This document shows, piece after piece, positions 1 through 62,263 of a stretch of DNA of 62,263 bases. Positions within the stretch are counted from its first letter, which is position 1. Each line of letters begins with the position of its first letter. Origin of the DNA: Candidatus Enterousia sp. (GTDB lineage: Bacteria; Pseudomonadota; Alphaproteobacteria; Rs-D84). The stretch is taken from positions 1 through 62,263 of the forward strand of contig JAZRPS010000011.1 in the NCBI GenBank assembly GCA_045649345.1, given 5' to 3'. The translations under genes were made by a program, and so were the position numbers. The notes beneath the pieces are model-generated. The model was not told the origin of the DNA, ran no database searches, and saw only the letters and a program-made list of their open reading frames with translations.

Positions 1-21
1 CATCAGACCACAAAAGGGTTG

Positions 22-57
22 AAAACCACGTTCTCCACTCATGACGTGGTTTTTTTA
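22..57 (+). terminator. Intrinsic terminator-like hairpin for a gene that ends upstream of the window
   Basis: CCACGT (26-31) pairs with ACGTGG (44-49) and is followed directly by a T-run. Confidence 0.5.
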
Positions 58-201
58 TTTGTGTTTATCTCATTCAAACTATGCCATTGTTATATTTAAC
101 CGCGGGGATGGATAACAATTCACACGCTTTGATTTATTAAATGTTGTTGTGTCCAAGCCACTGTTTAACGGCATTCTTGACGGGCTGATGGATTTAGCGT
201 A

Positions 202-672
202 TTAATTTCCTTTTAAAATACGGGATTTATTTTTATTCCATTCGCGTTGTTTGATTGTTTCGCGTTTGTCGACCTTGTTTTTGCCATAACCAACACCCAA
301 CAAGACTTTTAATTTTCCGCGATTATTAAAGTATAATTTTAATGGCACAATCGTTGCGCCTTTTTCTTGCAGTTTTCCAATTAGACGATTGATTTGACTG
401 CGGTGCAATAGTAGTTGGCGACTGCGCCTTTCGTCAAAGTTCACAATGCGTGCCGCCGTTGGTAATTTTTGAATTTCAACACCAGCCAAAAACAAGTTAT
501 CACCACGACGTTGAACAAAGCCATCAACAATTGTCACCAGCCCATATCGAATTGATTTTATTTCTGCGCCGGTCAAAGAAATGCCAGCCTCTATCGTGTC
601 TTCGATAGAATAGTTAAACCGCGCCTTGCGATTTTCTGAAACCTGACCTGATTTAATTAATTGACGTGACAT
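202..672 (-). CDS. smpB: SsrA-binding protein SmpB
   Basis: 156-aa ORF. NRKARFNYSIEDTIEAGISLTGAEIKS and LLLHRSQINRL segments and a basic C-terminal tail are typical of SmpB. Confidence 0.9.
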   Translation of the reverse strand: MSRQLIKSGQVSENRKARFNYSIEDTIEAGISLTGAEIKSIRYGLVTIVDGFVQRRGDNLFLAGVEIQKLPTAARIVNFDERRSRQLLLHRSQINRLIGKLQEKGATIVPLKLYFNNRGKLKVLLGVGYGKNKVDKRETIKQREWNKNKSRILKGN

Positions 673-1418
673 TTCGGATATAATCTCTTTACATTTTCAG
701 TCAGTATAGATTCCAACTGACCCAGTTGCAAGTCTTTAATTTGTGCCAATACGCGTGCAGTTTCAATTATCATCGCAGGTTCGCATGTTTTTCCACGATA
801 TGGTACCGGCGCGCAGTATGGTGCATCTGTTTCTATGACAATTCTGTCGTTTGGAATTTTTGTAAATGTTTCACGAATTTCAGATGCGTTTTTAAATGTT
901 AAAATACCGCTGGCAGAAAAAAAGAATCCGCGATCTAACATTTTTTTTGCCAAATCCCATGAACTGGTATAACAGTGCATAACGCCACGTACATCGCCGG
1001 TCAATATGCTGGCGGTGTCTTCTTCGGCGTCGCGTGTATGAATCGCAACGGGCAGGGCGTATTTTTTTGCAATGTCTAATTGTTGTTCAAACAGTTCGAT
1101 TTGTTGTTTTTTATTGTCTGAATTATAATGATAATCCAATCCGATTTCACCAATGCCTACAACCTTTGGGTGTTTTAATACATTATCAATCAGATGTTCG
1201 TATGCGTTCATGGGTGCATATTCTGGGTGAATTCCAATTGTGCAATAAATATTATCGTGCCTGTCTGCCAATCTGATTGCTTTTGGAATATCATTTGAAT
1301 CTGCTGTTGGGCAAATCATAATACCAACACCTGCGTCAACTGCGCGTGTGATAACATCAATGCTGTCGCCGTCAGAACAATAATCGTCTGTTAAATGACA
1401 ATGTGTATCTATAAACAT
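657..1418 (-). CDS. TatD-family metal-dependent hydrolase
   Basis: MFIDTHCHL start, GEIGLDYHY and IETDAPY motifs characteristic of TatD/YcfH hydrolases. 16-bp overlap with smpB. Confidence 0.85.
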   Translation of the reverse strand: MFIDTHCHLTDDYCSDGDSIDVITRAVDAGVGIMICPTADSNDIPKAIRLADRHDNIYCTIGIHPEYAPMNAYEHLIDNVLKHPKVVGIGEIGLDYHYNSDNKKQQIELFEQQLDIAKKYALPVAIHTRDAEEDTASILTGDVRGVMHCYTSSWDLAKKMLDRGFFFSASGILTFKNASEIRETFTKIPNDRIVIETDAPYCAPVPYRGKTCEPAMIIETARVLAQIKDLQLGQLESILTENVKRLYPKCHVN

Positions 1419-2314
1419 TTCTTTATTTCCATAATTATCTTAAAAATACCAATTTCAGGTTCTAAATATATATTCTTTATATCTGCAATGGCGTGTGTTG
1501 CACGCGGATATAAATCAGCCAACCCGAAATGCGCAATCGCATCCAGTAATATTCCATGTAATTCTGGTGTTGGCGCAATCTTTTTTGCCAACGTCATAAC
1601 ATCGCCAGTATTTGAATGTTCGTTGTTTAACAAATCTAACAATTCTGCATAGATTGCATCACCACCGGATTTTTTTAGGTTCGCAATGCGTCCAAAACTG
1701 CCGTTTGATAATCTTAGTGTTTCTGTACTAATATCTTCGTCTGGAATAAATTTTACACACAATTCGCGCAGTTGTGATATTGTCAATGGGCGCATTTTTT
1801 CGACACGCGCGCGTGAACGTACCGTTGGCAATACGTTTGCCAATTGATGCACGACCAACAAGAATAATGTCTTGGCAGGCGGTTCTTCTAATAATTTCAA
1901 TATTGCATTTGATGCAGCGGTATTTAGTTGATCAACAGAATCAATCAATATTACACGCCATTCGCCAGACATTGATGACATCTGCATTTTATCAATCATT
2001 GCGCGTACGGTATAGACTGAAATAACCTTGCCGTCTGTTTTGGGTTTTCCGTGTTGGTCAATATTTCTGTCCATATCAACAATAAAGAAATCACCAACAT
2101 TGCCATAAACCATTTTTGCAATCTTATATGCCAATGTTGCCTTGCCGATACCCATTGGACCGGTCAGCATCCAGACCGGGTGAACGGGGTGTGTGTCACG
2201 ATTATTCCATGCATCCATAAAGTTTCGCAATGTATCACCATGCCCCACCAAATGTTCGTTATCCATCGGATGTGGAAAATTGTATTCAGAAGTTGCCTTT
2301 TTACGTGGTGCCAT
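1409..2314 (-). CDS. holB: DNA polymerase III subunit delta-prime
   Basis: AAA-like GPMGIGKATLA, LKLLEEPP and TVRSRA motifs. Length 301 aa. Confidence 0.8.
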   Translation of the reverse strand: MAPRKKATSEYNFPHPMDNEHLVGHGDTLRNFMDAWNNRDTHPVHPVWMLTGPMGIGKATLAYKIAKMVYGNVGDFFIVDMDRNIDQHGKPKTDGKVISVYTVRAMIDKMQMSSMSGEWRVILIDSVDQLNTAASNAILKLLEEPPAKTLFLLVVHQLANVLPTVRSRARVEKMRPLTISQLRELCVKFIPDEDISTETLRLSNGSFGRIANLKKSGGDAIYAELLDLLNNEHSNTGDVMTLAKKIAPTPELHGILLDAIAHFGLADLYPRATHAIADIKNIYLEPEIGIFKIIMEIKKCL

Positions 2315-2316
2315 TT

Positions 2317-3489
2317 TTAAAACCCAAACATAACCTTAATATTTTTAATGATACGTCCAACAAACAGGATTTTGCGAACTTTGTTCTTTGCAACCAGTGG
2401 TGTTTGTGCAACAATCCGACCGTTTTGTTCCGCAATCAGTTGTCCAACCACATCGCCTTGTTTAATTGGGGCGGTTAATGGTTCGTTGTATCGTGCCAAT
2501 ACACGTACGCCCTTTAACCCTGTTTCTTTGGGCAGTGTAATTGCAAAAGGTTCTTTGACCGTTGCGACAACCGTTGGATTTTTTCCGTACCACACTGGTA
2601 TTTCTGCAATCGTATCGCCTGGGCGATAGAAAACCTTGTTCATAGTGGTGTTGAATCCGTATTCTAATAGTTTTTTCATTTCTGCTGCCAGTGCATCATG
2701 TCCCTTGCCATTGAATCCATTGATAACCCCAATCAGGCGTCGTCCACCAATTTTGGCACTGGCCACCATGCCATAACCGCCGTCCGCGGTATGACCTGTT
2801 TTTAATCCATCCGCCCCACGCATGTTGAATAACAATTTGTTATAATTCAGTGTATGTGTACGCCCCCATTCGCGACACCAATCTGTCTTATGTTCTTTGA
2901 ATTCGAAACGCTTGGTTGCAAACATTGGATAAATGTCTGGATAATCAGAAATCAAATGTTCTGCTAATATTGCTAATTCACGACTGGTCATCAGATTGTT
3001 TGGGTTGGGCAGTCCACTGGCATTTCCAAATGTTGACTGCATCATACCGATACTGCGTGCTTTCTTTTCCATCATTGCGGTAAAGGCCGCCTCAGACCCG
3101 GCTAATTTTTCTGCCACAACAACAGATGCATCGCCACCCGACAAAACAATCAACCCCAAGATTAAGTCGCGTACAGAAATATCTTGTCCTTCGATCAGGC
3201 AAATTTTGCTGGCTGGATACCATTCTGGATTGTTATAGTCTGCATTTTTTCCGACGGGAAATCTGGTGTCCATTGTTATGTTCCCAGCAGTTATTTCATC
3301 AAATAATACTGCCAATGTCATCAGTTTTATCATCGATGATGGTGGCATTAAAATATCTGCATTTTTTGCAACAATTTCTGCCCTTGAATCATAGTCAATT
3401 AAAAAAGCAGATTTGGCACGTGTTGAAAAATCCGCATGCGCTGCACTGGTTAATAAGATTAAAAATAAGACAAATAATTTCTTTTTCAT
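2317..3489 (-). CDS. D-alanyl-D-alanine carboxypeptidase (PBP5/6, S11 family)
   Basis: Signal peptide MKKKLFVLFLILLTSAAHA, SxxK (SSMIK) and KTG (LKTGHT) motifs. Start moved to the internal Met that begins the signal peptide. Confidence 0.85.
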   Translation of the reverse strand: MKKKLFVLFLILLTSAAHADFSTRAKSAFLIDYDSRAEIVAKNADILMPPSSMIKLMTLAVLFDEITAGNITMDTRFPVGKNADYNNPEWYPASKICLIEGQDISVRDLILGLIVLSGGDASVVVAEKLAGSEAAFTAMMEKKARSIGMMQSTFGNASGLPNPNNLMTSRELAILAEHLISDYPDIYPMFATKRFEFKEHKTDWCREWGRTHTLNYNKLLFNMRGADGLKTGHTADGGYGMVASAKIGGRRLIGVINGFNGKGHDALAAEMKKLLEYGFNTTMNKVFYRPGDTIAEIPVWYGKNPTVVATVKEPFAITLPKETGLKGVRVLARYNEPLTAPIKQGDVVGQLIAEQNGRIVAQTPLVAKNKVRKILFVGRIIKNIKVMFGF

Positions 3490-3502
3490 GTATTCGATGC
3501 TA

Positions 3503-4765
3503 TCAGTTAAAAACCACTTTGCCAACAAAATAATCTTCTGCAATATCTGTCAATTTTATATTACAAATTGTTCGCGATGGAATGGTGTCGCCATCGATTT
3601 TTACAGCAATATCATGTGGACAACGTGCCATATTATTTTCTTCGACCAAGACCTGGACGGTTTTGCCAACTTGCGCGCGCATAAATTCTGTGCGGTTTGT
3701 GTTTGCCATGTCGTTTATAATACGTACGCGTTCTTTGGAAACAGCGCGATTGACTTGGTTTGGCATATCTGATGCGGGTGTTCCTGGGCGTGGCGAAAAA
3801 GGAAACGCATGAATTTTAATTGGTTTTGTTTCGCGCACTAAATCTAAGGTTTCTTGGAACAGTTCTTCTGTTTCGCCTGGAAATCCACATATTATATCCC
3901 AACTGAATGTTATTTCCCCGTTCCCACGTGCAATTAAATCGCGAACAATTTGGGCATTGTGACGACGTCCCATAGACTTTAATATTGTATCAGAACCAGA
4001 TTGCATGGAAAAGTGCATGTGTGGCATCATACGCGGTTCTGATTTTATCATATCTATAATTTTTGCAACGTCTGGTACCGCAGGATCAACAGAAGATAGG
4101 CGCAATCGCTTTATTTCCGGAACGTCGTTTAACAATTTGCGACATAAATCAGACAGCAATATGATTTTTTTGTCAGACTTTTTTACATATGATGCAATGT
4201 CGATGCCGGTAAAAACAATTTCGTTAAAACCGTTTGCGATACCGGTTTGAACGTCTGACAAAATATCTTTGTATTCAAATGATACAGATGGTCCCCGCAA
4301 TGCGCGCGTAATACAATATGCGCAATTGTGATTGCAGCCATTTTGAATTTGTACGAATTGTTTGGATAATTTTGTGTCTGCCTGATTAAAATTTTCAATT
4401 GTTGGTACGGTGTTATTGCATGTTGCCTGATTAAGTCCCACGGCGTATGCATCCAGGTTCAGTTTTTCACGGTTGTGTATGCATACAGTGTTGGGTATTT
4501 GACAGAATAAATCTGGATTTCGTGTCACGGCGCAGCCCGTCACAAATATTGGGGCATTTGGATTTTCGCGTGCGATACGTCTGACAGCCTGCCCGGATTG
4601 ACGTTCGGCCTCTGCGGTGACGGCACAGGTATTGACAACGATTGCGGCTGGTATATGGTTGGATAACATTTTTTGAATTTTTTCTGATTCCAGTGCATTC
4701 AGTCGACACCCAAAAGAAAGTGTTTTTATAGTGTTAGTGTTGTTTTTTTTATTTTCTGCTTGCAT
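3503..4765 (-). CDS. mtaB: Radical-SAM methylthiotransferase, MtaB-like (tRNA t6A37 methylthiolation)
   Basis: N-terminal MTTase domain (FGCRLNALESE), CxxxCxxC radical-SAM cluster (CNHNCAYC), C-terminal TRAM-like segment. Confidence 0.7.
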   Translation of the reverse strand: MQAENKKNNTNTIKTLSFGCRLNALESEKIQKMLSNHIPAAIVVNTCAVTAEAERQSGQAVRRIARENPNAPIFVTGCAVTRNPDLFCQIPNTVCIHNREKLNLDAYAVGLNQATCNNTVPTIENFNQADTKLSKQFVQIQNGCNHNCAYCITRALRGPSVSFEYKDILSDVQTGIANGFNEIVFTGIDIASYVKKSDKKIILLSDLCRKLLNDVPEIKRLRLSSVDPAVPDVAKIIDMIKSEPRMMPHMHFSMQSGSDTILKSMGRRHNAQIVRDLIARGNGEITFSWDIICGFPGETEELFQETLDLVRETKPIKIHAFPFSPRPGTPASDMPNQVNRAVSKERVRIINDMANTNRTEFMRAQVGKTVQVLVEENNMARCPHDIAVKIDGDTIPSRTICNIKLTDIAEDYFVGKVVFN

Positions 4766-4824
4766 TTTGACCGTCCATAAGTCATTATAACCTGACTAAA
4801 AACGATTTCAACAAAGGAATTAAA

Positions 4825-5208
4825 ATGGCACGCACAACAAATTCTGATACATTACCATACGTAGAAAGCCGTTATGAACTGGGCATGTTGGCATCACAAC
4901 GCGTTCGCGACTTAAACGGCGGTGCAGAACCTGTGGTTGACAAGGGCAATGATAAATTGACTGTCGTCGCACTGCGTGAAATTGCCAGTGGAAAACTGGA
5001 CGTTAATGCGGTTCGTCATGAATTTGTTCAGTCTTACAAGGAAAATCCAATTTCTCAATCTGGTGAAGAGTCACTGGAAATCGGCAGTGAAGATCCATTG
5101 TTGCGTGAAATTGATGCGGAATTAGAAGCAACCTTGGCAGATGATGAGCCTGGTACAATTACTGCCGAAGAAGCGGTTGAATCTGCGGAATCCGAAATTG
5201 CAGAATAA
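4825..5208 (+). CDS. rpoZ: DNA-directed RNA polymerase subunit omega
   Basis: MARTTNSD...SRYELGMLASQRVRDL...TVVALREIASGKL core typical of RpoZ, with an acidic C-terminal extension. Confidence 0.85.
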   Translation: MARTTNSDTLPYVESRYELGMLASQRVRDLNGGAEPVVDKGNDKLTVVALREIASGKLDVNAVRHEFVQSYKENPISQSGEESLEIGSEDPLLREIDAELEATLADDEPGTITAEEAVESAESEIAE

Positions 5209-5218
5209 TGTTTTTTTA

Positions 5219-5309
5219 GGAGTCGTCGCATAGTTGGTCTAGTGCGCCACATTGGAAATGTGGTATACTCGCAAGGGTATCAAGGGTTCGAATCCCTTCG
5301 ACTCCGCCA
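5219..5309 (+). tRNA. tRNA-Ser (anticodon GGA), CCA encoded
   Basis: Acceptor GGAGTCG/CGACTCC, anticodon stem CCACA/TGTGG with loop TTGGAAA, long variable arm, T-arm AGGGTTCGAATCCCT, 3' GCCA. Confidence 0.85.
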
Positions 5310-5313
5310 GGAA

Positions 5314-5343
5314 TAAAAAATGCCCCATATGGGGTATTTTTTA
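5314..5343 (+). terminator. Intrinsic terminator after tRNA-Ser
   Basis: CCCCATATGGGG palindrome flanked by an A-run and a T-run. Confidence 0.7.
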
Positions 5344-5563
5344 TTCCTATGTGTGTCGCAGTGTGGACGAAACGCGCGCCAATCAAAATAGAGCCAATTA
5401 AAAATTGTTTTAATTTGTCGTTTTGCACGTGTTTGTAGGTTGTTTATATTATTGCAGATAAATAAAGCAAAATATCAAGTTGTTAAGGTGGTTTTTTTTG
5501 TACTGTTGACTTTTTATTCAATATTCACAATAATGTAAAAAGTTATTAAAGAAGAGGAAAGGT

Positions 5564-6061
5564 ATGCGAAAGTTTTTAATGGCGTTGATTGCCATGTTGC
5601 CGGGTGTTGCAGTTGCGAATCCGGCGTGTCCAGTATGTACGATTGCAGTTGGGGCAGGTCTTGATATTGCGCGTCGTTTGGGTGTGCCAGACAGTATTGT
5701 TGGGCTGTGGGCTGGGGCATTGCTGACATTGTTGGGGTACTGGTTCTTGAAATTTATGGACAAGAAAAACTGGCATTTCCGTGGTCGTGATACGATTGTG
5801 ATTGTGTCATCTGTTGCCATGATTGGGTTTGTTTATTTGGGAACGGTTCAGTATAATCCGGTTGCAATTTGTGGCGCGTTTACAATGGATCCTGTTTTGT
5901 TTGGGACGATTTGCGGTGCGTTGATATTTATTCTGACATCTTGGTTGTATCAATGGATGAAAGAGAAAAATGGTGGACATGCACATTTCCCATTTGAAAA
6001 GGTTGTTTTACCGATTGTTGCATTGGCATTAGCCAGCTGGGCAATGATGATTTGTTTTTAG
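5564..6061 (+). CDS. Hypothetical polytopic membrane protein with a CPVC motif just after the signal sequence
   Basis: Signal-like N-terminus (MRKFLMALIAMLPGVAVA), NPACPVCTIAVGAG, about 4 hydrophobic spans. Possible TTGACT-17-AATAAT promoter at 5506-5534. Confidence 0.55.
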   Translation: MRKFLMALIAMLPGVAVANPACPVCTIAVGAGLDIARRLGVPDSIVGLWAGALLTLLGYWFLKFMDKKNWHFRGRDTIVIVSSVAMIGFVYLGTVQYNPVAICGAFTMDPVLFGTICGALIFILTSWLYQWMKEKNGGHAHFPFEKVVLPIVALALASWAMMICF

Positions 6062-6075
6062 TTAGGAGAAAAGTA

Positions 6076-6621
6076 ATGAAAAAAATTGAAAGTGTTCAGG
6101 AATTCGTTGAAAAATTAGATGCCGCAAAAAAGGTTAATCCAAAGGATTTATCAAGTGACCAAGATTTAACAATTGGTATTATGAATCTGATTTCAATCGA
6201 AGAACATTTGATGTTTTCGGGTGCCAAGACCGGTAAAACAGAATTTTATGACCTGATTAATGAAGTTCGTGAAATGCGTAAAAACGCGATGCTGAAAATC
6301 ATTCCATCATACGAAGGTGAAGTATGGTGTATTTCAAAGCACTTGTTGGCTGCATCAATGCGTGTGTTCGAAGTAGGTACCAAAGCATTGGCCGCCGGTG
6401 ATAAGCAGACTGCATATGATTTGTTTGACCAATCGTATGGACTGTATTCAATGTTCTGGGGGTTGAATATGGGGCTGTTGACGGGCGAAAAAAAAGAATC
6501 AAATTCATCAAAAAAATCGGTTTCCACAAAAACTAAAGACGCCCCAGTCGCCAAAGATTCTGGTAAAGTGTCTAAGTTAAAGAGTTGGGTAAAGAACGCC
6601 GTTAACTGTTGTATCGAATAA
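6076..6621 (+). CDS. Hypothetical protein (helical N-terminal part, Ser/Lys-rich tail)
   Basis: AGGAG RBS at 6064-6068 ahead of ATG 6076. Follows the membrane protein with a 14-bp gap. No family recognised. Confidence 0.5.
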   Translation: MKKIESVQEFVEKLDAAKKVNPKDLSSDQDLTIGIMNLISIEEHLMFSGAKTGKTEFYDLINEVREMRKNAMLKIIPSYEGEVWCISKHLLAASMRVFEVGTKALAAGDKQTAYDLFDQSYGLYSMFWGLNMGLLTGEKKESNSSKKSVSTKTKDAPVAKDSGKVSKLKSWVKNAVNCCIE

Positions 6622-6643
6622 AATTAAATATAATAATTTATCT

Positions 6644-6726
6644 GTGGGCGGTTCCGACAACTCATGTACGTTTTGTACACTATGTTGTCGGAACCCTTCC
6701 ACATCTAAATCATTCTATTTAATTTT
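6644..6726. repeat. Palindromic repeat element, copy A (hairpin plus conserved tail)
   Basis: GGTTCCGACAAC (6650-6661) pairs with GTTGTCGGAACC (6684-6695) around the loop CTCATGTACGTTTTGTACACTAT. Tail ATCTAAATCATTCTATTTAATTTT (6703-6726) is identical to 24116-24139. Confidence 0.8.
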
Positions 6727-6765
6727 AATAAAGAAAAGTCCCGGGGAATTGGGGCTTTGATTGTT

Positions 6766-7308
6766 TTAACTGTTTTGTTTTTGTTGCATGGCGATGTATT
6801 CAGCCAGGCGTTTTGGTTCGACGCCCAAAGATTCTAGTTGTTCTTTTGCTTTTTCATATTTAGATTTGTTGTCTTTGGGAATTATTTTTCCTTTTGCCGC
6901 TTCTTTCAAATCTTTGCTTGGTGCGTATTCAGAAATACGTTCCATATAATCAATTTTATCGCCCAGTTCATATTTGTTTTTTAGGGCGCCGAATACGGCT
7001 TTGAAATTTTTGTCGGTCAGGTTAAAGTTTGCCTCGCCCCCAGGGACGCGAACAACATAAGTGTTTTTTGTTGTATGTTTTATAGATATGTCTTTACCTA
7101 CCTTGAATGATTTGCCGTGCATGCGGTTCCCCAGTTTGTCGTTCATGCGTTGTGGGGCAGGCATATAGTCTTTGTTTTCGCCATAAGTGCTTGACCAACT
7201 GTGATTGCCGTTGTATTTGGAATCTACGCTTTCAATTGTGACCTGATTATTATTATCACGCAGTGCGTTTGTGACATATAATAAAATATCTTCTTTTGAC
7301 ATTGTCAT
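6766..7308 (-). CDS. Hypothetical protein, paralogue of 25454-26011
   Basis: 180-aa ORF. Shares N-terminal KED..L..V.NAL.D.N, central K.GK.SI+ ... R.P.G and C-terminal QL.SLG segments with the 185-aa ORF at 25454-26011. Confidence 0.6.
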   Translation of the reverse strand: MTMSKEDILLYVTNALRDNNNQVTIESVDSKYNGNHSWSSTYGENKDYMPAPQRMNDKLGNRMHGKSFKVGKDISIKHTTKNTYVVRVPGGEANFNLTDKNFKAVFGALKNKYELGDKIDYMERISEYAPSKDLKEAAKGKIIPKDNKSKYEKAKEQLESLGVEPKRLAEYIAMQQKQNS

Positions 7309-7379
7309 TTGTAATCCTTTTTAATTTTATGCTTAATTATATCATGTTTCTGTATTGTTTGAAAGGTTATACTTTATTC

Positions 7380-7407
7380 TTGATTTTTGTTTATGTTCAC
7401 GTATAAT
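7380..7407 (+). promoter_or_regulatory. Sigma70-like promoter for tRNA-Thr
   Basis: TTGATT (7380-7385), 16-nt spacer, TATAAT (7402-7407), 17 nt upstream of the tRNA. Same architecture as 24182-24209. Confidence 0.55.
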
Positions 7408-7424
7408 TGCGAAGAAGTTTCATA

Positions 7425-7498
7425 GCCCTAATAGTCTAGTGGTAAAACACGTCCTTGGTAAGGACGAGTCGCAAGTCCGATTCTTGCTTAGGGCACCA
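7425..7498 (+). tRNA. tRNA-Thr (anticodon GGU), CCA encoded, atypical T-loop
   Basis: Acceptor GCCCTAA/TTAGGGC, anticodon stem CGTCC/GGACG with loop TTGGTAA, T-arm GCAAG-TCCGATT-CTTGC (C where U55 is expected). Confidence 0.75.
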
Positions 7499-7688
7499 GA
7501 AATGCATCATCTGTTTTGCGTTGTGATGATATGACTGACAACCATGGAATAGCGCGGCAGAATATAAAAAGTTATAAATCAGGGTGGCACCGCGCAGCCA
7601 TTTGACTTGCGCCCCTGAAATTTAACATTAATGTGGGTGCCGAAAATCCAAATATTTTTCGTTGCCCGATATAAAAAAGGGACCAAAA

Positions 7689-9458
7689 ATGTTATCTTTG
7701 AAATCAAAGTATAGAACACATACATGTGGCGAATTAAATACATCAAATGTTGGTGCGGTTGTGACATTGTCAGGCTGGGTTCATCGTAAACGTGACCATG
7801 GGGCATTATTGTTCGTGGATTTGCGCGATAATTATGGAATCACCCAGGTTGTATTTGATGGTGGGAACGAGGCGTTGGAAAAAGTACGTCCGGAATCTGT
7901 GATTAAGGTGACTGGGACTGTTGTTGCACGTGATGCGGCGGCGGGTAATGATAAAATTCCAACCGGCGGAATTGAAATTCAGGCAGATAAATTTGAAGTG
8001 CTGACAAATTGTGAGGTTTTGCCATTCCAGGTGTTTGGTGATGATGATTCTGTTGCCGAAGATTTGCGTTTGAAACATCGTTATATTGATTTGCGTCGTG
8101 AATCGCTGCATAACAATATTTTAATGCGCAATCGCATTATTAAATTTATGCGTGATAAAATGTGGGATATGGGATTTTCGGAATTCCAAACGCCGGTCTT
8201 GACTGCGTCCAGTCCAGAAGGGGCGCGCGACTTTATCGTCCCCAGTCGTAATCATCATGGGATGTTCTATGCGTTGCCACAGGCACCACAGCAGTTTAAG
8301 CAGATTTTGCAAATTGCAGGTTTTGACCGCTATTTCCAAATTGCGCCATGTTTCCGTGACGAAGATTTACGCGCAGACAGATTATTGGAATTCTATCAAT
8401 TGGATATGGAAATGTCGTTTGTTGACCTGCCAGATATTCAGGCGGTGGGTGATGAATTAATGCCGGCGATGATACGTGAATTTGTTCCAGATGCAATTAT
8501 CGCAGATGAAATTCCACATATTCCATTTGATGAAGCAATGTTGAAATACGGTTCAGATAAACCAGATTTGCGTAATCCGATTATAATTCATGATGTGACG
8601 GAAATATTCCGTGGGTCTGATTTTGGAATCTTTGCAAATGCAATTGAAAACGGCAGTGTTGTTCGTGCAATCCCGGCCCCAAATTCATCGGATAAACCAC
8701 GTTCTTGGTTTGATAAACTGGGTGATTATGCGGTCAAAGAATTGGGACTGGGCGGATTGGGTTATATCGTCTTTGCTGATGAAGCCAAGGGTCCAGTTGC
8801 CAAGAAATTAGATGCAGAACGTATTGCAAAATTACGTGAAATTGCCGGTGATAATTCATCGTTGTTCTTTGTGTGTGATAATGCAGATGCAGCAGCGCGT
8901 GCGGCTGGTAAATTGCGCACAAAATTGGGTGAAGATTTGGGGCTGATTAATCCAAAAGAATTTCGTCTTTGCTGGATTGAATCGTTCCCATTCTTTGAAG
9001 CGGACGAAGAATCGCCAACAGGTATCGCGTTTACGCATAATCCATTCTCGTACCCGATGGCGACATTGGAAGAATTGTCAACGAAAAATCCATTGGAAAT
9101 CAAGGCTGCACAATTTGACATGGTGTTAAATGGTGCCGAAATTTGCAGTGGCGGTTTGCGTAATTATAACCCAGATGTGATGGTTAAATGCTTTGAAATC
9201 ACAGGGTATAGTGAAGATATCGTCAAAGAGAAATTTGGTGGTATGTATACCGCGTTCAAATATGGTGCGCCACCGCACGGTGGATGTGCGTTCGGTATTG
9301 ACCGACTGGTGCAAATAATGTTGGCAGAACCAAATTTGCGCGGGGTGGTTGCATTCCCAACAAATCAGCGTGGCCAGGATTTAATGCTGGGGGCGCCGAC
9401 GAATGTGACGGAACAGCAATTACGCGAAGTGCATATTCAGGTTCGCAAAAAGAACTAG
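7689..9458 (+). CDS. aspS: Aspartate--tRNA ligase
   Basis: Bacterial-type AspRS: OB-fold N-terminus (VTLSGWVHRKRDHGALLFVDLRD), class II motifs (FRDEDLRADR, GGLRNY, GGCAFGIDRL). Start set at Met 7689 after AAGGGA. Confidence 0.95.
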   Translation: MLSLKSKYRTHTCGELNTSNVGAVVTLSGWVHRKRDHGALLFVDLRDNYGITQVVFDGGNEALEKVRPESVIKVTGTVVARDAAAGNDKIPTGGIEIQADKFEVLTNCEVLPFQVFGDDDSVAEDLRLKHRYIDLRRESLHNNILMRNRIIKFMRDKMWDMGFSEFQTPVLTASSPEGARDFIVPSRNHHGMFYALPQAPQQFKQILQIAGFDRYFQIAPCFRDEDLRADRLLEFYQLDMEMSFVDLPDIQAVGDELMPAMIREFVPDAIIADEIPHIPFDEAMLKYGSDKPDLRNPIIIHDVTEIFRGSDFGIFANAIENGSVVRAIPAPNSSDKPRSWFDKLGDYAVKELGLGGLGYIVFADEAKGPVAKKLDAERIAKLREIAGDNSSLFFVCDNADAAARAAGKLRTKLGEDLGLINPKEFRLCWIESFPFFEADEESPTGIAFTHNPFSYPMATLEELSTKNPLEIKAAQFDMVLNGAEICSGGLRNYNPDVMVKCFEITGYSEDIVKEKFGGMYTAFKYGAPPHGGCAFGIDRLVQIMLAEPNLRGVVAFPTNQRGQDLMLGAPTNVTEQQLREVHIQVRKKN

Positions 9459-9462
9459 AAAT

Positions 9463-9491
9463 AAAATCCCCCAAAAGATGGGGGATTTTTT
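9463..9491 (+). terminator. Intrinsic terminator after aspS
   Basis: ATCCCCC / GGGGGAT stem followed by a T-run. Confidence 0.7.
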
Positions 9492-9567
9492 ATGCGTGTG
9501 ATTTCATACCTGTTGGCGTGGATTTTATTCTGTGTATAATTTTGTACAAAAATAGAGAGAGTTTATT

Positions 9568-9918
9568 ATGCACGAAAATATCGATGCCTTGGGGCAGTAT
9601 TTGAATCTAAGTCGTTATCAATCGAACAGATTAAAAATGAACAGTGAATTGTATAACTTTTCAGGTATGCAAAAACGCGGTGGTGTGTTGTATGCGCCAT
9701 ATGTATCACGGGGCTTTTGGGGACGTGTGGGACGCGTATTGTTTGGTGTGCGTGCAGATTTGATTGGACATGATAAAATATTATTGCGGGCGCAACGCAA
9801 GATTAAATTTTTTGCAAATGGTTATCACTGTGTGCGCGTTGGTAAATATACGTATTACGCCAATTCATTGGGGCAGGTTGTATCGCGCGATGAATTCATG
9901 CGCGATACAGGATGTTAA
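9568..9918 (+). CDS. Hypothetical protein (116 aa)
   Basis: Isolated ORF with its own upstream region. No recognisable motif. Ends convergently with a 4-bp overlap on the AsmA-like gene. Confidence 0.4.
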   Translation: MHENIDALGQYLNLSRYQSNRLKMNSELYNFSGMQKRGGVLYAPYVSRGFWGRVGRVLFGVRADLIGHDKILLRAQRKIKFFANGYHCVRVGKYTYYANSLGQVVSRDEFMRDTGC

Positions 9919-12389
9919 AATTTGTTGTGTGTCTTTACAAAGGCACGCATAAATCCAGGGTCGATATTCTGCATTATTTCAGACAGTGAATATTTTCTGT
10001 CGCCGTTTGGTAAAACACTTAGTGCGATTGTTGCAGGTTCTGGTGCCGTGCCACGCAGGGTCAGGTCAAATTCTGCGGTCATCATGCCGTCTGTGATTGC
10101 CAGACCACCAATGCCATCTGTGTGGCGCATTGATAATTCAATCGGTTCGGTGGTTATGAAATTGTCGCGGTCGTATGTTCCGACAATACGCATGTGTTTC
10201 AATCTTGTTTCGCCATTTGTTAATGCGTCAGCCAATGCATATTCTGCGTTCAAAGATGTTATGTTTTCCGCAGATGCATAGAATTTATCAAATGACATTC
10301 CAATGATATAGCCATCGTTGAATGTTAAGTCCAATATACCTGTCATGTTATAATAAATGTCGTGTGCAATTTGACCATATGTTGATAAGGCAATCTCAGC
10401 CGTTATCATCGTGTCGCGAATGTTTAATGGCATGTCAGATGATAACAGTTTCCCATTGATTACAAATTGGTTTAATTGAATGAATATGTCGTAATTGGTT
10501 TTGTCTTGTTCAATTGTTGCCAATAAATTTCCGCGTGCAGAATCTGTGATTGAAAATGTTTGTATGCCAGGTTTCAGTGAATATATAAAGTTCTGGTATT
10601 CGTTCCCGTTATAGATTAATGCATCGGCAGACAGTGATATATTAACAGGCAGACCAAATGGTATTAAAATTGGTACGTTTGTTAAAAATTCTAGTTCGGC
10701 AAAATTGTCCAAAAATGCCTGGTTCGTAAATGTGTCCAGTGATAATGTTTTTGTATGCAGTGTTATATTTTTTCCAGATACACTGCCGTTAAATTCGTGA
10801 CCTGATACAGAAATATTCAAGTTTGAAATTTTATTATCTTTGAAAAATCCAGATATGATATAACCGTCATCATTGATTGATTGTAAATCAATACCGGGGA
10901 ACCATGTCTTGAAACTGCGTCCAGTCAGGTAAAAATAATTATCGTATGTTGATAGTTGCCATTGCTTGTTGTGTGGTGTGAATGTCAACATGCCGTTGTT
11001 CCATGAAAAATTACCAACGTCAGACAGCATGAATTCTGGTAAAAAGGGCAGTGCGATGTTCAGCCATTTTAATGTCTTGTTTTGGGCAAAGTTATACGAT
11101 GGTGTTATGCTGTTCGGTGTGATGGTATATGTACCACCAATGTCAGAAAATTGAAACTTGATTATCCCACGCTTGCCAAAGCGCGATACGATATTCATTA
11201 ATTTTTCATTCGTTGGCATTGGGATGTCTGATTGAACAGTTATATCAAATTTATCGCCGTCAACAGATATGTTGCCGTTCAGATTACCATATGTAAATTT
11301 TGAACAAGACCATTTTTCAGGCGTTCCAGAAAACAGACACATTACATTTGTGCCGTCATATGGCATTGTAATCATTATGTCTTTTGCGCCGTTTTGGGTT
11401 ATCGTGCCGCCAGTGATTGCAATGTCATCTGCGATAATGTTTGTGATTTGAAATTTGTCAGATGTGCCGACAGCATCGATTTTTAGGTGTTTAAAATCAC
11501 GGTTCGCAAATGTTAGATTGCCGTATAAATCCAGATTGAATTTTGTTTTGTGCAATATTCTGTTGGGTTTTAGCAAAAATGAAAAATCAAACGTCATATC
11601 ATTGGAAACCAATTGAATATTTTTGTCGCCATTTGGCAATATTTCAATGTTTCCAGAAAAGTTGTCTGATTCAATATTTGTGAATTTGTAGCCGTTGCCA
11701 CCATCCCATTCAAAATTAGTCGTTAACTCTATCGGGCGTGTTATCTTTGGTTCCTTGAATCCAAACCATTCATTTATATTCTTGGTCGCCAATGTTATTG
11801 TGCCGCGGATTGAACCGTCAGAATAAAATTGTCCAGTAATGTCCAGATTATTATTTTTGTTTTTTATATAAAATGTGTCGCCAATAAATTCGACATCATA
11901 TTTGTGTTCGTCTGTGCGGATTGTGCCGTGGAATGCGCCATCGGTAAAGTCTGCACGTACAATGTGGAATTTGCGACCCTTGAATTTTATGTCACTGTTA
12001 TAGATTTCAATATTGTGGTTAAAGTTTGCAGGTTCCAGTTTGTCAACAGTTATGTCGGCATCGTATATAACAACAGGACCATTTAGTTTTGCGTTTTCGA
12101 TGTCAAAAAAACTGCGGAACGGGATGGAAAACATTACAGAACCGATTTTTGCCGTTGGAATAATCACATTGTGTGCGACAATTGTGGCACCGCCAACCAG
12201 ACTGAAATGCAGACTGCCATTTAATTTTACGGGGACATGCGTCTGTTCATAAATAGATTTTTCAATAACCGGTTTGAATCTATTTAATGTAATCATTGGC
12301 GGAATAATTATTGCCGCCAATACAAAGGCGCATATTGTGCATAAAACGGTTAAAAAAATTCTGCGTTTTGTTTTGGGTTTTAATGCCAT
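9915..12389 (-). CDS. AsmA-family outer-membrane assembly protein (824 aa)
   Basis: Basic N-terminus plus a single TM anchor ([29 protein letters not shown]), then a long beta-rich Asn/Thr/Gly-rich body as in AsmA/TamB-like proteins. Start moved to Met 12389. Confidence 0.6.
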
Positions 12390-12446
12390 TCTCTCTGTCC
12401 TTGTTTTTTTATTATAATGGATTATATTAAGGTTGCGAATAAAAAA

Positions 12447-14438
12447 ATGAAAAAAGCAGAATTTTATCTTGAAAGTGATTATAAGCCCATGGGTGACCAG
12501 CCAACCGCAATTGCAGAGTTGGTTGATGGGGTCAGTTCTGGTAAACAATCCCAGGTTTTGTTGGGGGTGACCGGGTCAGGCAAGACATTTACAATGGCAA
12601 ATGTGATTGCAGAATTAGGACGCCCGGCGCTGATTATGGCGCCAAATAAAATTCTGGCGGCACAATTATATACGGAAATGAAGTCGTTCTTTCCGCGTAA
12701 TCATGTTGAATATTTTGTGTCGTACTATGATTATTATCAGCCAGAGGCATATATGCCAACAACGGACACTTATATCGATAAAGATGCGTCGATTAATGAA
12801 CAACTGGACCGGATGCGGCACAGTGCAACGCGCGCAATGCTGGAAGAGCGTGATGTTGTTGTGGTGTCGTCTGTTTCGTCAATCTATGGTATGGGATCGC
12901 CTGAACAATATGCCGGGATGAAATTGGTATTAAATGCCGGTGATATGATTTCGATGCGTGATGTGATGCGGGCGCTGGTTGATATTCAATATAAACGAAA
13001 TGATACGGCGTTTGAACGCGGTGATTTCCGCGTGCGTGGTGATGTGCTGGATATATTTCCGTCCCATTCACAAGATAGGGGATGGAAACTGTCTTTTTGG
13101 GGGGACGAGATAGAAGAAATCTGGGAATTTGATATTTTAACAGGTGCAAAATTAAAAAAGATAGACAGGATTGCAATCTATCCAAATACACACTATGCAA
13201 CCCCAATGCCCAGTGTTTTACAGGCATTGACGCAAATTCGCGCGGATTTAAAAGAGCGTTTGGAATACTTTCATGAAAATATGAAATATATCGAAGAACA
13301 GCGTTTGCGTGAACGTGTGAACTTTGATATCGAAATGATGGAAAGTACGGGGACATGTCGTGGGGTGGAAAATTATTCGCGATATTTATCGGGACGATTA
13401 CCGGGGCAGCCACCACCAACACTGTTTGAATACTTGCCAAAAGATGCGGTCTTGTTTATTGATGAAAGTCATGTGACGGTTCCACAAATTGGTGCGATGA
13501 GTCGCGGTGATCGTGCGCGCAAGGAAACATTGTCCCAATATGGATTCAGATTGCCGGCATGTGTTGATAATCGACCATTAACGTTTGAAGAGTGGGATAG
13601 TCTGCGTCCGCAAACGATATTTGTTTCTGCAACGCCTGCGGAGTGGGAATTGGCGCAATCAGGTGGCGTTGTTTCAGAACAGGTTATTCGACCGACGGGA
13701 TTGTTAGACCCGGTGTGCGAGGTTCGCCCAATCGAACATCAGGTTGATGATTTGTTGGGTCAAGTAAAAAATACCCAGGGACGTGTGTTGGTGACAACGC
13801 TGACCAAGAAAATGGCGGAACAGTTGACGGACTATTTGAATGAAAATAACGTCAGGGCAAAGTATCTGCACAGTGATATTGAAACGCTGGAACGTATTGA
13901 ATTACTGCGTGAATTGCGTATGGGAAAGTTTGATGTTTTGGTAGGTATCAATTTATTGCGCGAAGGGTTGGATGTGCCAGAATGCGAACTGGTCGCGATT
14001 ATGGATGCGGATAAGGAAGGATTCTTGCGTTCAACGCGGTCGCTGATTCAGACAATTGGACGTGCGGCACGTAATGCAAGCGGACGTGTGATTTTGTATG
14101 CAGATAAAATCACAGATTCAATGCGGGCGGCGCTGGACGAAACGGCGCGTCGACGTGAAAAACAAATGGCGTACAATGCAGAACATGGAATTACACCAAA
14201 AACTGTCACCAAGGCAATCTTTGCTGAGGTTGGTGAAAAACAAGAAAAGACTGACAAAGCCCGCAGATTTGTGTATGATAAATCGGGTGGTGTGATGGAT
14301 GCTGATTCAATCCGCAAGGAAATAAAGCGTCTGATAAAGATTATGCACACGCATGCAGAAAATCTGGAATTTGAAGATGCCGCTGCGGTGCGTGACACAA
14401 TTCATAAACTGGAAGATGATTTGCTGTTGGTGGAGTAG
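12447..14438 (+). CDS. uvrB: Excinuclease ABC subunit B
   Basis: [10 protein letters not shown], Walker [10 protein letters not shown], helicase motifs, C-terminal UVR domain ([17 protein letters not shown]). Start 12447 chosen for N-terminal length; 12417 is possible. Confidence 0.95.
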
Positions 14439-14442
14439 GGAT

Positions 14443-14841
14443 ATGAAAGAATATACGTTAGAAAATGTCGAACAGATGCGTGCATGGGCGCGGGATTTTG
14501 CAAAGACACTGAATGCACCGTGTGTGGTGGCACTGCACGGTGATTTAGGTATGGGAAAATCCGAAATCGCGCGCAGTGTCATTCAAACCCTGCGTGGGGC
14601 AGATACTGTTGTCCCCAGTCCGACATTTACAATTGTGCAATCGTATGATGGGATTTCACACTTTGATTTATATCGTGTCGAAGATGCGTCTGAATTAACA
14701 GAAATTGGTTTGATGCATGCGATTGAAAATGATATTACATTAATTGAATGGCCAGAAATCGCCACAGATATGTTGCCAGAAAATACAATTCATGTTTATA
14801 TAACCCAGCATGGTGATGGGCGCAAGGTTATAATTAAATAG
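14443..14841 (+). CDS. tsaE: tRNA t6A37 biosynthesis ATPase TsaE
   Basis: P-loop GDLGMGKSEIAR, SPTFTIV, HFDLYR motifs. Start 5 bp after the uvrB stop. Confidence 0.85.
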   Translation: MKEYTLENVEQMRAWARDFAKTLNAPCVVALHGDLGMGKSEIARSVIQTLRGADTVVPSPTFTIVQSYDGISHFDLYRVEDASELTEIGLMHAIENDITLIEWPEIATDMLPENTIHVYITQHGDGRKVIIK

Positions 14842-14975
14842 TTTGGGAAAAAGTACCAATATGATTTTGGGGACGTGTTATGATATATTTATAAACGCGG
14901 ATATAATTCGCGATGCAGGCGTGCACGAAAAAGGCTTTATGGCCACGAACCCACATCCCTATATGCATGGTTTGC

Positions 14976-15006
14976 AAAAATACACCCCATATGGGGTGTG
15001 TTTTTA
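14976..15006. terminator. Bidirectional terminator hairpin between convergent tsaE and ftsA-rpe
   Basis: ACACCCCATATGGGGTGT palindrome flanked by an A-run and a T-run. Confidence 0.65.
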
Positions 15007-16788
15007 TGTGTTTTGAATATCTTTTTTTAGCAGGCTGTGTACTGCCAATGGAAAGTCTGGGGACTTTGCAAGGTATGAACCGCTGACCAACATGTCGGCA
15101 CCTGCGTCCCAGCATAATTTTGCAGTTCTGTCATTTATGCCACCGTCAACAGATATGACGAATTTTAATCCATATTTTTTGCGTGTTGCCACCAGAACAG
15201 ATATTTTATGCAGGGCGTCAGGTTCAAAACTTTGACCGGCAGCACCCGGTTCGACAGACATTATCATAACCTCATCAATATCGCGCAGGACAGGTTTTAA
15301 TATAGATACAGATGAGCCTGGGTTTATGGCGATTCCGACGCGACGACCAGCGTTCTTTACGATTTTTATTGCAGCACGCAAACCAGATGTATTGGTTGAC
15401 AGTATGACCGTGTCTGCGCCGGCAGCGACAGCGTCAGTTGCCCAAATGTTCGGACTTTCGGTCATTAAATGTACATGTAGATGTGCGTTTGTGTGTGTGC
15501 GGATTGTTTTTAATTCTTCGATACTGCCGGCGATTCTGTCGACATAAAAACCGTCCATAATATCGACGTGTATCATTGATATGCCACCAGATTTAAATAG
15601 GCTATATGTTTCTGGGCGTCGCATGTCAAAGCACAATGTGCTGGGTAATATTGGAATAAATCGGGTGTGATGTTTTGGTTTGCGCTTAAATAATTTATGA
15701 ACCCAGTTGGTGCGCTTTTGCCAACGGTTGTGGCGCGCAATAAATGATTCGCGTTTTGGTTGCAGACCGTGCCATATATAGTCAGACAGGGCGCGAACGG
15801 TTGCGTCGGTGGGTATTGCGTCGGTCAATACGGCAAATGCGTTTTCGATAAAGTCACGTAATCCTTCGATTTCAGCGCCACCGCCTGTTAAAATTATTTT
15901 TGTTGGGTGATATTTTGTAAATGGTTTCAGGCATTGGTCTTTGATTTGTCCAATAATATCAACCAAGATTGGTATAATAATATCGTTTACGTCGGCACGT
16001 GAAAAATCATAGGCGGTATCTGCCGGTGTAAAACGATCCATTTCTTTGGGAATCAGGGATGCGACCGCACGCTTTATTTGGTCGGCAGATTCAACAGATA
16101 TATTTAATTTTTCAGAAATTGCGTTCGTTATATCTGTGCCACCCAGTTTTATTTTTGTGTGAAAAACAGGACCGCGATCTGTCCAAATTGATGCGCTGGT
16201 AAACCCTGCGCCAAAATCGATAAATAGTGTTGGTTGCTTTTCTGTGCGATAAATTGCGTTTTGTATAAATTGTGGGTCATAAAAGGCGGTCGGTTGAATA
16301 AATGCGCCACGCATATGTTCATAAATTTTATCAATCCCACTGCGTGAATAAAATATTGCACCAAAAACAGATGCCAGTTGATGGTCAATGTGTCCAATTG
16401 GTGACAACATATTGCGCGCATGTGGCGTATCATATCGTAATGGAACAATGTGCATTGGGAAATAACCATCGGGTGGTGTTATGCGTGAAATTTGCGCACG
16501 TATGTCAGATGTGGTAATTTTATGTTCGCCAGACCATGTATCGTGTTGGATGGACATTTCAAATGCAGATGGACCAAAATTCCCGGTTATAAAGGCGTTA
16601 TCAAAGTGTGAACCAATTTGTTTTTCTAGTTCGTCAACAACAGATTTTATTGCAAATACGGTATCAAAGCTGTCCATGCTAAAAAAAGCAGAATGGTCAA
16701 TTTGGGCGTTGCGTATGCGATGCGCAATGCCACGTACACCATACGTGCCAATGTCAAGACACAAAAAAGATGAATCGTATAAGTTCAT
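15004..16788 (-). CDS. ftsA: FtsA cell-division protein fused in frame to a ribulose-phosphate 3-epimerase domain
   Basis: Residues 1-350 align by eye with FtsA (LDIGTYGV, IDFGAGFTSASIW, LGGTDIT, LTGGGAEIEGL). Residues 354-372 form a basic amphipathic stretch. Residues 377-594 carry Rpe motifs (IHVDIMDG, HVHLM, MSVEPGAAGQSF, VDGGI). Confidence 0.8.
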   Translation of the reverse strand: MNLYDSSFLCLDIGTYGVRGIAHRIRNAQIDHSAFFSMDSFDTVFAIKSVVDELEKQIGSHFDNAFITGNFGPSAFEMSIQHDTWSGEHKITTSDIRAQISRITPPDGYFPMHIVPLRYDTPHARNMLSPIGHIDHQLASVFGAIFYSRSGIDKIYEHMRGAFIQPTAFYDPQFIQNAIYRTEKQPTLFIDFGAGFTSASIWTDRGPVFHTKIKLGGTDITNAISEKLNISVESADQIKRAVASLIPKEMDRFTPADTAYDFSRADVNDIIIPILVDIIGQIKDQCLKPFTKYHPTKIILTGGGAEIEGLRDFIENAFAVLTDAIPTDATVRALSDYIWHGLQPKRESFIARHNRWQKRTNWVHKLFKRKPKHHTRFIPILPSTLCFDMRRPETYSLFKSGGISMIHVDIMDGFYVDRIAGSIEELKTIRTHTNAHLHVHLMTESPNIWATDAVAAGADTVILSTNTSGLRAAIKIVKNAGRRVGIAINPGSSVSILKPVLRDIDEVMIMSVEPGAAGQSFEPDALHKISVLVATRKKYGLKFVISVDGGINDRTAKLCWDAGADMLVSGSYLAKSPDFPLAVHSLLKKDIQNT

Positions 16789-16797
16789 TTGCGTTTA

Positions 16798-17478
16798 TTA
16801 TTTTACGTAAGTACGCGCACTGTCACGCATGTCTATGACGGTGATGTCTTTGTGTAAAATGTTATGATTTTTATTTAGGGTAATTAAACTGGTGATTGCA
16901 GATATTGGATCAGATTCTGGTAGCATAACGGTAATTCCGCCGGTTGTATGCAGGTTCCAACGGCGATTTTCAATCCATTCAAGATAGTCAATGTCGCCAA
17001 TCATATTGCGTGCAACACGTGTAATTTCGGTAATGTCGTCGGGCAATTTTCCACGAAATACAAGGTTGCCTGTGTCGCGCGCGTCTGTTGGTTTGTTTAC
17101 AATTGTGCCGTCGCCCGATAAAGGGAAATAATTTTCACCGTCTGTCCACAGGGCGACCGCCTGGTATAAAGATACCTCAACAGAAATATTTCCGTTTGGC
17201 ATGCGGCGAACCGCAGATTTGCGTACGCCTGGGACGGCGCCGACGCGTGCGTTCATCGCGTCCAGATCAACAGAATATGAATGTGTGCCGGGTGCAATTG
17301 AGATTGTAGTTGCAAGATCAGATAAATCTGCATCTTTGATATCGGCAGATATGGTTATGTTCCGTACCAGTGATGGTTTGCCGTGACCGGTACCTGTCAT
17401 AATAATGCGTACAGAAAAATATATTGCTAAGACAATAGCAATGATAAAACATAACCAAAACCAGATTGAACGCTTCAT
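16798..17478 (-). CDS. ftsQ: Cell division protein FtsQ
   Basis: N-terminal TM anchor followed by a POTRA/FtsQ-type domain. Lies directly upstream of ftsA (9-bp gap). Confidence 0.8.
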   Translation of the reverse strand: MKRSIWFWLCFIIAIVLAIYFSVRIIMTGTGHGKPSLVRNITISADIKDADLSDLATTISIAPGTHSYSVDLDAMNARVGAVPGVRKSAVRRMPNGNISVEVSLYQAVALWTDGENYFPLSGDGTIVNKPTDARDTGNLVFRGKLPDDITEITRVARNMIGDIDYLEWIENRRWNLHTTGGITVMLPESDPISAITSLITLNKNHNILHKDITVIDMRDSARTYVK

Positions 17479-17524
17479 GGGTTATATTATATCATAAAAA
17501 AGTACGTTTCGCAAAGATTGATTA

Positions 17525-17905
17525 TTACATTGCGCGTAATAAATAGCCGCGACGGAACATGCATTTGCGATATGAACCGACAGATTTTGATGTCGTGTTG
17601 CGCGGAACAGACATTAAACTGCGTTGTCCAACATCGCGATATTCATTTGATTGAAATGTCACCCACAGACCGTCCCAGTCAGGCATCTGACCGCTTTGAT
17701 TCGGGGCAAGAAATTTTGCAATGCGTGAACGTGGCTGGTGCGCAGGTCTTGTAATGCCCAGGCAAGCCTTGTGGTCACGAACGAATTGTTCGGTGGTGAC
17801 GGCTTCGTTCTCCCAATTCAAAATGGTGGCGTCATCAATACTGCCGCGATTGACAGACGCACATGATACCAGGACCAAAAATAATGGTAAAAATTTTATT
17901 CTCAT
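17525..17905 (-). CDS. Hypothetical lipoprotein (126 aa)
   Basis: Signal peptide with lipobox (LFLVLVSCAS). No family recognised. Confidence 0.55.
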   Translation of the reverse strand: MRIKFLPLFLVLVSCASVNRGSIDDATILNWENEAVTTEQFVRDHKACLGITRPAHQPRSRIAKFLAPNQSGQMPDWDGLWVTFQSNEYRDVGQRSLMSVPRNTTSKSVGSYRKCMFRRGYLLRAM

Positions 17906-17982
17906 GTTTTCTATTATAATTTATTTGCCTTTTGGTGGCAATAGTTTTTATAATGTATAAAAAAGAGAGAAAGGACAAAGGA

Positions 17983-18306
17983 ATGGCAATCACCGTTCAA
18001 CAATTTATTAAGTTGGCAAATTATTATAATCAAACTGCGATAATTATGTCCGCGATTTGTGTGCAAAAGGGCGGTATCGCAATGGAAAACTATGTTGGGC
18101 GTTTCTATGGCGCAGATCTACTAGAATTCGTTGTGGAATATGGACGTCGCTTGCAGGCACAAGATAAAAATTTGCAACCAGAAATAGTTGCGTTGATTAA
18201 TCGTTTTAGTGCACAATATGAACGGGTCAAGGATTTGGTGACGCCAACGCAAAAACCGTTCCATGAAATGACACTGGAAGAATTTGAAAAGGTTATGAAT
18301 ATTTAA
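17983..18306 (+). CDS. Hypothetical small cytoplasmic protein (107 aa), first gene of the co-directional array
   Basis: AAAGGA RBS ahead of ATG 17983. 19-bp gap to the next gene. No signal peptide. Confidence 0.45.
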   Translation: MAITVQQFIKLANYYNQTAIIMSAICVQKGGIAMENYVGRFYGADLLEFVVEYGRRLQAQDKNLQPEIVALINRFSAQYERVKDLVTPTQKPFHEMTLEEFEKVMNI

Positions 18307-18325
18307 TGGCTTAGGGAGAAGTTTT

Positions 18326-19666
18326 ATGAAATTTGTTCAAAAATATTTTTTGGGGGTTATGGTTTTTGGGGTGGCTTTGTTTTGTGTCGGTTGTGTGCAA
18401 AAAAAGCGACAACAGGTACCATTGTATGATAATATAACTGTTGTTGATGAATTGGTGATTGATTCTAATTCTGTGCCAATCTTTCCAAAAAAGGCAGCGC
18501 TGACAACAGATACGGCGCGCAGATTTTCGATTGAATTGCCAAAACGGTGTGAAGTAGACTGGGATAATCAGAATGTTGTTTCTGTTGTTCCATCTGAAAA
18601 AATAGAAATAATCCGTTTGGATACTGGTGATAAATTGCCTGAATTGCAGGTGTCTGATTATGAGTTTAAAGATTTAACTGTGAAACGTGCATTAGATAAA
18701 TTGCTGGACGGGACAGATGTTTCTGTGGTCGAAGATGAAAGTCTGTACGAGAAGATTTCAGGTACAATTTCATCGGGTGAATTATCGGATGCGGTTGAAC
18801 TGATGACGAAAATGGGACGCGTTTATTATTCGTATGATGAAGGTACGGGCGAATTGCATTTGGCACATCGTGGAAAATGGCTGATAAAAATGCCGCAAAA
18901 TGAAACGATTATTATGGCGCTGTTAGACGCGATGCATGGCGCAGATATGCGAAACCTGTTGGTCGATTGGGCGGATAAAACTGTTGTGTTCGAAGGTAAT
19001 TATCAGACAGAACGTGAAGTGGCAAAGATAATCGCTGATATTTCTGGTAAAAAATATATGTTGGCGTGGGATATTGATGTGTATCGTGTGTATCCGCGTA
19101 CAGATAATCCAATTGTTTGGATGAACCTGTTGCCGGCGTTTGGTGAAAAAAATATAAAAATGTCAATCCCTGGGGTTGTTGGGCGTGCGCTGGTTGTGGG
19201 TCCGGAAATTAATACAAAAACATTGCAGGAATTCTTGGGGCAACAGGCAAATGTTGTCTTGGTATCACAGGGTACGTTTGCAATCCCAAATGGGTGGCAA
19301 TCGCGATTTGATATTGGTCAGTGTGGTCGCGAAGAACGTCTGGAGACAGATTTAATTATTGGTGCAACGGGTAAATATGCGGACTTTGCGGGGCGTAAAA
19401 AGATTGATGCGAAAATTGTTTTGCGTACGTCAAATGGGGAATTGTCGTCCTTTAATATTCCGTCCACGGTTGGCGATAACTATGTAATTGTGGGTATTCC
19501 AACGCATTCGTTTGTGACGACGCCGGAAACATTGGTGTCGCCGTTTGCAGAATTGGTTGTATTTATGTCGCCGCGTATAATTTCAATTGTTGATGGACCG
19601 ACGGGTCATGATGATAGTATGACGGATTTGGTTGGTGATGCATTGCGTGATTTTTTAAGTGAATAA
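18326..19666 (+). CDS. Secretin-like outer-membrane lipoprotein (446 aa), tentative
   Basis: Lipobox (ALFCVGCVQ). N-domain-like segment (FKDLTVKRALDKLLDGTDVSVV). C-terminal region resembles a secretin domain (ANVVLVSQGTFAIPNGWQSRFDIGQ, VIVGIP, ELVVFMSPRII). Confidence 0.45.
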   Translation: MKFVQKYFLGVMVFGVALFCVGCVQKKRQQVPLYDNITVVDELVIDSNSVPIFPKKAALTTDTARRFSIELPKRCEVDWDNQNVVSVVPSEKIEIIRLDTGDKLPELQVSDYEFKDLTVKRALDKLLDGTDVSVVEDESLYEKISGTISSGELSDAVELMTKMGRVYYSYDEGTGELHLAHRGKWLIKMPQNETIIMALLDAMHGADMRNLLVDWADKTVVFEGNYQTEREVAKIIADISGKKYMLAWDIDVYRVYPRTDNPIVWMNLLPAFGEKNIKMSIPGVVGRALVVGPEINTKTLQEFLGQQANVVLVSQGTFAIPNGWQSRFDIGQCGREERLETDLIIGATGKYADFAGRKKIDAKIVLRTSNGELSSFNIPSTVGDNYVIVGIPTHSFVTTPETLVSPFAELVVFMSPRIISIVDGPTGHDDSMTDLVGDALRDFLSE

Positions 19667-19681
19667 TAGGGTGGGTTAATT

Positions 19682-20935
19682 ATGTTTTCAAAACTGGAAA
19701 GAAAGATTGCGTTTAGATATTTGGGGGCAAAAAAGCGTGGATTTGGTTCGGTGATTTCATGGGTGTCGCTGATTGGTATTATGCTGGGGGTGGCGACACT
19801 GATTGTGGTTATGTCGGTTATGGGTGGTTTTCATGATACGTTGTTGGGACGTATTGTTGGAATGAATGGACATGTGGTTGTTTATCACCAAGATGGTGCG
19901 ATTTCTGATTTTGATTTCTTGATTGATAAAATGAAGCAGAACAAGGTTGTCGCCCAACGTGCAACATCAATTGTGCCAATTGCCGAAGGGCAGGTTATGG
20001 CAACCGCCAATGGTAAAAATACAGGTGCAATGATACGTGGGATTCGAATGAACGATTTGGCGGCAAAAACGCAAACAGGAACACGTATATATGGCAAAAG
20101 TTTGTCTGAAATCAAAGATGGCGAATTGGTTGGTGGGTCGTCTTTGACACGTGCATTGAATGTGACAATGGGGGACAAGATTTCGTTGGTGTCTGCCAAT
20201 GGTGCAACGCCAACGCCATTTGGTTCAATGCCACGAATTATGTCGTATCCGGTGATGAGTTCGTTCTTTATGGGTATGTATGAATATGATTCTGGGTATA
20301 TCTTTATGCCGTTGGAAACCGCGCAAAAGTATTTAAATATTGGTAATGGTGTGACGCATATCGATTTGTTCTTGGACAATCCAGAAGATACAACAGCAGT
20401 GGTGGAAAGTTTGTCGCGACTGTTGCCAGAAGGTTTTGTTGTTCGTGATTGGCGTGATTTGAATCGTGGCTTTGTCGGGGCATTACAGGTTGAATCAAAT
20501 GTGATGTTTTTAATCTTGATGTTAATTGTTATTGTCGCGGCGTTTAACATTGTTTCCAGTCTGGTTATGTTGGTAAAGGATAAAAATAAAGACATCGCGG
20601 TTTTGCGTACGTTTGGTGTGTCGCGTAAATCAATGATGAAGATATTTATTTTGTCGGGGACATCAATCGGTGTGATTGGTGCGTTCTTTGGGACGATATT
20701 GGGCGTTCTGATTGCGATATATGTTGAACCGATTCGTCAGTTTTTCCAATGGTTGACCGGGCGTGATTTGTTTCCGTCAGAATTGTATTATTTGTCTGAA
20801 TTGCCATCAAAGTTGGTCATAGGCGAGGTTGTTGGTATTGCCCTGATTGCGATTTTATTGGCGTTCTTGGCAACATTGTATCCGGCATGGAAGGCGGCAA
20901 AAACCGACCCGGTAGAGGTGTTAAGGAATGAATAA
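19682..20935 (+). CDS. lolC: Lipoprotein-releasing ABC transporter permease (LolC/LolE family)
   Basis: FRYLGAKKRGFGSVISWVSLIGIMLGVATLIVVMSVMGGF N-terminus, large periplasmic loop, C-terminal FtsX-type TM bundle ending DPVEVLRNE. Confidence 0.85.
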   Translation: MFSKLERKIAFRYLGAKKRGFGSVISWVSLIGIMLGVATLIVVMSVMGGFHDTLLGRIVGMNGHVVVYHQDGAISDFDFLIDKMKQNKVVAQRATSIVPIAEGQVMATANGKNTGAMIRGIRMNDLAAKTQTGTRIYGKSLSEIKDGELVGGSSLTRALNVTMGDKISLVSANGATPTPFGSMPRIMSYPVMSSFFMGMYEYDSGYIFMPLETAQKYLNIGNGVTHIDLFLDNPEDTTAVVESLSRLLPEGFVVRDWRDLNRGFVGALQVESNVMFLILMLIVIVAAFNIVSSLVMLVKDKNKDIAVLRTFGVSRKSMMKIFILSGTSIGVIGAFFGTILGVLIAIYVEPIRQFFQWLTGRDLFPSELYYLSELPSKLVIGEVVGIALIAILLAFLATLYPAWKAAKTDPVEVLRNE

Positions 20936-20941
20936 AAGAGT

Positions 20942-21670
20942 GTGAGCAAAATGGCGAAGATTTTGGATTCTTTATCAAAGGTAAATCGTGGCGATGTGGT
21001 TATGTCGGTGCGTGATATAAAGCGGACGTTTGTCGAAGGGGGGCAGCCATTACATATTTTGCGTGGCGGTGGTTTTGATTTGCATCGTGGTGAAATTATT
21101 GCCTTGGTTGGTGCGTCTGGGTCTGGGAAATCAACACTGTTGCAGTGTGTTGGGCTGTTGGACAGACCCAGTGGGGGCAGTATTATGATTGGTGGTGCGC
21201 CGATACAGAAAATGGACGAAGATATGCGTACGCAAATTCGTCGTAAAAAAATAGGATTTGTTTATCAGCGTCATAATTTATTGTCTGATTTTACCGCAAT
21301 TGAAAATGTTATGTTGCCGATGTTGGCGAATGGCGTGGCCGAAGATGCAGCACGCGCGCGCGCAATCAAACTGTTGCGTGCGGCAAATGTTGCGCATCGT
21401 GCGTCGCACCTGCCGGGGGAAATGAGTGGCGGTGAACAACAGCGTACCGCTGTTGCGCGTGCGTTGGCTAATAATCCGGATATCTTGTTGGCGGACGAAC
21501 CAACGGGCAGTTTGGACCCAATGCATGCAGGGGCGGTGTTTGATTTGCTGATGGATTTGGTGCGTAAAAACAAAATGGCAATGCTGTTTGTGACGCATGA
21601 TATGAATTTGGCATCGCGTGCAGACCGCAGAATAACAATTAATAATGGTATTGTTGAATCAATGCACTGA
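20942..21670 (+). CDS. lolD: Lipoprotein-releasing ABC transporter ATP-binding protein
   Basis: Walker A GASGSGKST, signature MSGGEQQR, Walker B LLADEPTGSLD. GTG at 20942 or ATG at 20951. Confidence 0.85.
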   Translation: MSKMAKILDSLSKVNRGDVVMSVRDIKRTFVEGGQPLHILRGGGFDLHRGEIIALVGASGSGKSTLLQCVGLLDRPSGGSIMIGGAPIQKMDEDMRTQIRRKKIGFVYQRHNLLSDFTAIENVMLPMLANGVAEDAARARAIKLLRAANVAHRASHLPGEMSGGEQQRTAVARALANNPDILLADEPTGSLDPMHAGAVFDLLMDLVRKNKMAMLFVTHDMNLASRADRRITINNGIVESMH

Positions 21671-21722
21671 TTTATGATATAATGGTGTAGAAGCAACAGA
21701 TTTTTGTTTTTAATAAAAAGGG

Positions 21723-22265
21723 ATGAAAATGAAAAAGTCAGAGGGAAAATTTGTAAAAGTTTTATGTTATGTAGCAACGTTTGTTGTCGGGGCAGGTATT
21801 GGTTTCTTTGCGTCGGAAATAACGGCAAAAAAAGGTATGCAATTATCTGATGCACAGTGTGCGGTCGTTCAAGAAAAAATTATCGAAAATGCAAAGTGTT
21901 ATAGTGCGTTTTGTACAGAACACTTAAAGGAACTGTATGCGATTTACCGTAATGATTGTGCAGGTCGTATTATTCCAGAAGAAATATATGAAATGCGGTC
22001 TTGTGCACAGATGGAAAAAATTATAAAAAAGCGTTTCGATGCGTCCAAGGAAACAAGTTCGTCTTATCGTGATCATATCAGCCTGGCCAGCTATTTTGTA
22101 AAATTGGCGGTGCATGCATGTCCGGAACATGTTGAAATGTACAATAATCTGGCGTGGCGTGAAATTGAAATTGTGGGGGCGTTGACATCTGTGGAATATA
22201 TGGATATGGCAGATAAACAAGAATTAAACCGTGTGTTGAAAACACTGGGTGAAAATAAGAAATAA
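21723..22265 (+). CDS. Membrane-anchored hypothetical protein with a Cys-containing helical module (180 aa)
   Basis: N-terminal TM anchor. One copy of the ~60-aa module C-x2-ME-x2-I...ACPEH-x3-Y-x3-A-x-REIEIVGAL, shared with the next gene. Confidence 0.55.
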   Translation: MKMKKSEGKFVKVLCYVATFVVGAGIGFFASEITAKKGMQLSDAQCAVVQEKIIENAKCYSAFCTEHLKELYAIYRNDCAGRIIPEEIYEMRSCAQMEKIIKKRFDASKETSSSYRDHISLASYFVKLAVHACPEHVEMYNNLAWREIEIVGALTSVEYMDMADKQELNRVLKTLGENKK

Positions 22266-22289
22266 AAATATAAGAAAAGGAGAGAGACA

Positions 22290-23060
22290 ATGAAAAAAGC
22301 AGAAAAGCAATATAGGGTTGTGCATAGTCGTTCACAAAAAATCTGGGGGGCGTTGGCACTGGCGGGATTATTTGCATGTGGATTGTTGGTTGGTTGGGGT
22401 ATCAATGAAAAACGCAGTGCGCCACAACAACTGGAAATGGAACAGATTGCAAAGCCTGTCCCCCAGGTTGATGGTGATGTGAAACCGGTCACAGAACAAA
22501 ATTCTGAACCAAAAGAAACGTGCCAGATTATTGAAGACCTGTTATTGGAACGTCTGGCGCCAGTTGATAGTCAAGACGTTGAAGCGCATGAATTTAATAT
22601 TAATGTTTATGAAAAGTTGGTAATGAATGGCTGTTCAGAAAATCAAATGAAATATCACAAGGCGGCACAACGAGAACGTGAAATTGTAAACGCGTTGCAA
22701 CAGACAAACAGTTCACAACAAACATGTGAACAGATTGAAACATTGTTGACGCAACAATTGCCGTATGCAAATGAAGATTCGGAAGCGCGTATAGAACGTG
22801 CAAAAATCTATGCAAATTTATCTGAACGTGGTTGTCCAGAAAATAGTGCGAAATATGTTGAATTGGCAAAACAAGAACTGGAAATCGCACGTGCGTTAGA
22901 AGATGATGAATTTGATAATGATGAAACAATCGAAGTTGTTGAAACATACAAGCGTTTGAATATGCAGGCGGCAGCCGAAGAAATTTTTGAAACGGCGAAA
23001 AAACTGACTAACCCGGCGATTGATTTTATCTTGGAAGTTGAAAAAATAATTAATGAATAA
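22290..23060 (+). CDS. Membrane-anchored hypothetical protein with two copies of the same module (256 aa)
   Basis: TM anchor (IWGALALAGLFACGLLVGWGI). Modules TCQIIEDLL...GCSENQMKYHKAAQREREIVNAL and TCEQIETLL...GCPENSAKYVELAKQELEIARAL. Confidence 0.55.
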   Translation: MKKAEKQYRVVHSRSQKIWGALALAGLFACGLLVGWGINEKRSAPQQLEMEQIAKPVPQVDGDVKPVTEQNSEPKETCQIIEDLLLERLAPVDSQDVEAHEFNINVYEKLVMNGCSENQMKYHKAAQREREIVNALQQTNSSQQTCEQIETLLTQQLPYANEDSEARIERAKIYANLSERGCPENSAKYVELAKQELEIARALEDDEFDNDETIEVVETYKRLNMQAAAEEIFETAKKLTNPAIDFILEVEKIINE

Positions 23061-23077
23061 AAATTAAGGAACAAAGA

Positions 23078-23677
23078 ATGAAATTCTGGGTGATTTTATT
23101 CGGATTGGTTTTAACAACAGGTGCATTTGCCACAGATGACACAACCGAAGATGTTGTCGAAGAAGAGGTTGTTGAAGAAGAGGCAGAAGCGTCTGTTGTA
23201 GAGCGCATATCGTGTACAGATATTCAGGCGCAGATAACAGAATTGAGTGCCATAGAAGAACCGGATGAAGAAACGCAAGAAGAATTGGCAAATCTGAAAG
23301 CAACCCAACGTTCGAAATGTATGCGCAGTGCAGGAAAGCGACGTGCCGCCGTGGGACGCAAAGCGCTGATTGCAGCATCAGAAGCGTCGACGACCACAGA
23401 AGAAGTTTTGGTTGATGAGAGTGTAGAGAAAGAACAGCCAAAACAAGAGGCTGAGAAAGAAGAAGTCGTTAAGGAGGTTGTTGTTGAAGAACAAACCGTG
23501 TCCGAATTAACCCCGGAACAGGTTCAGGCAAATTTGGACGCAGGACTGTGTGCAGATGGTGCAAAACCGAATCGTTTTGGTTGTTGCGGCGATGAAATTT
23601 TTAAAGATATGGGGAATGCTGTTTTTGCATGTTGTCCAAAATCTGGGGGTGATTGTTTGCCACCAATAGGAAAATAG
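23078..23677 (+). CDS. Secreted acidic protein with a C-terminal cysteine-knot-like domain (199 aa)
   Basis: Signal peptide MKFWVILFGLVLTTGAFA, Glu/Val-rich low-complexity body, C-terminal CADGAKPNRFGCCGDEIFKDMGNAVFACCPKSGGDCLPP. Confidence 0.6.
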   Translation: MKFWVILFGLVLTTGAFATDDTTEDVVEEEVVEEEAEASVVERISCTDIQAQITELSAIEEPDEETQEELANLKATQRSKCMRSAGKRRAAVGRKALIAASEASTTTEEVLVDESVEKEQPKQEAEKEEVVKEVVVEEQTVSELTPEQVQANLDAGLCADGAKPNRFGCCGDEIFKDMGNAVFACCPKSGGDCLPPIGK

Positions 23678-23687
23678 GGTGTTAATA

Positions 23688-23933
23688 ATGAAAAAGTGTG
23701 TTAGTTCAACAACGGCGATAATTATATCTTTTTTTATAGGTTTTGGTTTGGGTATCTTGACCTGGGCGAATCGTGACGCAATGTCCGCGTCATCCGCCAC
23801 CTGTGCCGATGGTTCGCGACCAGACAAGCATGGTTGTTGTGCTGGTGAGGTTTACACAGATATGGGGGATTTAGGGTTTAATTGTTGTCCAGGGGATAGC
23901 GAGGATAGTGACTGTTTTCCACCCCTAAAATAA
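23688..23933 (+). CDS. Small exported protein carrying the same C-terminal cysteine domain (81 aa)
   Basis: TM/signal segment then CADGSRPDKHGCCAGEVYTDMGDLGFNCCPGDSEDSDCFPP. ATG 23688 preferred over GTG 23679. Confidence 0.55.
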   Translation: MKKCVSSTTAIIISFFIGFGLGILTWANRDAMSASSATCADGSRPDKHGCCAGEVYTDMGDLGFNCCPGDSEDSDCFPPLK

Positions 23934-24034
23934 AATCTAATGGTATATCTAAAGCGGGTTAGCAATGGCTCATGTACGTTTGTGTACACTACGCCATTTT
24001 TAACCCGTTTATCTATACCATTATCTTTTATTTT
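23927..24034. repeat. Palindromic ~108-bp MITE/REP-like element, copy B1
   Basis: Arms of ~43 bp (AAAATAAAATCTAATGGTATATCTAAAGCGGGTTAGCAATGGC and its imperfect reverse complement) around the loop TCATGTACGTTTGTGTACACTAC. Near-identical to 55163-55272. The stop codon of the upstream gene lies in the left arm. Confidence 0.85.
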
Positions 24035-24057
24035 TAAAAAATTATAATAATTCATCT

Positions 24058-24139
24058 AAAAACAAATCGGGCATCTCATGTAGCGTTTGTACACTACGAC
24101 GCCCGATTTGTTTTTATCTAAATCATTCTATTTAATTTT
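24058..24139. repeat. Palindromic repeat element, copy B2 (hairpin plus conserved tail)
   Basis: AAAAACAAATCGGGC / GCCCGATTTGTTTTT arms around ATCTCATGTAGCGTTTGTACACTACGAC. Tail ATCTAAATCATTCTATTTAATTTT is identical to copy A. Confidence 0.8.
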
Positions 24140-24181
24140 TCCCATGGCAAGGGGTGTGGGCAGGGCAGATTAATTATTCGC

Positions 24182-24209
24182 TTGATTTTGTTTTCATTTA
24201 GTATATAAT
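24182..24209 (+). promoter_or_regulatory. Sigma70-like promoter for tRNA-Gly / tRNA-Tyr
   Basis: TTGATT (24182-24187), 16-nt spacer, TATAAT (24204-24209), 20 nt upstream of tRNA-Gly. Confidence 0.55.
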
Positions 24210-24229
24210 CACAGGGCTTTGAATTTGTT

Positions 24230-24304
24230 GCGGGCATAGTACAAAGGCTAGTATGCAAGCCTTCCAAGCTTGAAATGAGGGTTCGATTCCCTCTGCCCGC
24301 ACCA
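24230..24304 (+). tRNA. tRNA-Gly (anticodon UCC), CCA encoded
   Basis: Acceptor GCGGGCA/TGCCCGC, anticodon stem CAAGC/GCTTG with loop CTTCCAA, T-arm GAGGGTTCGATTCCCTC. Confidence 0.9.
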
Positions 24305-24329
24305 AAAAATTGTGAAAAAAGGAATCTGC

Positions 24330-24383
24330 TTGATTTTGATTCCGGTCGTGTACGCTTTGTACACTCGCCTTTATCAAAATCGT
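24330..24383. repeat. Palindromic repeat element, copy B3 (short form, between two tRNAs)
   Basis: GATTTTGAT / ATCAAAATC arms around GTCGTGTACGCTTTGTACACTCG, which shares the conserved GTGTAC...GTACAC core. Confidence 0.6.
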
Positions 24384-24418
24384 CGCATATTCTCGTTTTT
24401 GACAATTTTTACAAGATC

Positions 24419-24505
24419 GGGCGTGCGCCGGAGTTGGAGAGCCGGGGCAGACTGTAAATCTGTTGGCTTAAGCCTGAGCTGGTTCGAATCCAGCCACTCC
24501 CACCA
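24419..24505 (+). tRNA. tRNA-Tyr (anticodon GUA), long variable arm, CCA encoded
   Basis: Anticodon stem CAGA/TCTG with loop CTGTAAA, variable arm GGCTTAAGCC, T-arm GCTGGTTCGAATCCAGC. Acceptor GGGCGTG/CACTCCC has one C-U mismatch. Confidence 0.8.
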
Positions 24506-24506
24506 G

Positions 24507-24542
24507 AAATAAAAACACCCCAAACGGGGTGTTTTTATTTCT
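24507..24542 (+). terminator. Intrinsic terminator after tRNA-Tyr
   Basis: ACACCCC AAAC GGGGTGT stem-loop flanked by an A-run and a T-run. Confidence 0.7.
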
Positions 24543-24599
24543 GTGGTTGTGGCTTATGGATTTGAGACATGCAATCGCAAGATTGCCGGTTCGACAATG

Positions 24600-24728
24600 A
24601 GTAAGCGAGAACAAGCATTGCGCAGTTCGAGTGATAACGAATGCCCCACAGTCCCGCAATGCGGGAGAGGGACCATAGTAAGCGAGAACAAGCATTGCGC
24701 AGTTCGAGTGATAACGAATGCCCCACAG
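24600..24728. repeat. Two exact 52-bp direct repeats with a 77-bp period, each followed by a tri-loop hairpin
   Basis: AGTAAGCGAGAACAAGCATTGCGCAGTTCGAGTGATAACGAATGCCCCACAG occurs at 24600-24651 and 24677-24728. Followed by TCCCGCAATGCGGGA and GGACGAAGTCC respectively. Confidence 0.85.
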
Positions 24729-24844
24729 GACGAAGTCCGAGGGAATCAGCCACTGCACATCATTAGAATAACCCACCTTGTGTGATTTTTTAAATGCTTT
24801 GAACATATATATTTTTTTGATAAAATTTCCTTAAAAAGGGGTTT

Positions 24845-25423
24845 GTGGTGTATCTTTTATTTTTGCTTGTTGTTTTTGTTTTGTCATTCTTGTTGCTGTA
24901 TATGTGGGGGCGGATTATAGAATATATTTATTGCGTTGTTTGGAAAAAACAAGCGCCGTTTGTTGCGTGTTGTTTTGTGCATAAACGCGCAATAGTTGCG
25001 CAAATAAAACAATTTTATCCAGATGCAAAAAGTGTGGTAGAGGTTGGTTCCGGTGATGGGGCGTTGGCACGATATGTTGCCCGTCGTACCAAGATGTCTG
25101 TGTATGCGTTGGAAAATATGCCGTTTTGTGTTTTCTTGTCCCGTATTGGTGATTTGTTTTGTTTCGCAAAGTCAAAAACGATTTGGTGTGATGCGTTTGA
25201 ATATCTGAAAAAAACAGATAAAAAATTTGATGTCGCAATCGCGTTTTTGGGACCAAAAATAACGCCGAAATTGAAAAAATATAATAAGCAAATAAAAGTT
25301 TTGATTTCGATGAATTTTGAAATCCCAGAATTAAAACCTGTGCGAACTGTTGATTTAAAACGGGGCGAAGTTACGTACGGCAACAAAAAATATCTAAATA
25401 AATTGTTTGTTTATGAATTATAA
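24845..25423 (+). CDS. Putative class I SAM-dependent methyltransferase with an N-terminal TM segment
   Basis: Motif I-like VVEVGSGDGALARYVA. GTG start. 192 aa. Confidence 0.45.
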   Translation: MVYLLFLLVVFVLSFLLLYMWGRIIEYIYCVVWKKQAPFVACCFVHKRAIVAQIKQFYPDAKSVVEVGSGDGALARYVARRTKMSVYALENMPFCVFLSRIGDLFCFAKSKTIWCDAFEYLKKTDKKFDVAIAFLGPKITPKLKKYNKQIKVLISMNFEIPELKPVRTVDLKRGEVTYGNKKYLNKLFVYEL

Positions 25424-25449
25424 AAAATGCCCCGTTTGGGGCGTTTTTT
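25424..25449. terminator. Bidirectional terminator hairpin
   Basis: GCCCC GTTT GGGGC with flanking A- and T-runs, between convergent genes. Confidence 0.65.
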
Positions 25450-25453
25450 ATAT

Positions 25454-26011
25454 TTATCTGTTGTTTGATTTGTCTTTTAGTTTTTTTATGTGTGTCATGT
25501 CTTGTTCTGATAGACCAAGAGATTTTAACTGATTGATTGCTTGATTGTATATAGGTGCTTTTGGATTGCTGTGTGTGGTAAGATTTTTATAACCAGCTTT
25601 ATCTAAAAAGAAAAACATTTTTTCTTTGTTTTTATCATATTTAGATAGTGCAGCAACCCATACACAATATGCCTTTGAATTATAATCGATTCTGCTTAGA
25701 TATTCTGATTCTTTGCCGTCAGGGGTTCTAATCCAAAAACCATTACCATTTGGGTATTTTCTTATGGAGATTTTTCCGATTTTTATGCTGCGTGCACGGT
25801 ACGCATTTGAAGAAAAAACGTTGCCCATATCACGTTTCCCATATTCTGTTGGAATTTGAGGGGTTGTGGTCAATTCTGTGGCATAGGGGACCCCATATGC
25901 GTCTTTCATATCTGTTCGATAAGTTGTTTCTATTAATACAGGTGTGTTTTCATCAAGTAATGCGTTTACAACTTCATCCAAGATATTTTTGTCTTCTTTT
26001 GGTGTTGTCAT
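25454..26011 (-). CDS. Hypothetical protein, paralogue of 6766-7308
   Basis: 185 aa. Shared N-terminal, central and C-terminal segments with the 180-aa ORF at 6766-7308. Confidence 0.6.
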   Translation of the reverse strand: MTTPKEDKNILDEVVNALLDENTPVLIETTYRTDMKDAYGVPYATELTTTPQIPTEYGKRDMGNVFSSNAYRARSIKIGKISIRKYPNGNGFWIRTPDGKESEYLSRIDYNSKAYCVWVAALSKYDKNKEKMFFFLDKAGYKNLTTHSNPKAPIYNQAINQLKSLGLSEQDMTHIKKLKDKSNNR

Positions 26012-26029
26012 TTATTTATTCCTTTTTTT

Positions 26030-27631
26030 TTATTCTTCTATTTCATACTCATCGATGTATGAACGGCTGACTGATTCGCGTTTGATTGGTTTATAGTTTT
26101 CAGATGTTATTGGGTCGCCAACATCTTCGGGTAAAATTGCGACCAGTGCGCTTTTTTCAATCGTTGTGGTTGGGGTTATATTTGTGCCGATTGTTTTACT
26201 GCGATACTTGTCACGCAGGCGTTCAGGCAGGCTGATATAATCGTCGGGGTCAATGCCTGGTGTTTGTAATTCCATCGCGTCTGCCGGTGTGACATAGTGT
26301 TCCGTAATCCGGTATAATGGTGTTATAAAACTGGTTGGTGCAGACTTGATTATTCGTGGGGTGCCAGAACCGTTTAGTTCAACAATATTCAAACCACGTT
26401 CTGATGTGCCATTTGGCATCAGACGAAATAGACCGTCGGTGCCGATATAACCACTGGGGTTCAACAAGTATGCACCGGCAGTTTGTCCAGAATAAATCAT
26501 ATCGATTGCGATGTTTGTGGCATCATATCCAAATGTTGCCATGCGGTTTGGTATTGTGCCAGATACCAGTTCGTAAACATTGGCAAAGTTTTGATTCATT
26601 TCTGGCAGTGTTGCAAACTTTGCGCCAGACATTGTAAAGTCTGATGCGATGTCAGATCCGTCCCACATGGTTGTGCCATAAAAACGTGCATCGCGTGCGC
26701 CAACGTTATAATAGCGTAAGAATGATGCCAATGATTTTGTATCGTTCCCGTTGCCCAGGAATAATATTGCATCATAGGGCAGGGGACCCAAAGCCTCGGT
26801 CCGGGATAGTTTGCCCAGTTGTGAATTTAGGTTTGATTTTTCAATCGCAGTCAGGCGTTCGTTGGTCAAGATGTCTGATAATACATGGCGCGCACGTGTG
26901 TGTGCCGTTGTGCGTGCGGTGTTCATTGATGCAGCAGCACTGGTTGCCTTTATAGAATCTGTGTCGCCTTCGTTATAAAAGAAAATGCCGTTTAATGTTA
27001 TATCGTATGCGTTTGATATATTCTGGGCAGTACCCGCCATCAGGTGGCCAGACTTGGTATCTGGGGCGATAATGATAAAGCGTTTTGTGCCATCAATTTT
27101 CATTTCGTTCATTATTGTTTCAATACCGTTTGATGGCATTAATGCCATTGTCATGACGCCGTCACCAATTGCAGTTGCATCAGATGTAAATGACAAGACG
27201 GGTAAATTTGATGGCTTTGATTCACGTACCAGGCGTGCATTATCTGCGAAAACAGGACCAATAATGATTTTTGGATTTGTCGCCAAAACAGTGTTTATTG
27301 TTTCGGATAAATTATTGTTTGTGTCATAAAAATGTACAGACAGTCCCGATGGCGCGCGTTGCAAAACAGCCGTTTCAACAGATGCGCGAATCGTTTTGCC
27401 GATTTGTGCGTTTTGCCCAGATAGTGGTAATAACACCGCCATGGTTTCTGCGCCGTCTGATGGTGTGCCATATCCGTCGGACAGGCGACCATATTGTAAT
27501 GTTGCAGGTGTCCCAGCGGTCATAGAATCGTAGTCGTCAAACCATCCGTCATCAGATGAAATGATTTGTTGTGTGCCGGCGCAACCACTTAAAAGAACTG
27601 TTGCGGTAAAGTATTTTAAAAATCTGTTCAT
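26030..27631 (-). CDS. Penicillin-binding protein activator (LpoA/LppC-like) lipoprotein
   Basis: Lipobox (VLLSGCAG), type-1 periplasmic-binding-protein-like body (AVLLPLSGQNAQIGKTIRASVE). Divergent from rsmI, as lpoA (yraM) is from rsmI (yraL) in E. coli. Confidence 0.55.
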   Translation of the reverse strand: MNRFLKYFTATVLLSGCAGTQQIISSDDGWFDDYDSMTAGTPATLQYGRLSDGYGTPSDGAETMAVLLPLSGQNAQIGKTIRASVETAVLQRAPSGLSVHFYDTNNNLSETINTVLATNPKIIIGPVFADNARLVRESKPSNLPVLSFTSDATAIGDGVMTMALMPSNGIETIMNEMKIDGTKRFIIIAPDTKSGHLMAGTAQNISNAYDITLNGIFFYNEGDTDSIKATSAAASMNTARTTAHTRARHVLSDILTNERLTAIEKSNLNSQLGKLSRTEALGPLPYDAILFLGNGNDTKSLASFLRYYNVGARDARFYGTTMWDGSDIASDFTMSGAKFATLPEMNQNFANVYELVSGTIPNRMATFGYDATNIAIDMIYSGQTAGAYLLNPSGYIGTDGLFRLMPNGTSERGLNIVELNGSGTPRIIKSAPTSFITPLYRITEHYVTPADAMELQTPGIDPDDYISLPERLRDKYRSKTIGTNITPTTTIEKSALVAILPEDVGDPITSENYKPIKRESVSRSYIDEYEIEE

Positions 27632-27685
27632 AAACATTGAAAAATCCATTTTATTCTGTATCATTTTACTATAAAAGGAATCTAA

Positions 27686-28486
27686 ATGCAATCAGGGCTT
27701 TATATTGTTGGTACGCCAATTGGTAATTTGTCTGATATGTCGCCACGTGCAATTGAAACATTGCAGAATGTAGACTTAATTGCCGCCGAAGATACGCGTG
27801 TGTTTGGCAAGTTGGCAAGTCATTTTGATATTAAAACAAAACGTGTATCATGTCATGAGCATAATGAACGCGATGTTGTGCCGGATTTAATCGAAAAAAT
27901 TCAAAGCGGTATGGCAATTGCAGTGGTTAGCGATGCAGGTATGCCCGGTATCAGCGACCCAGGTTTTCGTATCGTGCGTGCCGCCCGTGAAGCGGGGGTT
28001 GATGTGTTTGTTGTGCCGGGACCGGTCGCAGGTATAAGTGCCTTGGTTTTGTCTGGTTTCCCAACAGACAGATTCACGTTCTGTGGATTTATGGACGAAA
28101 AAAAATTGCGTGATGATAATAAAATACCACATACGATTATTTATTATGAAAGTCCGAATCGGGTTATGGCGACAATTGCAAAAATGGCCCAGATTATGCC
28201 AGAACGAAAAATTGCAATTGTGCGTGAAATTACAAAAATACATGAACAGGCAATTATTGGTTATCCGGCAGAATTGATGTCTATGACGCCACCACGTGGG
28301 GAAATTGTTATTGTTGTTGCGCCACGACCAGAACATAAAATGTCGGACAGTGAAATTTCAGAAATTGTTAATGATATTGCTGCGATATCTATGAAATCTG
28401 CCGCGGCAGATTTGGCAGCGCGCACAGGTATTTCAAAAAAAGAAGCGTATAAACGGCTGTTGGAAAAAGGGGGCAATGATGATTAA
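27686..28486 (+). CDS. rsmI: 16S rRNA (cytidine1402-2'-O)-methyltransferase
   Basis: LYIVGTPIGNLSDMSPRAIETLQNVDLIAAEDTR and ISDPG motifs of the tetrapyrrole-methylase-fold RsmI. Confidence 0.9.
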   Translation: MQSGLYIVGTPIGNLSDMSPRAIETLQNVDLIAAEDTRVFGKLASHFDIKTKRVSCHEHNERDVVPDLIEKIQSGMAIAVVSDAGMPGISDPGFRIVRAAREAGVDVFVVPGPVAGISALVLSGFPTDRFTFCGFMDEKKLRDDNKIPHTIIYYESPNRVMATIAKMAQIMPERKIAIVREITKIHEQAIIGYPAELMSMTPPRGEIVIVVAPRPEHKMSDSEISEIVNDIAAISMKSAAADLAARTGISKKEAYKRLLEKGGNDD

Positions 28487-29033
28487 ATTTGTGGGCAGTT
28501 TTGAAACCGTAAAATCGTTGCCTAATTCGCATTTTGCAGAATATGCGTTTATTGGGCGTAGTAATGTTGGAAAATCATCGTTAATTAATGCGGTTGTTGG
28601 TGCGCCAATTGCGCGTACTTCAAATACGCCAGGGCGTACACAAAGTTTAAATCTGTTTAATCTGGATGATCGGGTGATGATTGTCGATTTGCCGGGTTAT
28701 GGATATGCGCGTGTGTCAAAGGTTGATGCAATGCGTTGGTTAAAGCGATTGGAAGAATATTTGTTAACGCGTCGTCAATTAAAGCGTCTGTTTATCTTGA
28801 TTGATTCGCGAATTGGTGCGCGGGATTCTGACCTGGATTTGATGGATTTTTGTGATGCGAATGCAATTCAATATCAGATTGTTTATACAAAAAAAGATAA
28901 GCGTGTACGCGAAGAAAAACAACACGAAATAAAACATACAGACCATGGGGCAATGTTGCCAGAAATATTGCAAACATCTGCGGAAAAGAAAACAGGACTG
29001 GATTCGATAAGGGCGACACTTGGCATCAAATAA
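28476..29033 (+). CDS. engB: Ribosome biogenesis GTP-binding protein YihA/EngB
   Basis: G1 GRSNVGKSS, G3 DLPGYG, G4 TKKD. 11-bp overlap with rsmI. Confidence 0.9.
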   Translation: MMIKFVGSFETVKSLPNSHFAEYAFIGRSNVGKSSLINAVVGAPIARTSNTPGRTQSLNLFNLDDRVMIVDLPGYGYARVSKVDAMRWLKRLEEYLLTRRQLKRLFILIDSRIGARDSDLDLMDFCDANAIQYQIVYTKKDKRVREEKQHEIKHTDHGAMLPEILQTSAEKKTGLDSIRATLGIK

Positions 29034-31515
29034 AAATATTTTTTATGCAACAAATCCGGCAAAAATTACAGATGCATTGTGGCAGGTGATGTGTGATGCA
29101 GGTGTTGATGTCGCAGATATGTTGATTTTTTTGCCCAGTCGTCGTGCAGTCAGAACAGTTGAAAAAATGATTGCAGAAAAGTCTGGTGGTGTTGCGATAT
29201 TGCCAACGCTGGTTGCGCTGGGCGAAGGGGTCGATGACCCAGATACAGATGAAATCGTTGCAGATGATGTTATTTCAAATACAGAACGTGTCATTGTGTT
29301 GGCAAAGTTGTTAAGTGCAGATTCAAATGTCGGAAATTTATCAACTGCATTGCCTGTGGCGCGCGATTTAGTGCGTATGCAGGATTATCTGGAAAATGAG
29401 GGAATAGATGCGCGTGATATTTGCTGGTCTGAATTGATTGATGAAAAATATGCAACTCATTTCCAAAACAAGGCAAAAATATTAAATATATTGTCTGAAT
29501 TTATGCCGGCATATGCAAATGGGCGAATTACATCGACCCAGGCGCGAAATCGTGATATTCGTGAATGGATTAAGCATCTGGGTAAGTATCGTTTGGTGAT
29601 TGTTTGTTCGTCAACCGCTAGTGTGCCTGCGACCGCAGATTTAATGGCGGCGGTTGCAGAATGTGAAAATGGGCGAATAATATTGCCTGGTAAAATTTCT
29701 GGGCGGTTGGTTGATTTTGAATTAAGTACAAATCCGTATAATTCTGAATATAAATTTTTACAGCGTATTGGTGTGGCGCCAGATGAAGTTCATGAAATTG
29801 ATGTTGGTGTGTCTGCGATTGATTTTATGAATTATGCATTTAGTAATGATACGTCTGTTTTCAATGTAGAATGTGATTTGTCACACTGTCATTTAATCGA
29901 ATGTCCGCGTGAAGCGGTAGAGGCGGAAACCGTCGCAGAAATTGCAACGCGTGCAATTGCAGATAAAAAATCTGTCTTGGTGATAACACCGGATGCCGCC
30001 GGAAATCAGCGTATCGCAGTGTCGTTGGCGGCACGTGGAATTGATGCGGATTTTTCGGGTGGGCAATCTGGTGCAATGACAGATACAGGGCGCGCAATAC
30101 TAAATTTGCTTGATTCATGGATAGAAAACGAATCGAATTTATTTGATAAAATATATGCAGAATCAGGCTTTGATTTATTTAATACGATTTCAAAAATTGT
30201 TGAGATGTATAGTGAGAACTTTATGCCGTCCTTTATTGTTGATGATAATACGTCAATTGCGATTTGGGGGGCGATTAAAGAATATTCGGATGCGTTGGCG
30301 TGTGCGGATGTGCGCTTGAATTTGTTGGATGCGCGTGCGTTTGTCGCAGATGCAATTTCTGGGGTGTCGATACGTGGTGTGATGAATGATGGTGCGTCGG
30401 TTGTTGTGTTGGGGACAATCGAATCGCGTATGCAGACCGCAGATGTCGTGATTTTAACCGGATTAAATGAAGGAATGTTCCCGGCGCGTGGATATGAAAA
30501 TGCATGGTTGCCACGACATTTGTCTGAAAAGATTGGATTGCCGTCGCCAGATAGAAAGGTGTCTTTGCAGGCATTGGACTTTATGAATTTGTCATGTGGT
30601 GCAAATGTATTTTGGTTGCGCAGCATGGTTGCAGGTTCTGTTCAGACAACCGAATCACGGTTTTTATCACGCGTGATTGCGCGACGTGGGCATTTCAATA
30701 AAGATACAGAAATATTAAATTATGTATTGGCGCGTGATGATATGCCGTATGTGCCGTTGGATAATTCTGCGCCAAATCCGCCGTCTGATTGGTCTGATGT
30801 TTATGTGACGGCGTTGGAATTGTTGATTCATAATCCGTATGCGTTTTATGTGCGGCATATTTTGAGGTTAAAGGTTTTGGATGATTATTGGGTTGCGCCT
30901 GATGCACGAAAGTTTGGGGATTTGGTGCATTCTGTGATTGAAAACGGGCATGGTTTTTCACCAGATGTACTGGTGCATGAAATGGATAGGCGTGCATTTG
31001 AAGTATTGGGACAGGGTAGTGTTGCATTTCATTTTTGGCATAAAAGGTTTGTTGAAATTGCGCCAATTATTGCGCGTGAATTAAACGCAATGTCAGATAT
31101 GAAGTCGGAAATTGCAGGTGCTGTTAAAATCGCAGGTCGTACGGTTCGTGCGCGTGCCGATGGTGTTTGGAATTCTGGTGTTATGGATATCAAGACAGGT
31201 GCTGCGCCATCTAAGTCACAGTTAGAGCAAGGAAATATGCCGCAATTGCCGTTAGAGGCGTTTATGTTGCAATCTGGTGGGTTTGTAGGGGTGGCATCTG
31301 TCGCGCGTCCGATTATGCGTTTCTTGCAATTAAAAAATAATGATGTGCGTATCATTGAATATGATGCAGATACCACTGCACAAATGATGAATGCCGCAGT
31401 TGATAAGGTGACAGAATTATTTAATATTTATTCCGCAGGAAATGCACCATATGAATATCGTGAAACAAGTGAACAAAAATATAAAGCTTATGATGATTTA
31501 GCGCGGGTGTTTTGA
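29020..31515 (+). CDS. addB: Double-strand break repair protein AddB (alphaproteobacterial type)
   Basis: N-terminal LIFLPSRRAVRTVEKM, C-terminal PD-(D/E)xK-like RADGV...MDIKTG...PQLPLEAF. No in-frame ATG near the start (TTG at 29020, 14-bp overlap with engB). Confidence 0.65.
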   Translation: MASNKNIFYATNPAKITDALWQVMCDAGVDVADMLIFLPSRRAVRTVEKMIAEKSGGVAILPTLVALGEGVDDPDTDEIVADDVISNTERVIVLAKLLSADSNVGNLSTALPVARDLVRMQDYLENEGIDARDICWSELIDEKYATHFQNKAKILNILSEFMPAYANGRITSTQARNRDIREWIKHLGKYRLVIVCSSTASVPATADLMAAVAECENGRIILPGKISGRLVDFELSTNPYNSEYKFLQRIGVAPDEVHEIDVGVSAIDFMNYAFSNDTSVFNVECDLSHCHLIECPREAVEAETVAEIATRAIADKKSVLVITPDAAGNQRIAVSLAARGIDADFSGGQSGAMTDTGRAILNLLDSWIENESNLFDKIYAESGFDLFNTISKIVEMYSENFMPSFIVDDNTSIAIWGAIKEYSDALACADVRLNLLDARAFVADAISGVSIRGVMNDGASVVVLGTIESRMQTADVVILTGLNEGMFPARGYENAWLPRHLSEKIGLPSPDRKVSLQALDFMNLSCGANVFWLRSMVAGSVQTTESRFLSRVIARRGHFNKDTEILNYVLARDDMPYVPLDNSAPNPPSDWSDVYVTALELLIHNPYAFYVRHILRLKVLDDYWVAPDARKFGDLVHSVIENGHGFSPDVLVHEMDRRAFEVLGQGSVAFHFWHKRFVEIAPIIARELNAMSDMKSEIAGAVKIAGRTVRARADGVWNSGVMDIKTGAAPSKSQLEQGNMPQLPLEAFMLQSGGFVGVASVARPIMRFLQLKNNDVRIIEYDADTTAQMMNAAVDKVTELFNIYSAGNAPYEYRETSEQKYKAYDDLARVF

Positions 31516-31548
31516 TTTTAATAATTTTTGTGGTATAATACACCAGAT

Positions 31549-32736
31549 ATGGCGAGAGATAAATATATTTCAGTAGGAAAGAGAGTTAGTGGATTTTCGT
31601 TTGCAAATCTGGGGTTCTTTACGGGTTTTGCAGATGGTATATATAATGCCGTATATTCCCTGGTTATTTTAGAGATATTTAAATCTTCGGCGATTGTTGG
31701 TTTGTATGTGGGGTTGTATTCAATCTTTTGTTTTATTGTTGGATTGTTTGCAAATGAGATATTTCGCCAGTTTTCAAAAGTGCGTGTGTTTTACTTTGTA
31801 ATGCTGATGTTGGCGATTTGTTATGCGATGATGAGTTTTTCAATTCTGCCACGTACGTTTATTATATTGGATTATACAACAGGTATTGCAATTACGCTGG
31901 TTGCGGTATTGATTCCGTTGTTTATGTCAGACTTTTCAAAAAACATTGGTATGGCGCGGTTAAATTCGCGATATCATTTATGGATGAATATTGGGGCGGT
32001 CTTTGCGCCAACGGTTGCGGTGTTGATTGCAAATCATTTCGGAAATAGGGCAGCGTTCTTTGGGTCCGCATTGATTTATTTTGCAGGGTGGTTGTTGTTT
32101 AAATATTTTAGGGTTGTTCAGCAAGACAAACAAATAAAGCCAGTGAATCCACGTAAGACATTTATTGGTCTGTGGAAAAACACCAAGGACTTTTTTCGAC
32201 TGCCGGGTATGACACGTGCATACTTGGTAAATTTTGGTTATTATTCATTGCGTGCGATGCGTGTTTTATATGTGCCGATATTGGTGATTGAAAACGGTTT
32301 TAGTAAGGATACGTTGGGCTGGGTGTTGACGTTGGGAATTGTACCGTATTTAGTGCTTAGTGAATTTATAGGGCGCGCAGTTCGCAAATATGGTAAAACA
32401 ATCTGGTTGGTTTTGGGGTTTGGGTCTTTTGCGGTGTTGTCTGCGATTGCAACATTTGTGACGGGGGTGCCGTTGTTGGCAATATTTGTTGCATGGCAGG
32501 TTTCGGGGGCATTGATGGAATCTGTGCATGATTTGTTGTTCTTTGATGGTACGCAAAAGTCACAACAGACAAAATATTATGGGGTATTCAGAACCAGTTC
32601 TAACCTGCCAAATGTTGTTGCGCCAATTTTGGGTGCAGGTATTATCGCGTTCTTTGGTACAACATCGGCAGTGTGGACGGTGACGGCGTTGGTTGGTGCG
32701 TTTAGTATTTTGGTACTGGTGACCAAAAAGCGGTGA
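31549..32736 (+). CDS. MFS-type transporter
   Basis: About 12 hydrophobic spans in two halves separated by a basic loop ([18 protein letters not shown]). Start set at Met 31549. Confidence 0.65.
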
Positions 32737-32813
32737 AAAGCGGTTGCTTTATAACGCTTGCATTTTGTTGGGTTTATTTGTATGATTTTCCTGAGATTAA
32801 AGGGGAAATATAT

Positions 32814-33893
32814 ATGGCAAAGAAAGAAACGGTAAAGGATGCAGGGGCTGGGAAAAATCCGGCGTTGGAATCTGCGTTGGCACAAATTCAAAAACAATTC
32901 GGTAAAGAAGCCATCATGAAAATGGGCGATGGGTCGCAACAGAATATAGAGGCGATTTCTTCGGGTTCGCTGGGGTTGGATATCGCGCTGGGGATTGGGG
33001 GTTATCCAAAGGGACGTATTGTTGAAATTTATGGACCTGAAAGTTCTGGTAAAACAACGTTGGCATTGCATGCGGTTGCGGAATCACAGAAAAAGGGTGG
33101 TACGTGTGCGTATATCGATGCGGAAAATGCGCTGGACCCCAGTTATGCAAAAAAATTGGGTGTTGATGTTGCAAATTTAATTATTTCACAGCCTGATTCC
33201 GGTGAACAGGCGTTGGAAATTGCAGATACATTGATTAAATCAGGTGCGGTTGATGTTGTGGTCATCGATTCTGTTGCGGCATTGGTGCCAAAGGCAGAAT
33301 TAGAAGGCAATATCGGTGATTCTTTTGTTGGGACAACCGCGCGTTTGATGTCGCAATCGTTAAAAAAGTTGGCGGGTTCTGTGTCGCGCAGTAATACATT
33401 ACTTATCTTTATCAATCAGATTCGTATGAAGATTGGCGTTATGTTTGGTAATCCTGAAACGACATCCGGTGGTAATGCGTTGAAATTCTATGCGTCTGTG
33501 CGTCTTGATATTCGCCGTACAGGACAGATTAAAGATAAAGAAAATATTATCGGTAATGAAACGCGGGTCAAGGTTGTAAAAAATAAAGTTGCACCACCAT
33601 TCCGTACGGTCGATTTTAAGATTATGTATGGTGAAGGTATTTCAAGAATCAGTGAAATTCTGGATATGGGTGTGAAATATGACCTGATTGAAAAAGCCGG
33701 CAGTTTCTATTCTTATAATAGTGAACGTATGGGACAGGGCGAAGCGAATGCCCGTGCGTGGTTAAAAGACCATCCGGATGTTCAGCAGGCGTTGCTAGAT
33801 AAAATTATGGCACGGGCATCTGGTATCGCAGAGGAGATGACAACCGGACCGATTGATGACGATGATGATTCAATTGAAGTGACGGAGGAATAA
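32814..33893 (+). CDS. recA: Recombinase RecA
   Basis: [23 protein letters not shown], Walker [56 protein letters not shown]. Confidence 0.97.
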
Positions 33894-33991
33894 AATGACA
33901 GAAGTTGATGAATAACTTTTTATCGAAATCCGGGCGCAGGTGTTGCGTTCGGATTTGTTTCTTTTGTAAAACATAAAAAAGGGATGTGAGT

Positions 33992-34888
33992 ATGAATTTA
34001 GGACGAACATGGGCATTAACAAAAATTTTATTTCAATCGCATATATTTAACTGGCCGTGGCGGTCGCGCGAACACAGACGTGACGTCAGAACAGATGTAT
34101 TGTCACGTGTTGCGCCAGAATATTTTAAGCGGTATTTGCCGGCGGTAAAATCTGTTCAGGAAACAGAGGTTATAAAAGATGATAAAAATGAAAAGATTTT
34201 TACCATTTGGCAACAGGGTGAAGAAAATGCCCCAGAACTGGTGAAGTCTTGTTTCCGCAGTATTCGTAAGCATTGTAAGCAAGAACTGGTTGTGTTGGAC
34301 GACAAGACAATTTTTGATTATATAACGTTGCCTGATGTAATTGTTGAAAAGTACAAGGCAGGAAAAATTCGTCGTGCGCACTTTGCGGATATTTGTCGTG
34401 TTGAATTGTTGTATCAATATGGCGGTATTTGGTTGGATTCAACAGACTTTGTTGTGTCGCCAATCCCAAAATGGATAATTGATGAAGATTTCTTTATGTA
34501 TTTGGTTGGTGATAAGGTAGGGCAGAAATATATGTTCTGTCAGAATTGCTTTATTCGTGGACGTCGTGGGTCTTATTTGTTGGGGGCGTGGCGTGCAATG
34601 ATTTTGGAATACTGGAAAAATGAAAACAAAAGTTTTGATTACTTTATGCATCAGATGTTGTTCCAGACGTTGGTTCAGAATGATGAACGGGCAAAAAAGT
34701 ATTTTGCCAAAATGTCACATGTTGACCAATATCCAACACATACATTATGGCATGAATATAAATATCAACCATTTAATCAGAAAAAGTTTGATGAATTAAC
34801 AGCGGATGCTTTCTTTCAGAAAACAGCCTATGCGGATGCGCCAAAGCCTGGCACGTTTTCAGAGGCAATCTGTAATATGAACAAATAA
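33992..34888 (+). CDS. Capsular-polysaccharide-synthesis-type glycosyltransferase (Caps_synth / GT32-like)
   Basis: IFTIWQQGEENAPELVKSCFRSIRKHC...KAGKIRRAHFADICRVELLYQYGGIWLDST matches the Caps_synth family signature from memory. Confidence 0.7.
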   Translation: MNLGRTWALTKILFQSHIFNWPWRSREHRRDVRTDVLSRVAPEYFKRYLPAVKSVQETEVIKDDKNEKIFTIWQQGEENAPELVKSCFRSIRKHCKQELVVLDDKTIFDYITLPDVIVEKYKAGKIRRAHFADICRVELLYQYGGIWLDSTDFVVSPIPKWIIDEDFFMYLVGDKVGQKYMFCQNCFIRGRRGSYLLGAWRAMILEYWKNENKSFDYFMHQMLFQTLVQNDERAKKYFAKMSHVDQYPTHTLWHEYKYQPFNQKKFDELTADAFFQKTAYADAPKPGTFSEAICNMNK

Positions 34889-34909
34889 AAAAATAAAAAG
34901 GGGTACGTG

Positions 34910-35938
34910 ATGCCTGCGATTTCGATAATTATTCCGGTTTATAACGTTGAAAAATATTTACGTAGATGTCTGGATAGTGTGTTAAATCAGACTTTTGCCA
35001 ATTGGGAGGCGATTTGTGTCAACGACGGCAGTCCAGATGATAGTTATAAAATCTTGGACGAATATGCTGCGCGTGATAAGCGCTTTAAAATCGTAAACAA
35101 AGAAAATGGTGGTTTGTCTGATGCGCGTAATGCAGGTATGGCGGTCGCAACAGGTGATTATATTCTGTATTTAGATAGTGATGATTTTATTCATCCGCAA
35201 ACAATGGAAATTGCATATTTCTTGGCGCGGCGTGATGGTTCTGATATTGTGTCGTTTACATATGACAGAATTTATCGTCCACAATTGATGGTGCGTCATG
35301 TTTTGGGGCGCGATACAGATAATGTTATCCCAGGGCGTATTCATAAAAAATATAATCCAGGTCGTATCAAGACATTGGTGACAGATGATATTTATGAATA
35401 TGCAACAGAACGCACGCATAATGCCCCGGGGCGCAAAAAAAAGTGGCTGGTAAAACATTGCCAGGTTTGGAAAAATATGTATAAACGTGAACTGATTTCA
35501 GATATTCCTTTTATAAAGGGAATTTTGTTTGAAGATTTCCCATGGTGGAGTCAGGTTATGTTGCGTAATCCCCGTACGACGATTGCACCATTACCATTGT
35601 ATTTCTATATACCAAATTTTGGTGGAATTGTGTTAAGTGCAAAGCAGTTGCGTATCATGCAAAGTTTATGCGTTGGGATAAAGACGGCTTATACAGTTTA
35701 TATGGAACGTGCGACAAAATATCAGATGCAAAAATGGTCTGAAAATTTCCAATGGTATTTTATCAAGTGGGCGTTTCGTAAAATAAAGTACATCGATTCA
35801 GATGGTGATATGGATGCGGCGCGTGAATGTTTTCGTGAATTGGAACGTATTGGTGCGTTGGACAGACCGCCATACAGATGGGCAAAAAAACTGCGTATGG
35901 AAATATGTAAGTTTATAAAGTCGTGTAAGTATGAATAA
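34910..35938 (+). CDS. Family 2 glycosyltransferase
   Basis: ISIIIPVYNVEKYLRRCLDSVLNQT...ICVNDGSPDDS...GGLSDARNAG...LDSDD. Confidence 0.9.
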   Translation: MPAISIIIPVYNVEKYLRRCLDSVLNQTFANWEAICVNDGSPDDSYKILDEYAARDKRFKIVNKENGGLSDARNAGMAVATGDYILYLDSDDFIHPQTMEIAYFLARRDGSDIVSFTYDRIYRPQLMVRHVLGRDTDNVIPGRIHKKYNPGRIKTLVTDDIYEYATERTHNAPGRKKKWLVKHCQVWKNMYKRELISDIPFIKGILFEDFPWWSQVMLRNPRTTIAPLPLYFYIPNFGGIVLSAKQLRIMQSLCVGIKTAYTVYMERATKYQMQKWSENFQWYFIKWAFRKIKYIDSDGDMDAARECFRELERIGALDRPPYRWAKKLRMEICKFIKSCKYE

Positions 35939-35968
35939 AAAAAATCCCGCAATCGCGGGATTTTTTTA
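35937..35968. terminator. Bidirectional terminator hairpin between convergent glycosyltransferase genes
   Basis: ATCCCGC AAT GCGGGAT with flanking A- and T-runs. Confidence 0.65.
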
Positions 35969-36979
35969 TTTTTCGAATTGGGATTTTTCTGGGAATCTTT
36001 CCGCCATAAATTTTGCGTTATCGCGCAGGATGGTTTCGTCTGTGTCGCGCGAATCGTTTATGCAAAATGTTGGGGCGCGCAATAGGGCGCTGCGTGCAGT
36101 TGATGTGTCTGTGCAACAAACAGGGGATTTTTTTATCCATGGCATAAATATTGCGTTATAAATAAAATCTGTGATTTTATGTCGTGTATGTTTGCGTGCG
36201 CGACTGTGTATAAATACAGCCCGGTCATTAATCAGGTCATATAGATTGAATAGCCAACGTTGAACCTCGTTATTAGTTCTGAATTTGTTTCTGATTTGTT
36301 GGTCGATTTGACCAGTTATCATTGGGTGGTTGCGACATGCAATCCATGTTGATTTTATGTATGGGTCAATACCATGCGATGGGCGATACTTATAAACCTT
36401 TTTACCAAATATGCGTTCGATAAATTGTGCAGATAGTATCAATGTCTGGGTGTATTCGTCAACGCGTTCTAACCAGGTGCCGATGTTTTTACTGCGGTTG
36501 GAATGATTGCTGTATAATACACGTGCGCGACCGTATTTGTCATAAAAGAAATCAGGTGTCAGCGGACGGTTAAAGAACATGTCGTCATTCATTAATAAAA
36601 AGTGTTCTGATAGCCCCGGTATGTTTGGTATACACATTTCAATTGCGGTTGCGTTAAATGTTGGTATTGCGTCGGCTGGCATAATTTGTTCGTGTGGGAC
36701 AATTGTGATTTTCGGATGTTTTGTATTCAGCCAACGTGGCACCTGGTTAAAACCAGTGATGATATAGATATGATTTACCCATGGGGCAAATTTATCAACA
36801 CTGCGCAATGAATACAGAAATTCGCCATTGTCGCGCCAGCGTGCCTCTATCGCGGCGTCTTTATAGACGGGACGTTTGCCTTTGATAATTTTTAGCCATT
36901 TATCTTTTTCGGCGCGCCATTTTTTGTCTGTATCATCAACCCATAAATAAACAATATCTATTTTCATGTCTGGTATCAT
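35966..36979 (-). CDS. Stealth-family (CR1-CR4) sugar-1-phosphate transferase
   Basis: CR1-like DIVYLWVDDTDKKW, CR2-like NGEFLYSLRSVDKFAPWVNHIYIITGFNQVPRWL, later LLMNDDMFF. Start at Met 36979, abutting the upstream gene's stop. Confidence 0.75.
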   Translation of the reverse strand: MIPDMKIDIVYLWVDDTDKKWRAEKDKWLKIIKGKRPVYKDAAIEARWRDNGEFLYSLRSVDKFAPWVNHIYIITGFNQVPRWLNTKHPKITIVPHEQIMPADAIPTFNATAIEMCIPNIPGLSEHFLLMNDDMFFNRPLTPDFFYDKYGRARVLYSNHSNRSKNIGTWLERVDEYTQTLILSAQFIERIFGKKVYKYRPSHGIDPYIKSTWIACRNHPMITGQIDQQIRNKFRTNNEVQRWLFNLYDLINDRAVFIHSRARKHTRHKITDFIYNAIFMPWIKKSPVCCTDTSTARSALLRAPTFCINDSRDTDETILRDNAKFMAERFPEKSQFEK

Positions 36980-36981
36980 GT

Positions 36982-37836
36982 TTAAACCCCCGACTTTTTG
37001 AATCTGGTTGGAATTTTTACAATACGTTTTACGCCCAGCATGCCGGGTTTGTCCCATGCGTAAATTGGGCGAAATATGCGCTGCATAACGCGTGCAATGG
37101 TCAGCCATCTTTCGCCGTATGCACGACGGTTTGTCACGTCGTTAATTGTACCGTTGCCACGACGTTTTAGGTGGTTTACCCAATCAGGACCGCGTGATGC
37201 GGCTTTTGTCACCAGCATGTTCATGTCAACCGCGCCAAAATGTAATAGATACAGGTTTTTATCAATATGAAAATTGTGGCCGCGGATACTGTGAAACCCA
37301 GAACCCCAGCGTACAGGACGGTTTATAACAACGGGCTTGGTGTATCTGGTTGATAGTAATGCGTATGAACGTTGGGTTAAAAATGGTTCGGACTGATTTA
37401 GTGTTTTTTCGTATTTTAAATGTTGACCAACGTCCAGCCCCAGACCAGATACAGTTGTATTTATTTTTGTTTCAGATAAATATTGGGACAATGTTTTATT
37501 TAGGGCGGGGTCGATAATTAAAAATTCATCACAATCACAACCGATAACAATGTCGTATTCGTTTAGCAGTTTATTCGCCAAATCGGACATTAATTCAATG
37601 CGATATTTGTCGCCGGCACTGCGTGACATGTCGGTGTGTGGCAATTTTGTGACGTGTGCAGAACCAACGTTCTTTGGCGTCTTTTGGTCCGTGCCGTCCA
37701 GATAAATATACAGGTTTTCTGTACCAAACTGGTTGCCGTAATAGCGTATCCAACGGGACAGAAAGAATTCATCGTTTCGTGCCATGGTTATGGCGCAAAT
37801 GCGTTTGTGAAGATTCTTTTTATTTTTGGTTGTCAT
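36982..37836 (-). CDS. Glycosyltransferase (GT2-like, Glyco_tranf_2_4 type)
   Basis: ICAITMARNDEFFLSRWIRYYGNQFGTENLYIYLDGTDQ and GCDCDEF (DxD-like). Confidence 0.55.
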   Translation of the reverse strand: MTTKNKKNLHKRICAITMARNDEFFLSRWIRYYGNQFGTENLYIYLDGTDQKTPKNVGSAHVTKLPHTDMSRSAGDKYRIELMSDLANKLLNEYDIVIGCDCDEFLIIDPALNKTLSQYLSETKINTTVSGLGLDVGQHLKYEKTLNQSEPFLTQRSYALLSTRYTKPVVINRPVRWGSGFHSIRGHNFHIDKNLYLLHFGAVDMNMLVTKAASRGPDWVNHLKRRGNGTINDVTNRRAYGERWLTIARVMQRIFRPIYAWDKPGMLGVKRIVKIPTRFKKSGV

Positions 37837-38696
37837 ATTCCCTCTATAAATAATTTATGAAATGCGTGGTTAATGTTTCTGAATATAATTTTTATCGGGT
37901 TGCGTGTTATCAGCCATTTAATATGATTTTCACCATATGATGCGCGTGCAGACGATAATATTGCGTCGCGTGTATCAGAATCAATATTTCGTAATATATA
38001 TGAAATTTGGCGACCCAGTGCGCCATGATTGCGTGTAAATGCAACGCGTTTTATAAATGGCATGCCGATTTTATAAAACTTCTTTACATTGTTGTATACG
38101 CTGCGTCCTGGGGCGTTGAACAGACAGCACCACGATAAATTATTTTCGGTGATCTGTTTTGAAAAGCCCTGCTCATATTGACGCGTGATTTCACCCTTGT
38201 GCGGTAATTTTGTAATTTTGCGCATAAATTGGTCATACCATGTGGATAAAAACACTGTTGGCGTCATGCCGATAAACCATGATTGAATATGTGGGTGATG
38301 GCGGTGTGGATTCGCAACCAGACCAAATGCATCGCATGGCAGTGATTCCATGCGTTTAAAATAAGAATCCAGTGGATACAGTGGACCATAAACAGAATCG
38401 TTTACCATATAGACGTAGTCGTATTCAGACAGGTCTAAATTTTGAACCGCCCATATATATGCACGTTTATATGAACCAAAATCATATTCGCCGTGGCGCG
38501 TGCCAGTGGCGTATAGAGTGATGTTTTTTAATTTTGATAGTTCTGTTTTTGTGCAATCAGAATCCATAACTAAAATAATATCGCCAAATTGGGATAGTTT
38601 TTTTGTATAATTTAATAATGCATTGTCGATTTTGCCCGCTTTGTCATAGCCGGCGAATAAGAACAGGCGTTTTATCCTAGAATTCTTTGCTTTCAT
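37833..38696 (-). CDS. Rhamnan-synthesis-F (RgpF)-like glycosyltransferase
   Basis: LFLFAGYDKAGKIDNALLNYTKKL...ILVMDSD pattern resembles RgpF-family proteins. 4-bp overlap with the downstream gene. Confidence 0.45.
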   Translation of the reverse strand: MKAKNSRIKRLFLFAGYDKAGKIDNALLNYTKKLSQFGDIILVMDSDCTKTELSKLKNITLYATGTRHGEYDFGSYKRAYIWAVQNLDLSEYDYVYMVNDSVYGPLYPLDSYFKRMESLPCDAFGLVANPHRHHPHIQSWFIGMTPTVFLSTWYDQFMRKITKLPHKGEITRQYEQGFSKQITENNLSWCCLFNAPGRSVYNNVKKFYKIGMPFIKRVAFTRNHGALGRQISYILRNIDSDTRDAILSSARASYGENHIKWLITRNPIKIIFRNINHAFHKLFIEGI

Positions 38697-38748
38697 ATTA
38701 TATAATTTACATAAAATATAATCATTTTGCAACCAAGGACTTTATTTT

Positions 38749-39945
38749 ATGTCAGTTAAGATTTATGCGTCAGATTCTTATAAGAAATATTTCGATAAAA
38801 AAACCGCGGGTCAGTCTGTTGTGTCGGGGCTGGATATAACGGTTGTGGATAATGGGGCGATTGTTATTGATCCGCGTGACCATGGATTTGGTGTGTTTGA
38901 TGAACAGGGGCAATTTGTTAAGGCGTCGCTGCAAATGCGTAAAAATAATGGGCAATTTATTCCAAAGGTTCCAGAAAATATGCCGTATGTTGATGATGAT
39001 GTTTTATATTTTGGGAATGTGTATCCGGCATTTGGACATTTCTTGTTGGAACATATGAATCGCGGTTGGGGATGGTTGCGTGATGAATATCGGCATTGCA
39101 AGGTTGTGCTGGTTAATAATAAGTTAATAAAAGATATTCCGGGGTATATGTTCGATTTGATTGAGATATTGGGTGTAAAACGTGAAAATATAATTGTGTT
39201 AAATGAAAGTACAAAGTTTCGTCGTGTTGTTATTCCACAACAGGCGTTTAATATTCCAATTATGTCGTCAATTGAATTTGGTGAAACGTTTTCCGCAATG
39301 GCAGATAATGCGCATGGTACGTCCTATGACAAGGTATATTTGTCCCGTGACAAATTAAATATGCGACGCACATTGGGCGAGGCGCAAATTCAGAAAATCT
39401 TTGAAAAAAATGGTTTTAAGATAATTTACCCAGAAACATTGCCGCTGGAACAGCAGATTGCGGCGGTGAAAAACTGTCGCGTGTTGGCGGGGTGCGCAGG
39501 AACCGCAATGCATTTGGCGCTGTTTATGCCGCGTGGTGGAACTGTGATTCAATTAAAGCGAAATTCAAAAGATGATTGCAGTGCGCCAACACAATATATG
39601 ATTAATAACACATTGGATTTAAAATCTGTCTTTATTTCGCCGTCGGTCGAAGAAACGCCAACAGGACATTTTACAAATGCGCCACAAATTATCGCGGTAA
39701 ATAAGTATATGAAGCAGTTCTTGGATGATTTTGGATTTAAATATACAGATGAAGATATTGCAGAAAACAGGGAAGTGTTGGCTGAATATCGTGCGCAAAT
39801 GGTGGAATATAAAAAGACACAGGGCAGTGTGCGTGCAAATAAAATAAAGCATGCGTTGATTAAATATTCTGCATGTCTGATACCGGGGCGTGAAAGACGT
39901 GGGCGTTATCGTGCGTATTTAAAGTCGCGTTTTGTTGCGAAATAA
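38749..39945 (+). CDS. GT61/DUF563-family glycosyltransferase
   Basis: FGNVYPAFGHFLLEHMNRGW and CRVLAGCAGTAMHLALFMPRGGTVIQL segments typical of DUF563. Confidence 0.6.
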   Translation: MSVKIYASDSYKKYFDKKTAGQSVVSGLDITVVDNGAIVIDPRDHGFGVFDEQGQFVKASLQMRKNNGQFIPKVPENMPYVDDDVLYFGNVYPAFGHFLLEHMNRGWGWLRDEYRHCKVVLVNNKLIKDIPGYMFDLIEILGVKRENIIVLNESTKFRRVVIPQQAFNIPIMSSIEFGETFSAMADNAHGTSYDKVYLSRDKLNMRRTLGEAQIQKIFEKNGFKIIYPETLPLEQQIAAVKNCRVLAGCAGTAMHLALFMPRGGTVIQLKRNSKDDCSAPTQYMINNTLDLKSVFISPSVEETPTGHFTNAPQIIAVNKYMKQFLDDFGFKYTDEDIAENREVLAEYRAQMVEYKKTQGSVRANKIKHALIKYSACLIPGRERRGRYRAYLKSRFVAK

Positions 39946-39972
39946 AAGAACCGCCATTTGGCGGTTCTTTTT
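39946..39972. terminator. Bidirectional terminator hairpin (GT61 gene / secB)
   Basis: GAACCGCC ATTT GGCGGTTC with A- and T-runs. The core AACCGCCATTTGGCGGTT recurs at 52853-52870. Confidence 0.7.
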
Positions 39973-39981
39973 TGTTTTTTA

Positions 39982-40413
39982 TTATTTTGATTGTGCCTGC
40001 TTTTGTTCATACAGTTGTGCAAAATCAACAGGCTGCATTGTGAATGCAGGGAATCCTGATTCAGATGTCAAACGTGTAATCAAACTGCGAACCGCAGGGA
40101 ACAACAATGTTGGGACATCAATCAACAGTGTGCGTTTTTTTGCTTCTTCGTCTTTTTCTTCTTCCATTTGAACCAAGCCAGAATATGTTGATTCAATCAA
40201 GAAAATAGATTTTTCGTCTTTTTCTAATTTAGAATGTGTTTTGACAATTAAATCAACCATGAACAGGTTATTTTCTGCACCCTTAATCTGAATGTCGATG
40301 TTGATTTCCAATTTTGCCTGGCCATTGTCTTGTTTAAAGAACAATTCTGGTACATTTGGGCTTTCAAAAGAAATGTCTTTTAAGAATTGAGAGATGATAT
40401 TAAATTTTGCCAT
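39982..40413 (-). CDS. secB: Protein-export chaperone SecB
   Basis: 143 aa. FLKDISFESPNVPE, LLFPAVRSLITRLTSESGFPAFTMQPVDF. Confidence 0.85.
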   Translation of the reverse strand: MAKFNIISQFLKDISFESPNVPELFFKQDNGQAKLEINIDIQIKGAENNLFMVDLIVKTHSKLEKDEKSIFLIESTYSGLVQMEEEKDEEAKKRTLLIDVPTLLFPAVRSLITRLTSESGFPAFTMQPVDFAQLYEQKQAQSK

Positions 40414-40528
40414 TCTTTTTTTCTCCTTCGGTCATATTATTGGCGAATGTAAGGTCTGGACTTGTGTCCTGGTTTTATGTTAATATAGCATTATAAAAAG
40501 GTTTTACAAGTGGGGGGATTGATAAAAA

Positions 40529-41629
40529 ATGCGAATTTTTGAAAAAAACTTTGTTATGCGTGGTTTTTTAATGCTGGTTGGGGCGTTCGTGTTGACGTCA
40601 TGCGACCTGTCCAGCCCCAGTGTGGTTGGTGATAATTCTGTGATTCCATCGAATTTTAAGCGCGTATCATATGCACAATTGCCAGGCTGGCGCGATGATG
40701 ATGTGCGATATGCATTACAGGCATTTCGTAATTCGTGCAAGGCAAAAATTCAATATACGGGGCGTTTAATCCCAGACAGGGCGTTGTTCGAAGAAAAATG
40801 TAATCGTTTGCCATCGGCGTCTGCAGATGTGGCGACGGTTCGTGCGTGGTTCGAATCTAATTTCCAGCCATATCAGATTTATAATGATGTTGGTGGTGAT
40901 AGTGGTACGTATACTGGGTATTATTCCCCAATCATTCCGGCGTGTCGTACCAAGACCGCACAGTGTAATGAACCATTGATGGCGGTGCCACGCGATGGAC
41001 GTAATTACAAAGGGGTTCCAAAAAAAGATATTGTTGAAAAGCAGATTGGTCGCGTGTTGTACTGGGCAAATATTGTCGATGTGCAAAACTTGCAAATTCA
41101 GGGGTCTGGAAATTTAAGACTGGAAGATGGGACAGATGTAAAACTGAATTTTGGTGCGGTTAATGATATGCCGTTCAAATCAATTGGTGAAGAATTGCGT
41201 AAACGCGGAATTCGTCCTGCCGGTGGCTATTCGTCAGAGGCAGTATGGCAACACTTAAAAGCAAATCCGACGTTGGCAAAAGATGTGATTTATAAAAATC
41301 CACGTTATGTTTATTTCTATGAATCGACACCACCGGATGTAATTGGAAAATTGGGTACGCCGTTGTCAAAAATACGCAGTATTGCGATGGACGATGACCT
41401 GTATACGTTGGGATTGCCTGTGTACGTCAGTACGAATTTGTCAGACGGTCGTCCGTTTCGACGCCTGATGATTGCCCAAGATACAGGCAGTGCAATTCGT
41501 GGCTGGATTCGTGCCGATATTTTCTTTGGCAGGGGGGACGAGGCATACAAGTTTGCCCAGGGACAACATGCACAGGGTCAGATGTTCATCTTGATGCCCA
41601 AAGAATATAGTTATGTCAAACCACGATAA
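40529..41629 (+). CDS. mltA: Membrane-bound lytic murein transglycosylase A
   Basis: Lipobox (FVLTSCD), MltA domain (YYSPIIPA...), C-terminal 3D domain (AQDTGSAIRGWIRADIFFG). Confidence 0.8.
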   Translation: MRIFEKNFVMRGFLMLVGAFVLTSCDLSSPSVVGDNSVIPSNFKRVSYAQLPGWRDDDVRYALQAFRNSCKAKIQYTGRLIPDRALFEEKCNRLPSASADVATVRAWFESNFQPYQIYNDVGGDSGTYTGYYSPIIPACRTKTAQCNEPLMAVPRDGRNYKGVPKKDIVEKQIGRVLYWANIVDVQNLQIQGSGNLRLEDGTDVKLNFGAVNDMPFKSIGEELRKRGIRPAGGYSSEAVWQHLKANPTLAKDVIYKNPRYVYFYESTPPDVIGKLGTPLSKIRSIAMDDDLYTLGLPVYVSTNLSDGRPFRRLMIAQDTGSAIRGWIRADIFFGRGDEAYKFAQGQHAQGQMFILMPKEYSYVKPR

Positions 41630-41942
41630 AGATTTTTCAAAACGTATTGCACGCCCCCAAACGTTGGGCGGGGCGTTGGGTGGATTGATTAAAATATTTG
41701 GTGTTCGTGCATCTGATGCAGATTTGGCGACGCGTTGGGCAGAAATTATGGGTGCAGATATCGCAATGATTGCGACACTTGCCGCGATAAAGAAAAATCG
41801 TGACGGGACATTTAATGTTGTAATTCGACCAACAAATCCGGCGTATACGTTGCAATTGTCGTATCAAAAAGATGAAATAATATCGCGTATCAATAAATAT
41901 TTTGGTTATGACGCGGTTGGTAAAATAAGTTTTAGAAAATAA
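41613..41942 (+). CDS. DUF721 (DciA-like) domain protein
   Basis: 109 aa. LGGALGGLIK...LATRWAEIMGADIA...FNVVIRPTNPAYTLQLSYQKDEIISRIN pattern of DUF721 proteins. 17-bp overlap with mltA. Confidence 0.6.
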   Translation: MSNHDKDFSKRIARPQTLGGALGGLIKIFGVRASDADLATRWAEIMGADIAMIATLAAIKKNRDGTFNVVIRPTNPAYTLQLSYQKDEIISRINKYFGYDAVGKISFRK

Positions 41943-41952
41943 GGAGAATAGC

Positions 41953-42378
41953 ATGAGATGGGTTTTATATTTTCTTTTTTGGTTTTTTGTGATTTGGGAA
42001 ATTGATGTTTTGTTAGGGGTGTTGGGGGTGTCGTCTGCTTTGGAATGGTTGTTTTATTTGTTGATAATTGTTGCGGTTTATATTTGGTTTGCTGTATTTA
42101 CCAAACGAACGGAAATTATTACAGTTGCAAGTAAGGCAATATTAGTAAAAAAAATTGGTAAATTGAAATTGATAAAATCGTCTAATGGTCGCGTTTTTAT
42201 TAATAACAATGATTGGTTAGTGAAGTGGAATTCAAAAGATTTGGATAGAAAGTTAAAGGAAGGTCATAAATATAAAATTATATCGTATTGTTCTGGTTTC
42301 GGTGATGAAAGAATAATTTTATATGCGCATGAAATAAAAACGTCTGTACGCAAGAAAACCGGGAAAAAATCGAAATGA
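41953..42378 (+). CDS. Hypothetical membrane protein (141 aa)
   Basis: Two N-terminal hydrophobic spans, basic C-terminus. ATGA overlap with ruvC. Confidence 0.45.
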   Translation: MRWVLYFLFWFFVIWEIDVLLGVLGVSSALEWLFYLLIIVAVYIWFAVFTKRTEIITVASKAILVKKIGKLKLIKSSNGRVFINNNDWLVKWNSKDLDRKLKEGHKYKIISYCSGFGDERIILYAHEIKTSVRKKTGKKSK

Positions 42379-42857
42379 CAACACGTGTTTTGGGGATTGA
42401 TCCGGGGTTGCTGCATACAGGTTGGGCGGTTGTTGAATCGCATGGACAATCGCGTAAATATATTGCCAGTGGTGTAATCTTGCCAAATCCGAAATTAGAA
42501 ATGTCTGTGCGTTTGGCAACAATTTTTCAGGAACTGACCAAAATATGTGATACGTTTGAGCCCGATGAATGCAGTATTGAAATTATATTTGTAAATAAAA
42601 ATCCAAAGACGACATTGTTGTTGGGGCAGGCACGTGCCGCCGCCATTGTTGCGGTTGCGAATGGGGGGGTGCCTGTGTTTGAATATGAACCAAATGTTAT
42701 AAAAAAAGCCCTGACCGGGGCGGGGCATGCAGATAAAACAGCGGTTGATAAAATGGTGCGGATGTTATTGCCAAATGCGCGTCCAAAAACACCGGACGAG
42801 GCAGACGCAATTGCAATTGCGTTGGCACATACAAATATGCTTAAAATATTAAAATAA
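42375..42857 (+). CDS. ruvC: Crossover junction endodeoxyribonuclease RuvC
   Basis: VLGIDPGLLHTGWAVV, LLLGQARAAAI, DEADAIAIALAH. Confidence 0.9.
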   Translation: MTTRVLGIDPGLLHTGWAVVESHGQSRKYIASGVILPNPKLEMSVRLATIFQELTKICDTFEPDECSIEIIFVNKNPKTTLLLGQARAAAIVAVANGGVPVFEYEPNVIKKALTGAGHADKTAVDKMVRMLLPNARPKTPDEADAIAIALAHTNMLKILK

Positions 42858-42866
42858 CGTGTTGTG

Positions 42867-43370
42867 TTATTTTTTGCCAAAGTGTTTCTTTAATATTTCG
42901 TATGCAGTGGAAATGCGCGCAAATTCTGTGGTGGCGTTTTTCTTATCTATTGCAGTGTCGGGGTGGTATTTTTTTGCCAGTGTGCGGTATTTGACACCAA
43001 CTTCGCGCCAGGTGGCAGATATTCCCAAATCGAATACCTTTAATGCCGAAACAACATTTGTTGGCAGTTTTGATTTTGCAGGGATTCTGTCAAATTTGCT
43101 GCGACCGGTAATAAAATCATTTATAAATTTTGCGTAATCTGTTGCGTCGTTGTTTGCAGATTCTTTATCTTTTAATGGTTCACCAAATGTTTGACGTTCC
43201 CAGTCTGCTTCGATTTCATCTGGGGTCATGTCGGCATAATAATTCCAGTTTTTATTATATTCGGCGGCGTGTTCTTGGCAAAAAAACCAATAATCTTTCA
43301 GGTCGCGTGATTTTGGTGCGCGACATGTTCCTGCCTTGCCGCATCCTGGCTTGTCACATTTTTTTATCAT
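42867..43370 (-). CDS. J-domain protein with an N-terminal Cys-rich segment
   Basis: C-terminal J domain with HPD (YRTLAKKYHPD). N-terminal CDKPGCGKAGTCRAP...FCQEH. Confidence 0.7.
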   Translation of the reverse strand: MIKKCDKPGCGKAGTCRAPKSRDLKDYWFFCQEHAAEYNKNWNYYADMTPDEIEADWERQTFGEPLKDKESANNDATDYAKFINDFITGRSKFDRIPAKSKLPTNVVSALKVFDLGISATWREVGVKYRTLAKKYHPDTAIDKKNATTEFARISTAYEILKKHFGKK

Positions 43371-43375
43371 TTTTA

Positions 43376-44233
43376 TTATACCTTTTGTTTTGCCAAGGGG
43401 TGATGATTTTCAATTGTTTGCTTTAAGTGTTCTGGTAATACGTGCGTATATATTTGTGTTGTTGAAATGTCTTCGTGTCCCAGCATTGTTTGTATTGCGC
43501 GCAGGTTTGCGCCACCAGCCAACAGATGTGATGCAAATGAATGGCGCAGTACATGTGGCGTGACGCGGTTTGGTGCAATTCCTGATAAAATTGCACATTT
43601 TTTTAGAATCTTGAAAAAACCGTCGCGTGTGATATGACCCGATTTTGAATTTGTTGGAAATACATATTTTGAATCATTGTCGCCGCGAAGCTTTAACCAC
43701 TTGTTCAATGCGGTTATCGCACCGTCATGCATTGGTACCAGGCGTTCCTTGGCGCCCTTGCCATGAATTAGCAATTTATCACCCAGGATTGCCGTCATTG
43801 GTAATTCGCATAATTCTGATACGCGCAGACCAGATGCGTATAGCAATTCAATCATTGCGCGCAGGCGTGTCGAATTTTTTGTGTCGCCGGCAGATGATAT
43901 TAATAAATCTATTTCTTCAACAGATAAAAATTTTGGCAGAATGCGTTCGTGCTTTGGTAATTCAATATTTTTTGTCGGATTGGTTTTTATGATTTTTTCC
44001 AACATTAAAAATTTATAAAAACCACGTAGGGCAGATGCCTTGCGCGCAATGGATGATGCCTTGTCCGGCAGATTGGATAAATAGGATTGAATTGCCGTTT
44101 CGTCTGCATTCATTAATCCGCCGTCAATCGCGTTGTTTGCCAGGCGTAAGTCCGACTCATAACTAGAAAGCGTCTTGTTGCTGCAGCCTTTCTCGGCGGA
44201 AAGGGCTTCTAAAAATATTTCTATATAGTTCAT
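43376..44233 (-). CDS. xerD: Site-specific tyrosine recombinase XerD
   Basis: RLRAMIELLYASGLRVSE, LRHSFASHLL, LGHEDISTTQIYTHV...HHPLA (XerD-like C-terminus). Start at Met 44233. Confidence 0.85.
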   Translation of the reverse strand: MNYIEIFLEALSAEKGCSNKTLSSYESDLRLANNAIDGGLMNADETAIQSYLSNLPDKASSIARKASALRGFYKFLMLEKIIKTNPTKNIELPKHERILPKFLSVEEIDLLISSAGDTKNSTRLRAMIELLYASGLRVSELCELPMTAILGDKLLIHGKGAKERLVPMHDGAITALNKWLKLRGDNDSKYVFPTNSKSGHITRDGFFKILKKCAILSGIAPNRVTPHVLRHSFASHLLAGGANLRAIQTMLGHEDISTTQIYTHVLPEHLKQTIENHHPLAKQKV

Positions 44234-44378
44234 GGATACACCACGATTTCTGTCATATGTTGGGTTGCAGGAAATGAAATTATCATCAGTATCAATATGA
44301 TGATAAGCAGTGTCCAAATTAAAACTTTGCGAAAATTGTTATTTTTCTTGCGCTTTAATGGCATAAGGAATTTCCTTT

Positions 44379-45437
44379 TTATATTGTGTCAAAACTGGTG
44401 ATAAATATGCCCGCACCGGCGATTATAATCAGCGGTGGCGCGATTATAGATAGCATTGGTGGCAAGGTGCCAGTCGCCCCCAATGCATTAAACATGTTTA
44501 TTAGAAAATAAACAGCAAAACATGTGACGATGCCCAGGCTGAATTTTACGCCAAAACTGTAATTGCGACGTTGTTTTGTTTGGGAAAATGCAATTCCTAA
44601 CATTGCCATTGATATCATTGTTAAGGGCAAGAATAAAAGTGTCCATAGTTGTACCATGTGACCACGAACAGGGGCGCCAATTGTTTCCATGCGTTTTATA
44701 AATTCAGGTAATTCCCAGAAAGATATTTGGTCTGGTTGCAGATATCTGTCCAATACCGTTTGCGGGTTCAGTAATGTTTTTGCAGACCAATCTTTGATAC
44801 GTAATATGCCATTCGCATCCCAGGTTTGTGCATTGTGTGCAGACAGACCCATGTCAGATAGGGTGACGGTGTCAGCCTGAACGCGTTCGGTTAATTTAAA
44901 TTTTTTGTCCTGGGTGTATATTGTTGCATCTTCGAATATTAGGACATCACCAGATTTATGCACGTTTTGGGCGTTCATTGTAATGGTGCCGTGGTCTGAT
45001 TCTTCGCGCAGCCATATTGCTTCATCAACAGATTGTAATTTTTCAATTGTTATGTTTTCTGTGCTGACACTGACAGAATATGGATTTATTACAGTTGTTG
45101 CAAACACGCCAATTAAAAATGCGCCAACCAAAAATGGACGTGCAGATTGAAACGGTGAAAGCCCCGCGCTGGATACAATAATGCTTTCGCTGGATTTGGT
45201 TAAATTATATGATGTTAGCAATGTACCCATAAACACAGCCAATGGTAAGAACATAGGGACGTATTCAAGCAAGCGTATCCATGAATCGTATAGTGCGCTG
45301 ATTGCATCTGGATTTGATGGCAGGCGTTCAACAAATGTGACCGCCAAGATTATGCCACATACAACCAGCATAACAAGACCAACGCCGGAAAAAAATCGGC
45401 GCATTAAAAAGCGTGTTAAGATATTTAGCCTAAACAT
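44379..45437 (-). CDS. LPS export ABC transporter permease (LptF/LptG family)
   Basis: N-terminal ILTRFLMRRFF... TM bundle, central periplasmic beta-jellyroll-sized region, three C-terminal TM spans. Start at Met 45437. Confidence 0.7.
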   Translation of the reverse strand: MFRLNILTRFLMRRFFSGVGLVMLVVCGIILAVTFVERLPSNPDAISALYDSWIRLLEYVPMFLPLAVFMGTLLTSYNLTKSSESIIVSSAGLSPFQSARPFLVGAFLIGVFATTVINPYSVSVSTENITIEKLQSVDEAIWLREESDHGTITMNAQNVHKSGDVLIFEDATIYTQDKKFKLTERVQADTVTLSDMGLSAHNAQTWDANGILRIKDWSAKTLLNPQTVLDRYLQPDQISFWELPEFIKRMETIGAPVRGHMVQLWTLLFLPLTMISMAMLGIAFSQTKQRRNYSFGVKFSLGIVTCFAVYFLINMFNALGATGTLPPMLSIIAPPLIIIAGAGIFITSFDTI

Positions 45438-45525
45438 ATCAATGAAACTATACCCTGTAAATTTGATAATTGCAAAATTAAAATGTATGCGTATAATCTG
45501 AGAAATAAAGGAATAGGGTAAAGTT

Positions 45526-45996
45526 ATGGAAAAAAAACCAATTTCGCGTGCAGGATTTGACACGCTGTTAAAAGAATTAAAGGATTTAAAGGAAGTTCAA
45601 CGTCCAGAAATACTGAAAACTGTTCAATGGGCGCGTTCTCTGGGCGATTTGTCTGAAAATGCAGATTATAGCGCGGCGCGTGAAAAACAGCGTCAGATTG
45701 ATAATCGTATTCGGTTTATCGAAGGCGTGATTGAAAATGCCGCGGTTATTGATATAGATTCACTGTCTGGGAATCGTGTCGTTTTTGGGGCGCGTGTTAT
45801 CGCAGAAGATGAAGATGGAAATAAAATGCAATGTCGTATTTTGTCTGATATCGAATCGGATGGACGTACGGTTATTTCGTGTACGTCACCGGTTGGACGG
45901 GCGATGATTGGGCGGTGTGTGGGCGATACGTGTGTCGTAAAATTGCCCAGTGGTGAAAAAGAATATGAAATTTTGGAAGTGACGTTCAAAGAATAA
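45526..45996 (+). CDS. greA: Transcription elongation factor GreA
   Basis: 156 aa. SENADYSAAREKQ coiled-coil tip and C-terminal SPVGRAMIG. Confidence 0.9.
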   Translation: MEKKPISRAGFDTLLKELKDLKEVQRPEILKTVQWARSLGDLSENADYSAAREKQRQIDNRIRFIEGVIENAAVIDIDSLSGNRVVFGARVIAEDEDGNKMQCRILSDIESDGRTVISCTSPVGRAMIGRCVGDTCVVKLPSGEKEYEILEVTFKE

Positions 45997-46008
45997 GGTG
46001 TTTTTGTC

Positions 46009-47751
46009 GTGGCTGTTCGTGTATTGCCGGATTATCTGATTAATCAAATCGCCGCAGGCGAGGTGGTAGAACGTCCAGCCAGTGTTGTTAAAGAACTGGT
46101 GGAAAATGCGCTGGATGCGGGTGCAGACCAGATTGTTATCGATGTTGTTGATGGTGGGCGTACGTCGATTAGTATTATTGATAATGGGTGTGGGATGTCG
46201 CGTGATGATTTGGCGCGTGCAATTACACGACATGCGACATCAAAATTGCCCACAGATGATTTGTTGAATATTAATTTTATGGGGTTCCGTGGCGAGGCGT
46301 TGCCGTCAATCGCGTCTGTATCTGATATGACAATTGATACGTGTAATGGCATGGACGCAAATGGTTGGCAAATTGATTGTACGACGCACGAAATCAAGCC
46401 GTCTGATTGGGAAAGTGGGACCAGAATACGTGTTCAAAATTTATTCGCAAAAACGCCGGCGCGATTAAAGTTCTTGCGTGGTGACAGGGCGGAAATGATG
46501 TCGGTCTTGGACGTTGTAAAGCGTTTGGCAATGGCGCGACCTGATGTTGGCTTTATATTGAATAATAAATGGCGTTTCCCGAAAAACGAAGATATGTTGA
46601 CGCGTATCGAAAGCGTTATGGGTGATGATGTTCGTGGACGTATGCTGGATGTGGATGCAACGTCACGGTCTGTGGCTGATATGAAATTGTCGGGGTTTAT
46701 TTCGGAACCAACGTTGCGACGTGCGTCATCAATTGACCAATTTTTATTTGTAAATGGTCGACCGGTAAAGGATAAGGTCTTGGTCGGGGCATTGCGTGCG
46801 GCATATATGGACGTTATGCATTCGCGTGAATTTCCGTTGTGTGCATTGTATCTGACGGTGCCAACAGGGGCGGTTGATGTTAATGTGTCGCCTGCAAAAA
46901 CAGAAGTACACTTTCTGGAACCGACACATGTGCGTTCTTTTATAATAAAGACGTTGCGTGACAGGTTGTCACAAACGATGACGCCAGTGGCGTCTGTGCA
47001 ACAGGATACGCATATATCGCCAATGTCGACAAAATTGGACTTTGGGATTAAACGTGATGTGTTTCGGGTTTGTGATAGTGTTGCGCCAATTATGCCAAAT
47101 ATGTTTGCAAGTTCGTTTGCCAAGCCTGTGGTACGCGATATGGGTGGGCAAAATGTTGCGGTGCCAGATGATACGATTGTTGTCGATATGCCGTTGGGGC
47201 GTGTGGTGGGTCAGGTTGGAAATAAATATATAATTGCCCAGAAAGATGACAATATGGTTATTGTTGATCAACATGCAGGGCATGAGCGTATAACATATGA
47301 AAAATTGCGTGCGTATAAAATGAAATCGCAACCATTGTTGACACCAATTATTGTAAAATTGCGCGAAGAAGATGTTGTGGCGGTTTTGTCGATTGCAGAT
47401 GAATTAAGGAAATCAGGATTGCATGTCGATGCGTTTGGTGATGATGCGATTGCGATTTTTGAAAAGCCAGCAGATTGGGATATGAACTGGGGCGATGTGT
47501 TGCATTCTGTCGCGGACGAGGTGCGTGAAAACGGACATTCGTCACAATTGAATGAAAAGCTGCATTTAAAGCTGGCAAATTATGCGTGTCATCATTCTGT
47601 ACGGGCAGGGCAAAAGTTGGACTATGCCCAGATGGATGCATTGTTGCGTGATATTGAAAAGACAGAACGTGCCGGGCAATGCAATCATGGGCGACCTGTG
47701 TATAAATTTATTCCAATGACAGAAATTGATGCTTGGTTCGAACGGTTGTGA
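46009..47751 (+). CDS. mutL: DNA mismatch repair protein MutL
   Basis: INQIAAGEVVERPASVVKELVENALDAGA, GFRGEAL, C-terminal dimerisation domain with CNHGRP. GTG start. Confidence 0.92.
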   Translation: MAVRVLPDYLINQIAAGEVVERPASVVKELVENALDAGADQIVIDVVDGGRTSISIIDNGCGMSRDDLARAITRHATSKLPTDDLLNINFMGFRGEALPSIASVSDMTIDTCNGMDANGWQIDCTTHEIKPSDWESGTRIRVQNLFAKTPARLKFLRGDRAEMMSVLDVVKRLAMARPDVGFILNNKWRFPKNEDMLTRIESVMGDDVRGRMLDVDATSRSVADMKLSGFISEPTLRRASSIDQFLFVNGRPVKDKVLVGALRAAYMDVMHSREFPLCALYLTVPTGAVDVNVSPAKTEVHFLEPTHVRSFIIKTLRDRLSQTMTPVASVQQDTHISPMSTKLDFGIKRDVFRVCDSVAPIMPNMFASSFAKPVVRDMGGQNVAVPDDTIVVDMPLGRVVGQVGNKYIIAQKDDNMVIVDQHAGHERITYEKLRAYKMKSQPLLTPIIVKLREEDVVAVLSIADELRKSGLHVDAFGDDAIAIFEKPADWDMNWGDVLHSVADEVRENGHSSQLNEKLHLKLANYACHHSVRAGQKLDYAQMDALLRDIEKTERAGQCNHGRPVYKFIPMTEIDAWFERL

Positions 47752-47822
47752 ATTTTCTGTATTTTTTCTTTACTTTTTGGGTCTTATTTACTATCGTGGA
47801 CGTATTAAATAAGGAGAAATAT

Positions 47823-48140
47823 ATGGAAGAAGCAGCAGTTGTTGTCGAAAATGTTGCGCAGAATGCGTCTGCGAATGCACCACAGGGCAGTATGTGGGGT
47901 ATGGTTTTGTACTGTATCGTTGTCTTTGCGATTATCTATTTCTTGATGGTTCGTCCAAACAAAAAACGTATGGCAGAATATCAAAAAATGCTGGATTCAT
48001 TGCAGGTTGGTAATCGTGTGATGGCGGCTGGTATTTATGGCGTAATCAAAAAAATCAATGAAAAAACAATTGAATTAGAAGTTGCCAAGGGCGTTGTTAT
48101 TGAGGTTAATAAAAACGCAGTGGCAGGGGTCGAAGAATAA
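47823..48140 (+). CDS. yajC: Preprotein translocase subunit YajC
   Basis: Single TM, then RPNKKRMAEYQKMLDSLQVGNRVMAAGIYGVI. GGAGAAA RBS ahead of ATG 47823. Confidence 0.8.
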   Translation: MEEAAVVVENVAQNASANAPQGSMWGMVLYCIVVFAIIYFLMVRPNKKRMAEYQKMLDSLQVGNRVMAAGIYGVIKKINEKTIELEVAKGVVIEVNKNAVAGVEE

Positions 48141-48155
48141 TAAAAGGGTTGTGGT

Positions 48156-49718
48156 ATGTTTAAAAAGTTGGCGATTGTATTTGTCGCGGTGTTTTGTGTA
48201 TTGTTGGCGGTGCCAACAATGTCGCCAAAGTTGGCGCCTTATTTCCCATCTTGGATTCAGCCGGTTCCATTGGGATTGGATTTAAAGGGCGGGGCGCAAT
48301 TGTTGTTAGAGGTTGATACAACAACAATGTTCCAAGAAAAGTCAGAACAATTATATGAAGAAACACGTTCTGCGTTGATTGATAGAAACAAGGGCGTTAT
48401 TCGTTTTTCTAATTTGCGTAATGACGATGGTGTTGTGTCTTTGGTTGTTCGTAATGATGATGAAGTTTCAGATGCCAAGGGACGTTTAAAGAGTGTTTTT
48501 GGAAATACGGTTGATATTGCATCTGATGGGAAAAAGATAACGTTGTCTTATTCTGATGTGCAAAAAGAAGAAATGGTAAAGGATGCGTTGGCGCGCAGTA
48601 TTGAAATCGTTCGTCGTCGTATTGATGCGCTGGGGACCAAGGAACCGTCAATTCAAAGCCAGGGTGGAAAATATATTTTGGTTCAGTTGCCGGGGGTTGA
48701 TAATCCAGAACGTATCAAGGAGTTGATTGGTCAGACCGCAAAAATGACATTCCATTTGGTTAATGAAAATGTTAGCCAGGAACAGGTTGCGTCTGGTCGT
48801 GCGCCCAGTGGTACGGAATTTTTGCCGTATATTGATTCGCCGGGTTCTGTGGTGCCGGTGTATTCGCGCGTAGAAGTGTCGGGTGAATCATTGAAAGATT
48901 CCCAGGCGGAATTTGATCAGAATAATATGCCGGTTGTGTCTACTGTGTTTGATGCATCGGGTGCGCGTCGCTTTGCAAAGTTGACAACAGAACATGTTAA
49001 TGAACGCTTTGCAATTGTTTTAGACGGCAAGGTTTTGTCCGCGCCGGTAATTCGTGAACCAATCCCTGGTGGGCGTGGTCAGATTTCTGGTGGCTTTACA
49101 TTACAGGGCGCAAAAGATTTGGCGGTGTTGTTGCGTTCAGGCGCATTGCCGGCCCCATTACAGGTTATCGAAGAACGTGTTGTTGGTGCGGGATTGGGTG
49201 CCGATACAATTGCCGGTGGTAAAATTGGGGCAATCGCTGGTGTTTGTTTAATCTTTATTTTCTTGCTGTTGGTGTATCGTGGGTTCGGTGTAATTGCGAT
49301 GATATCACTGATGGTGAACTTGGGCATGATTGTTGGATTGACCGCGTTGTTCGGCGCAACATTAACATTGCCTGGTATTGCGGGTATTGTGTTGACGTTG
49401 GGTATGGCGGTGGACGCAAACGTGTTGCCGTTTGAACGTATACGTGATGAAGTAAAATCTGGAACGCCGACGTTGCGTGCAACAAATCTGGGGTTTGATC
49501 GTGCGATGAAGGCGGTGTTGGACGGAAACTTAACAACATTGATTTGTGGTTTGGTGTTGTTCCAGTTTGGTGCGGGTCCAATCCGTGGGTTCGCGGTGAC
49601 ATTGTCAATCGGTATTCTGACAACCTTGTTCACGTGTGTATGCTTGACCAAGGTATTGGTGGATTGGTACATGAATGGCAAAAATAAAAAGATTGGTTTT
49701 GTCGGTGGTGGTAAATAA
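48156..49718 (+). CDS. secD: Protein translocase subunit SecD
   Basis: LGLDLKGG, large periplasmic domain, C-terminal six-TM bundle with GIAGIVLTLGMAVDANVL. Confidence 0.92.
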   Translation: MFKKLAIVFVAVFCVLLAVPTMSPKLAPYFPSWIQPVPLGLDLKGGAQLLLEVDTTTMFQEKSEQLYEETRSALIDRNKGVIRFSNLRNDDGVVSLVVRNDDEVSDAKGRLKSVFGNTVDIASDGKKITLSYSDVQKEEMVKDALARSIEIVRRRIDALGTKEPSIQSQGGKYILVQLPGVDNPERIKELIGQTAKMTFHLVNENVSQEQVASGRAPSGTEFLPYIDSPGSVVPVYSRVEVSGESLKDSQAEFDQNNMPVVSTVFDASGARRFAKLTTEHVNERFAIVLDGKVLSAPVIREPIPGGRGQISGGFTLQGAKDLAVLLRSGALPAPLQVIEERVVGAGLGADTIAGGKIGAIAGVCLIFIFLLLVYRGFGVIAMISLMVNLGMIVGLTALFGATLTLPGIAGIVLTLGMAVDANVLPFERIRDEVKSGTPTLRATNLGFDRAMKAVLDGNLTTLICGLVLFQFGAGPIRGFAVTLSIGILTTLFTCVCLTKVLVDWYMNGKNKKIGFVGGGK

Positions 49719-49739
49719 AGAATGCAAAGGGGAAGTATT

Positions 49740-50603
49740 ATGAAATTGCAGGTTATGAAATATCGTAAGGTATCGTACATTGTTTCAGGGTTGTTTATTC
49801 TGTTGTCGATATTTTCATTGTTGGTGCGTGGGTTGAATTATGGTATTGACTTTTCAGGCGGTATCGCGATGGAGGTTAAACCAATTGTTCAGAACTATGG
49901 CATTGAACAAATGCGTTCTGCATTGGACGAATTTAATCCAGAATTACAGACCGTTGATGGTGATGCAATTCTTATACGTGTTGGATTACCAAAGGGGTCG
50001 ACAGACGCACAGCAGAATGAACGTGTGACAGAAATTAAGAATATTCTGGGTGAAAATGTTCAGTATGAACAGGTGCAAATTGTTGGACCAAAAATTGGCG
50101 GCGAATTGGTACGTGGTGGTATCTTGGCAATATTGTTTGCGTTCGTTATGATGGCAATCTATGTATGGATTCGATACAAGGGCGGATATGCAGTTGGTGC
50201 GTTTGTATCGTTGTTCTTGGATTTTGTGTTGATGTTTGGATTCTTTTCAATTACAGGTTTGGAATTTAACCAGACGGCGATTGCGGTTATCTTGACGGGT
50301 ATTGGTTATTCAATTAATGACAAGATTGTTAACTATGACCGAATTGATGAGAATGTAAAGAAATATCACAAAATGCCAATGGGCGACTTGATTGATTTGT
50401 CGGTTAATGAAATGTTGCGTCGTACAATGTTGACCAGTGTTTCAACATTGCTGGCGATGATTGGTTTGTCGATATTCGGTGGTCAATTGTTGCGTGAATT
50501 TGCATATGCAATGGGATTCAGTGTAATTATGGGTACGTTTACCAGTATTTATATTTCAAATATTATGCTGTATCACTTTAATTTGCGCGATACAGATAAA
50601 TAA
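49740..50603 (+). CDS. secF: Protein translocase subunit SecF
   Basis: GLNYGIDFSGG, GYSINDKIVNYDRI. AAGGGGA RBS ahead of ATG 49740. Confidence 0.9.
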   Translation: MKLQVMKYRKVSYIVSGLFILLSIFSLLVRGLNYGIDFSGGIAMEVKPIVQNYGIEQMRSALDEFNPELQTVDGDAILIRVGLPKGSTDAQQNERVTEIKNILGENVQYEQVQIVGPKIGGELVRGGILAILFAFVMMAIYVWIRYKGGYAVGAFVSLFLDFVLMFGFFSITGLEFNQTAIAVILTGIGYSINDKIVNYDRIDENVKKYHKMPMGDLIDLSVNEMLRRTMLTSVSTLLAMIGLSIFGGQLLREFAYAMGFSVIMGTFTSIYISNIMLYHFNLRDTDK

Positions 50604-50638
50604 AAATACCGCACCGCAACCAGGGGGAGGAAACGCGT

Positions 50639-52147
50639 ATGAGAATGAAAAATTTCTTGGTATGGATGTCAATTGTTCTGGGGGTGGTGCCGTATTCGTA
50701 TGCGGACAGTTTGTTCTTTGAGGATGAGCCGGTGCAAGATGGGTTGCATGTGTTTGATGTTTCAAAAACATTTGCGGAAATTTATGAAAAATTAGATGGT
50801 ATTAATTGGGCGGGCAAAAGCCTGAATGTTGCGATTGAAAGTTTGGAGAATTTAAATCCAAATGCGCATATTGCCGCGACAGATGAACGTGTCGTTTTGG
50901 TTTGGGGTGATAATATAATTGCAAATTATCCACGACCTGAAAATAAAGATTGGAATGGTTTCGGCGAAATTACAACTGCATTGATATTAAAGATGCGTGC
51001 AAATGATATGGGATTGCACAGATTATCAGAAAGTGAAATGTATCAGGTTGTGGTTGATAGTCTGATGCGTGGTGTTGATGAAAATGGTCGCTATATATTC
51101 TCAAAAAAAGCGGAAATTGCCGAAGATGGCAGAATTTTAACCAGTGTCGGATTGGAAGGGGCGCGCGATAACCGTGGAAACTTTCGTGTGACAGGTGTTT
51201 ACAAAGGTGCGCCTGCGGATACTGCTGGAATTCGCGCGGGTGATTTGATTGCGCAAATAAATGGGCGTGCGGTTCCAGAAATGTCAGATGCAGAAATGGC
51301 ACGTGTTTTAAGTGGGTTTAATTCTGGAACATCAAAAATAAAATTATTAACACCATCAGGGAATAAAGATGTTGTTTTACGTCGTGCGACAATTGTGTTG
51401 GCAGATGCAGACGTTGTTCATCGCAGTGACCCAAATACAGGTGGTTTGTTGGAAATTGTTGTACATGAAATAACACCGGGCGCGGTTGATATTGTAAACG
51501 AGGCGTTGGCACGTTTCCCCGATATATCTGGGATTGTATTGGATTTGCGTGCGACAACCGGCGATGATGAACGGGCAGCGGCAAAATTTGGTGGTTTGTT
51601 TATTGGTAAAACACCGGTTATGCGTATCGTTGAAACAGCCCGTGATGAAGTAGAGGTTGTCCCAGGTGGCGATGCGGTCACAGATGTTCCTGTGGTTGTT
51701 TTGATGTCTGATATGACGCGTGGCACGGCAGAGGCATTAGTCGCCGCTTTCTATGAAAATCAGCGTGGTGTTTTGGTTGGTACACCAACCGCAGGCAACG
51801 CCCGTATCGCATCGCGTATTGACCTGGATAATGGTGGGGCGTTGGAATTGTTGAATAAATCAATTAAGACAGGGCAGGGACGTGTTATTGATGGACGTGG
51901 CGTTTTCCCGATTGTATGTCTGTCAAATATTAGAACCAGTCAACAACAAAATGCATTTTTCTTAAATGTTATTAATAATGACTTTAATGCCCAAGATTTA
52001 AATAAAAGAAATGATTTAAAGCCAGCAGACATTCGTCGTGGTTGTCCAGTTATTACCAATGGTGCCGATGAAGATGCAGTCGCAACCGCGGTTTCGGTTA
52101 AAATTTTAACGGATAAAAAAGTTTATAATAAACTAATCGCAGAATGA
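50639..52147 (+). CDS. S41 (C-terminal processing) peptidase homologue with a PDZ domain, catalytic dyad apparently absent
   Basis: Signal peptide, PDZ (VTGVYKGAPADTAGIRAGDLIAQINGRAV), S41 fold segments (GIVLDLRATTGD, VVVLMSDMTRGTAEAL, GTPTAGNARI). Confidence 0.6.
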   Translation: MRMKNFLVWMSIVLGVVPYSYADSLFFEDEPVQDGLHVFDVSKTFAEIYEKLDGINWAGKSLNVAIESLENLNPNAHIAATDERVVLVWGDNIIANYPRPENKDWNGFGEITTALILKMRANDMGLHRLSESEMYQVVVDSLMRGVDENGRYIFSKKAEIAEDGRILTSVGLEGARDNRGNFRVTGVYKGAPADTAGIRAGDLIAQINGRAVPEMSDAEMARVLSGFNSGTSKIKLLTPSGNKDVVLRRATIVLADADVVHRSDPNTGGLLEIVVHEITPGAVDIVNEALARFPDISGIVLDLRATTGDDERAAAKFGGLFIGKTPVMRIVETARDEVEVVPGGDAVTDVPVVVLMSDMTRGTAEALVAAFYENQRGVLVGTPTAGNARIASRIDLDNGGALELLNKSIKTGQGRVIDGRGVFPIVCLSNIRTSQQQNAFFLNVINNDFNAQDLNKRNDLKPADIRRGCPVITNGADEDAVATAVSVKILTDKKVYNKLIAE

Positions 52148-52168
52148 TTATAAAAAAGGGGTGTGGGT

Positions 52169-52849
52169 ATGTTTTTAACAACAAATAATAAAATATTATG
52201 GGGGCGTATGGCGTTGGGCGCGTTGGTGACGGCGGTCTTGGTTGCGTCTGGGGTTTTGTGGTTTGATAAACCGGTGTTTTTGTTCTTGCGTCAGTTTGAT
52301 TGTGCAGCATGGTCAATTTTGGGCAAGATTACAGATGGCAAGGTTTGGATTATTGCGTCATTTATTGCTGTGTTGGTATTTTGTGCCAGAAAGTGTGTAA
52401 AGACAGATTGTGAATTTTTAGTTAATAAAAAGCACAGGGGAATTTGGGCATATTTGCGCAATTTATTTGCAAATATGCGTACAAATAATGCGTTCTTGAT
52501 TTTTTGCAGTGTTTTGTCTGCGGGTATTATTGTCAAGGTATTAAAGTATTGTATTGGTCGCGCGCGCCCTGTATTTTTCGAAGCGTTGGATATGACTGGA
52601 TTCTTTCCGCCGTCATTAGAGTGGGCGTTTAATTCCATGCCGTCTGGGCATGCAACTGTCAGTTTCGCAGGCTTGGTTATGATTGGTATGTTGGCACCAA
52701 AATATAAGCCGTTAACGTGGACATTTGCGATTGTTATTGGTTTGTCGCGTGTTGCAATGGGGGTGCATTGGCCGTCGGATGTTATATTGGGTGCCTTTAT
52801 TGGTATGGTTGTTGCAGATATTGTAAAGGGAATGTTGTTAAAGAAATAA
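52169..52849 (+). CDS. PAP2-family lipid phosphatase (PgpB/LpxE/LpxF-like)
   Basis: Three PAP2 motifs: KYCIGRARP, PSGH, SRVAMGVHWPSD. Polytopic membrane protein. Confidence 0.8.
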   Translation: MFLTTNNKILWGRMALGALVTAVLVASGVLWFDKPVFLFLRQFDCAAWSILGKITDGKVWIIASFIAVLVFCARKCVKTDCEFLVNKKHRGIWAYLRNLFANMRTNNAFLIFCSVLSAGIIVKVLKYCIGRARPVFFEALDMTGFFPPSLEWAFNSMPSGHATVSFAGLVMIGMLAPKYKPLTWTFAIVIGLSRVAMGVHWPSDVILGAFIGMVVADIVKGMLLKK

Positions 52850-52879
52850 AAAAAACCGCCATTTGGCGGTTTTTTTTTG
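52849..52879 (+). terminator. Intrinsic terminator after the PAP2 gene
   Basis: AACCGCC ATTT GGCGGTT with an A-run and a long T-run. Confidence 0.7.
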
Positions 52880-52907
52880 TCCTTTTTTGTGATAAAATAC
52901 ATACGTT

Positions 52908-55166
52908 ATGGCAAAAGAATCTAAATTTTTACCCCAGCGCGTATCTGATGCGTTAAAGAGTTTGCTGGCCCGTGTATTCGGGGTGGTTGTTTGTGTTTTT
53001 GGAATTTGGGCAACGTTTGCGTTGTTGTTTTATAATCCGTACTTAGACGGTTTTGGTGTCGCCAGTTCTTTTGGTGACCAATCGTTGATGGGGTATATCG
53101 TGGGCGTGGTACGATATGCGGTTGGTGTAATTCCTGGGTTGTTTGTGTTTTTGTGTGTTGCGCGTTGGGGGGCGGCAACCGTTATTGGGTTGGATAGTGG
53201 TGATGCCCCAGAATATAATTTCTTGCGTGGGTTTATTGCAGTATGCATGGGGGCGGCCGGTTTTGGATTGTTGGTGCCGTCTGCGTCATTTGGTGGTATG
53301 TTTGGCGCGATTGTGGCCAGTGATGTTAGTGCGCTGATTGGTTCATGGGCGGTGATTCCTGGGATTTTCTGTGTGTTGGGATTTTTGGTAATGGGGGGTA
53401 TGCTGTTGCATGTAAAATGGGCGCATGTTCGTGGTGCGTTGCGTATGTTCGTGCGTTGGTTGCGTTGGGTTGCGTCTGCGTTCCATTTAACACATGGGCA
53501 ATATGTTGAACATACAGATGATGCATCAGAAGACGAAACAGATGAAGAATATGACGAAGAAGAAGCCGAAGAAGAGGTGGAAGAAGAAAAGCCAAAGCGT
53601 GGTTTGTTGCGTAAAAAAGTTGCAAAGCCTGTCAAGGCAGCTGCACCTGTGGCGGCGGCAAAGATACGTAATGCAGGTGCGTATGAATTGCCAGACCCAA
53701 AATTCTTGGAACGTTCCAGTTTCAGTAAGTGTTCTGTCACGAATGATTTAAAACAAAACGCCAAGAATATGGAGGTGCATTTCGCACAATATGGTGTCTA
53801 TGGCAAGGTGGTTGGTATTAAGCCGGGACCGGTGGTGACACTGTATGAATTTATGCCAGACGATGGTACGCGTATGACGGACGTTAACAAGACTGTGACA
53901 GATATGGTGCGTGCAATGGCCACAGAAAATATCCGTATTGCACATATTCCGCGTACACAGTTGATTGGTGTTGAAATGGTAAATCTGAACCGTCAGACGG
54001 TGCGTTATCGTGGGCTGGTTGAAAATCCGTTGTTTACAGAATCAAAGTACAAGATTCCATTGGCGCTGGGTGTGGATATTGGTGGAAATCCAATGTATTT
54101 TGATTTGGCAAAAATGCCACATATGCTGATTGCAGGGCGTACCGGCTCGGGTAAGTCTGTGTTTGTTCAATCATTGATTACATCAATTGTTTATCACTTT
54201 ACACCTGATAAGTGCAAGTTGATGATTATCGACCCAAAGGGTGTTGATTTCGGGTTCTGGGATGATATTCCACACTTGATTACGCCGATTGTAAAGTTAG
54301 ACCCAGGGGCGGCGGTGAATGCGCTGAAATGGGCAGTACGGGAAATGGAAGAACGTTATAAACAACTGCAATTATTAAATGCACGAAATATCGAAAGCTA
54401 TAATGAAATGGCGGCGGAAAAACGCGCGTCTGGTGAAAAACTGACTAAACAGGTCGCCGTTGGTACAGACGATGAAACTGGTGAATTGCTATTCGAAACC
54501 CAAGAAGTCGATTTGTCTGATATGTCATATATCGTAATTATTATTGACGAGGTGGCAGACCTGATGAGTTTGGCGCGTAAAGAGGTAGAAGCCTGTGTTC
54601 AACGTATCGCGCAAAAGGCGCGTGCTGCCGGTATTCACCTGATTATGGCGACGCAAAGACCCGACGCGACAACAATTACCGGTGTTATCAAGGCGAATTT
54701 CCCAACACGTGTTTCGTTCCAGGCGCGCAGTCGTATCGACAGTACAACATGTCTGGGCGAAGGTGGCGCAGAAAATCTGTTGGCAATGGGTGATATGCTG
54801 TTTAGCGAGGCAGGTCGCATCCCTGTTCGTATACATGGCGCCTTTATTGATGACAGTGAATTAACACGTATTGGTAATTTCTTGCGCGCCCAGGGCGAAC
54901 CAGAATATGCATCTGGCGTCACAGATGGCGAAGAGAATACGGATGCTGCACCGGTACCGTCTGCATCAGAAGTTAGGGCAGAAAAAAATGCCGATATGTA
55001 TGAACAGGCCAAAGAAATCGTCATTCGTGATAAAAAGCCGACAATTTCATATATTCAGCGCAGACTGGGCATCGGTTATAACAAGGCGGCCGGGTTTATA
55101 GAACGCATGGAACAAGAAGGTGTTGTGTCTGCGCCTGACGCGAACAACAAACGCCACATTCTCTAA
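52908..55166 (+). CDS. ftsK: DNA translocase FtsK
   Basis: N-terminal 4-TM domain, acidic/Ala-rich linker, motor with Walker A GRTGSGKS and IIIDEVADL, C-terminal gamma winged helix (ISYIQRRLGIGYNKAAGFIERMEQEGVV). Confidence 0.95.
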   Translation: MAKESKFLPQRVSDALKSLLARVFGVVVCVFGIWATFALLFYNPYLDGFGVASSFGDQSLMGYIVGVVRYAVGVIPGLFVFLCVARWGAATVIGLDSGDAPEYNFLRGFIAVCMGAAGFGLLVPSASFGGMFGAIVASDVSALIGSWAVIPGIFCVLGFLVMGGMLLHVKWAHVRGALRMFVRWLRWVASAFHLTHGQYVEHTDDASEDETDEEYDEEEAEEEVEEEKPKRGLLRKKVAKPVKAAAPVAAAKIRNAGAYELPDPKFLERSSFSKCSVTNDLKQNAKNMEVHFAQYGVYGKVVGIKPGPVVTLYEFMPDDGTRMTDVNKTVTDMVRAMATENIRIAHIPRTQLIGVEMVNLNRQTVRYRGLVENPLFTESKYKIPLALGVDIGGNPMYFDLAKMPHMLIAGRTGSGKSVFVQSLITSIVYHFTPDKCKLMIIDPKGVDFGFWDDIPHLITPIVKLDPGAAVNALKWAVREMEERYKQLQLLNARNIESYNEMAAEKRASGEKLTKQVAVGTDDETGELLFETQEVDLSDMSYIVIIIDEVADLMSLARKEVEACVQRIAQKARAAGIHLIMATQRPDATTITGVIKANFPTRVSFQARSRIDSTTCLGEGGAENLLAMGDMLFSEAGRIPVRIHGAFIDDSELTRIGNFLRAQGEPEYASGVTDGEENTDAAPVPSASEVRAEKNADMYEQAKEIVIRDKKPTISYIQRRLGIGYNKAAGFIERMEQEGVVSAPDANNKRHIL

Positions 55167-55272
55167 AATAAAATCTAATGGCATATCTAAAGTGGGTTGG
55201 CAATGGCTCATGTACGTTTGTGTACACTACGCCATTTCCACCCCGTTTATCTATACCATTATCTTTTATTTT
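55163..55272. repeat. Palindromic ~108-bp MITE/REP-like element, copy C
   Basis: Aligns base for base with 23926-24034 apart from about 8 substitutions by eye. Same loop TCATGTACGTTTGTGTACACTAC. The ftsK stop codon lies at its left edge. Confidence 0.85.
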
Positions 55273-55284
55273 ATCCCACTGCAA

Positions 55285-55294
55285 GGGGGGGGGG
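55285..55294 (+). repeat. Homopolymeric G10 tract upstream of the first cysteine-rich protein gene
   Basis: Ten consecutive G in an otherwise AT-rich intergenic region, 66 nt before ATG 55361. Confidence 0.9.
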
Positions 55295-55360
55295 CGATTA
55301 TTTTTATTTTTGTCTTTTATTCTTTTTGTTTTTATGTTAAAATTAACGGTAAGAGAGAAA

Positions 55361-57784
55361 ATGAAGCGCTTTATTCATGTTTTTTTATTAATGTTTTGTG
55401 TAATGCCAGGGTTGGCATTGGCACAGGTTGCAACCACCGTAGGCAGTAATTTGACCGCCTGGAATGGTAATATGGGGGCAACAAATAATAATGAATGGAA
55501 TCAAATGATGAATCCGCGTGGTGGCGGGGGGGCTGGTGCAAATGTGCCTGCGGCGGATTTTGGTAATTGTAATGCATTGATATTGCGCTGTGCGCAACCA
55601 AAATGTTCGGGGTGTACAACAATGGATGTGGCGCGCCCGATTGTTGCAGGTTGTGTGAACAGTAATGCGACATGTAAAAAACATGGTGATGCATTGATTG
55701 ATTATATAACGGCACAAATGGTGTCAACCGCAAATTCCAGGGCGCAAGAGGCGCAAATACAGGCCCAGGCGGCAGCTGCCCAGGCAGCGGCAGCGGAAAG
55801 CAATGCACAAATGCAACAAATGCAAATGCAGATGCAACAGATGCAGGCGCAAATGGCGGAACAAAATCAACAGCAAATGCAACAAATGCAGGCGGCGCTG
55901 GAACAACAAAAAGCAATGACAGAGGCAGCACTGGCAGAAGCCGCCGCCGCAAAGCAAGATAATGCCACTTCATCAAGTGTGTCTGCTGGTGGGGCTGATA
56001 CCGCGGTTTCTGGTGATGGGTCTGTGCGTGGTGGACTAACCGCGGCGCAACAACAGGCCGCCGCCGCCGGGGTTGAGGCAGATATTTTAGTGCGTGAACA
56101 GATTTCTGGTCAAATTTTAACCAAGATAGAAGCGGCAGAAATCGCGTTAAAAAAACTGAATACGCAAATGCAAGAGACGTTTAGATATGCCGGTTGTGAT
56201 GTGTTTGGTAATAACTGTGCCGGACCAAAGCGTGTAAAAAAATTCAAGGAAATGGCATTGGATTATTTCCGACCATATGATGAAGTGGTTGAAAATGCGT
56301 ATGAAGCATTGGAAATGGCATTGGCGGTTGGTGTTGATGTGTCTGACGTTATTATGATGTTAAGTGGTGCATGCAATCGTTGGGGTAAGTTTTTGTGTAA
56401 TATGCCAAAGACCAAAGATAATAAGAGTGTACCGTATCCCAGATATAATTCTGAGAATTGTCGTGGTGAAAAGTCTGTAAAGGGTGCGTTGGCGAGTGCG
56501 AAATCTGGGCATGAAACATTTGAAACAACATTGCGTGGTGGGTTTGAATGTTCGCCTGGTATGGTGGTGCCACCCCAGGACGATGTTCAGTGTACATTGG
56601 TTTCGTTCGTTGGTGGCGAAGGCGAAGGTGATGAAGTCTTGCGTGAATGGTTGCTGGAAGGGGAAGAGGGTGATGGTATGACCCGTGTTGGTTGTGCGAC
56701 ATCTGCGTTGGATACATTGCCGATGTTTGGACGTCGCAGCAGTCGTCGTGATTCCAATTCAACATTGGATTTGGATACACTGGAACGTATCTTGGTTCAG
56801 GACGCGCCAGAGGTGGTTGGTCAAAACAGGTTTATGCGTTCGAATTCAGAATCCGCAGAAGTATCACGTTTAAAATACTGTGCAATGACCCCACGTGGTT
56901 ATGAAACATTGCGTGGCGTGTTAAGCAGCAAGAAATTACCGAAACAGATTTGTGTGCCGTATGATACGTTGGCACGTAATTATCAAACCCAGGGTTCATT
57001 GTCATCTGATTACACTGGCACCAGTGGGCTGATGGCCAGTGGTGTTATGCCGGCGGATGTGAATAAGTATACTTGTGATACTTATTTTACAAGTGGGAAA
57101 AGTGGGGTGCCACCGGCGTGTAATGGTCGATGGGTTGGTTCTGAAACAGAGGGGTCATGTCAATATAACGCAACAAATTGTGTGCTTGAATACGATTCTT
57201 TTAGTAAAATAAAAGCGTTGCGTGAATTGTCGTTGGACGAAAAAAAGCAACGGGGTTGTCAGTCAAGCGAAAGTGGTGGCACATGGAATGCGTCTGCAAA
57301 AAAATGTGATTGTCCATCGGGTAAAACAGTACGTGAAAATACTTCGTACCAGTGTGTCAGTGCAGAAGCTATTACGGACGCTGATTGTAAAAATTTTGCC
57401 AAAGAAATGGGGGCTGATGATAATAATGCCAGGGTTAATGGTGATGGTACATGTGTTGCGAAAAATTACAATTTGATTAATTACAGTTATTGTGATGTGC
57501 GTAAATGCAATGGTGACGGCGTCACAAAACGCAAAATATCTGAAGGTGGTTCTTATAATTATAATGTCTGCTGTTGGTGTAGCAAAGGTGGTGGTTATGC
57601 ATTTAATCCAGACAGCGGTTCATGTAAGGATTCCGGGGGGGGTAGTGTGTCTTCGGCTATGTTTACGAATGCTATTGGATCAAATCCTTTTAATTTGCCA
57701 TTATTAAATAATGGTACAGGTTCGAATGCTGGGGGGCTGAGCAATTTAAAATTGGGCGTTGATTTTATGGGGAAAACATATTAA
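55361..57784 (+). CDS. Large secreted cysteine-rich protein, unknown family (807 aa)
   Basis: Signal peptide MKRFIHVFLLMFCVMPGLALA, FGNCNALILRCAQPKC module, Gln/Ala/Met-rich helical stretch, many Cys through to the C-terminus. GAGAGAAA RBS. Confidence 0.7.
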   Translation: MKRFIHVFLLMFCVMPGLALAQVATTVGSNLTAWNGNMGATNNNEWNQMMNPRGGGGAGANVPAADFGNCNALILRCAQPKCSGCTTMDVARPIVAGCVNSNATCKKHGDALIDYITAQMVSTANSRAQEAQIQAQAAAAQAAAAESNAQMQQMQMQMQQMQAQMAEQNQQQMQQMQAALEQQKAMTEAALAEAAAAKQDNATSSSVSAGGADTAVSGDGSVRGGLTAAQQQAAAAGVEADILVREQISGQILTKIEAAEIALKKLNTQMQETFRYAGCDVFGNNCAGPKRVKKFKEMALDYFRPYDEVVENAYEALEMALAVGVDVSDVIMMLSGACNRWGKFLCNMPKTKDNKSVPYPRYNSENCRGEKSVKGALASAKSGHETFETTLRGGFECSPGMVVPPQDDVQCTLVSFVGGEGEGDEVLREWLLEGEEGDGMTRVGCATSALDTLPMFGRRSSRRDSNSTLDLDTLERILVQDAPEVVGQNRFMRSNSESAEVSRLKYCAMTPRGYETLRGVLSSKKLPKQICVPYDTLARNYQTQGSLSSDYTGTSGLMASGVMPADVNKYTCDTYFTSGKSGVPPACNGRWVGSETEGSCQYNATNCVLEYDSFSKIKALRELSLDEKKQRGCQSSESGGTWNASAKKCDCPSGKTVRENTSYQCVSAEAITDADCKNFAKEMGADDNNARVNGDGTCVAKNYNLINYSYCDVRKCNGDGVTKRKISEGGSYNYNVCCWCSKGGGYAFNPDSGSCKDSGGGSVSSAMFTNAIGSNPFNLPLLNNGTGSNAGGLSNLKLGVDFMGKTY

Positions 57785-57788
57785 AAGA

Positions 57789-58562
57789 ATGAAAAATTTG
57801 AAAAATATTTTTATTGGATTTTTTGTGGTGTGTGCTGTGACACTGGCGCCGGTGTTTGCCGCAGATAATGGTTGTGATGACCCGGACAATGATGCAATTG
57901 TGGCGGAATTGGCACTGTGTTCAACGCATGCGTATAATATTGGCGCAACAAAAAATCCAACCGGCGCGGATCGGGAACTAATGCGCGAAGTTGTCGCAAT
58001 GAAAACAACTCTGATTACACAACAAATGTACAAGCAATATCAACAGATGGAATCGATGTTGCGTCGATTGAAAACGCAGTTGCAAAAGGCGGTATTGAAT
58101 ACTAAATTACAGGTCGCCGGTGCAGACAGCAGTTCGGGCGGTTCCGGTAGTTCTGGTGGACGGTTTGAATCAGACGACCGTAATTTGCATATTGCCGGTG
58201 CAAGCAACTGTATGAATCTGTATGAAGATGAGAAGATATTGGAGTGTTTCCAAACAAATTTAACAACGATTATTAATTCGTCTGGTCAGGGCAGTAATCC
58301 AACCCCAGAAATTAAAAAGCAATTGGCGTATGATTTTAAAAATTTATCTGTAATGACGTTTGATGGTGTAAAAAGTTCTTGTGATGACTTGTCAGGTAAG
58401 GAAGCAACCAGTGATAAAACAAAGAAAATAGGGGTTTTGTGTTCGGATCCAAAAATGAAAAACAAAGCCTTTAAAGATGATTGTTTGGGTGCAATGCGTT
58501 CGTGTCTGCAAAATCAAACGCGTGCATATAGAAATAATCAGGCAAAGTTAAGCAAAGATTAA
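57789..58562 (+). CDS. Secreted cysteine-containing protein, unknown family (257 aa)
   Basis: Signal peptide MKNLKNIFIGFFVVCAVTLAPVFA, helical Gln-rich segment, Ser/Gly linker, 10 Cys. 4-bp gap from the preceding gene. Confidence 0.6.
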   Translation: MKNLKNIFIGFFVVCAVTLAPVFAADNGCDDPDNDAIVAELALCSTHAYNIGATKNPTGADRELMREVVAMKTTLITQQMYKQYQQMESMLRRLKTQLQKAVLNTKLQVAGADSSSGGSGSSGGRFESDDRNLHIAGASNCMNLYEDEKILECFQTNLTTIINSSGQGSNPTPEIKKQLAYDFKNLSVMTFDGVKSSCDDLSGKEATSDKTKKIGVLCSDPKMKNKAFKDDCLGAMRSCLQNQTRAYRNNQAKLSKD

Positions 58563-58670
58563 AAAATCCCCCAACTGGTATTCACTGTTGTATATCTTTG
58601 TCACCCCTGCGCAGGGGTGGCAAAACTTTTCAAGTTTTGTTCTGGTTATGGCGCTTTATCCCCCGGGAAC

Positions 58671-59219
58671 TTAAAAACTGTATCGAAATCCAGTGCCAAT
58701 AAAGTTAAAACCGTGATTTGTTTCTGTGAAATCGCCGTTTGAAAAGTGCAGGGTGAATATTTCTGCATTAATTCGGTTGTTAAATCGATAACCAATAAAT
58801 ACGCGTTCGCCAAAGACCAGACGACTGGTGACATAGTCGTCGCCACTGTCGCGCATGTATGGCCCCAGACCTGCGCCCAGGTAAAAATCGCACCATGATA
58901 AAAATGCAATGTCCCATGATATACCAATCGCGCCAAATGAACGACCGTCGGCACTGTGATAGGCAAAGTTTTGCAGTGCGTGTATGTTTATGCGCCCCGG
59001 CAGGCGCAATAGATTAATCGGCTGGCTGTATTCCAGCATTATTGTGGTCATTGGTTCAATTCGCCAATCGGCCGGCATTACCAAGTGCCCCAGGTCGCCG
59101 TGACCGGTGCTTTGCGCGATATGTATACCAATGGAATTTTGTTTGTCGTCGCCAAACATCGGGTTGGCAAATGTGTAAAATGGAAAAAGCGTCATGAAAA
59201 TGTATGTAAATTTTTTCAT
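58671..59219 (-). CDS. pagL: Lipid A 3-O-deacylase (PagL)-like outer-membrane protein
   Basis: Signal peptide, beta-barrel-like alternating pattern, C-terminal HFSNG...NHGFN...GFRYSF resembling the PagL His-x-Ser active site and a terminal aromatic residue. Start at Met 59219. Confidence 0.65.
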   Translation of the reverse strand: MKKFTYIFMTLFPFYTFANPMFGDDKQNSIGIHIAQSTGHGDLGHLVMPADWRIEPMTTIMLEYSQPINLLRLPGRINIHALQNFAYHSADGRSFGAIGISWDIAFLSWCDFYLGAGLGPYMRDSGDDYVTSRLVFGERVFIGYRFNNRINAEIFTLHFSNGDFTETNHGFNFIGTGFRYSF

Positions 59220-59420
59220 AATAAGAATTATATATTTTTGTGTGACTGTTTTGCAATTTGACAAAAAGCCTATGAAAAACAATTGTGCCGTATAAATAAA
59301 CGTGTTTACATGACGCAAAAAAATTGATATAATTAAGTAAATAGAAGGTGTATTTTGCATGGGGCAAATATGCCGAAAGGTTGGGTTTCTGGGCGTTTCC
59401 CAGAACACAGGGAGAGTTTT

Positions 59421-62237
59421 ATGAGAAGTCAAAAAATCGCAAATTCTATCAAGAATGCAATGGGGACGGTTTTCCTGTTGGCGGGGGCGTTTTTTGTTTG
59501 TTCAACTTTATTGTCAATGCGTGCGGTCTTGGCGGATCCAATCGCGCCGGTGTATGACACGGTTATGGCACCCCAGGCAACGGTTGCCGGTGCAACATCA
59601 CGTGCAACAAATGGGCGTGCAACAACATCGCGTGCCAATCCGCGTGGTAATGGCGCAACATCGCGTGCAACGGTTGCGCGGACTGCAACAAATGTAAGTA
59701 ATTCACGTGCAACAACGACGCGTAATGTATCGAATGCCCGTGCAACAACAAATAGTCGTGCGGTTGCGTCGCGATCAGCGGCAACGCGGAATGTTTCAAA
59801 TGCCCGTGCAACGACAAATGCACGTGCGGTTGCGTCACGAAATGTTGCAACGCGTGGTGTCACAACGCGCGCAGGTGCGACAAATACACGTTCTGTGCGT
59901 GCGCGTACGGCAACAACAGATGCGGCATCAAATGCGCGCGTGTCTTTACAGGGCAGTGCAATCCGTGGCAGTAAATCAACCCCAACAACATCGTATTCAT
60001 ATTTGTCTAGCAAATTGTATACCGGTAATTATTCAAATATTATTGATTCAACCACAGGTCTGATTTCGAACGAGGCATTTACAAACTGTATGGAATCATA
60101 TTATACATGTATGGACGAAATTTGTACGGCGCGTAATTCTGCCCAGCGTCGCTGTGCGTGCGCCGGTCGTGTCAAAGCATTTGCAGAGGCGGAAACAGCC
60201 CTGGAATCTGCAAATGAAGAATTGATAAAGGTGTCTGGTGAATTGGCGCTGTTGATTGCAAACAAGGGTAAAGATGTGTCAGAAGCCTTTCAGTTAACAG
60301 AGGCAGAACAAGTTATGAACTGTGTTTCGTGGCAGGATGTCACAAATCAATATGGTGCAAATTCGGAAGAGGCGATTGAATGGTGCTATGCCCACGGGAT
60401 TTATGGTTCAAATGGTGCAAGCCTAAGCACATGTTCAAAGCCGTCTTATTGTACGTCATCTGGTAATAGTTTTGGGTTCGATGTTTCAAACCTGGACGGT
60501 AGTGGTTCTGATATTATGGCGTCTTTGCAATCATGGGCAGATGCCAAGGAAAAAACACTGACAATCATGACAGATGATACAGATTCTTTGACCAGTGCGT
60601 TTGATAATTTGTCATCTGTGGTCAGTGGGATGGCTGGGATTGATGGTGCGTTAACAAATGCCGAAGATTTAAAGGATTCCTTGGCAGAAACGTGGGGCTA
60701 TGAATTATTTGAATATGCGCACAACAATGTTTGTGGTCGTGTGTTGGATTCTTGTTTTAATGGAATATATGAGGCATGTGGTACGCCGCCATCTGGTGGA
60801 CGCAAATGTTCAAATGGTGCATCACAATGTCCATATAATTATAACAGTACAATTACGGTGAATAATACAGGTACGTATGAATTGAACTTTGTGACCGCCA
60901 GCAGTGGTTATACATCGTCAAATTCTGCAACGTGTTTTGGGTATGCGTCAACGTCTGGAGACCCGTATTCAAACCTGCGTGGACCGGTTGCAGATGCACG
61001 TCGCAGCATTATGCAAAAGTATGCGTTGGACGCAAATGCAGACTGTGATGCGTATGGTGAACAGTTGCGTACAACCGCGCAAAATATCGGTTATCAAAAG
61101 GTTGCCGCACAACAGGCATTGCAACAGAAACGTCTGGAATTTGCCCAGGAAGAAGAAGAAACAACATTGACCGCCGCGATAGAGGCAGGTACAAACTTTA
61201 ACGAATGTCTAAGCGAGATTTATGATTGTTATGAAACGCAGTCTTCGTCAAATCCAAACTGGCCAGATGCGCGTATCAAGACATATTGCGCCCAGATTGC
61301 AAATGTTCCACATTGTTATGAAGAAATGATTTGTAATCCATCAACCGCACAATTCAAGGCAGTTATCGATGATGCAGACAGTGAACAGTGTAATAATACC
61401 CAAGATTACACAACAAATACATGTCGTAATATCGTGACATTAAATGAAATCTTGAATGGGACGGGTGTAAAGCCGGATGCTGGATTTAACTCTCGTACCA
61501 GTACGGTTTCTGCGGCGATACGTGAACAGTGCTTGTTAGATGCAGGTGTTGATGATATCCGCAGATGGTCAACGGATACGGCGGCGTCTGTTCGTTGTTC
61601 GGTTTCAGAAACGCGTGATGTGGATGCAAATGCGGCGATTGCGTATCGTGATGCCAAGGGTGGTTCATGTTATATCACAGAGTGTAATCCGGGTTATACA
61701 CTGGAAAATAACAAGTGTGTATCAAATGCGATTGATTGTAAGTCTGAAATTAAGCATGCGGTCAAGGCCACACGTACGGTATCTGATGGTAAAATGAATA
61801 CATGTTATGTATCAGAATGTGAAGAAAATTGGGCGCCAAGTTCAAATAAGACCGCATGTGTTGGTGTGACGCGTGCGTGTTCGTCGGCAGAATTAAATGC
61901 AGTTGGTGCCGGGGCAGGTATAGTACAATGGACAGATGATCCAACGGTATGTGGCGATAAAGCCGGATGTTGGGGGGCGTGTAAAGCTTCTTCTTGTGCA
62001 TCTGGTCTATATTTAAATAGTTCTGGTGACTGTGTTGGTGTTAGTGAACTGACCAGAGAAGATTGTGAAGCAAACAACCTTGTCTATTATGGTGGCGTCT
62101 GTCAAACCCCTGTCGCTTGTCCTGCTGGAACATATTGGGCTTTTGAAAATGTGCAATGCGAATCAGCCGACAATTTAAGCGAACTCTCTTGCAAGGCACA
62201 TAATTTGAATTGGTCTAATAATTATTGTACTGAATAA
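59421..62237 (+). CDS. Large secreted cysteine-rich protein with a basic N-terminal repeat region and C-terminal EGF-like Cys repeats (938 aa)
   Basis: AGGGAGAG RBS ahead of ATG 59421. Signal/anchor GTVFLLAGAFFVCSTLLSMRAVLA, (S/A)RAT(T/N) repeats, FTNCMESYYTCMDEIC module, more than 50 Cys. Confidence 0.7.
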   Translation: MRSQKIANSIKNAMGTVFLLAGAFFVCSTLLSMRAVLADPIAPVYDTVMAPQATVAGATSRATNGRATTSRANPRGNGATSRATVARTATNVSNSRATTTRNVSNARATTNSRAVASRSAATRNVSNARATTNARAVASRNVATRGVTTRAGATNTRSVRARTATTDAASNARVSLQGSAIRGSKSTPTTSYSYLSSKLYTGNYSNIIDSTTGLISNEAFTNCMESYYTCMDEICTARNSAQRRCACAGRVKAFAEAETALESANEELIKVSGELALLIANKGKDVSEAFQLTEAEQVMNCVSWQDVTNQYGANSEEAIEWCYAHGIYGSNGASLSTCSKPSYCTSSGNSFGFDVSNLDGSGSDIMASLQSWADAKEKTLTIMTDDTDSLTSAFDNLSSVVSGMAGIDGALTNAEDLKDSLAETWGYELFEYAHNNVCGRVLDSCFNGIYEACGTPPSGGRKCSNGASQCPYNYNSTITVNNTGTYELNFVTASSGYTSSNSATCFGYASTSGDPYSNLRGPVADARRSIMQKYALDANADCDAYGEQLRTTAQNIGYQKVAAQQALQQKRLEFAQEEEETTLTAAIEAGTNFNECLSEIYDCYETQSSSNPNWPDARIKTYCAQIANVPHCYEEMICNPSTAQFKAVIDDADSEQCNNTQDYTTNTCRNIVTLNEILNGTGVKPDAGFNSRTSTVSAAIREQCLLDAGVDDIRRWSTDTAASVRCSVSETRDVDANAAIAYRDAKGGSCYITECNPGYTLENNKCVSNAIDCKSEIKHAVKATRTVSDGKMNTCYVSECEENWAPSSNKTACVGVTRACSSAELNAVGAGAGIVQWTDDPTVCGDKAGCWGACKASSCASGLYLNSSGDCVGVSELTREDCEANNLVYYGGVCQTPVACPAGTYWAFENVQCESADNLSELSCKAHNLNWSNNYCTE
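59590..59940 (+). repeat. Degenerate tandem repeats (CGTGCAACAAC-type units) encoding an Arg/Ala/Thr/Asn/Ser-rich region
   Basis: Repeated peptide units SRATNG, RATTSR, SRATVAR, SRATTTRNVSNARATTNSRAVASR, TRNVSNARATTNARAVASR visible in frame. Confidence 0.8.
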
Positions 62238-62239
62238 AA

Positions 62240-62263
62240 ATTCCCACCGCACGGTGGGAATTT
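62240..62263 (+). terminator. Terminator-like hairpin after the last cysteine-rich gene (truncated by the window end)
   Basis: TTCCCACCG CAC GGTGGGAA stem-loop preceded by an A-run. Confidence 0.55.

Follow-up and report, generated by a model that had tools for sequence, protein, structure and literature searches.

Three genes for unusually cysteine-rich proteins with predicted signal peptides are carried by a 62,263-nucleotide stretch of DNA (the window) from the core chromosome of an alphaproteobacterium of the order Rs-D84 that resembles Candidatus Enterousia. Our favoured, still tentative interpretation is that their products are rigid, disulfide-stapled structural proteins of the envelope or the cell surface, exported by the Sec pathway and belonging to three lineage-restricted families. 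The three open reading frames are co-directional on the plus strand, in agreement with an earlier reading made from the DNA alone (the sequence-only reading), and all peptides quoted in that reading were found in their translations. Gene A (55361-57784) encodes 807 aa counted from the ATG, in a frame open from 55178; gene B (57789-58562) encodes 257 aa and starts 4 nt past the A stop codon; gene C (59421-62237) encodes 938 aa in a frame open from 59355.

The three genes had been proposed to form one system, a view that synteny does not uphold; the locus consists of two modules, an A-B operon and a pagL-C pair. A and B are adjacent in 8/8 related loci and pagL adjoins C in approximately 51 of 77. 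When the co-occurrence of the three genes was checked in related genomes, A-B was found at most 6 kb from C in only 4 of 82. As the products of one operon, A and B probably act together. C appears to be transcribed alone and divergently from pagL. The putative promoters are consensus matches only: for C, TTTACA-17-TATAAT with an upstream TG (59305-59333, plus strand, 11/12), and for pagL a divergent site at 59256-59227 on the minus strand. A paralogue of C, termed D, lies downstream of C in 27 of 82 loci. The enclosed gene (58671-59219, minus strand, 182 aa), already recognised as pagL-like from the sequence, encodes an eight-stranded PagL-like outer-membrane barrel that matches PF09411 well above the cut-off (E 9.4e-12, 45.7 bits versus 23). 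The catalytic triad of Pseudomonas aeruginosa PagL is reportedly formed by H126, S128 and E140. In a weak alignment with that enzyme (2ERV, E 0.3) the H-x-S-N motif is kept (LHFSNG versus IHYSNA), and an Asn in the PagL-like protein stands opposite the terminal Glu.

The upstream elements that the sequence-only reading had seen are both present. Between ftsK and A lies a palindromic element of approximately 110 bp (55164-55273) with the inverted repeats I1 and I2. It belongs to a family of genomic repeats, with other copies at ~6620-6730 and ~24030-24140 and a partial copy at ~24300-24400, and it occupies the same position in five related loci (L003, L004, L005, L046 and L088). It is followed on the plus strand by a G10 homopolymer (55285-55294), located ~67 nt upstream of the A ATG; a conserved box, TGTTAAAAT, which resembles an extended -10 element, lies ~43 nt downstream of the tract. 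The tract length varies between close strains, the counterpart being G6 in L088 (protein 96% identical) and GAGGG in L004; L003 has G8. The tract lies outside both the -35/-10 spacer and the coding sequence, and phase variation through it is not established. The A-B transcript probably ends at the GC-rich hairpin CACCCCTGCGCAGGGGTG (58603-58620, plus strand), which is located 3' of B and was not called in a simple terminator scan because its T-run is weak. The terminator noted downstream of the locus was confirmed as the terminator-like plus-strand hairpin CCCACCGCACGGTGGG at ~62244-62260, 3' of the C stop codon; T residues follow, and the window ends within this tail.

The predicted signal peptides of A, B and C, judged by inspection and hydropathy, have the layout of Sec substrates cleaved by signal peptidase I. 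A basic n-region precedes a 19-aa hydrophobic window (Kyte-Doolittle 2.0-2.5), which leads to the cleavage sites ALA/Q in A (signal peptide aa 1-21), VFA/A in B (aa 1-24) and VLA/D in C (aa 1-38, 59421-59534, plus strand; ...AVLA/DPIAP). The C signal peptide is unusually well conserved within its family, and ordinary signal peptides are also found on distant C paralogues. There is no lipobox at the three cleavage sites, the region ...VFA/ADNGC of B included; Pfam yielded no autotransporter barrel in A, B or C, and no T1SS-type C-terminus is recognisable in them. Since the proteins have no recognisable route across the outer membrane, their surface exposure is only a candidate location, and they may stay in the periplasm.

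The cysteine density that had drawn attention to the locus is indeed exceptional: A, B and C contain 4.1%, 3.5% and 4.8% Cys, compared with a median of 1.06% over the 33 open reading frames of the window with at least 250 aa, among which they are the three most Cys-rich. Hundreds of homologues exist for each protein, all annotated as hypothetical. A check of the Cys positions in homologues revealed conservation, with nearly invariant core columns. Of the 24 core Cys columns of C, 23 are conserved in 40/40 homologues and one in 34/40; the Cys columns of A between positions 70 and 531 are conserved in 39-40 of 40, and the first four mature Cys columns of B in 38/38. The mature proteins have an even number of Cys in 120/120 homologues of C, 115/116 of B and 112/115 of A (347/351 together), as do 47 of 54 distant paralogues. 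An even Cys number is said to be a classic mark of disulfide-bonded exported proteins. Because the mature counts are almost always even, the sequences point to complete disulfide pairing in A, B and C, with 4-22 predicted disulfides per protein. The proposal of exported, disulfide-rich proteins is thus consistent with the signal peptides, the invariant Cys and the near-perfect even-Cys rule.

C is composed of four parts behind its signal peptide, all on the plus strand. The first is a basic low-complexity linker (aa 39-195, 59535-60005), rich in A, T, S and N, with 14% Arg, no Cys and a pI of 12 versus 4.3 for the core; it contains a 66-bp tandem repeat (59718-59854). Residues 28-195 are predicted to be disordered in the AlphaFold model of C, which has a mean pLDDT of 72 and mostly exceeds 80 in residues 205-938. 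The N-module (aa 217-250, 60069-60170) has the pattern C223-x6-C230-M-D-x2-C235-x9-C245-x-C247. It is followed by a conserved acidic core (aa 251-722, 60171-61586) of disulfide-stapled helices, one of them modelled over 90 residues (520-610), with Cys-rich loop and beta regions. The fourth part, which with the stop codon extends from 61587 to 62237 (aa 723-938), is optional. It comprises ~4.5 repeats, each of ~47 aa with four Cys (C...C-x4-C-x2-[GN][YW]-x5-9-C), and is modelled as beta-rich with pLDDT values of 78-95. This extension is missing in most homologues, 69 of 120 having only the 24 core Cys. Linker and C-terminal repeats vary in length, and the number of mature Cys among homologues ranges from 24 to 56.

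A, with 32 Cys in the mature protein, continues after the signal peptide with a conserved segment rich in N, G and W (aa 22-66), a six-Cys helical module (aa 67-105) and long Q/M/A-rich helices (aa ~105-201). A further helical region (aa 228-335), a beta-rich Cys domain (aa 336-445) and a variable Cys-rich C-terminal domain (aa 561-757) follow, all encoded on the plus strand; the AlphaFold model shows confident helical and beta domains. Mature B has 8 Cys and contains an NGC-x14-C motif, a conserved helix (~60-105), a Ser/Gly linker and a C-terminal six-Cys region. The C core is ~65-75% identical across the genus. In the genome pairs in which FtsK is 73-74% identical, the C core is 64-70% identical, which amounts to nearly equal conservation; the corresponding values are 48-59% for A and 44-55% for B.

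A and C had been thought to share an N-proximal module, a claim that neither BLASTP nor three profile-profile comparisons supported. In hhalign the A and C family profiles matched with a probability of 3%, and this match was located elsewhere in the proteins; a profile built from diverse C N-modules gave 0.06% against A and 0.24% against B. Kinship of the three proteins through such a module was rejected, and they are not detectably related to one another by these sequence comparisons. A and C have in common only the spacing C-x6-C-x4-C, which occurs 14 more times in the six-frame translation of the window and in this bare form is common by chance. A reads C-x6-C-x4-C-x2-C, without M-D or C-x9-C-x-C. 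C belongs to a wider superfamily restricted to Rs-D84, with the consensus [YF]xxCxxx[YF]xxCMDxxC-x9-CxC. Members of this CMD superfamily are defined here by a signal peptide, a low-complexity R/A/T/S linker, the motif [YF]xxCxxx[YF]xxCMDx[FI]C-x9-CxC and a helix, all of which are found in C, and a profile search retrieves the paralogues through the N-module. Paralogue D matches C in tblastn (E 5e-9). The superfamily is expanded, with many distant members of 680-1373 aa, one of which (P0476) has Ephrin_rec_like repeats according to Pfam (E 2.9e-6). Relatives of C were found in 256 GTDB species representatives, comprising Candidatus Enterousia, uncultured Rickettsiales and MAGs from gut and rumen; one closed chromosome among these genomes measures 958,618 bp.

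That A, B and C resemble no recognisable family has stood up to wider searches. Pfam and NCBIfam profiles gave nothing above noise, sequence and profile searches of the PDB gave nothing, and Foldseek comparison of the AlphaFold models with the PDB and BFVD gave 0 matches at E<=1e-3. Adhesin and S-layer families were considered and found no match in Pfam or NCBIfam, and no description of A, B or C was found in the literature on Enterousia, Rs-D84 and Hepatincola. An exact search of public assemblies for the A protein of the window found no record of it. The EGF-, furin- or VSP-like character ascribed to the C-terminal repeats was not confirmed: TraN, EGF, furin-like, VSP and Ephrin_rec_like profiles do not match A or C at E<=1, and the best match is CPL1-like (E 0.55). 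The resemblance to VSP, furin, Ephrin_rec_like, GCC2_GCC3 and EGF units lies in short beta-hairpins with regularly spaced Cys, as in ACPAGTYWAFENVQC and CYITECNPGYTLENNKC of C and the unit beginning CDCPSGKT in A. However, the C repeat, with ~47 aa, four Cys and a short helix, is unlike the CxxC-type unit of VSPs, and the sole structural hint toward eukaryotic repeats is the Cys-rich region of the insulin receptor (Foldseek E 3.9). With TraN the proteins share the character of large exported bacterial proteins with many conserved Cys, but hmmscan gave no match of A, B or C to PF06986 at E<=1. Unlike TraN, they are encoded by chromosomal core genes amid housekeeping genes, with no tra genes found nearby and no plasmid relatives. 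An origin from a mobile element was likewise ruled out by this gene context and by the lack of plasmid or phage relatives. The top Foldseek matches, none of them significant, are elongated helical proteins: trypanosome HpHbR, ClyA (E 4.1), AhlC (prob 0.96, E 1.2, TM 0.09/0.27), colicin Ia and clusterin, all with E>0.05 and TM-scores of 0.05-0.3. Clusterin and, in its AlphaFold model, C are both disulfide-stapled helical proteins; homology to HpHbR, ClyA/AhlC, colicin Ia or clusterin cannot be claimed. Being real, conserved and unlike known families and folds, A, B and C are good candidates for structures of the cell surface or envelope, and a surface or host-interaction role, as the sequence-only reading had suggested, is plausible.

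A close comparison is with the chlamydial envelope. There, too, a host-dependent Gram-negative bacterium with a reduced genome encodes two Cys-rich Sec substrates (~4-5% Cys or more) in adjacent genes, the large OmcB and the small OmcA, which are considered to stiffen the envelope by disulfide bonding. OmcB consists of beta-sandwich repeats, and its partner OmcA is a lipoprotein. By analogy, not homology, A, B and C might remain in the periplasm, or line the outer membrane from within, as a disulfide-cross-linked lattice whose bonds within and between molecules stiffen the envelope, a possibility we regard as doubtful. It would accommodate the side-by-side large and small Cys-rich proteins of the A-B operon, the even Cys counts and the export of all three proteins without a signal for translocation across the outer membrane. 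A conservation of the C core close to that of FtsK also favours it, such strong conservation being unusual for an exposed adhesin. Neighbouring genes of the envelope and its biogenesis (pagL, lptD, lptFG, lolCDE, secDF, ctpA, a PAP2 phosphatase gene and ftsK) support it as they do our favoured interpretation, although with ~900 genes per genome this synteny could be incidental. In contrast to OmcB/OmcA, however, the proteins are largely helical and lack a lipobox, and no chlamydial OMP or DUF11 profile of Pfam or NCBIfam matches them. Peptidoglycan genes are retained, with a D-Ala-D-Ala carboxypeptidase (2317-3543) and MltA (40529-41629) in the window and a PBP gene in the related locus L001, so that a substitute for peptidoglycan is not obviously needed. 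Fully intramolecular pairing explains strictly even Cys counts better than intermolecular cross-links do, and variable tandem Cys-repeat tips and expanded paralogues are more typical of exposed proteins.

It is very unlikely that the conserved Cys serve as ligands of Zn, Fe-S or Cu in periplasmic metal- or cofactor-binding proteins. This explanation gains from the reported lack of a respiratory chain in this anaerobic lineage (PMC12306168) and from the 62-kb window, in which no genes for DsbA, DsbB, VKOR or thioredoxin-fold proteins were found, so that oxidative folding is not assured. It is opposed by the even Cys counts in 347/351 homologues, by the lack of CxxCH, ferredoxin-like and His-rich motifs and by the spread of the Cys over 500-700 residues, where they lie in helices and beta-hairpins that AlphaFold models with confidence. 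The window also encodes a 165-aa membrane protein with a CPVC motif (5564-6061) that matches no family. Least probable of all are secreted effectors or toxins, such as alpha-helical pore formers that release metabolites from partner cells: the nonsignificant similarity to AhlC, colicin Ia and ClyA, a conserved 19-aa hydrophobic window in A (aa 316-334, Kyte-Doolittle 1.69) and the absence of standard nutrient transporters and biosynthesis from the organism (PMC12306168) would suit them, but there is no Foldseek match at E<=1e-3 (TM-scores 0.05-0.3), the hydrophobic window includes Asp and Glu, no secretion system is linked to the genes, and these are chromosomal core genes outside any mobile element and without plasmid or phage relatives.

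If A, B and C are structural proteins of the envelope or surface, their oxidative folding would take place beyond the cytoplasm, pair all Cys in disulfides and give rigid, elongated and mostly alpha-helical bodies. C would then consist, after its signal peptide, of an Arg-rich, disordered basic tether and a disulfide-stapled helical stalk, tipped in some species by variable four-Cys beta repeats. The tether may hold the acidic stalk on anionic polymers of the envelope (LPS or peptidoglycan). Facing outward, the variable Cys-rich ends would confer mechanical robustness, contact with partner cells or both. The export signals, the conservation, the signs of disulfide pairing, the domain layout, the gene order and the lack of known relatives are observed; a location beyond the periplasm, the mechanism of tethering and a function in contact are what we infer. 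In an extended and rather improbable form of the model, A-B and the CMD superfamily with C and D constitute the contact apparatus of an obligately partner-dependent bacterium, whose rigid, Arg-tethered, fully disulfide-bonded stalks direct variable Cys-repeat tips toward a partner cell (a bacterium, a protist or the host epithelium) and are folded by an unrecognised oxidative pathway. Such a pathway would operate in an anaerobe lacking the respiratory chain by which a DsbB-type enzyme is reoxidised.

A near-perfect even-Cys rule in an anaerobe without a respiratory chain poses a biochemical puzzle, namely how at least a dozen disulfides are made in each protein. Rs-D84 and Enterousia are widespread in the guts of humans, livestock and termites. 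Published genome analysis of the group describes genomes of <1 Mb without TCA cycle, respiration and biosynthesis and suggests a partner-dependent lifestyle. As most biosynthesis and transporters are missing from such genomes, the source of nutrients and the identity of the partner cells are at issue. A, C and their paralogues, with 700-1400 aa each in genomes of ~900 genes, are under strong purifying selection and unlike anything characterised. Being large, strongly selected and without characterised counterparts, they are prime candidates for envelope or contact machinery, and they offer concrete targets for antibodies, FISH-coupled imaging and pull-downs by which the partner may be found.

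Three plus-strand genes at 55361-62237 encode cysteine-rich exported proteins, here called A, B and C. Gene A (55361-57784) encodes 807 aa from an ATG preceded by the ribosome-binding site AGAGAGAA, gene B (57789-58562) 257 aa and gene C (59421-62237) 938 aa. Every peptide quoted in the sequence-only reading was recovered in the translations, and the unusual cysteine density it remarked on is borne out: the cysteine contents of 4.1% (A), 3.5% (B) and 4.8% (C), relative to a median of 1.06% among 33 long ORFs of the window, place the three at the top of these ORFs. As that reading also proposed, inspection and hydropathy reveal the classic Sec layout at all three N-termini, with a basic n-region, a hydrophobic 19-aa window (Kyte-Doolittle 2.0-2.5), small -3/-1 residues and putative cleavage sites, located by inspection, at ALA↓Q, VFA↓A and VLA↓D, respectively. 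The gene between B and C (58671-59219, minus strand, 182 aa) was correctly recognized as PagL-like; its Pfam PagL match exceeds the gathering score, and the H-x-S-N motif of Pseudomonas aeruginosa PagL is kept in a weak alignment to 2ERV. The cysteine-rich locus is genuine rather than artefactual.

Outside this locus the window is typical core chromosome and carries tRNAs together with genes for SmpB, AspRS, UvrB, FtsA/FtsQ, LolCDE-like proteins, RecA, glycosyltransferases, MltA, XerC/D, LptF/G, MutL, SecD/SecF, CtpA, a PAP2 phosphatase and FtsK. One 594-aa ORF (15004-16788, minus strand) joins an FtsA-like N-terminal part (PF14450) to a C-terminal ribulose-phosphate 3-epimerase domain (PF00834) and represents a gene fusion unless two neighbouring genes have been read as a single ORF. 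Amid the housekeeping genes lies an 877-aa ORF without a Pfam match, a large lineage-specific protein (9915-12548, minus strand). Three consecutive plus-strand orphan genes (21723-22265, 22290-23060 and 23078-23677), without Pfam or NCBIfam hits, each encode a product whose hydrophobic N-terminal segment points to export or to anchoring in a membrane. The second product contains four internal repeats with a cysteine pair in each (C..IE.LL... / GC.EN..KY); the third is highly acidic and ends in the cysteine cluster CADG...FGCCGDE...ACCPKSGGDC.

Homologues of A, B and C were found only in uncultured Alphaproteobacteria MAGs, and none of their relatives was found on plasmids or phages. When one genome of each GTDB species was scanned, 256 species proved to carry a relative of C; their titles name Candidatus Enterousia or uncultured Rickettsiales, or refer to MAGs from gut, rumen or faeces, and one closed chromosome among them measures 958,618 bp. 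[quoted passage not shown] The papers found in searches on Enterousia, Rs-D84 and Hepatincola contain no description of A, B or C.

The earlier statement that the proteins belong to no known family held up in every Pfam, NCBIfam, PDB and Foldseek search. Pfam and NCBIfam yielded only low-complexity noise; the TraN profile did not match even at E<=1, and nor did the EGF, furin-like, VSP and Ephrin_rec_like profiles, so that the likeness to EGF/furin/VSP-type repeats was not upheld. Searches of all PDB sequences with phmmer and profiles returned nothing. AlphaFold models of A and C, built on alignments of 120 and 143 sequences, gave a mean pLDDT of 65 for A, with several confident domains, and of 72 for C, with residues 205-938 mostly above 80. 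At E<=1e-3, Foldseek found no PDB match for either model and none for C in the BFVD viral library; the top, non-significant hits were generic long helical proteins (the MukB coiled coil, colicin Ia, ClyA, AhlC, clusterin and trypanosome HpHbR). As far as PDB and BFVD show, the three families are new in sequence and in fold.

In C, the signal peptide (aa 1-38) is followed by a cysteine-free linker predicted to be disordered (aa 39-195; pI 12, 14% Arg, rich in A/T/S/N) whose coding region holds a 66-bp tandem repeat. A conserved segment (aa 196-216) leads into a five-cysteine motif, the N-module (aa 217-250), and an acidic (pI 4.3), disulfide-rich, mainly helical core (aa 251-722) with a 90-residue helix at 520-610. 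The 24 cysteines of N-module and core (positions 223-704) are invariant. The C-terminal extension (aa 723-938) comprises about 4.5 repeats of some 47 aa with four cysteines each, modelled with high confidence as small beta-rich units; it is optional, as 69 of 120 homologues end after the 24-cysteine core and others reach 56 cysteines. The signal peptide and first mature residues of the C family (…FLLAGAFFVCSTLLSxRxVxA↓DPIAP; 59421-59550) are far more conserved than the linker behind them, and a comparable motif follows the cleavage site in distant paralogues (A↓EVAPVYY, A↓DPI...); these residues may constitute a sorting signal. In A, the signal peptide precedes a conserved Asn/Gly/Trp-rich segment predicted to be disordered (aa 22-66), a six-cysteine helical module (aa 67-105), long Q/M/A-rich helices, a conserved helical region and, behind it, a beta-rich cysteine domain reaching to about aa 445, and a species-variable cysteine-rich C-terminal domain (aa 561-757). 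In B, the signal peptide is followed by the invariant motif NGC-x14-C, then by a conserved helix and a Ser/Gly linker that leads to a six-cysteine C-terminal part.

The core cysteine positions of all three proteins are kept almost without exception in homologues. Mature proteins have an even number of cysteines in 120/120 homologues of C, 115/116 of B and 112/115 of A, and in 47/54 distant paralogues. An even-cysteine bias is an accepted genomic sign of exported proteins in which every cysteine is paired. The even counts argue for 16 disulfides in A, 4 in B and 22 in C. No Dsb-like gene was found within the 62-kb window. A 165-aa polytopic membrane protein (5564-6061, plus strand), in a region devoid of recognizable Dsb genes, has a CPVC motif right after its first hydrophobic segment and more cysteines in later ones; it matches no Pfam or NCBIfam family and is a candidate membrane thiol-disulfide oxidoreductase.

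An N-proximal module had been thought common to A and C. However, BLASTP found no match among A, B and C, profile-profile comparison of the family alignments gave probabilities of 0.4-5% without ever aligning the proposed modules, and a diverse N-module profile (Neff 4.4) matched neither A nor B. What A and C have in common is no more than the way their first three cysteines are spaced, C-x6-C-x4-C, which occurs 14 further times in the six-frame translation of the window. The three proteins are thus not detectably related. With the C-family profile, only 228 hits emerged from an exhaustive search through 1.84 billion representatives. Those that are distant proteins of 680-1373 aa, encoded in MAGs of Rickettsiales or Alphaproteobacteria, matched through linker and N-module only, with the signature [YF]xxC[KR]xx[YF]xxCMDx[FI]C-x9-CxC followed by a helix; from the style of their locus tags, these MAGs may stem from termite guts. 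C therefore belongs to an expanded superfamily that is confined to Rs-D84 and its relatives. A paralogue, D, lies 1-2 kb downstream of C in 27 of 82 related loci; the window stops 26 bp past C. In D, which is about 720 aa long (for example L042, 9292-11463), the signal peptide and a T/S/R-rich linker precede the N-module KSCQEQYNDCMDQFC...RCSCS, and CVCNTGY repeats occupy the C-terminal part.

Synteny resolves what had been taken for a single three-gene system into two independently conserved modules, A-B and pagL-C. B directly follows A in 8/8 related loci with A, and locus-tag order shows the same in four annotated MAGs; the two genes, usually located after ftsK, overlap or are 4 nt apart and so form an operon. 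The pagL gene is immediately upstream of C in about 51 of 77 loci, divergently in 44 of these, and C is preceded by its own promoter-like site. Only 4 of 82 genomes have A-B and C within 6 kb of each other, in three arrangements (ftsK-A-B-pagL-C, ftsK-A-B-C and pagL-C-A-B), at most weak evidence of a functional link. A further case of proximity comes from the divergent relative L086, in which the A-B pair is preceded, at a distance of a few kb, by a gene for an 816-aa member of the C superfamily (1-2209, minus strand; E 1e-10 and 24% identity to C).

The flanking elements described earlier, a G10 tract, an upstream palindrome and a downstream hairpin, were all found. The palindromic intergenic element of about 110 bp (55164-55273) at the ftsK-A junction recurs at ~6620-6730, 24030-24140 and, partially, ~24300-24400; a pattern search gave 3 hits versus 0.1 expected. 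Among copies, conservation extends to the flanks AAATAAAATATAATAATTCATCT / TATCTAAATCATTCTATTTAATTTT and to the loop CTCATGTAnnnTTTGTACACTAC; the inner stem varies in sequence yet retains complementarity. The element also precedes A in L003, L004, L005, L046 and L088, a position conserved across species, with two copies in L004 and L088. Candidates for its identity are a REP/MITE-like element, a bidirectional terminator and a structured RNA. The G10 tract (55285-55294) is G6 in L088 (protein 96% identical), GAGGG in L004 and G8 in L003. It lies ~43 nt upstream of the conserved box TGTTAAAAT, which looks like an extended -10, and outside the -35/-10 spacer. The tract may be hypermutable; phase variation is a candidate role only.

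A, B and C are predicted to be elongated proteins that are exported and have all their cysteines in disulfides. Their families are lineage-specific and expanded, with variable linkers and variable cysteine-repeat ends, and their genes are surrounded by envelope-biogenesis genes. Conservation is strong: identity is 64-70% in the C core where FtsK shows 73-74%, 48-59% in A and 44-55% in B. We tentatively regard them as structural envelope or surface proteins: the basic disordered tether of C would bind anionic envelope polymers, the rigid acidic stalk would project from it, and the variable cysteine-rich ends would supply robustness and/or contact with the partner cells that the organism probably needs. 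The main rival, a purely periplasmic disulfide-stabilized lattice resembling the chlamydial OmcA/OmcB complex, would fit the absence of a recognizable route across the outer membrane but is rather unlikely, given the retained peptidoglycan genes, the strictly even cysteine counts and the variable repeat tips. Metal binding and a role as secreted pore-forming effectors are both improbable.

The function of the three proteins is wholly inferred, the three-gene "system" is two independently conserved modules, and lineages without cultured members often encode exported orphans. What lifts these families above the routine is how large and conserved they are in genomes with some 900 genes, how nearly without exception their cysteine counts are even in an anaerobe reported to lack a respiratory chain, and how clear the superfamily signature of C is. 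Together these features provide a specific, testable lead into the way of life of Rs-D84.
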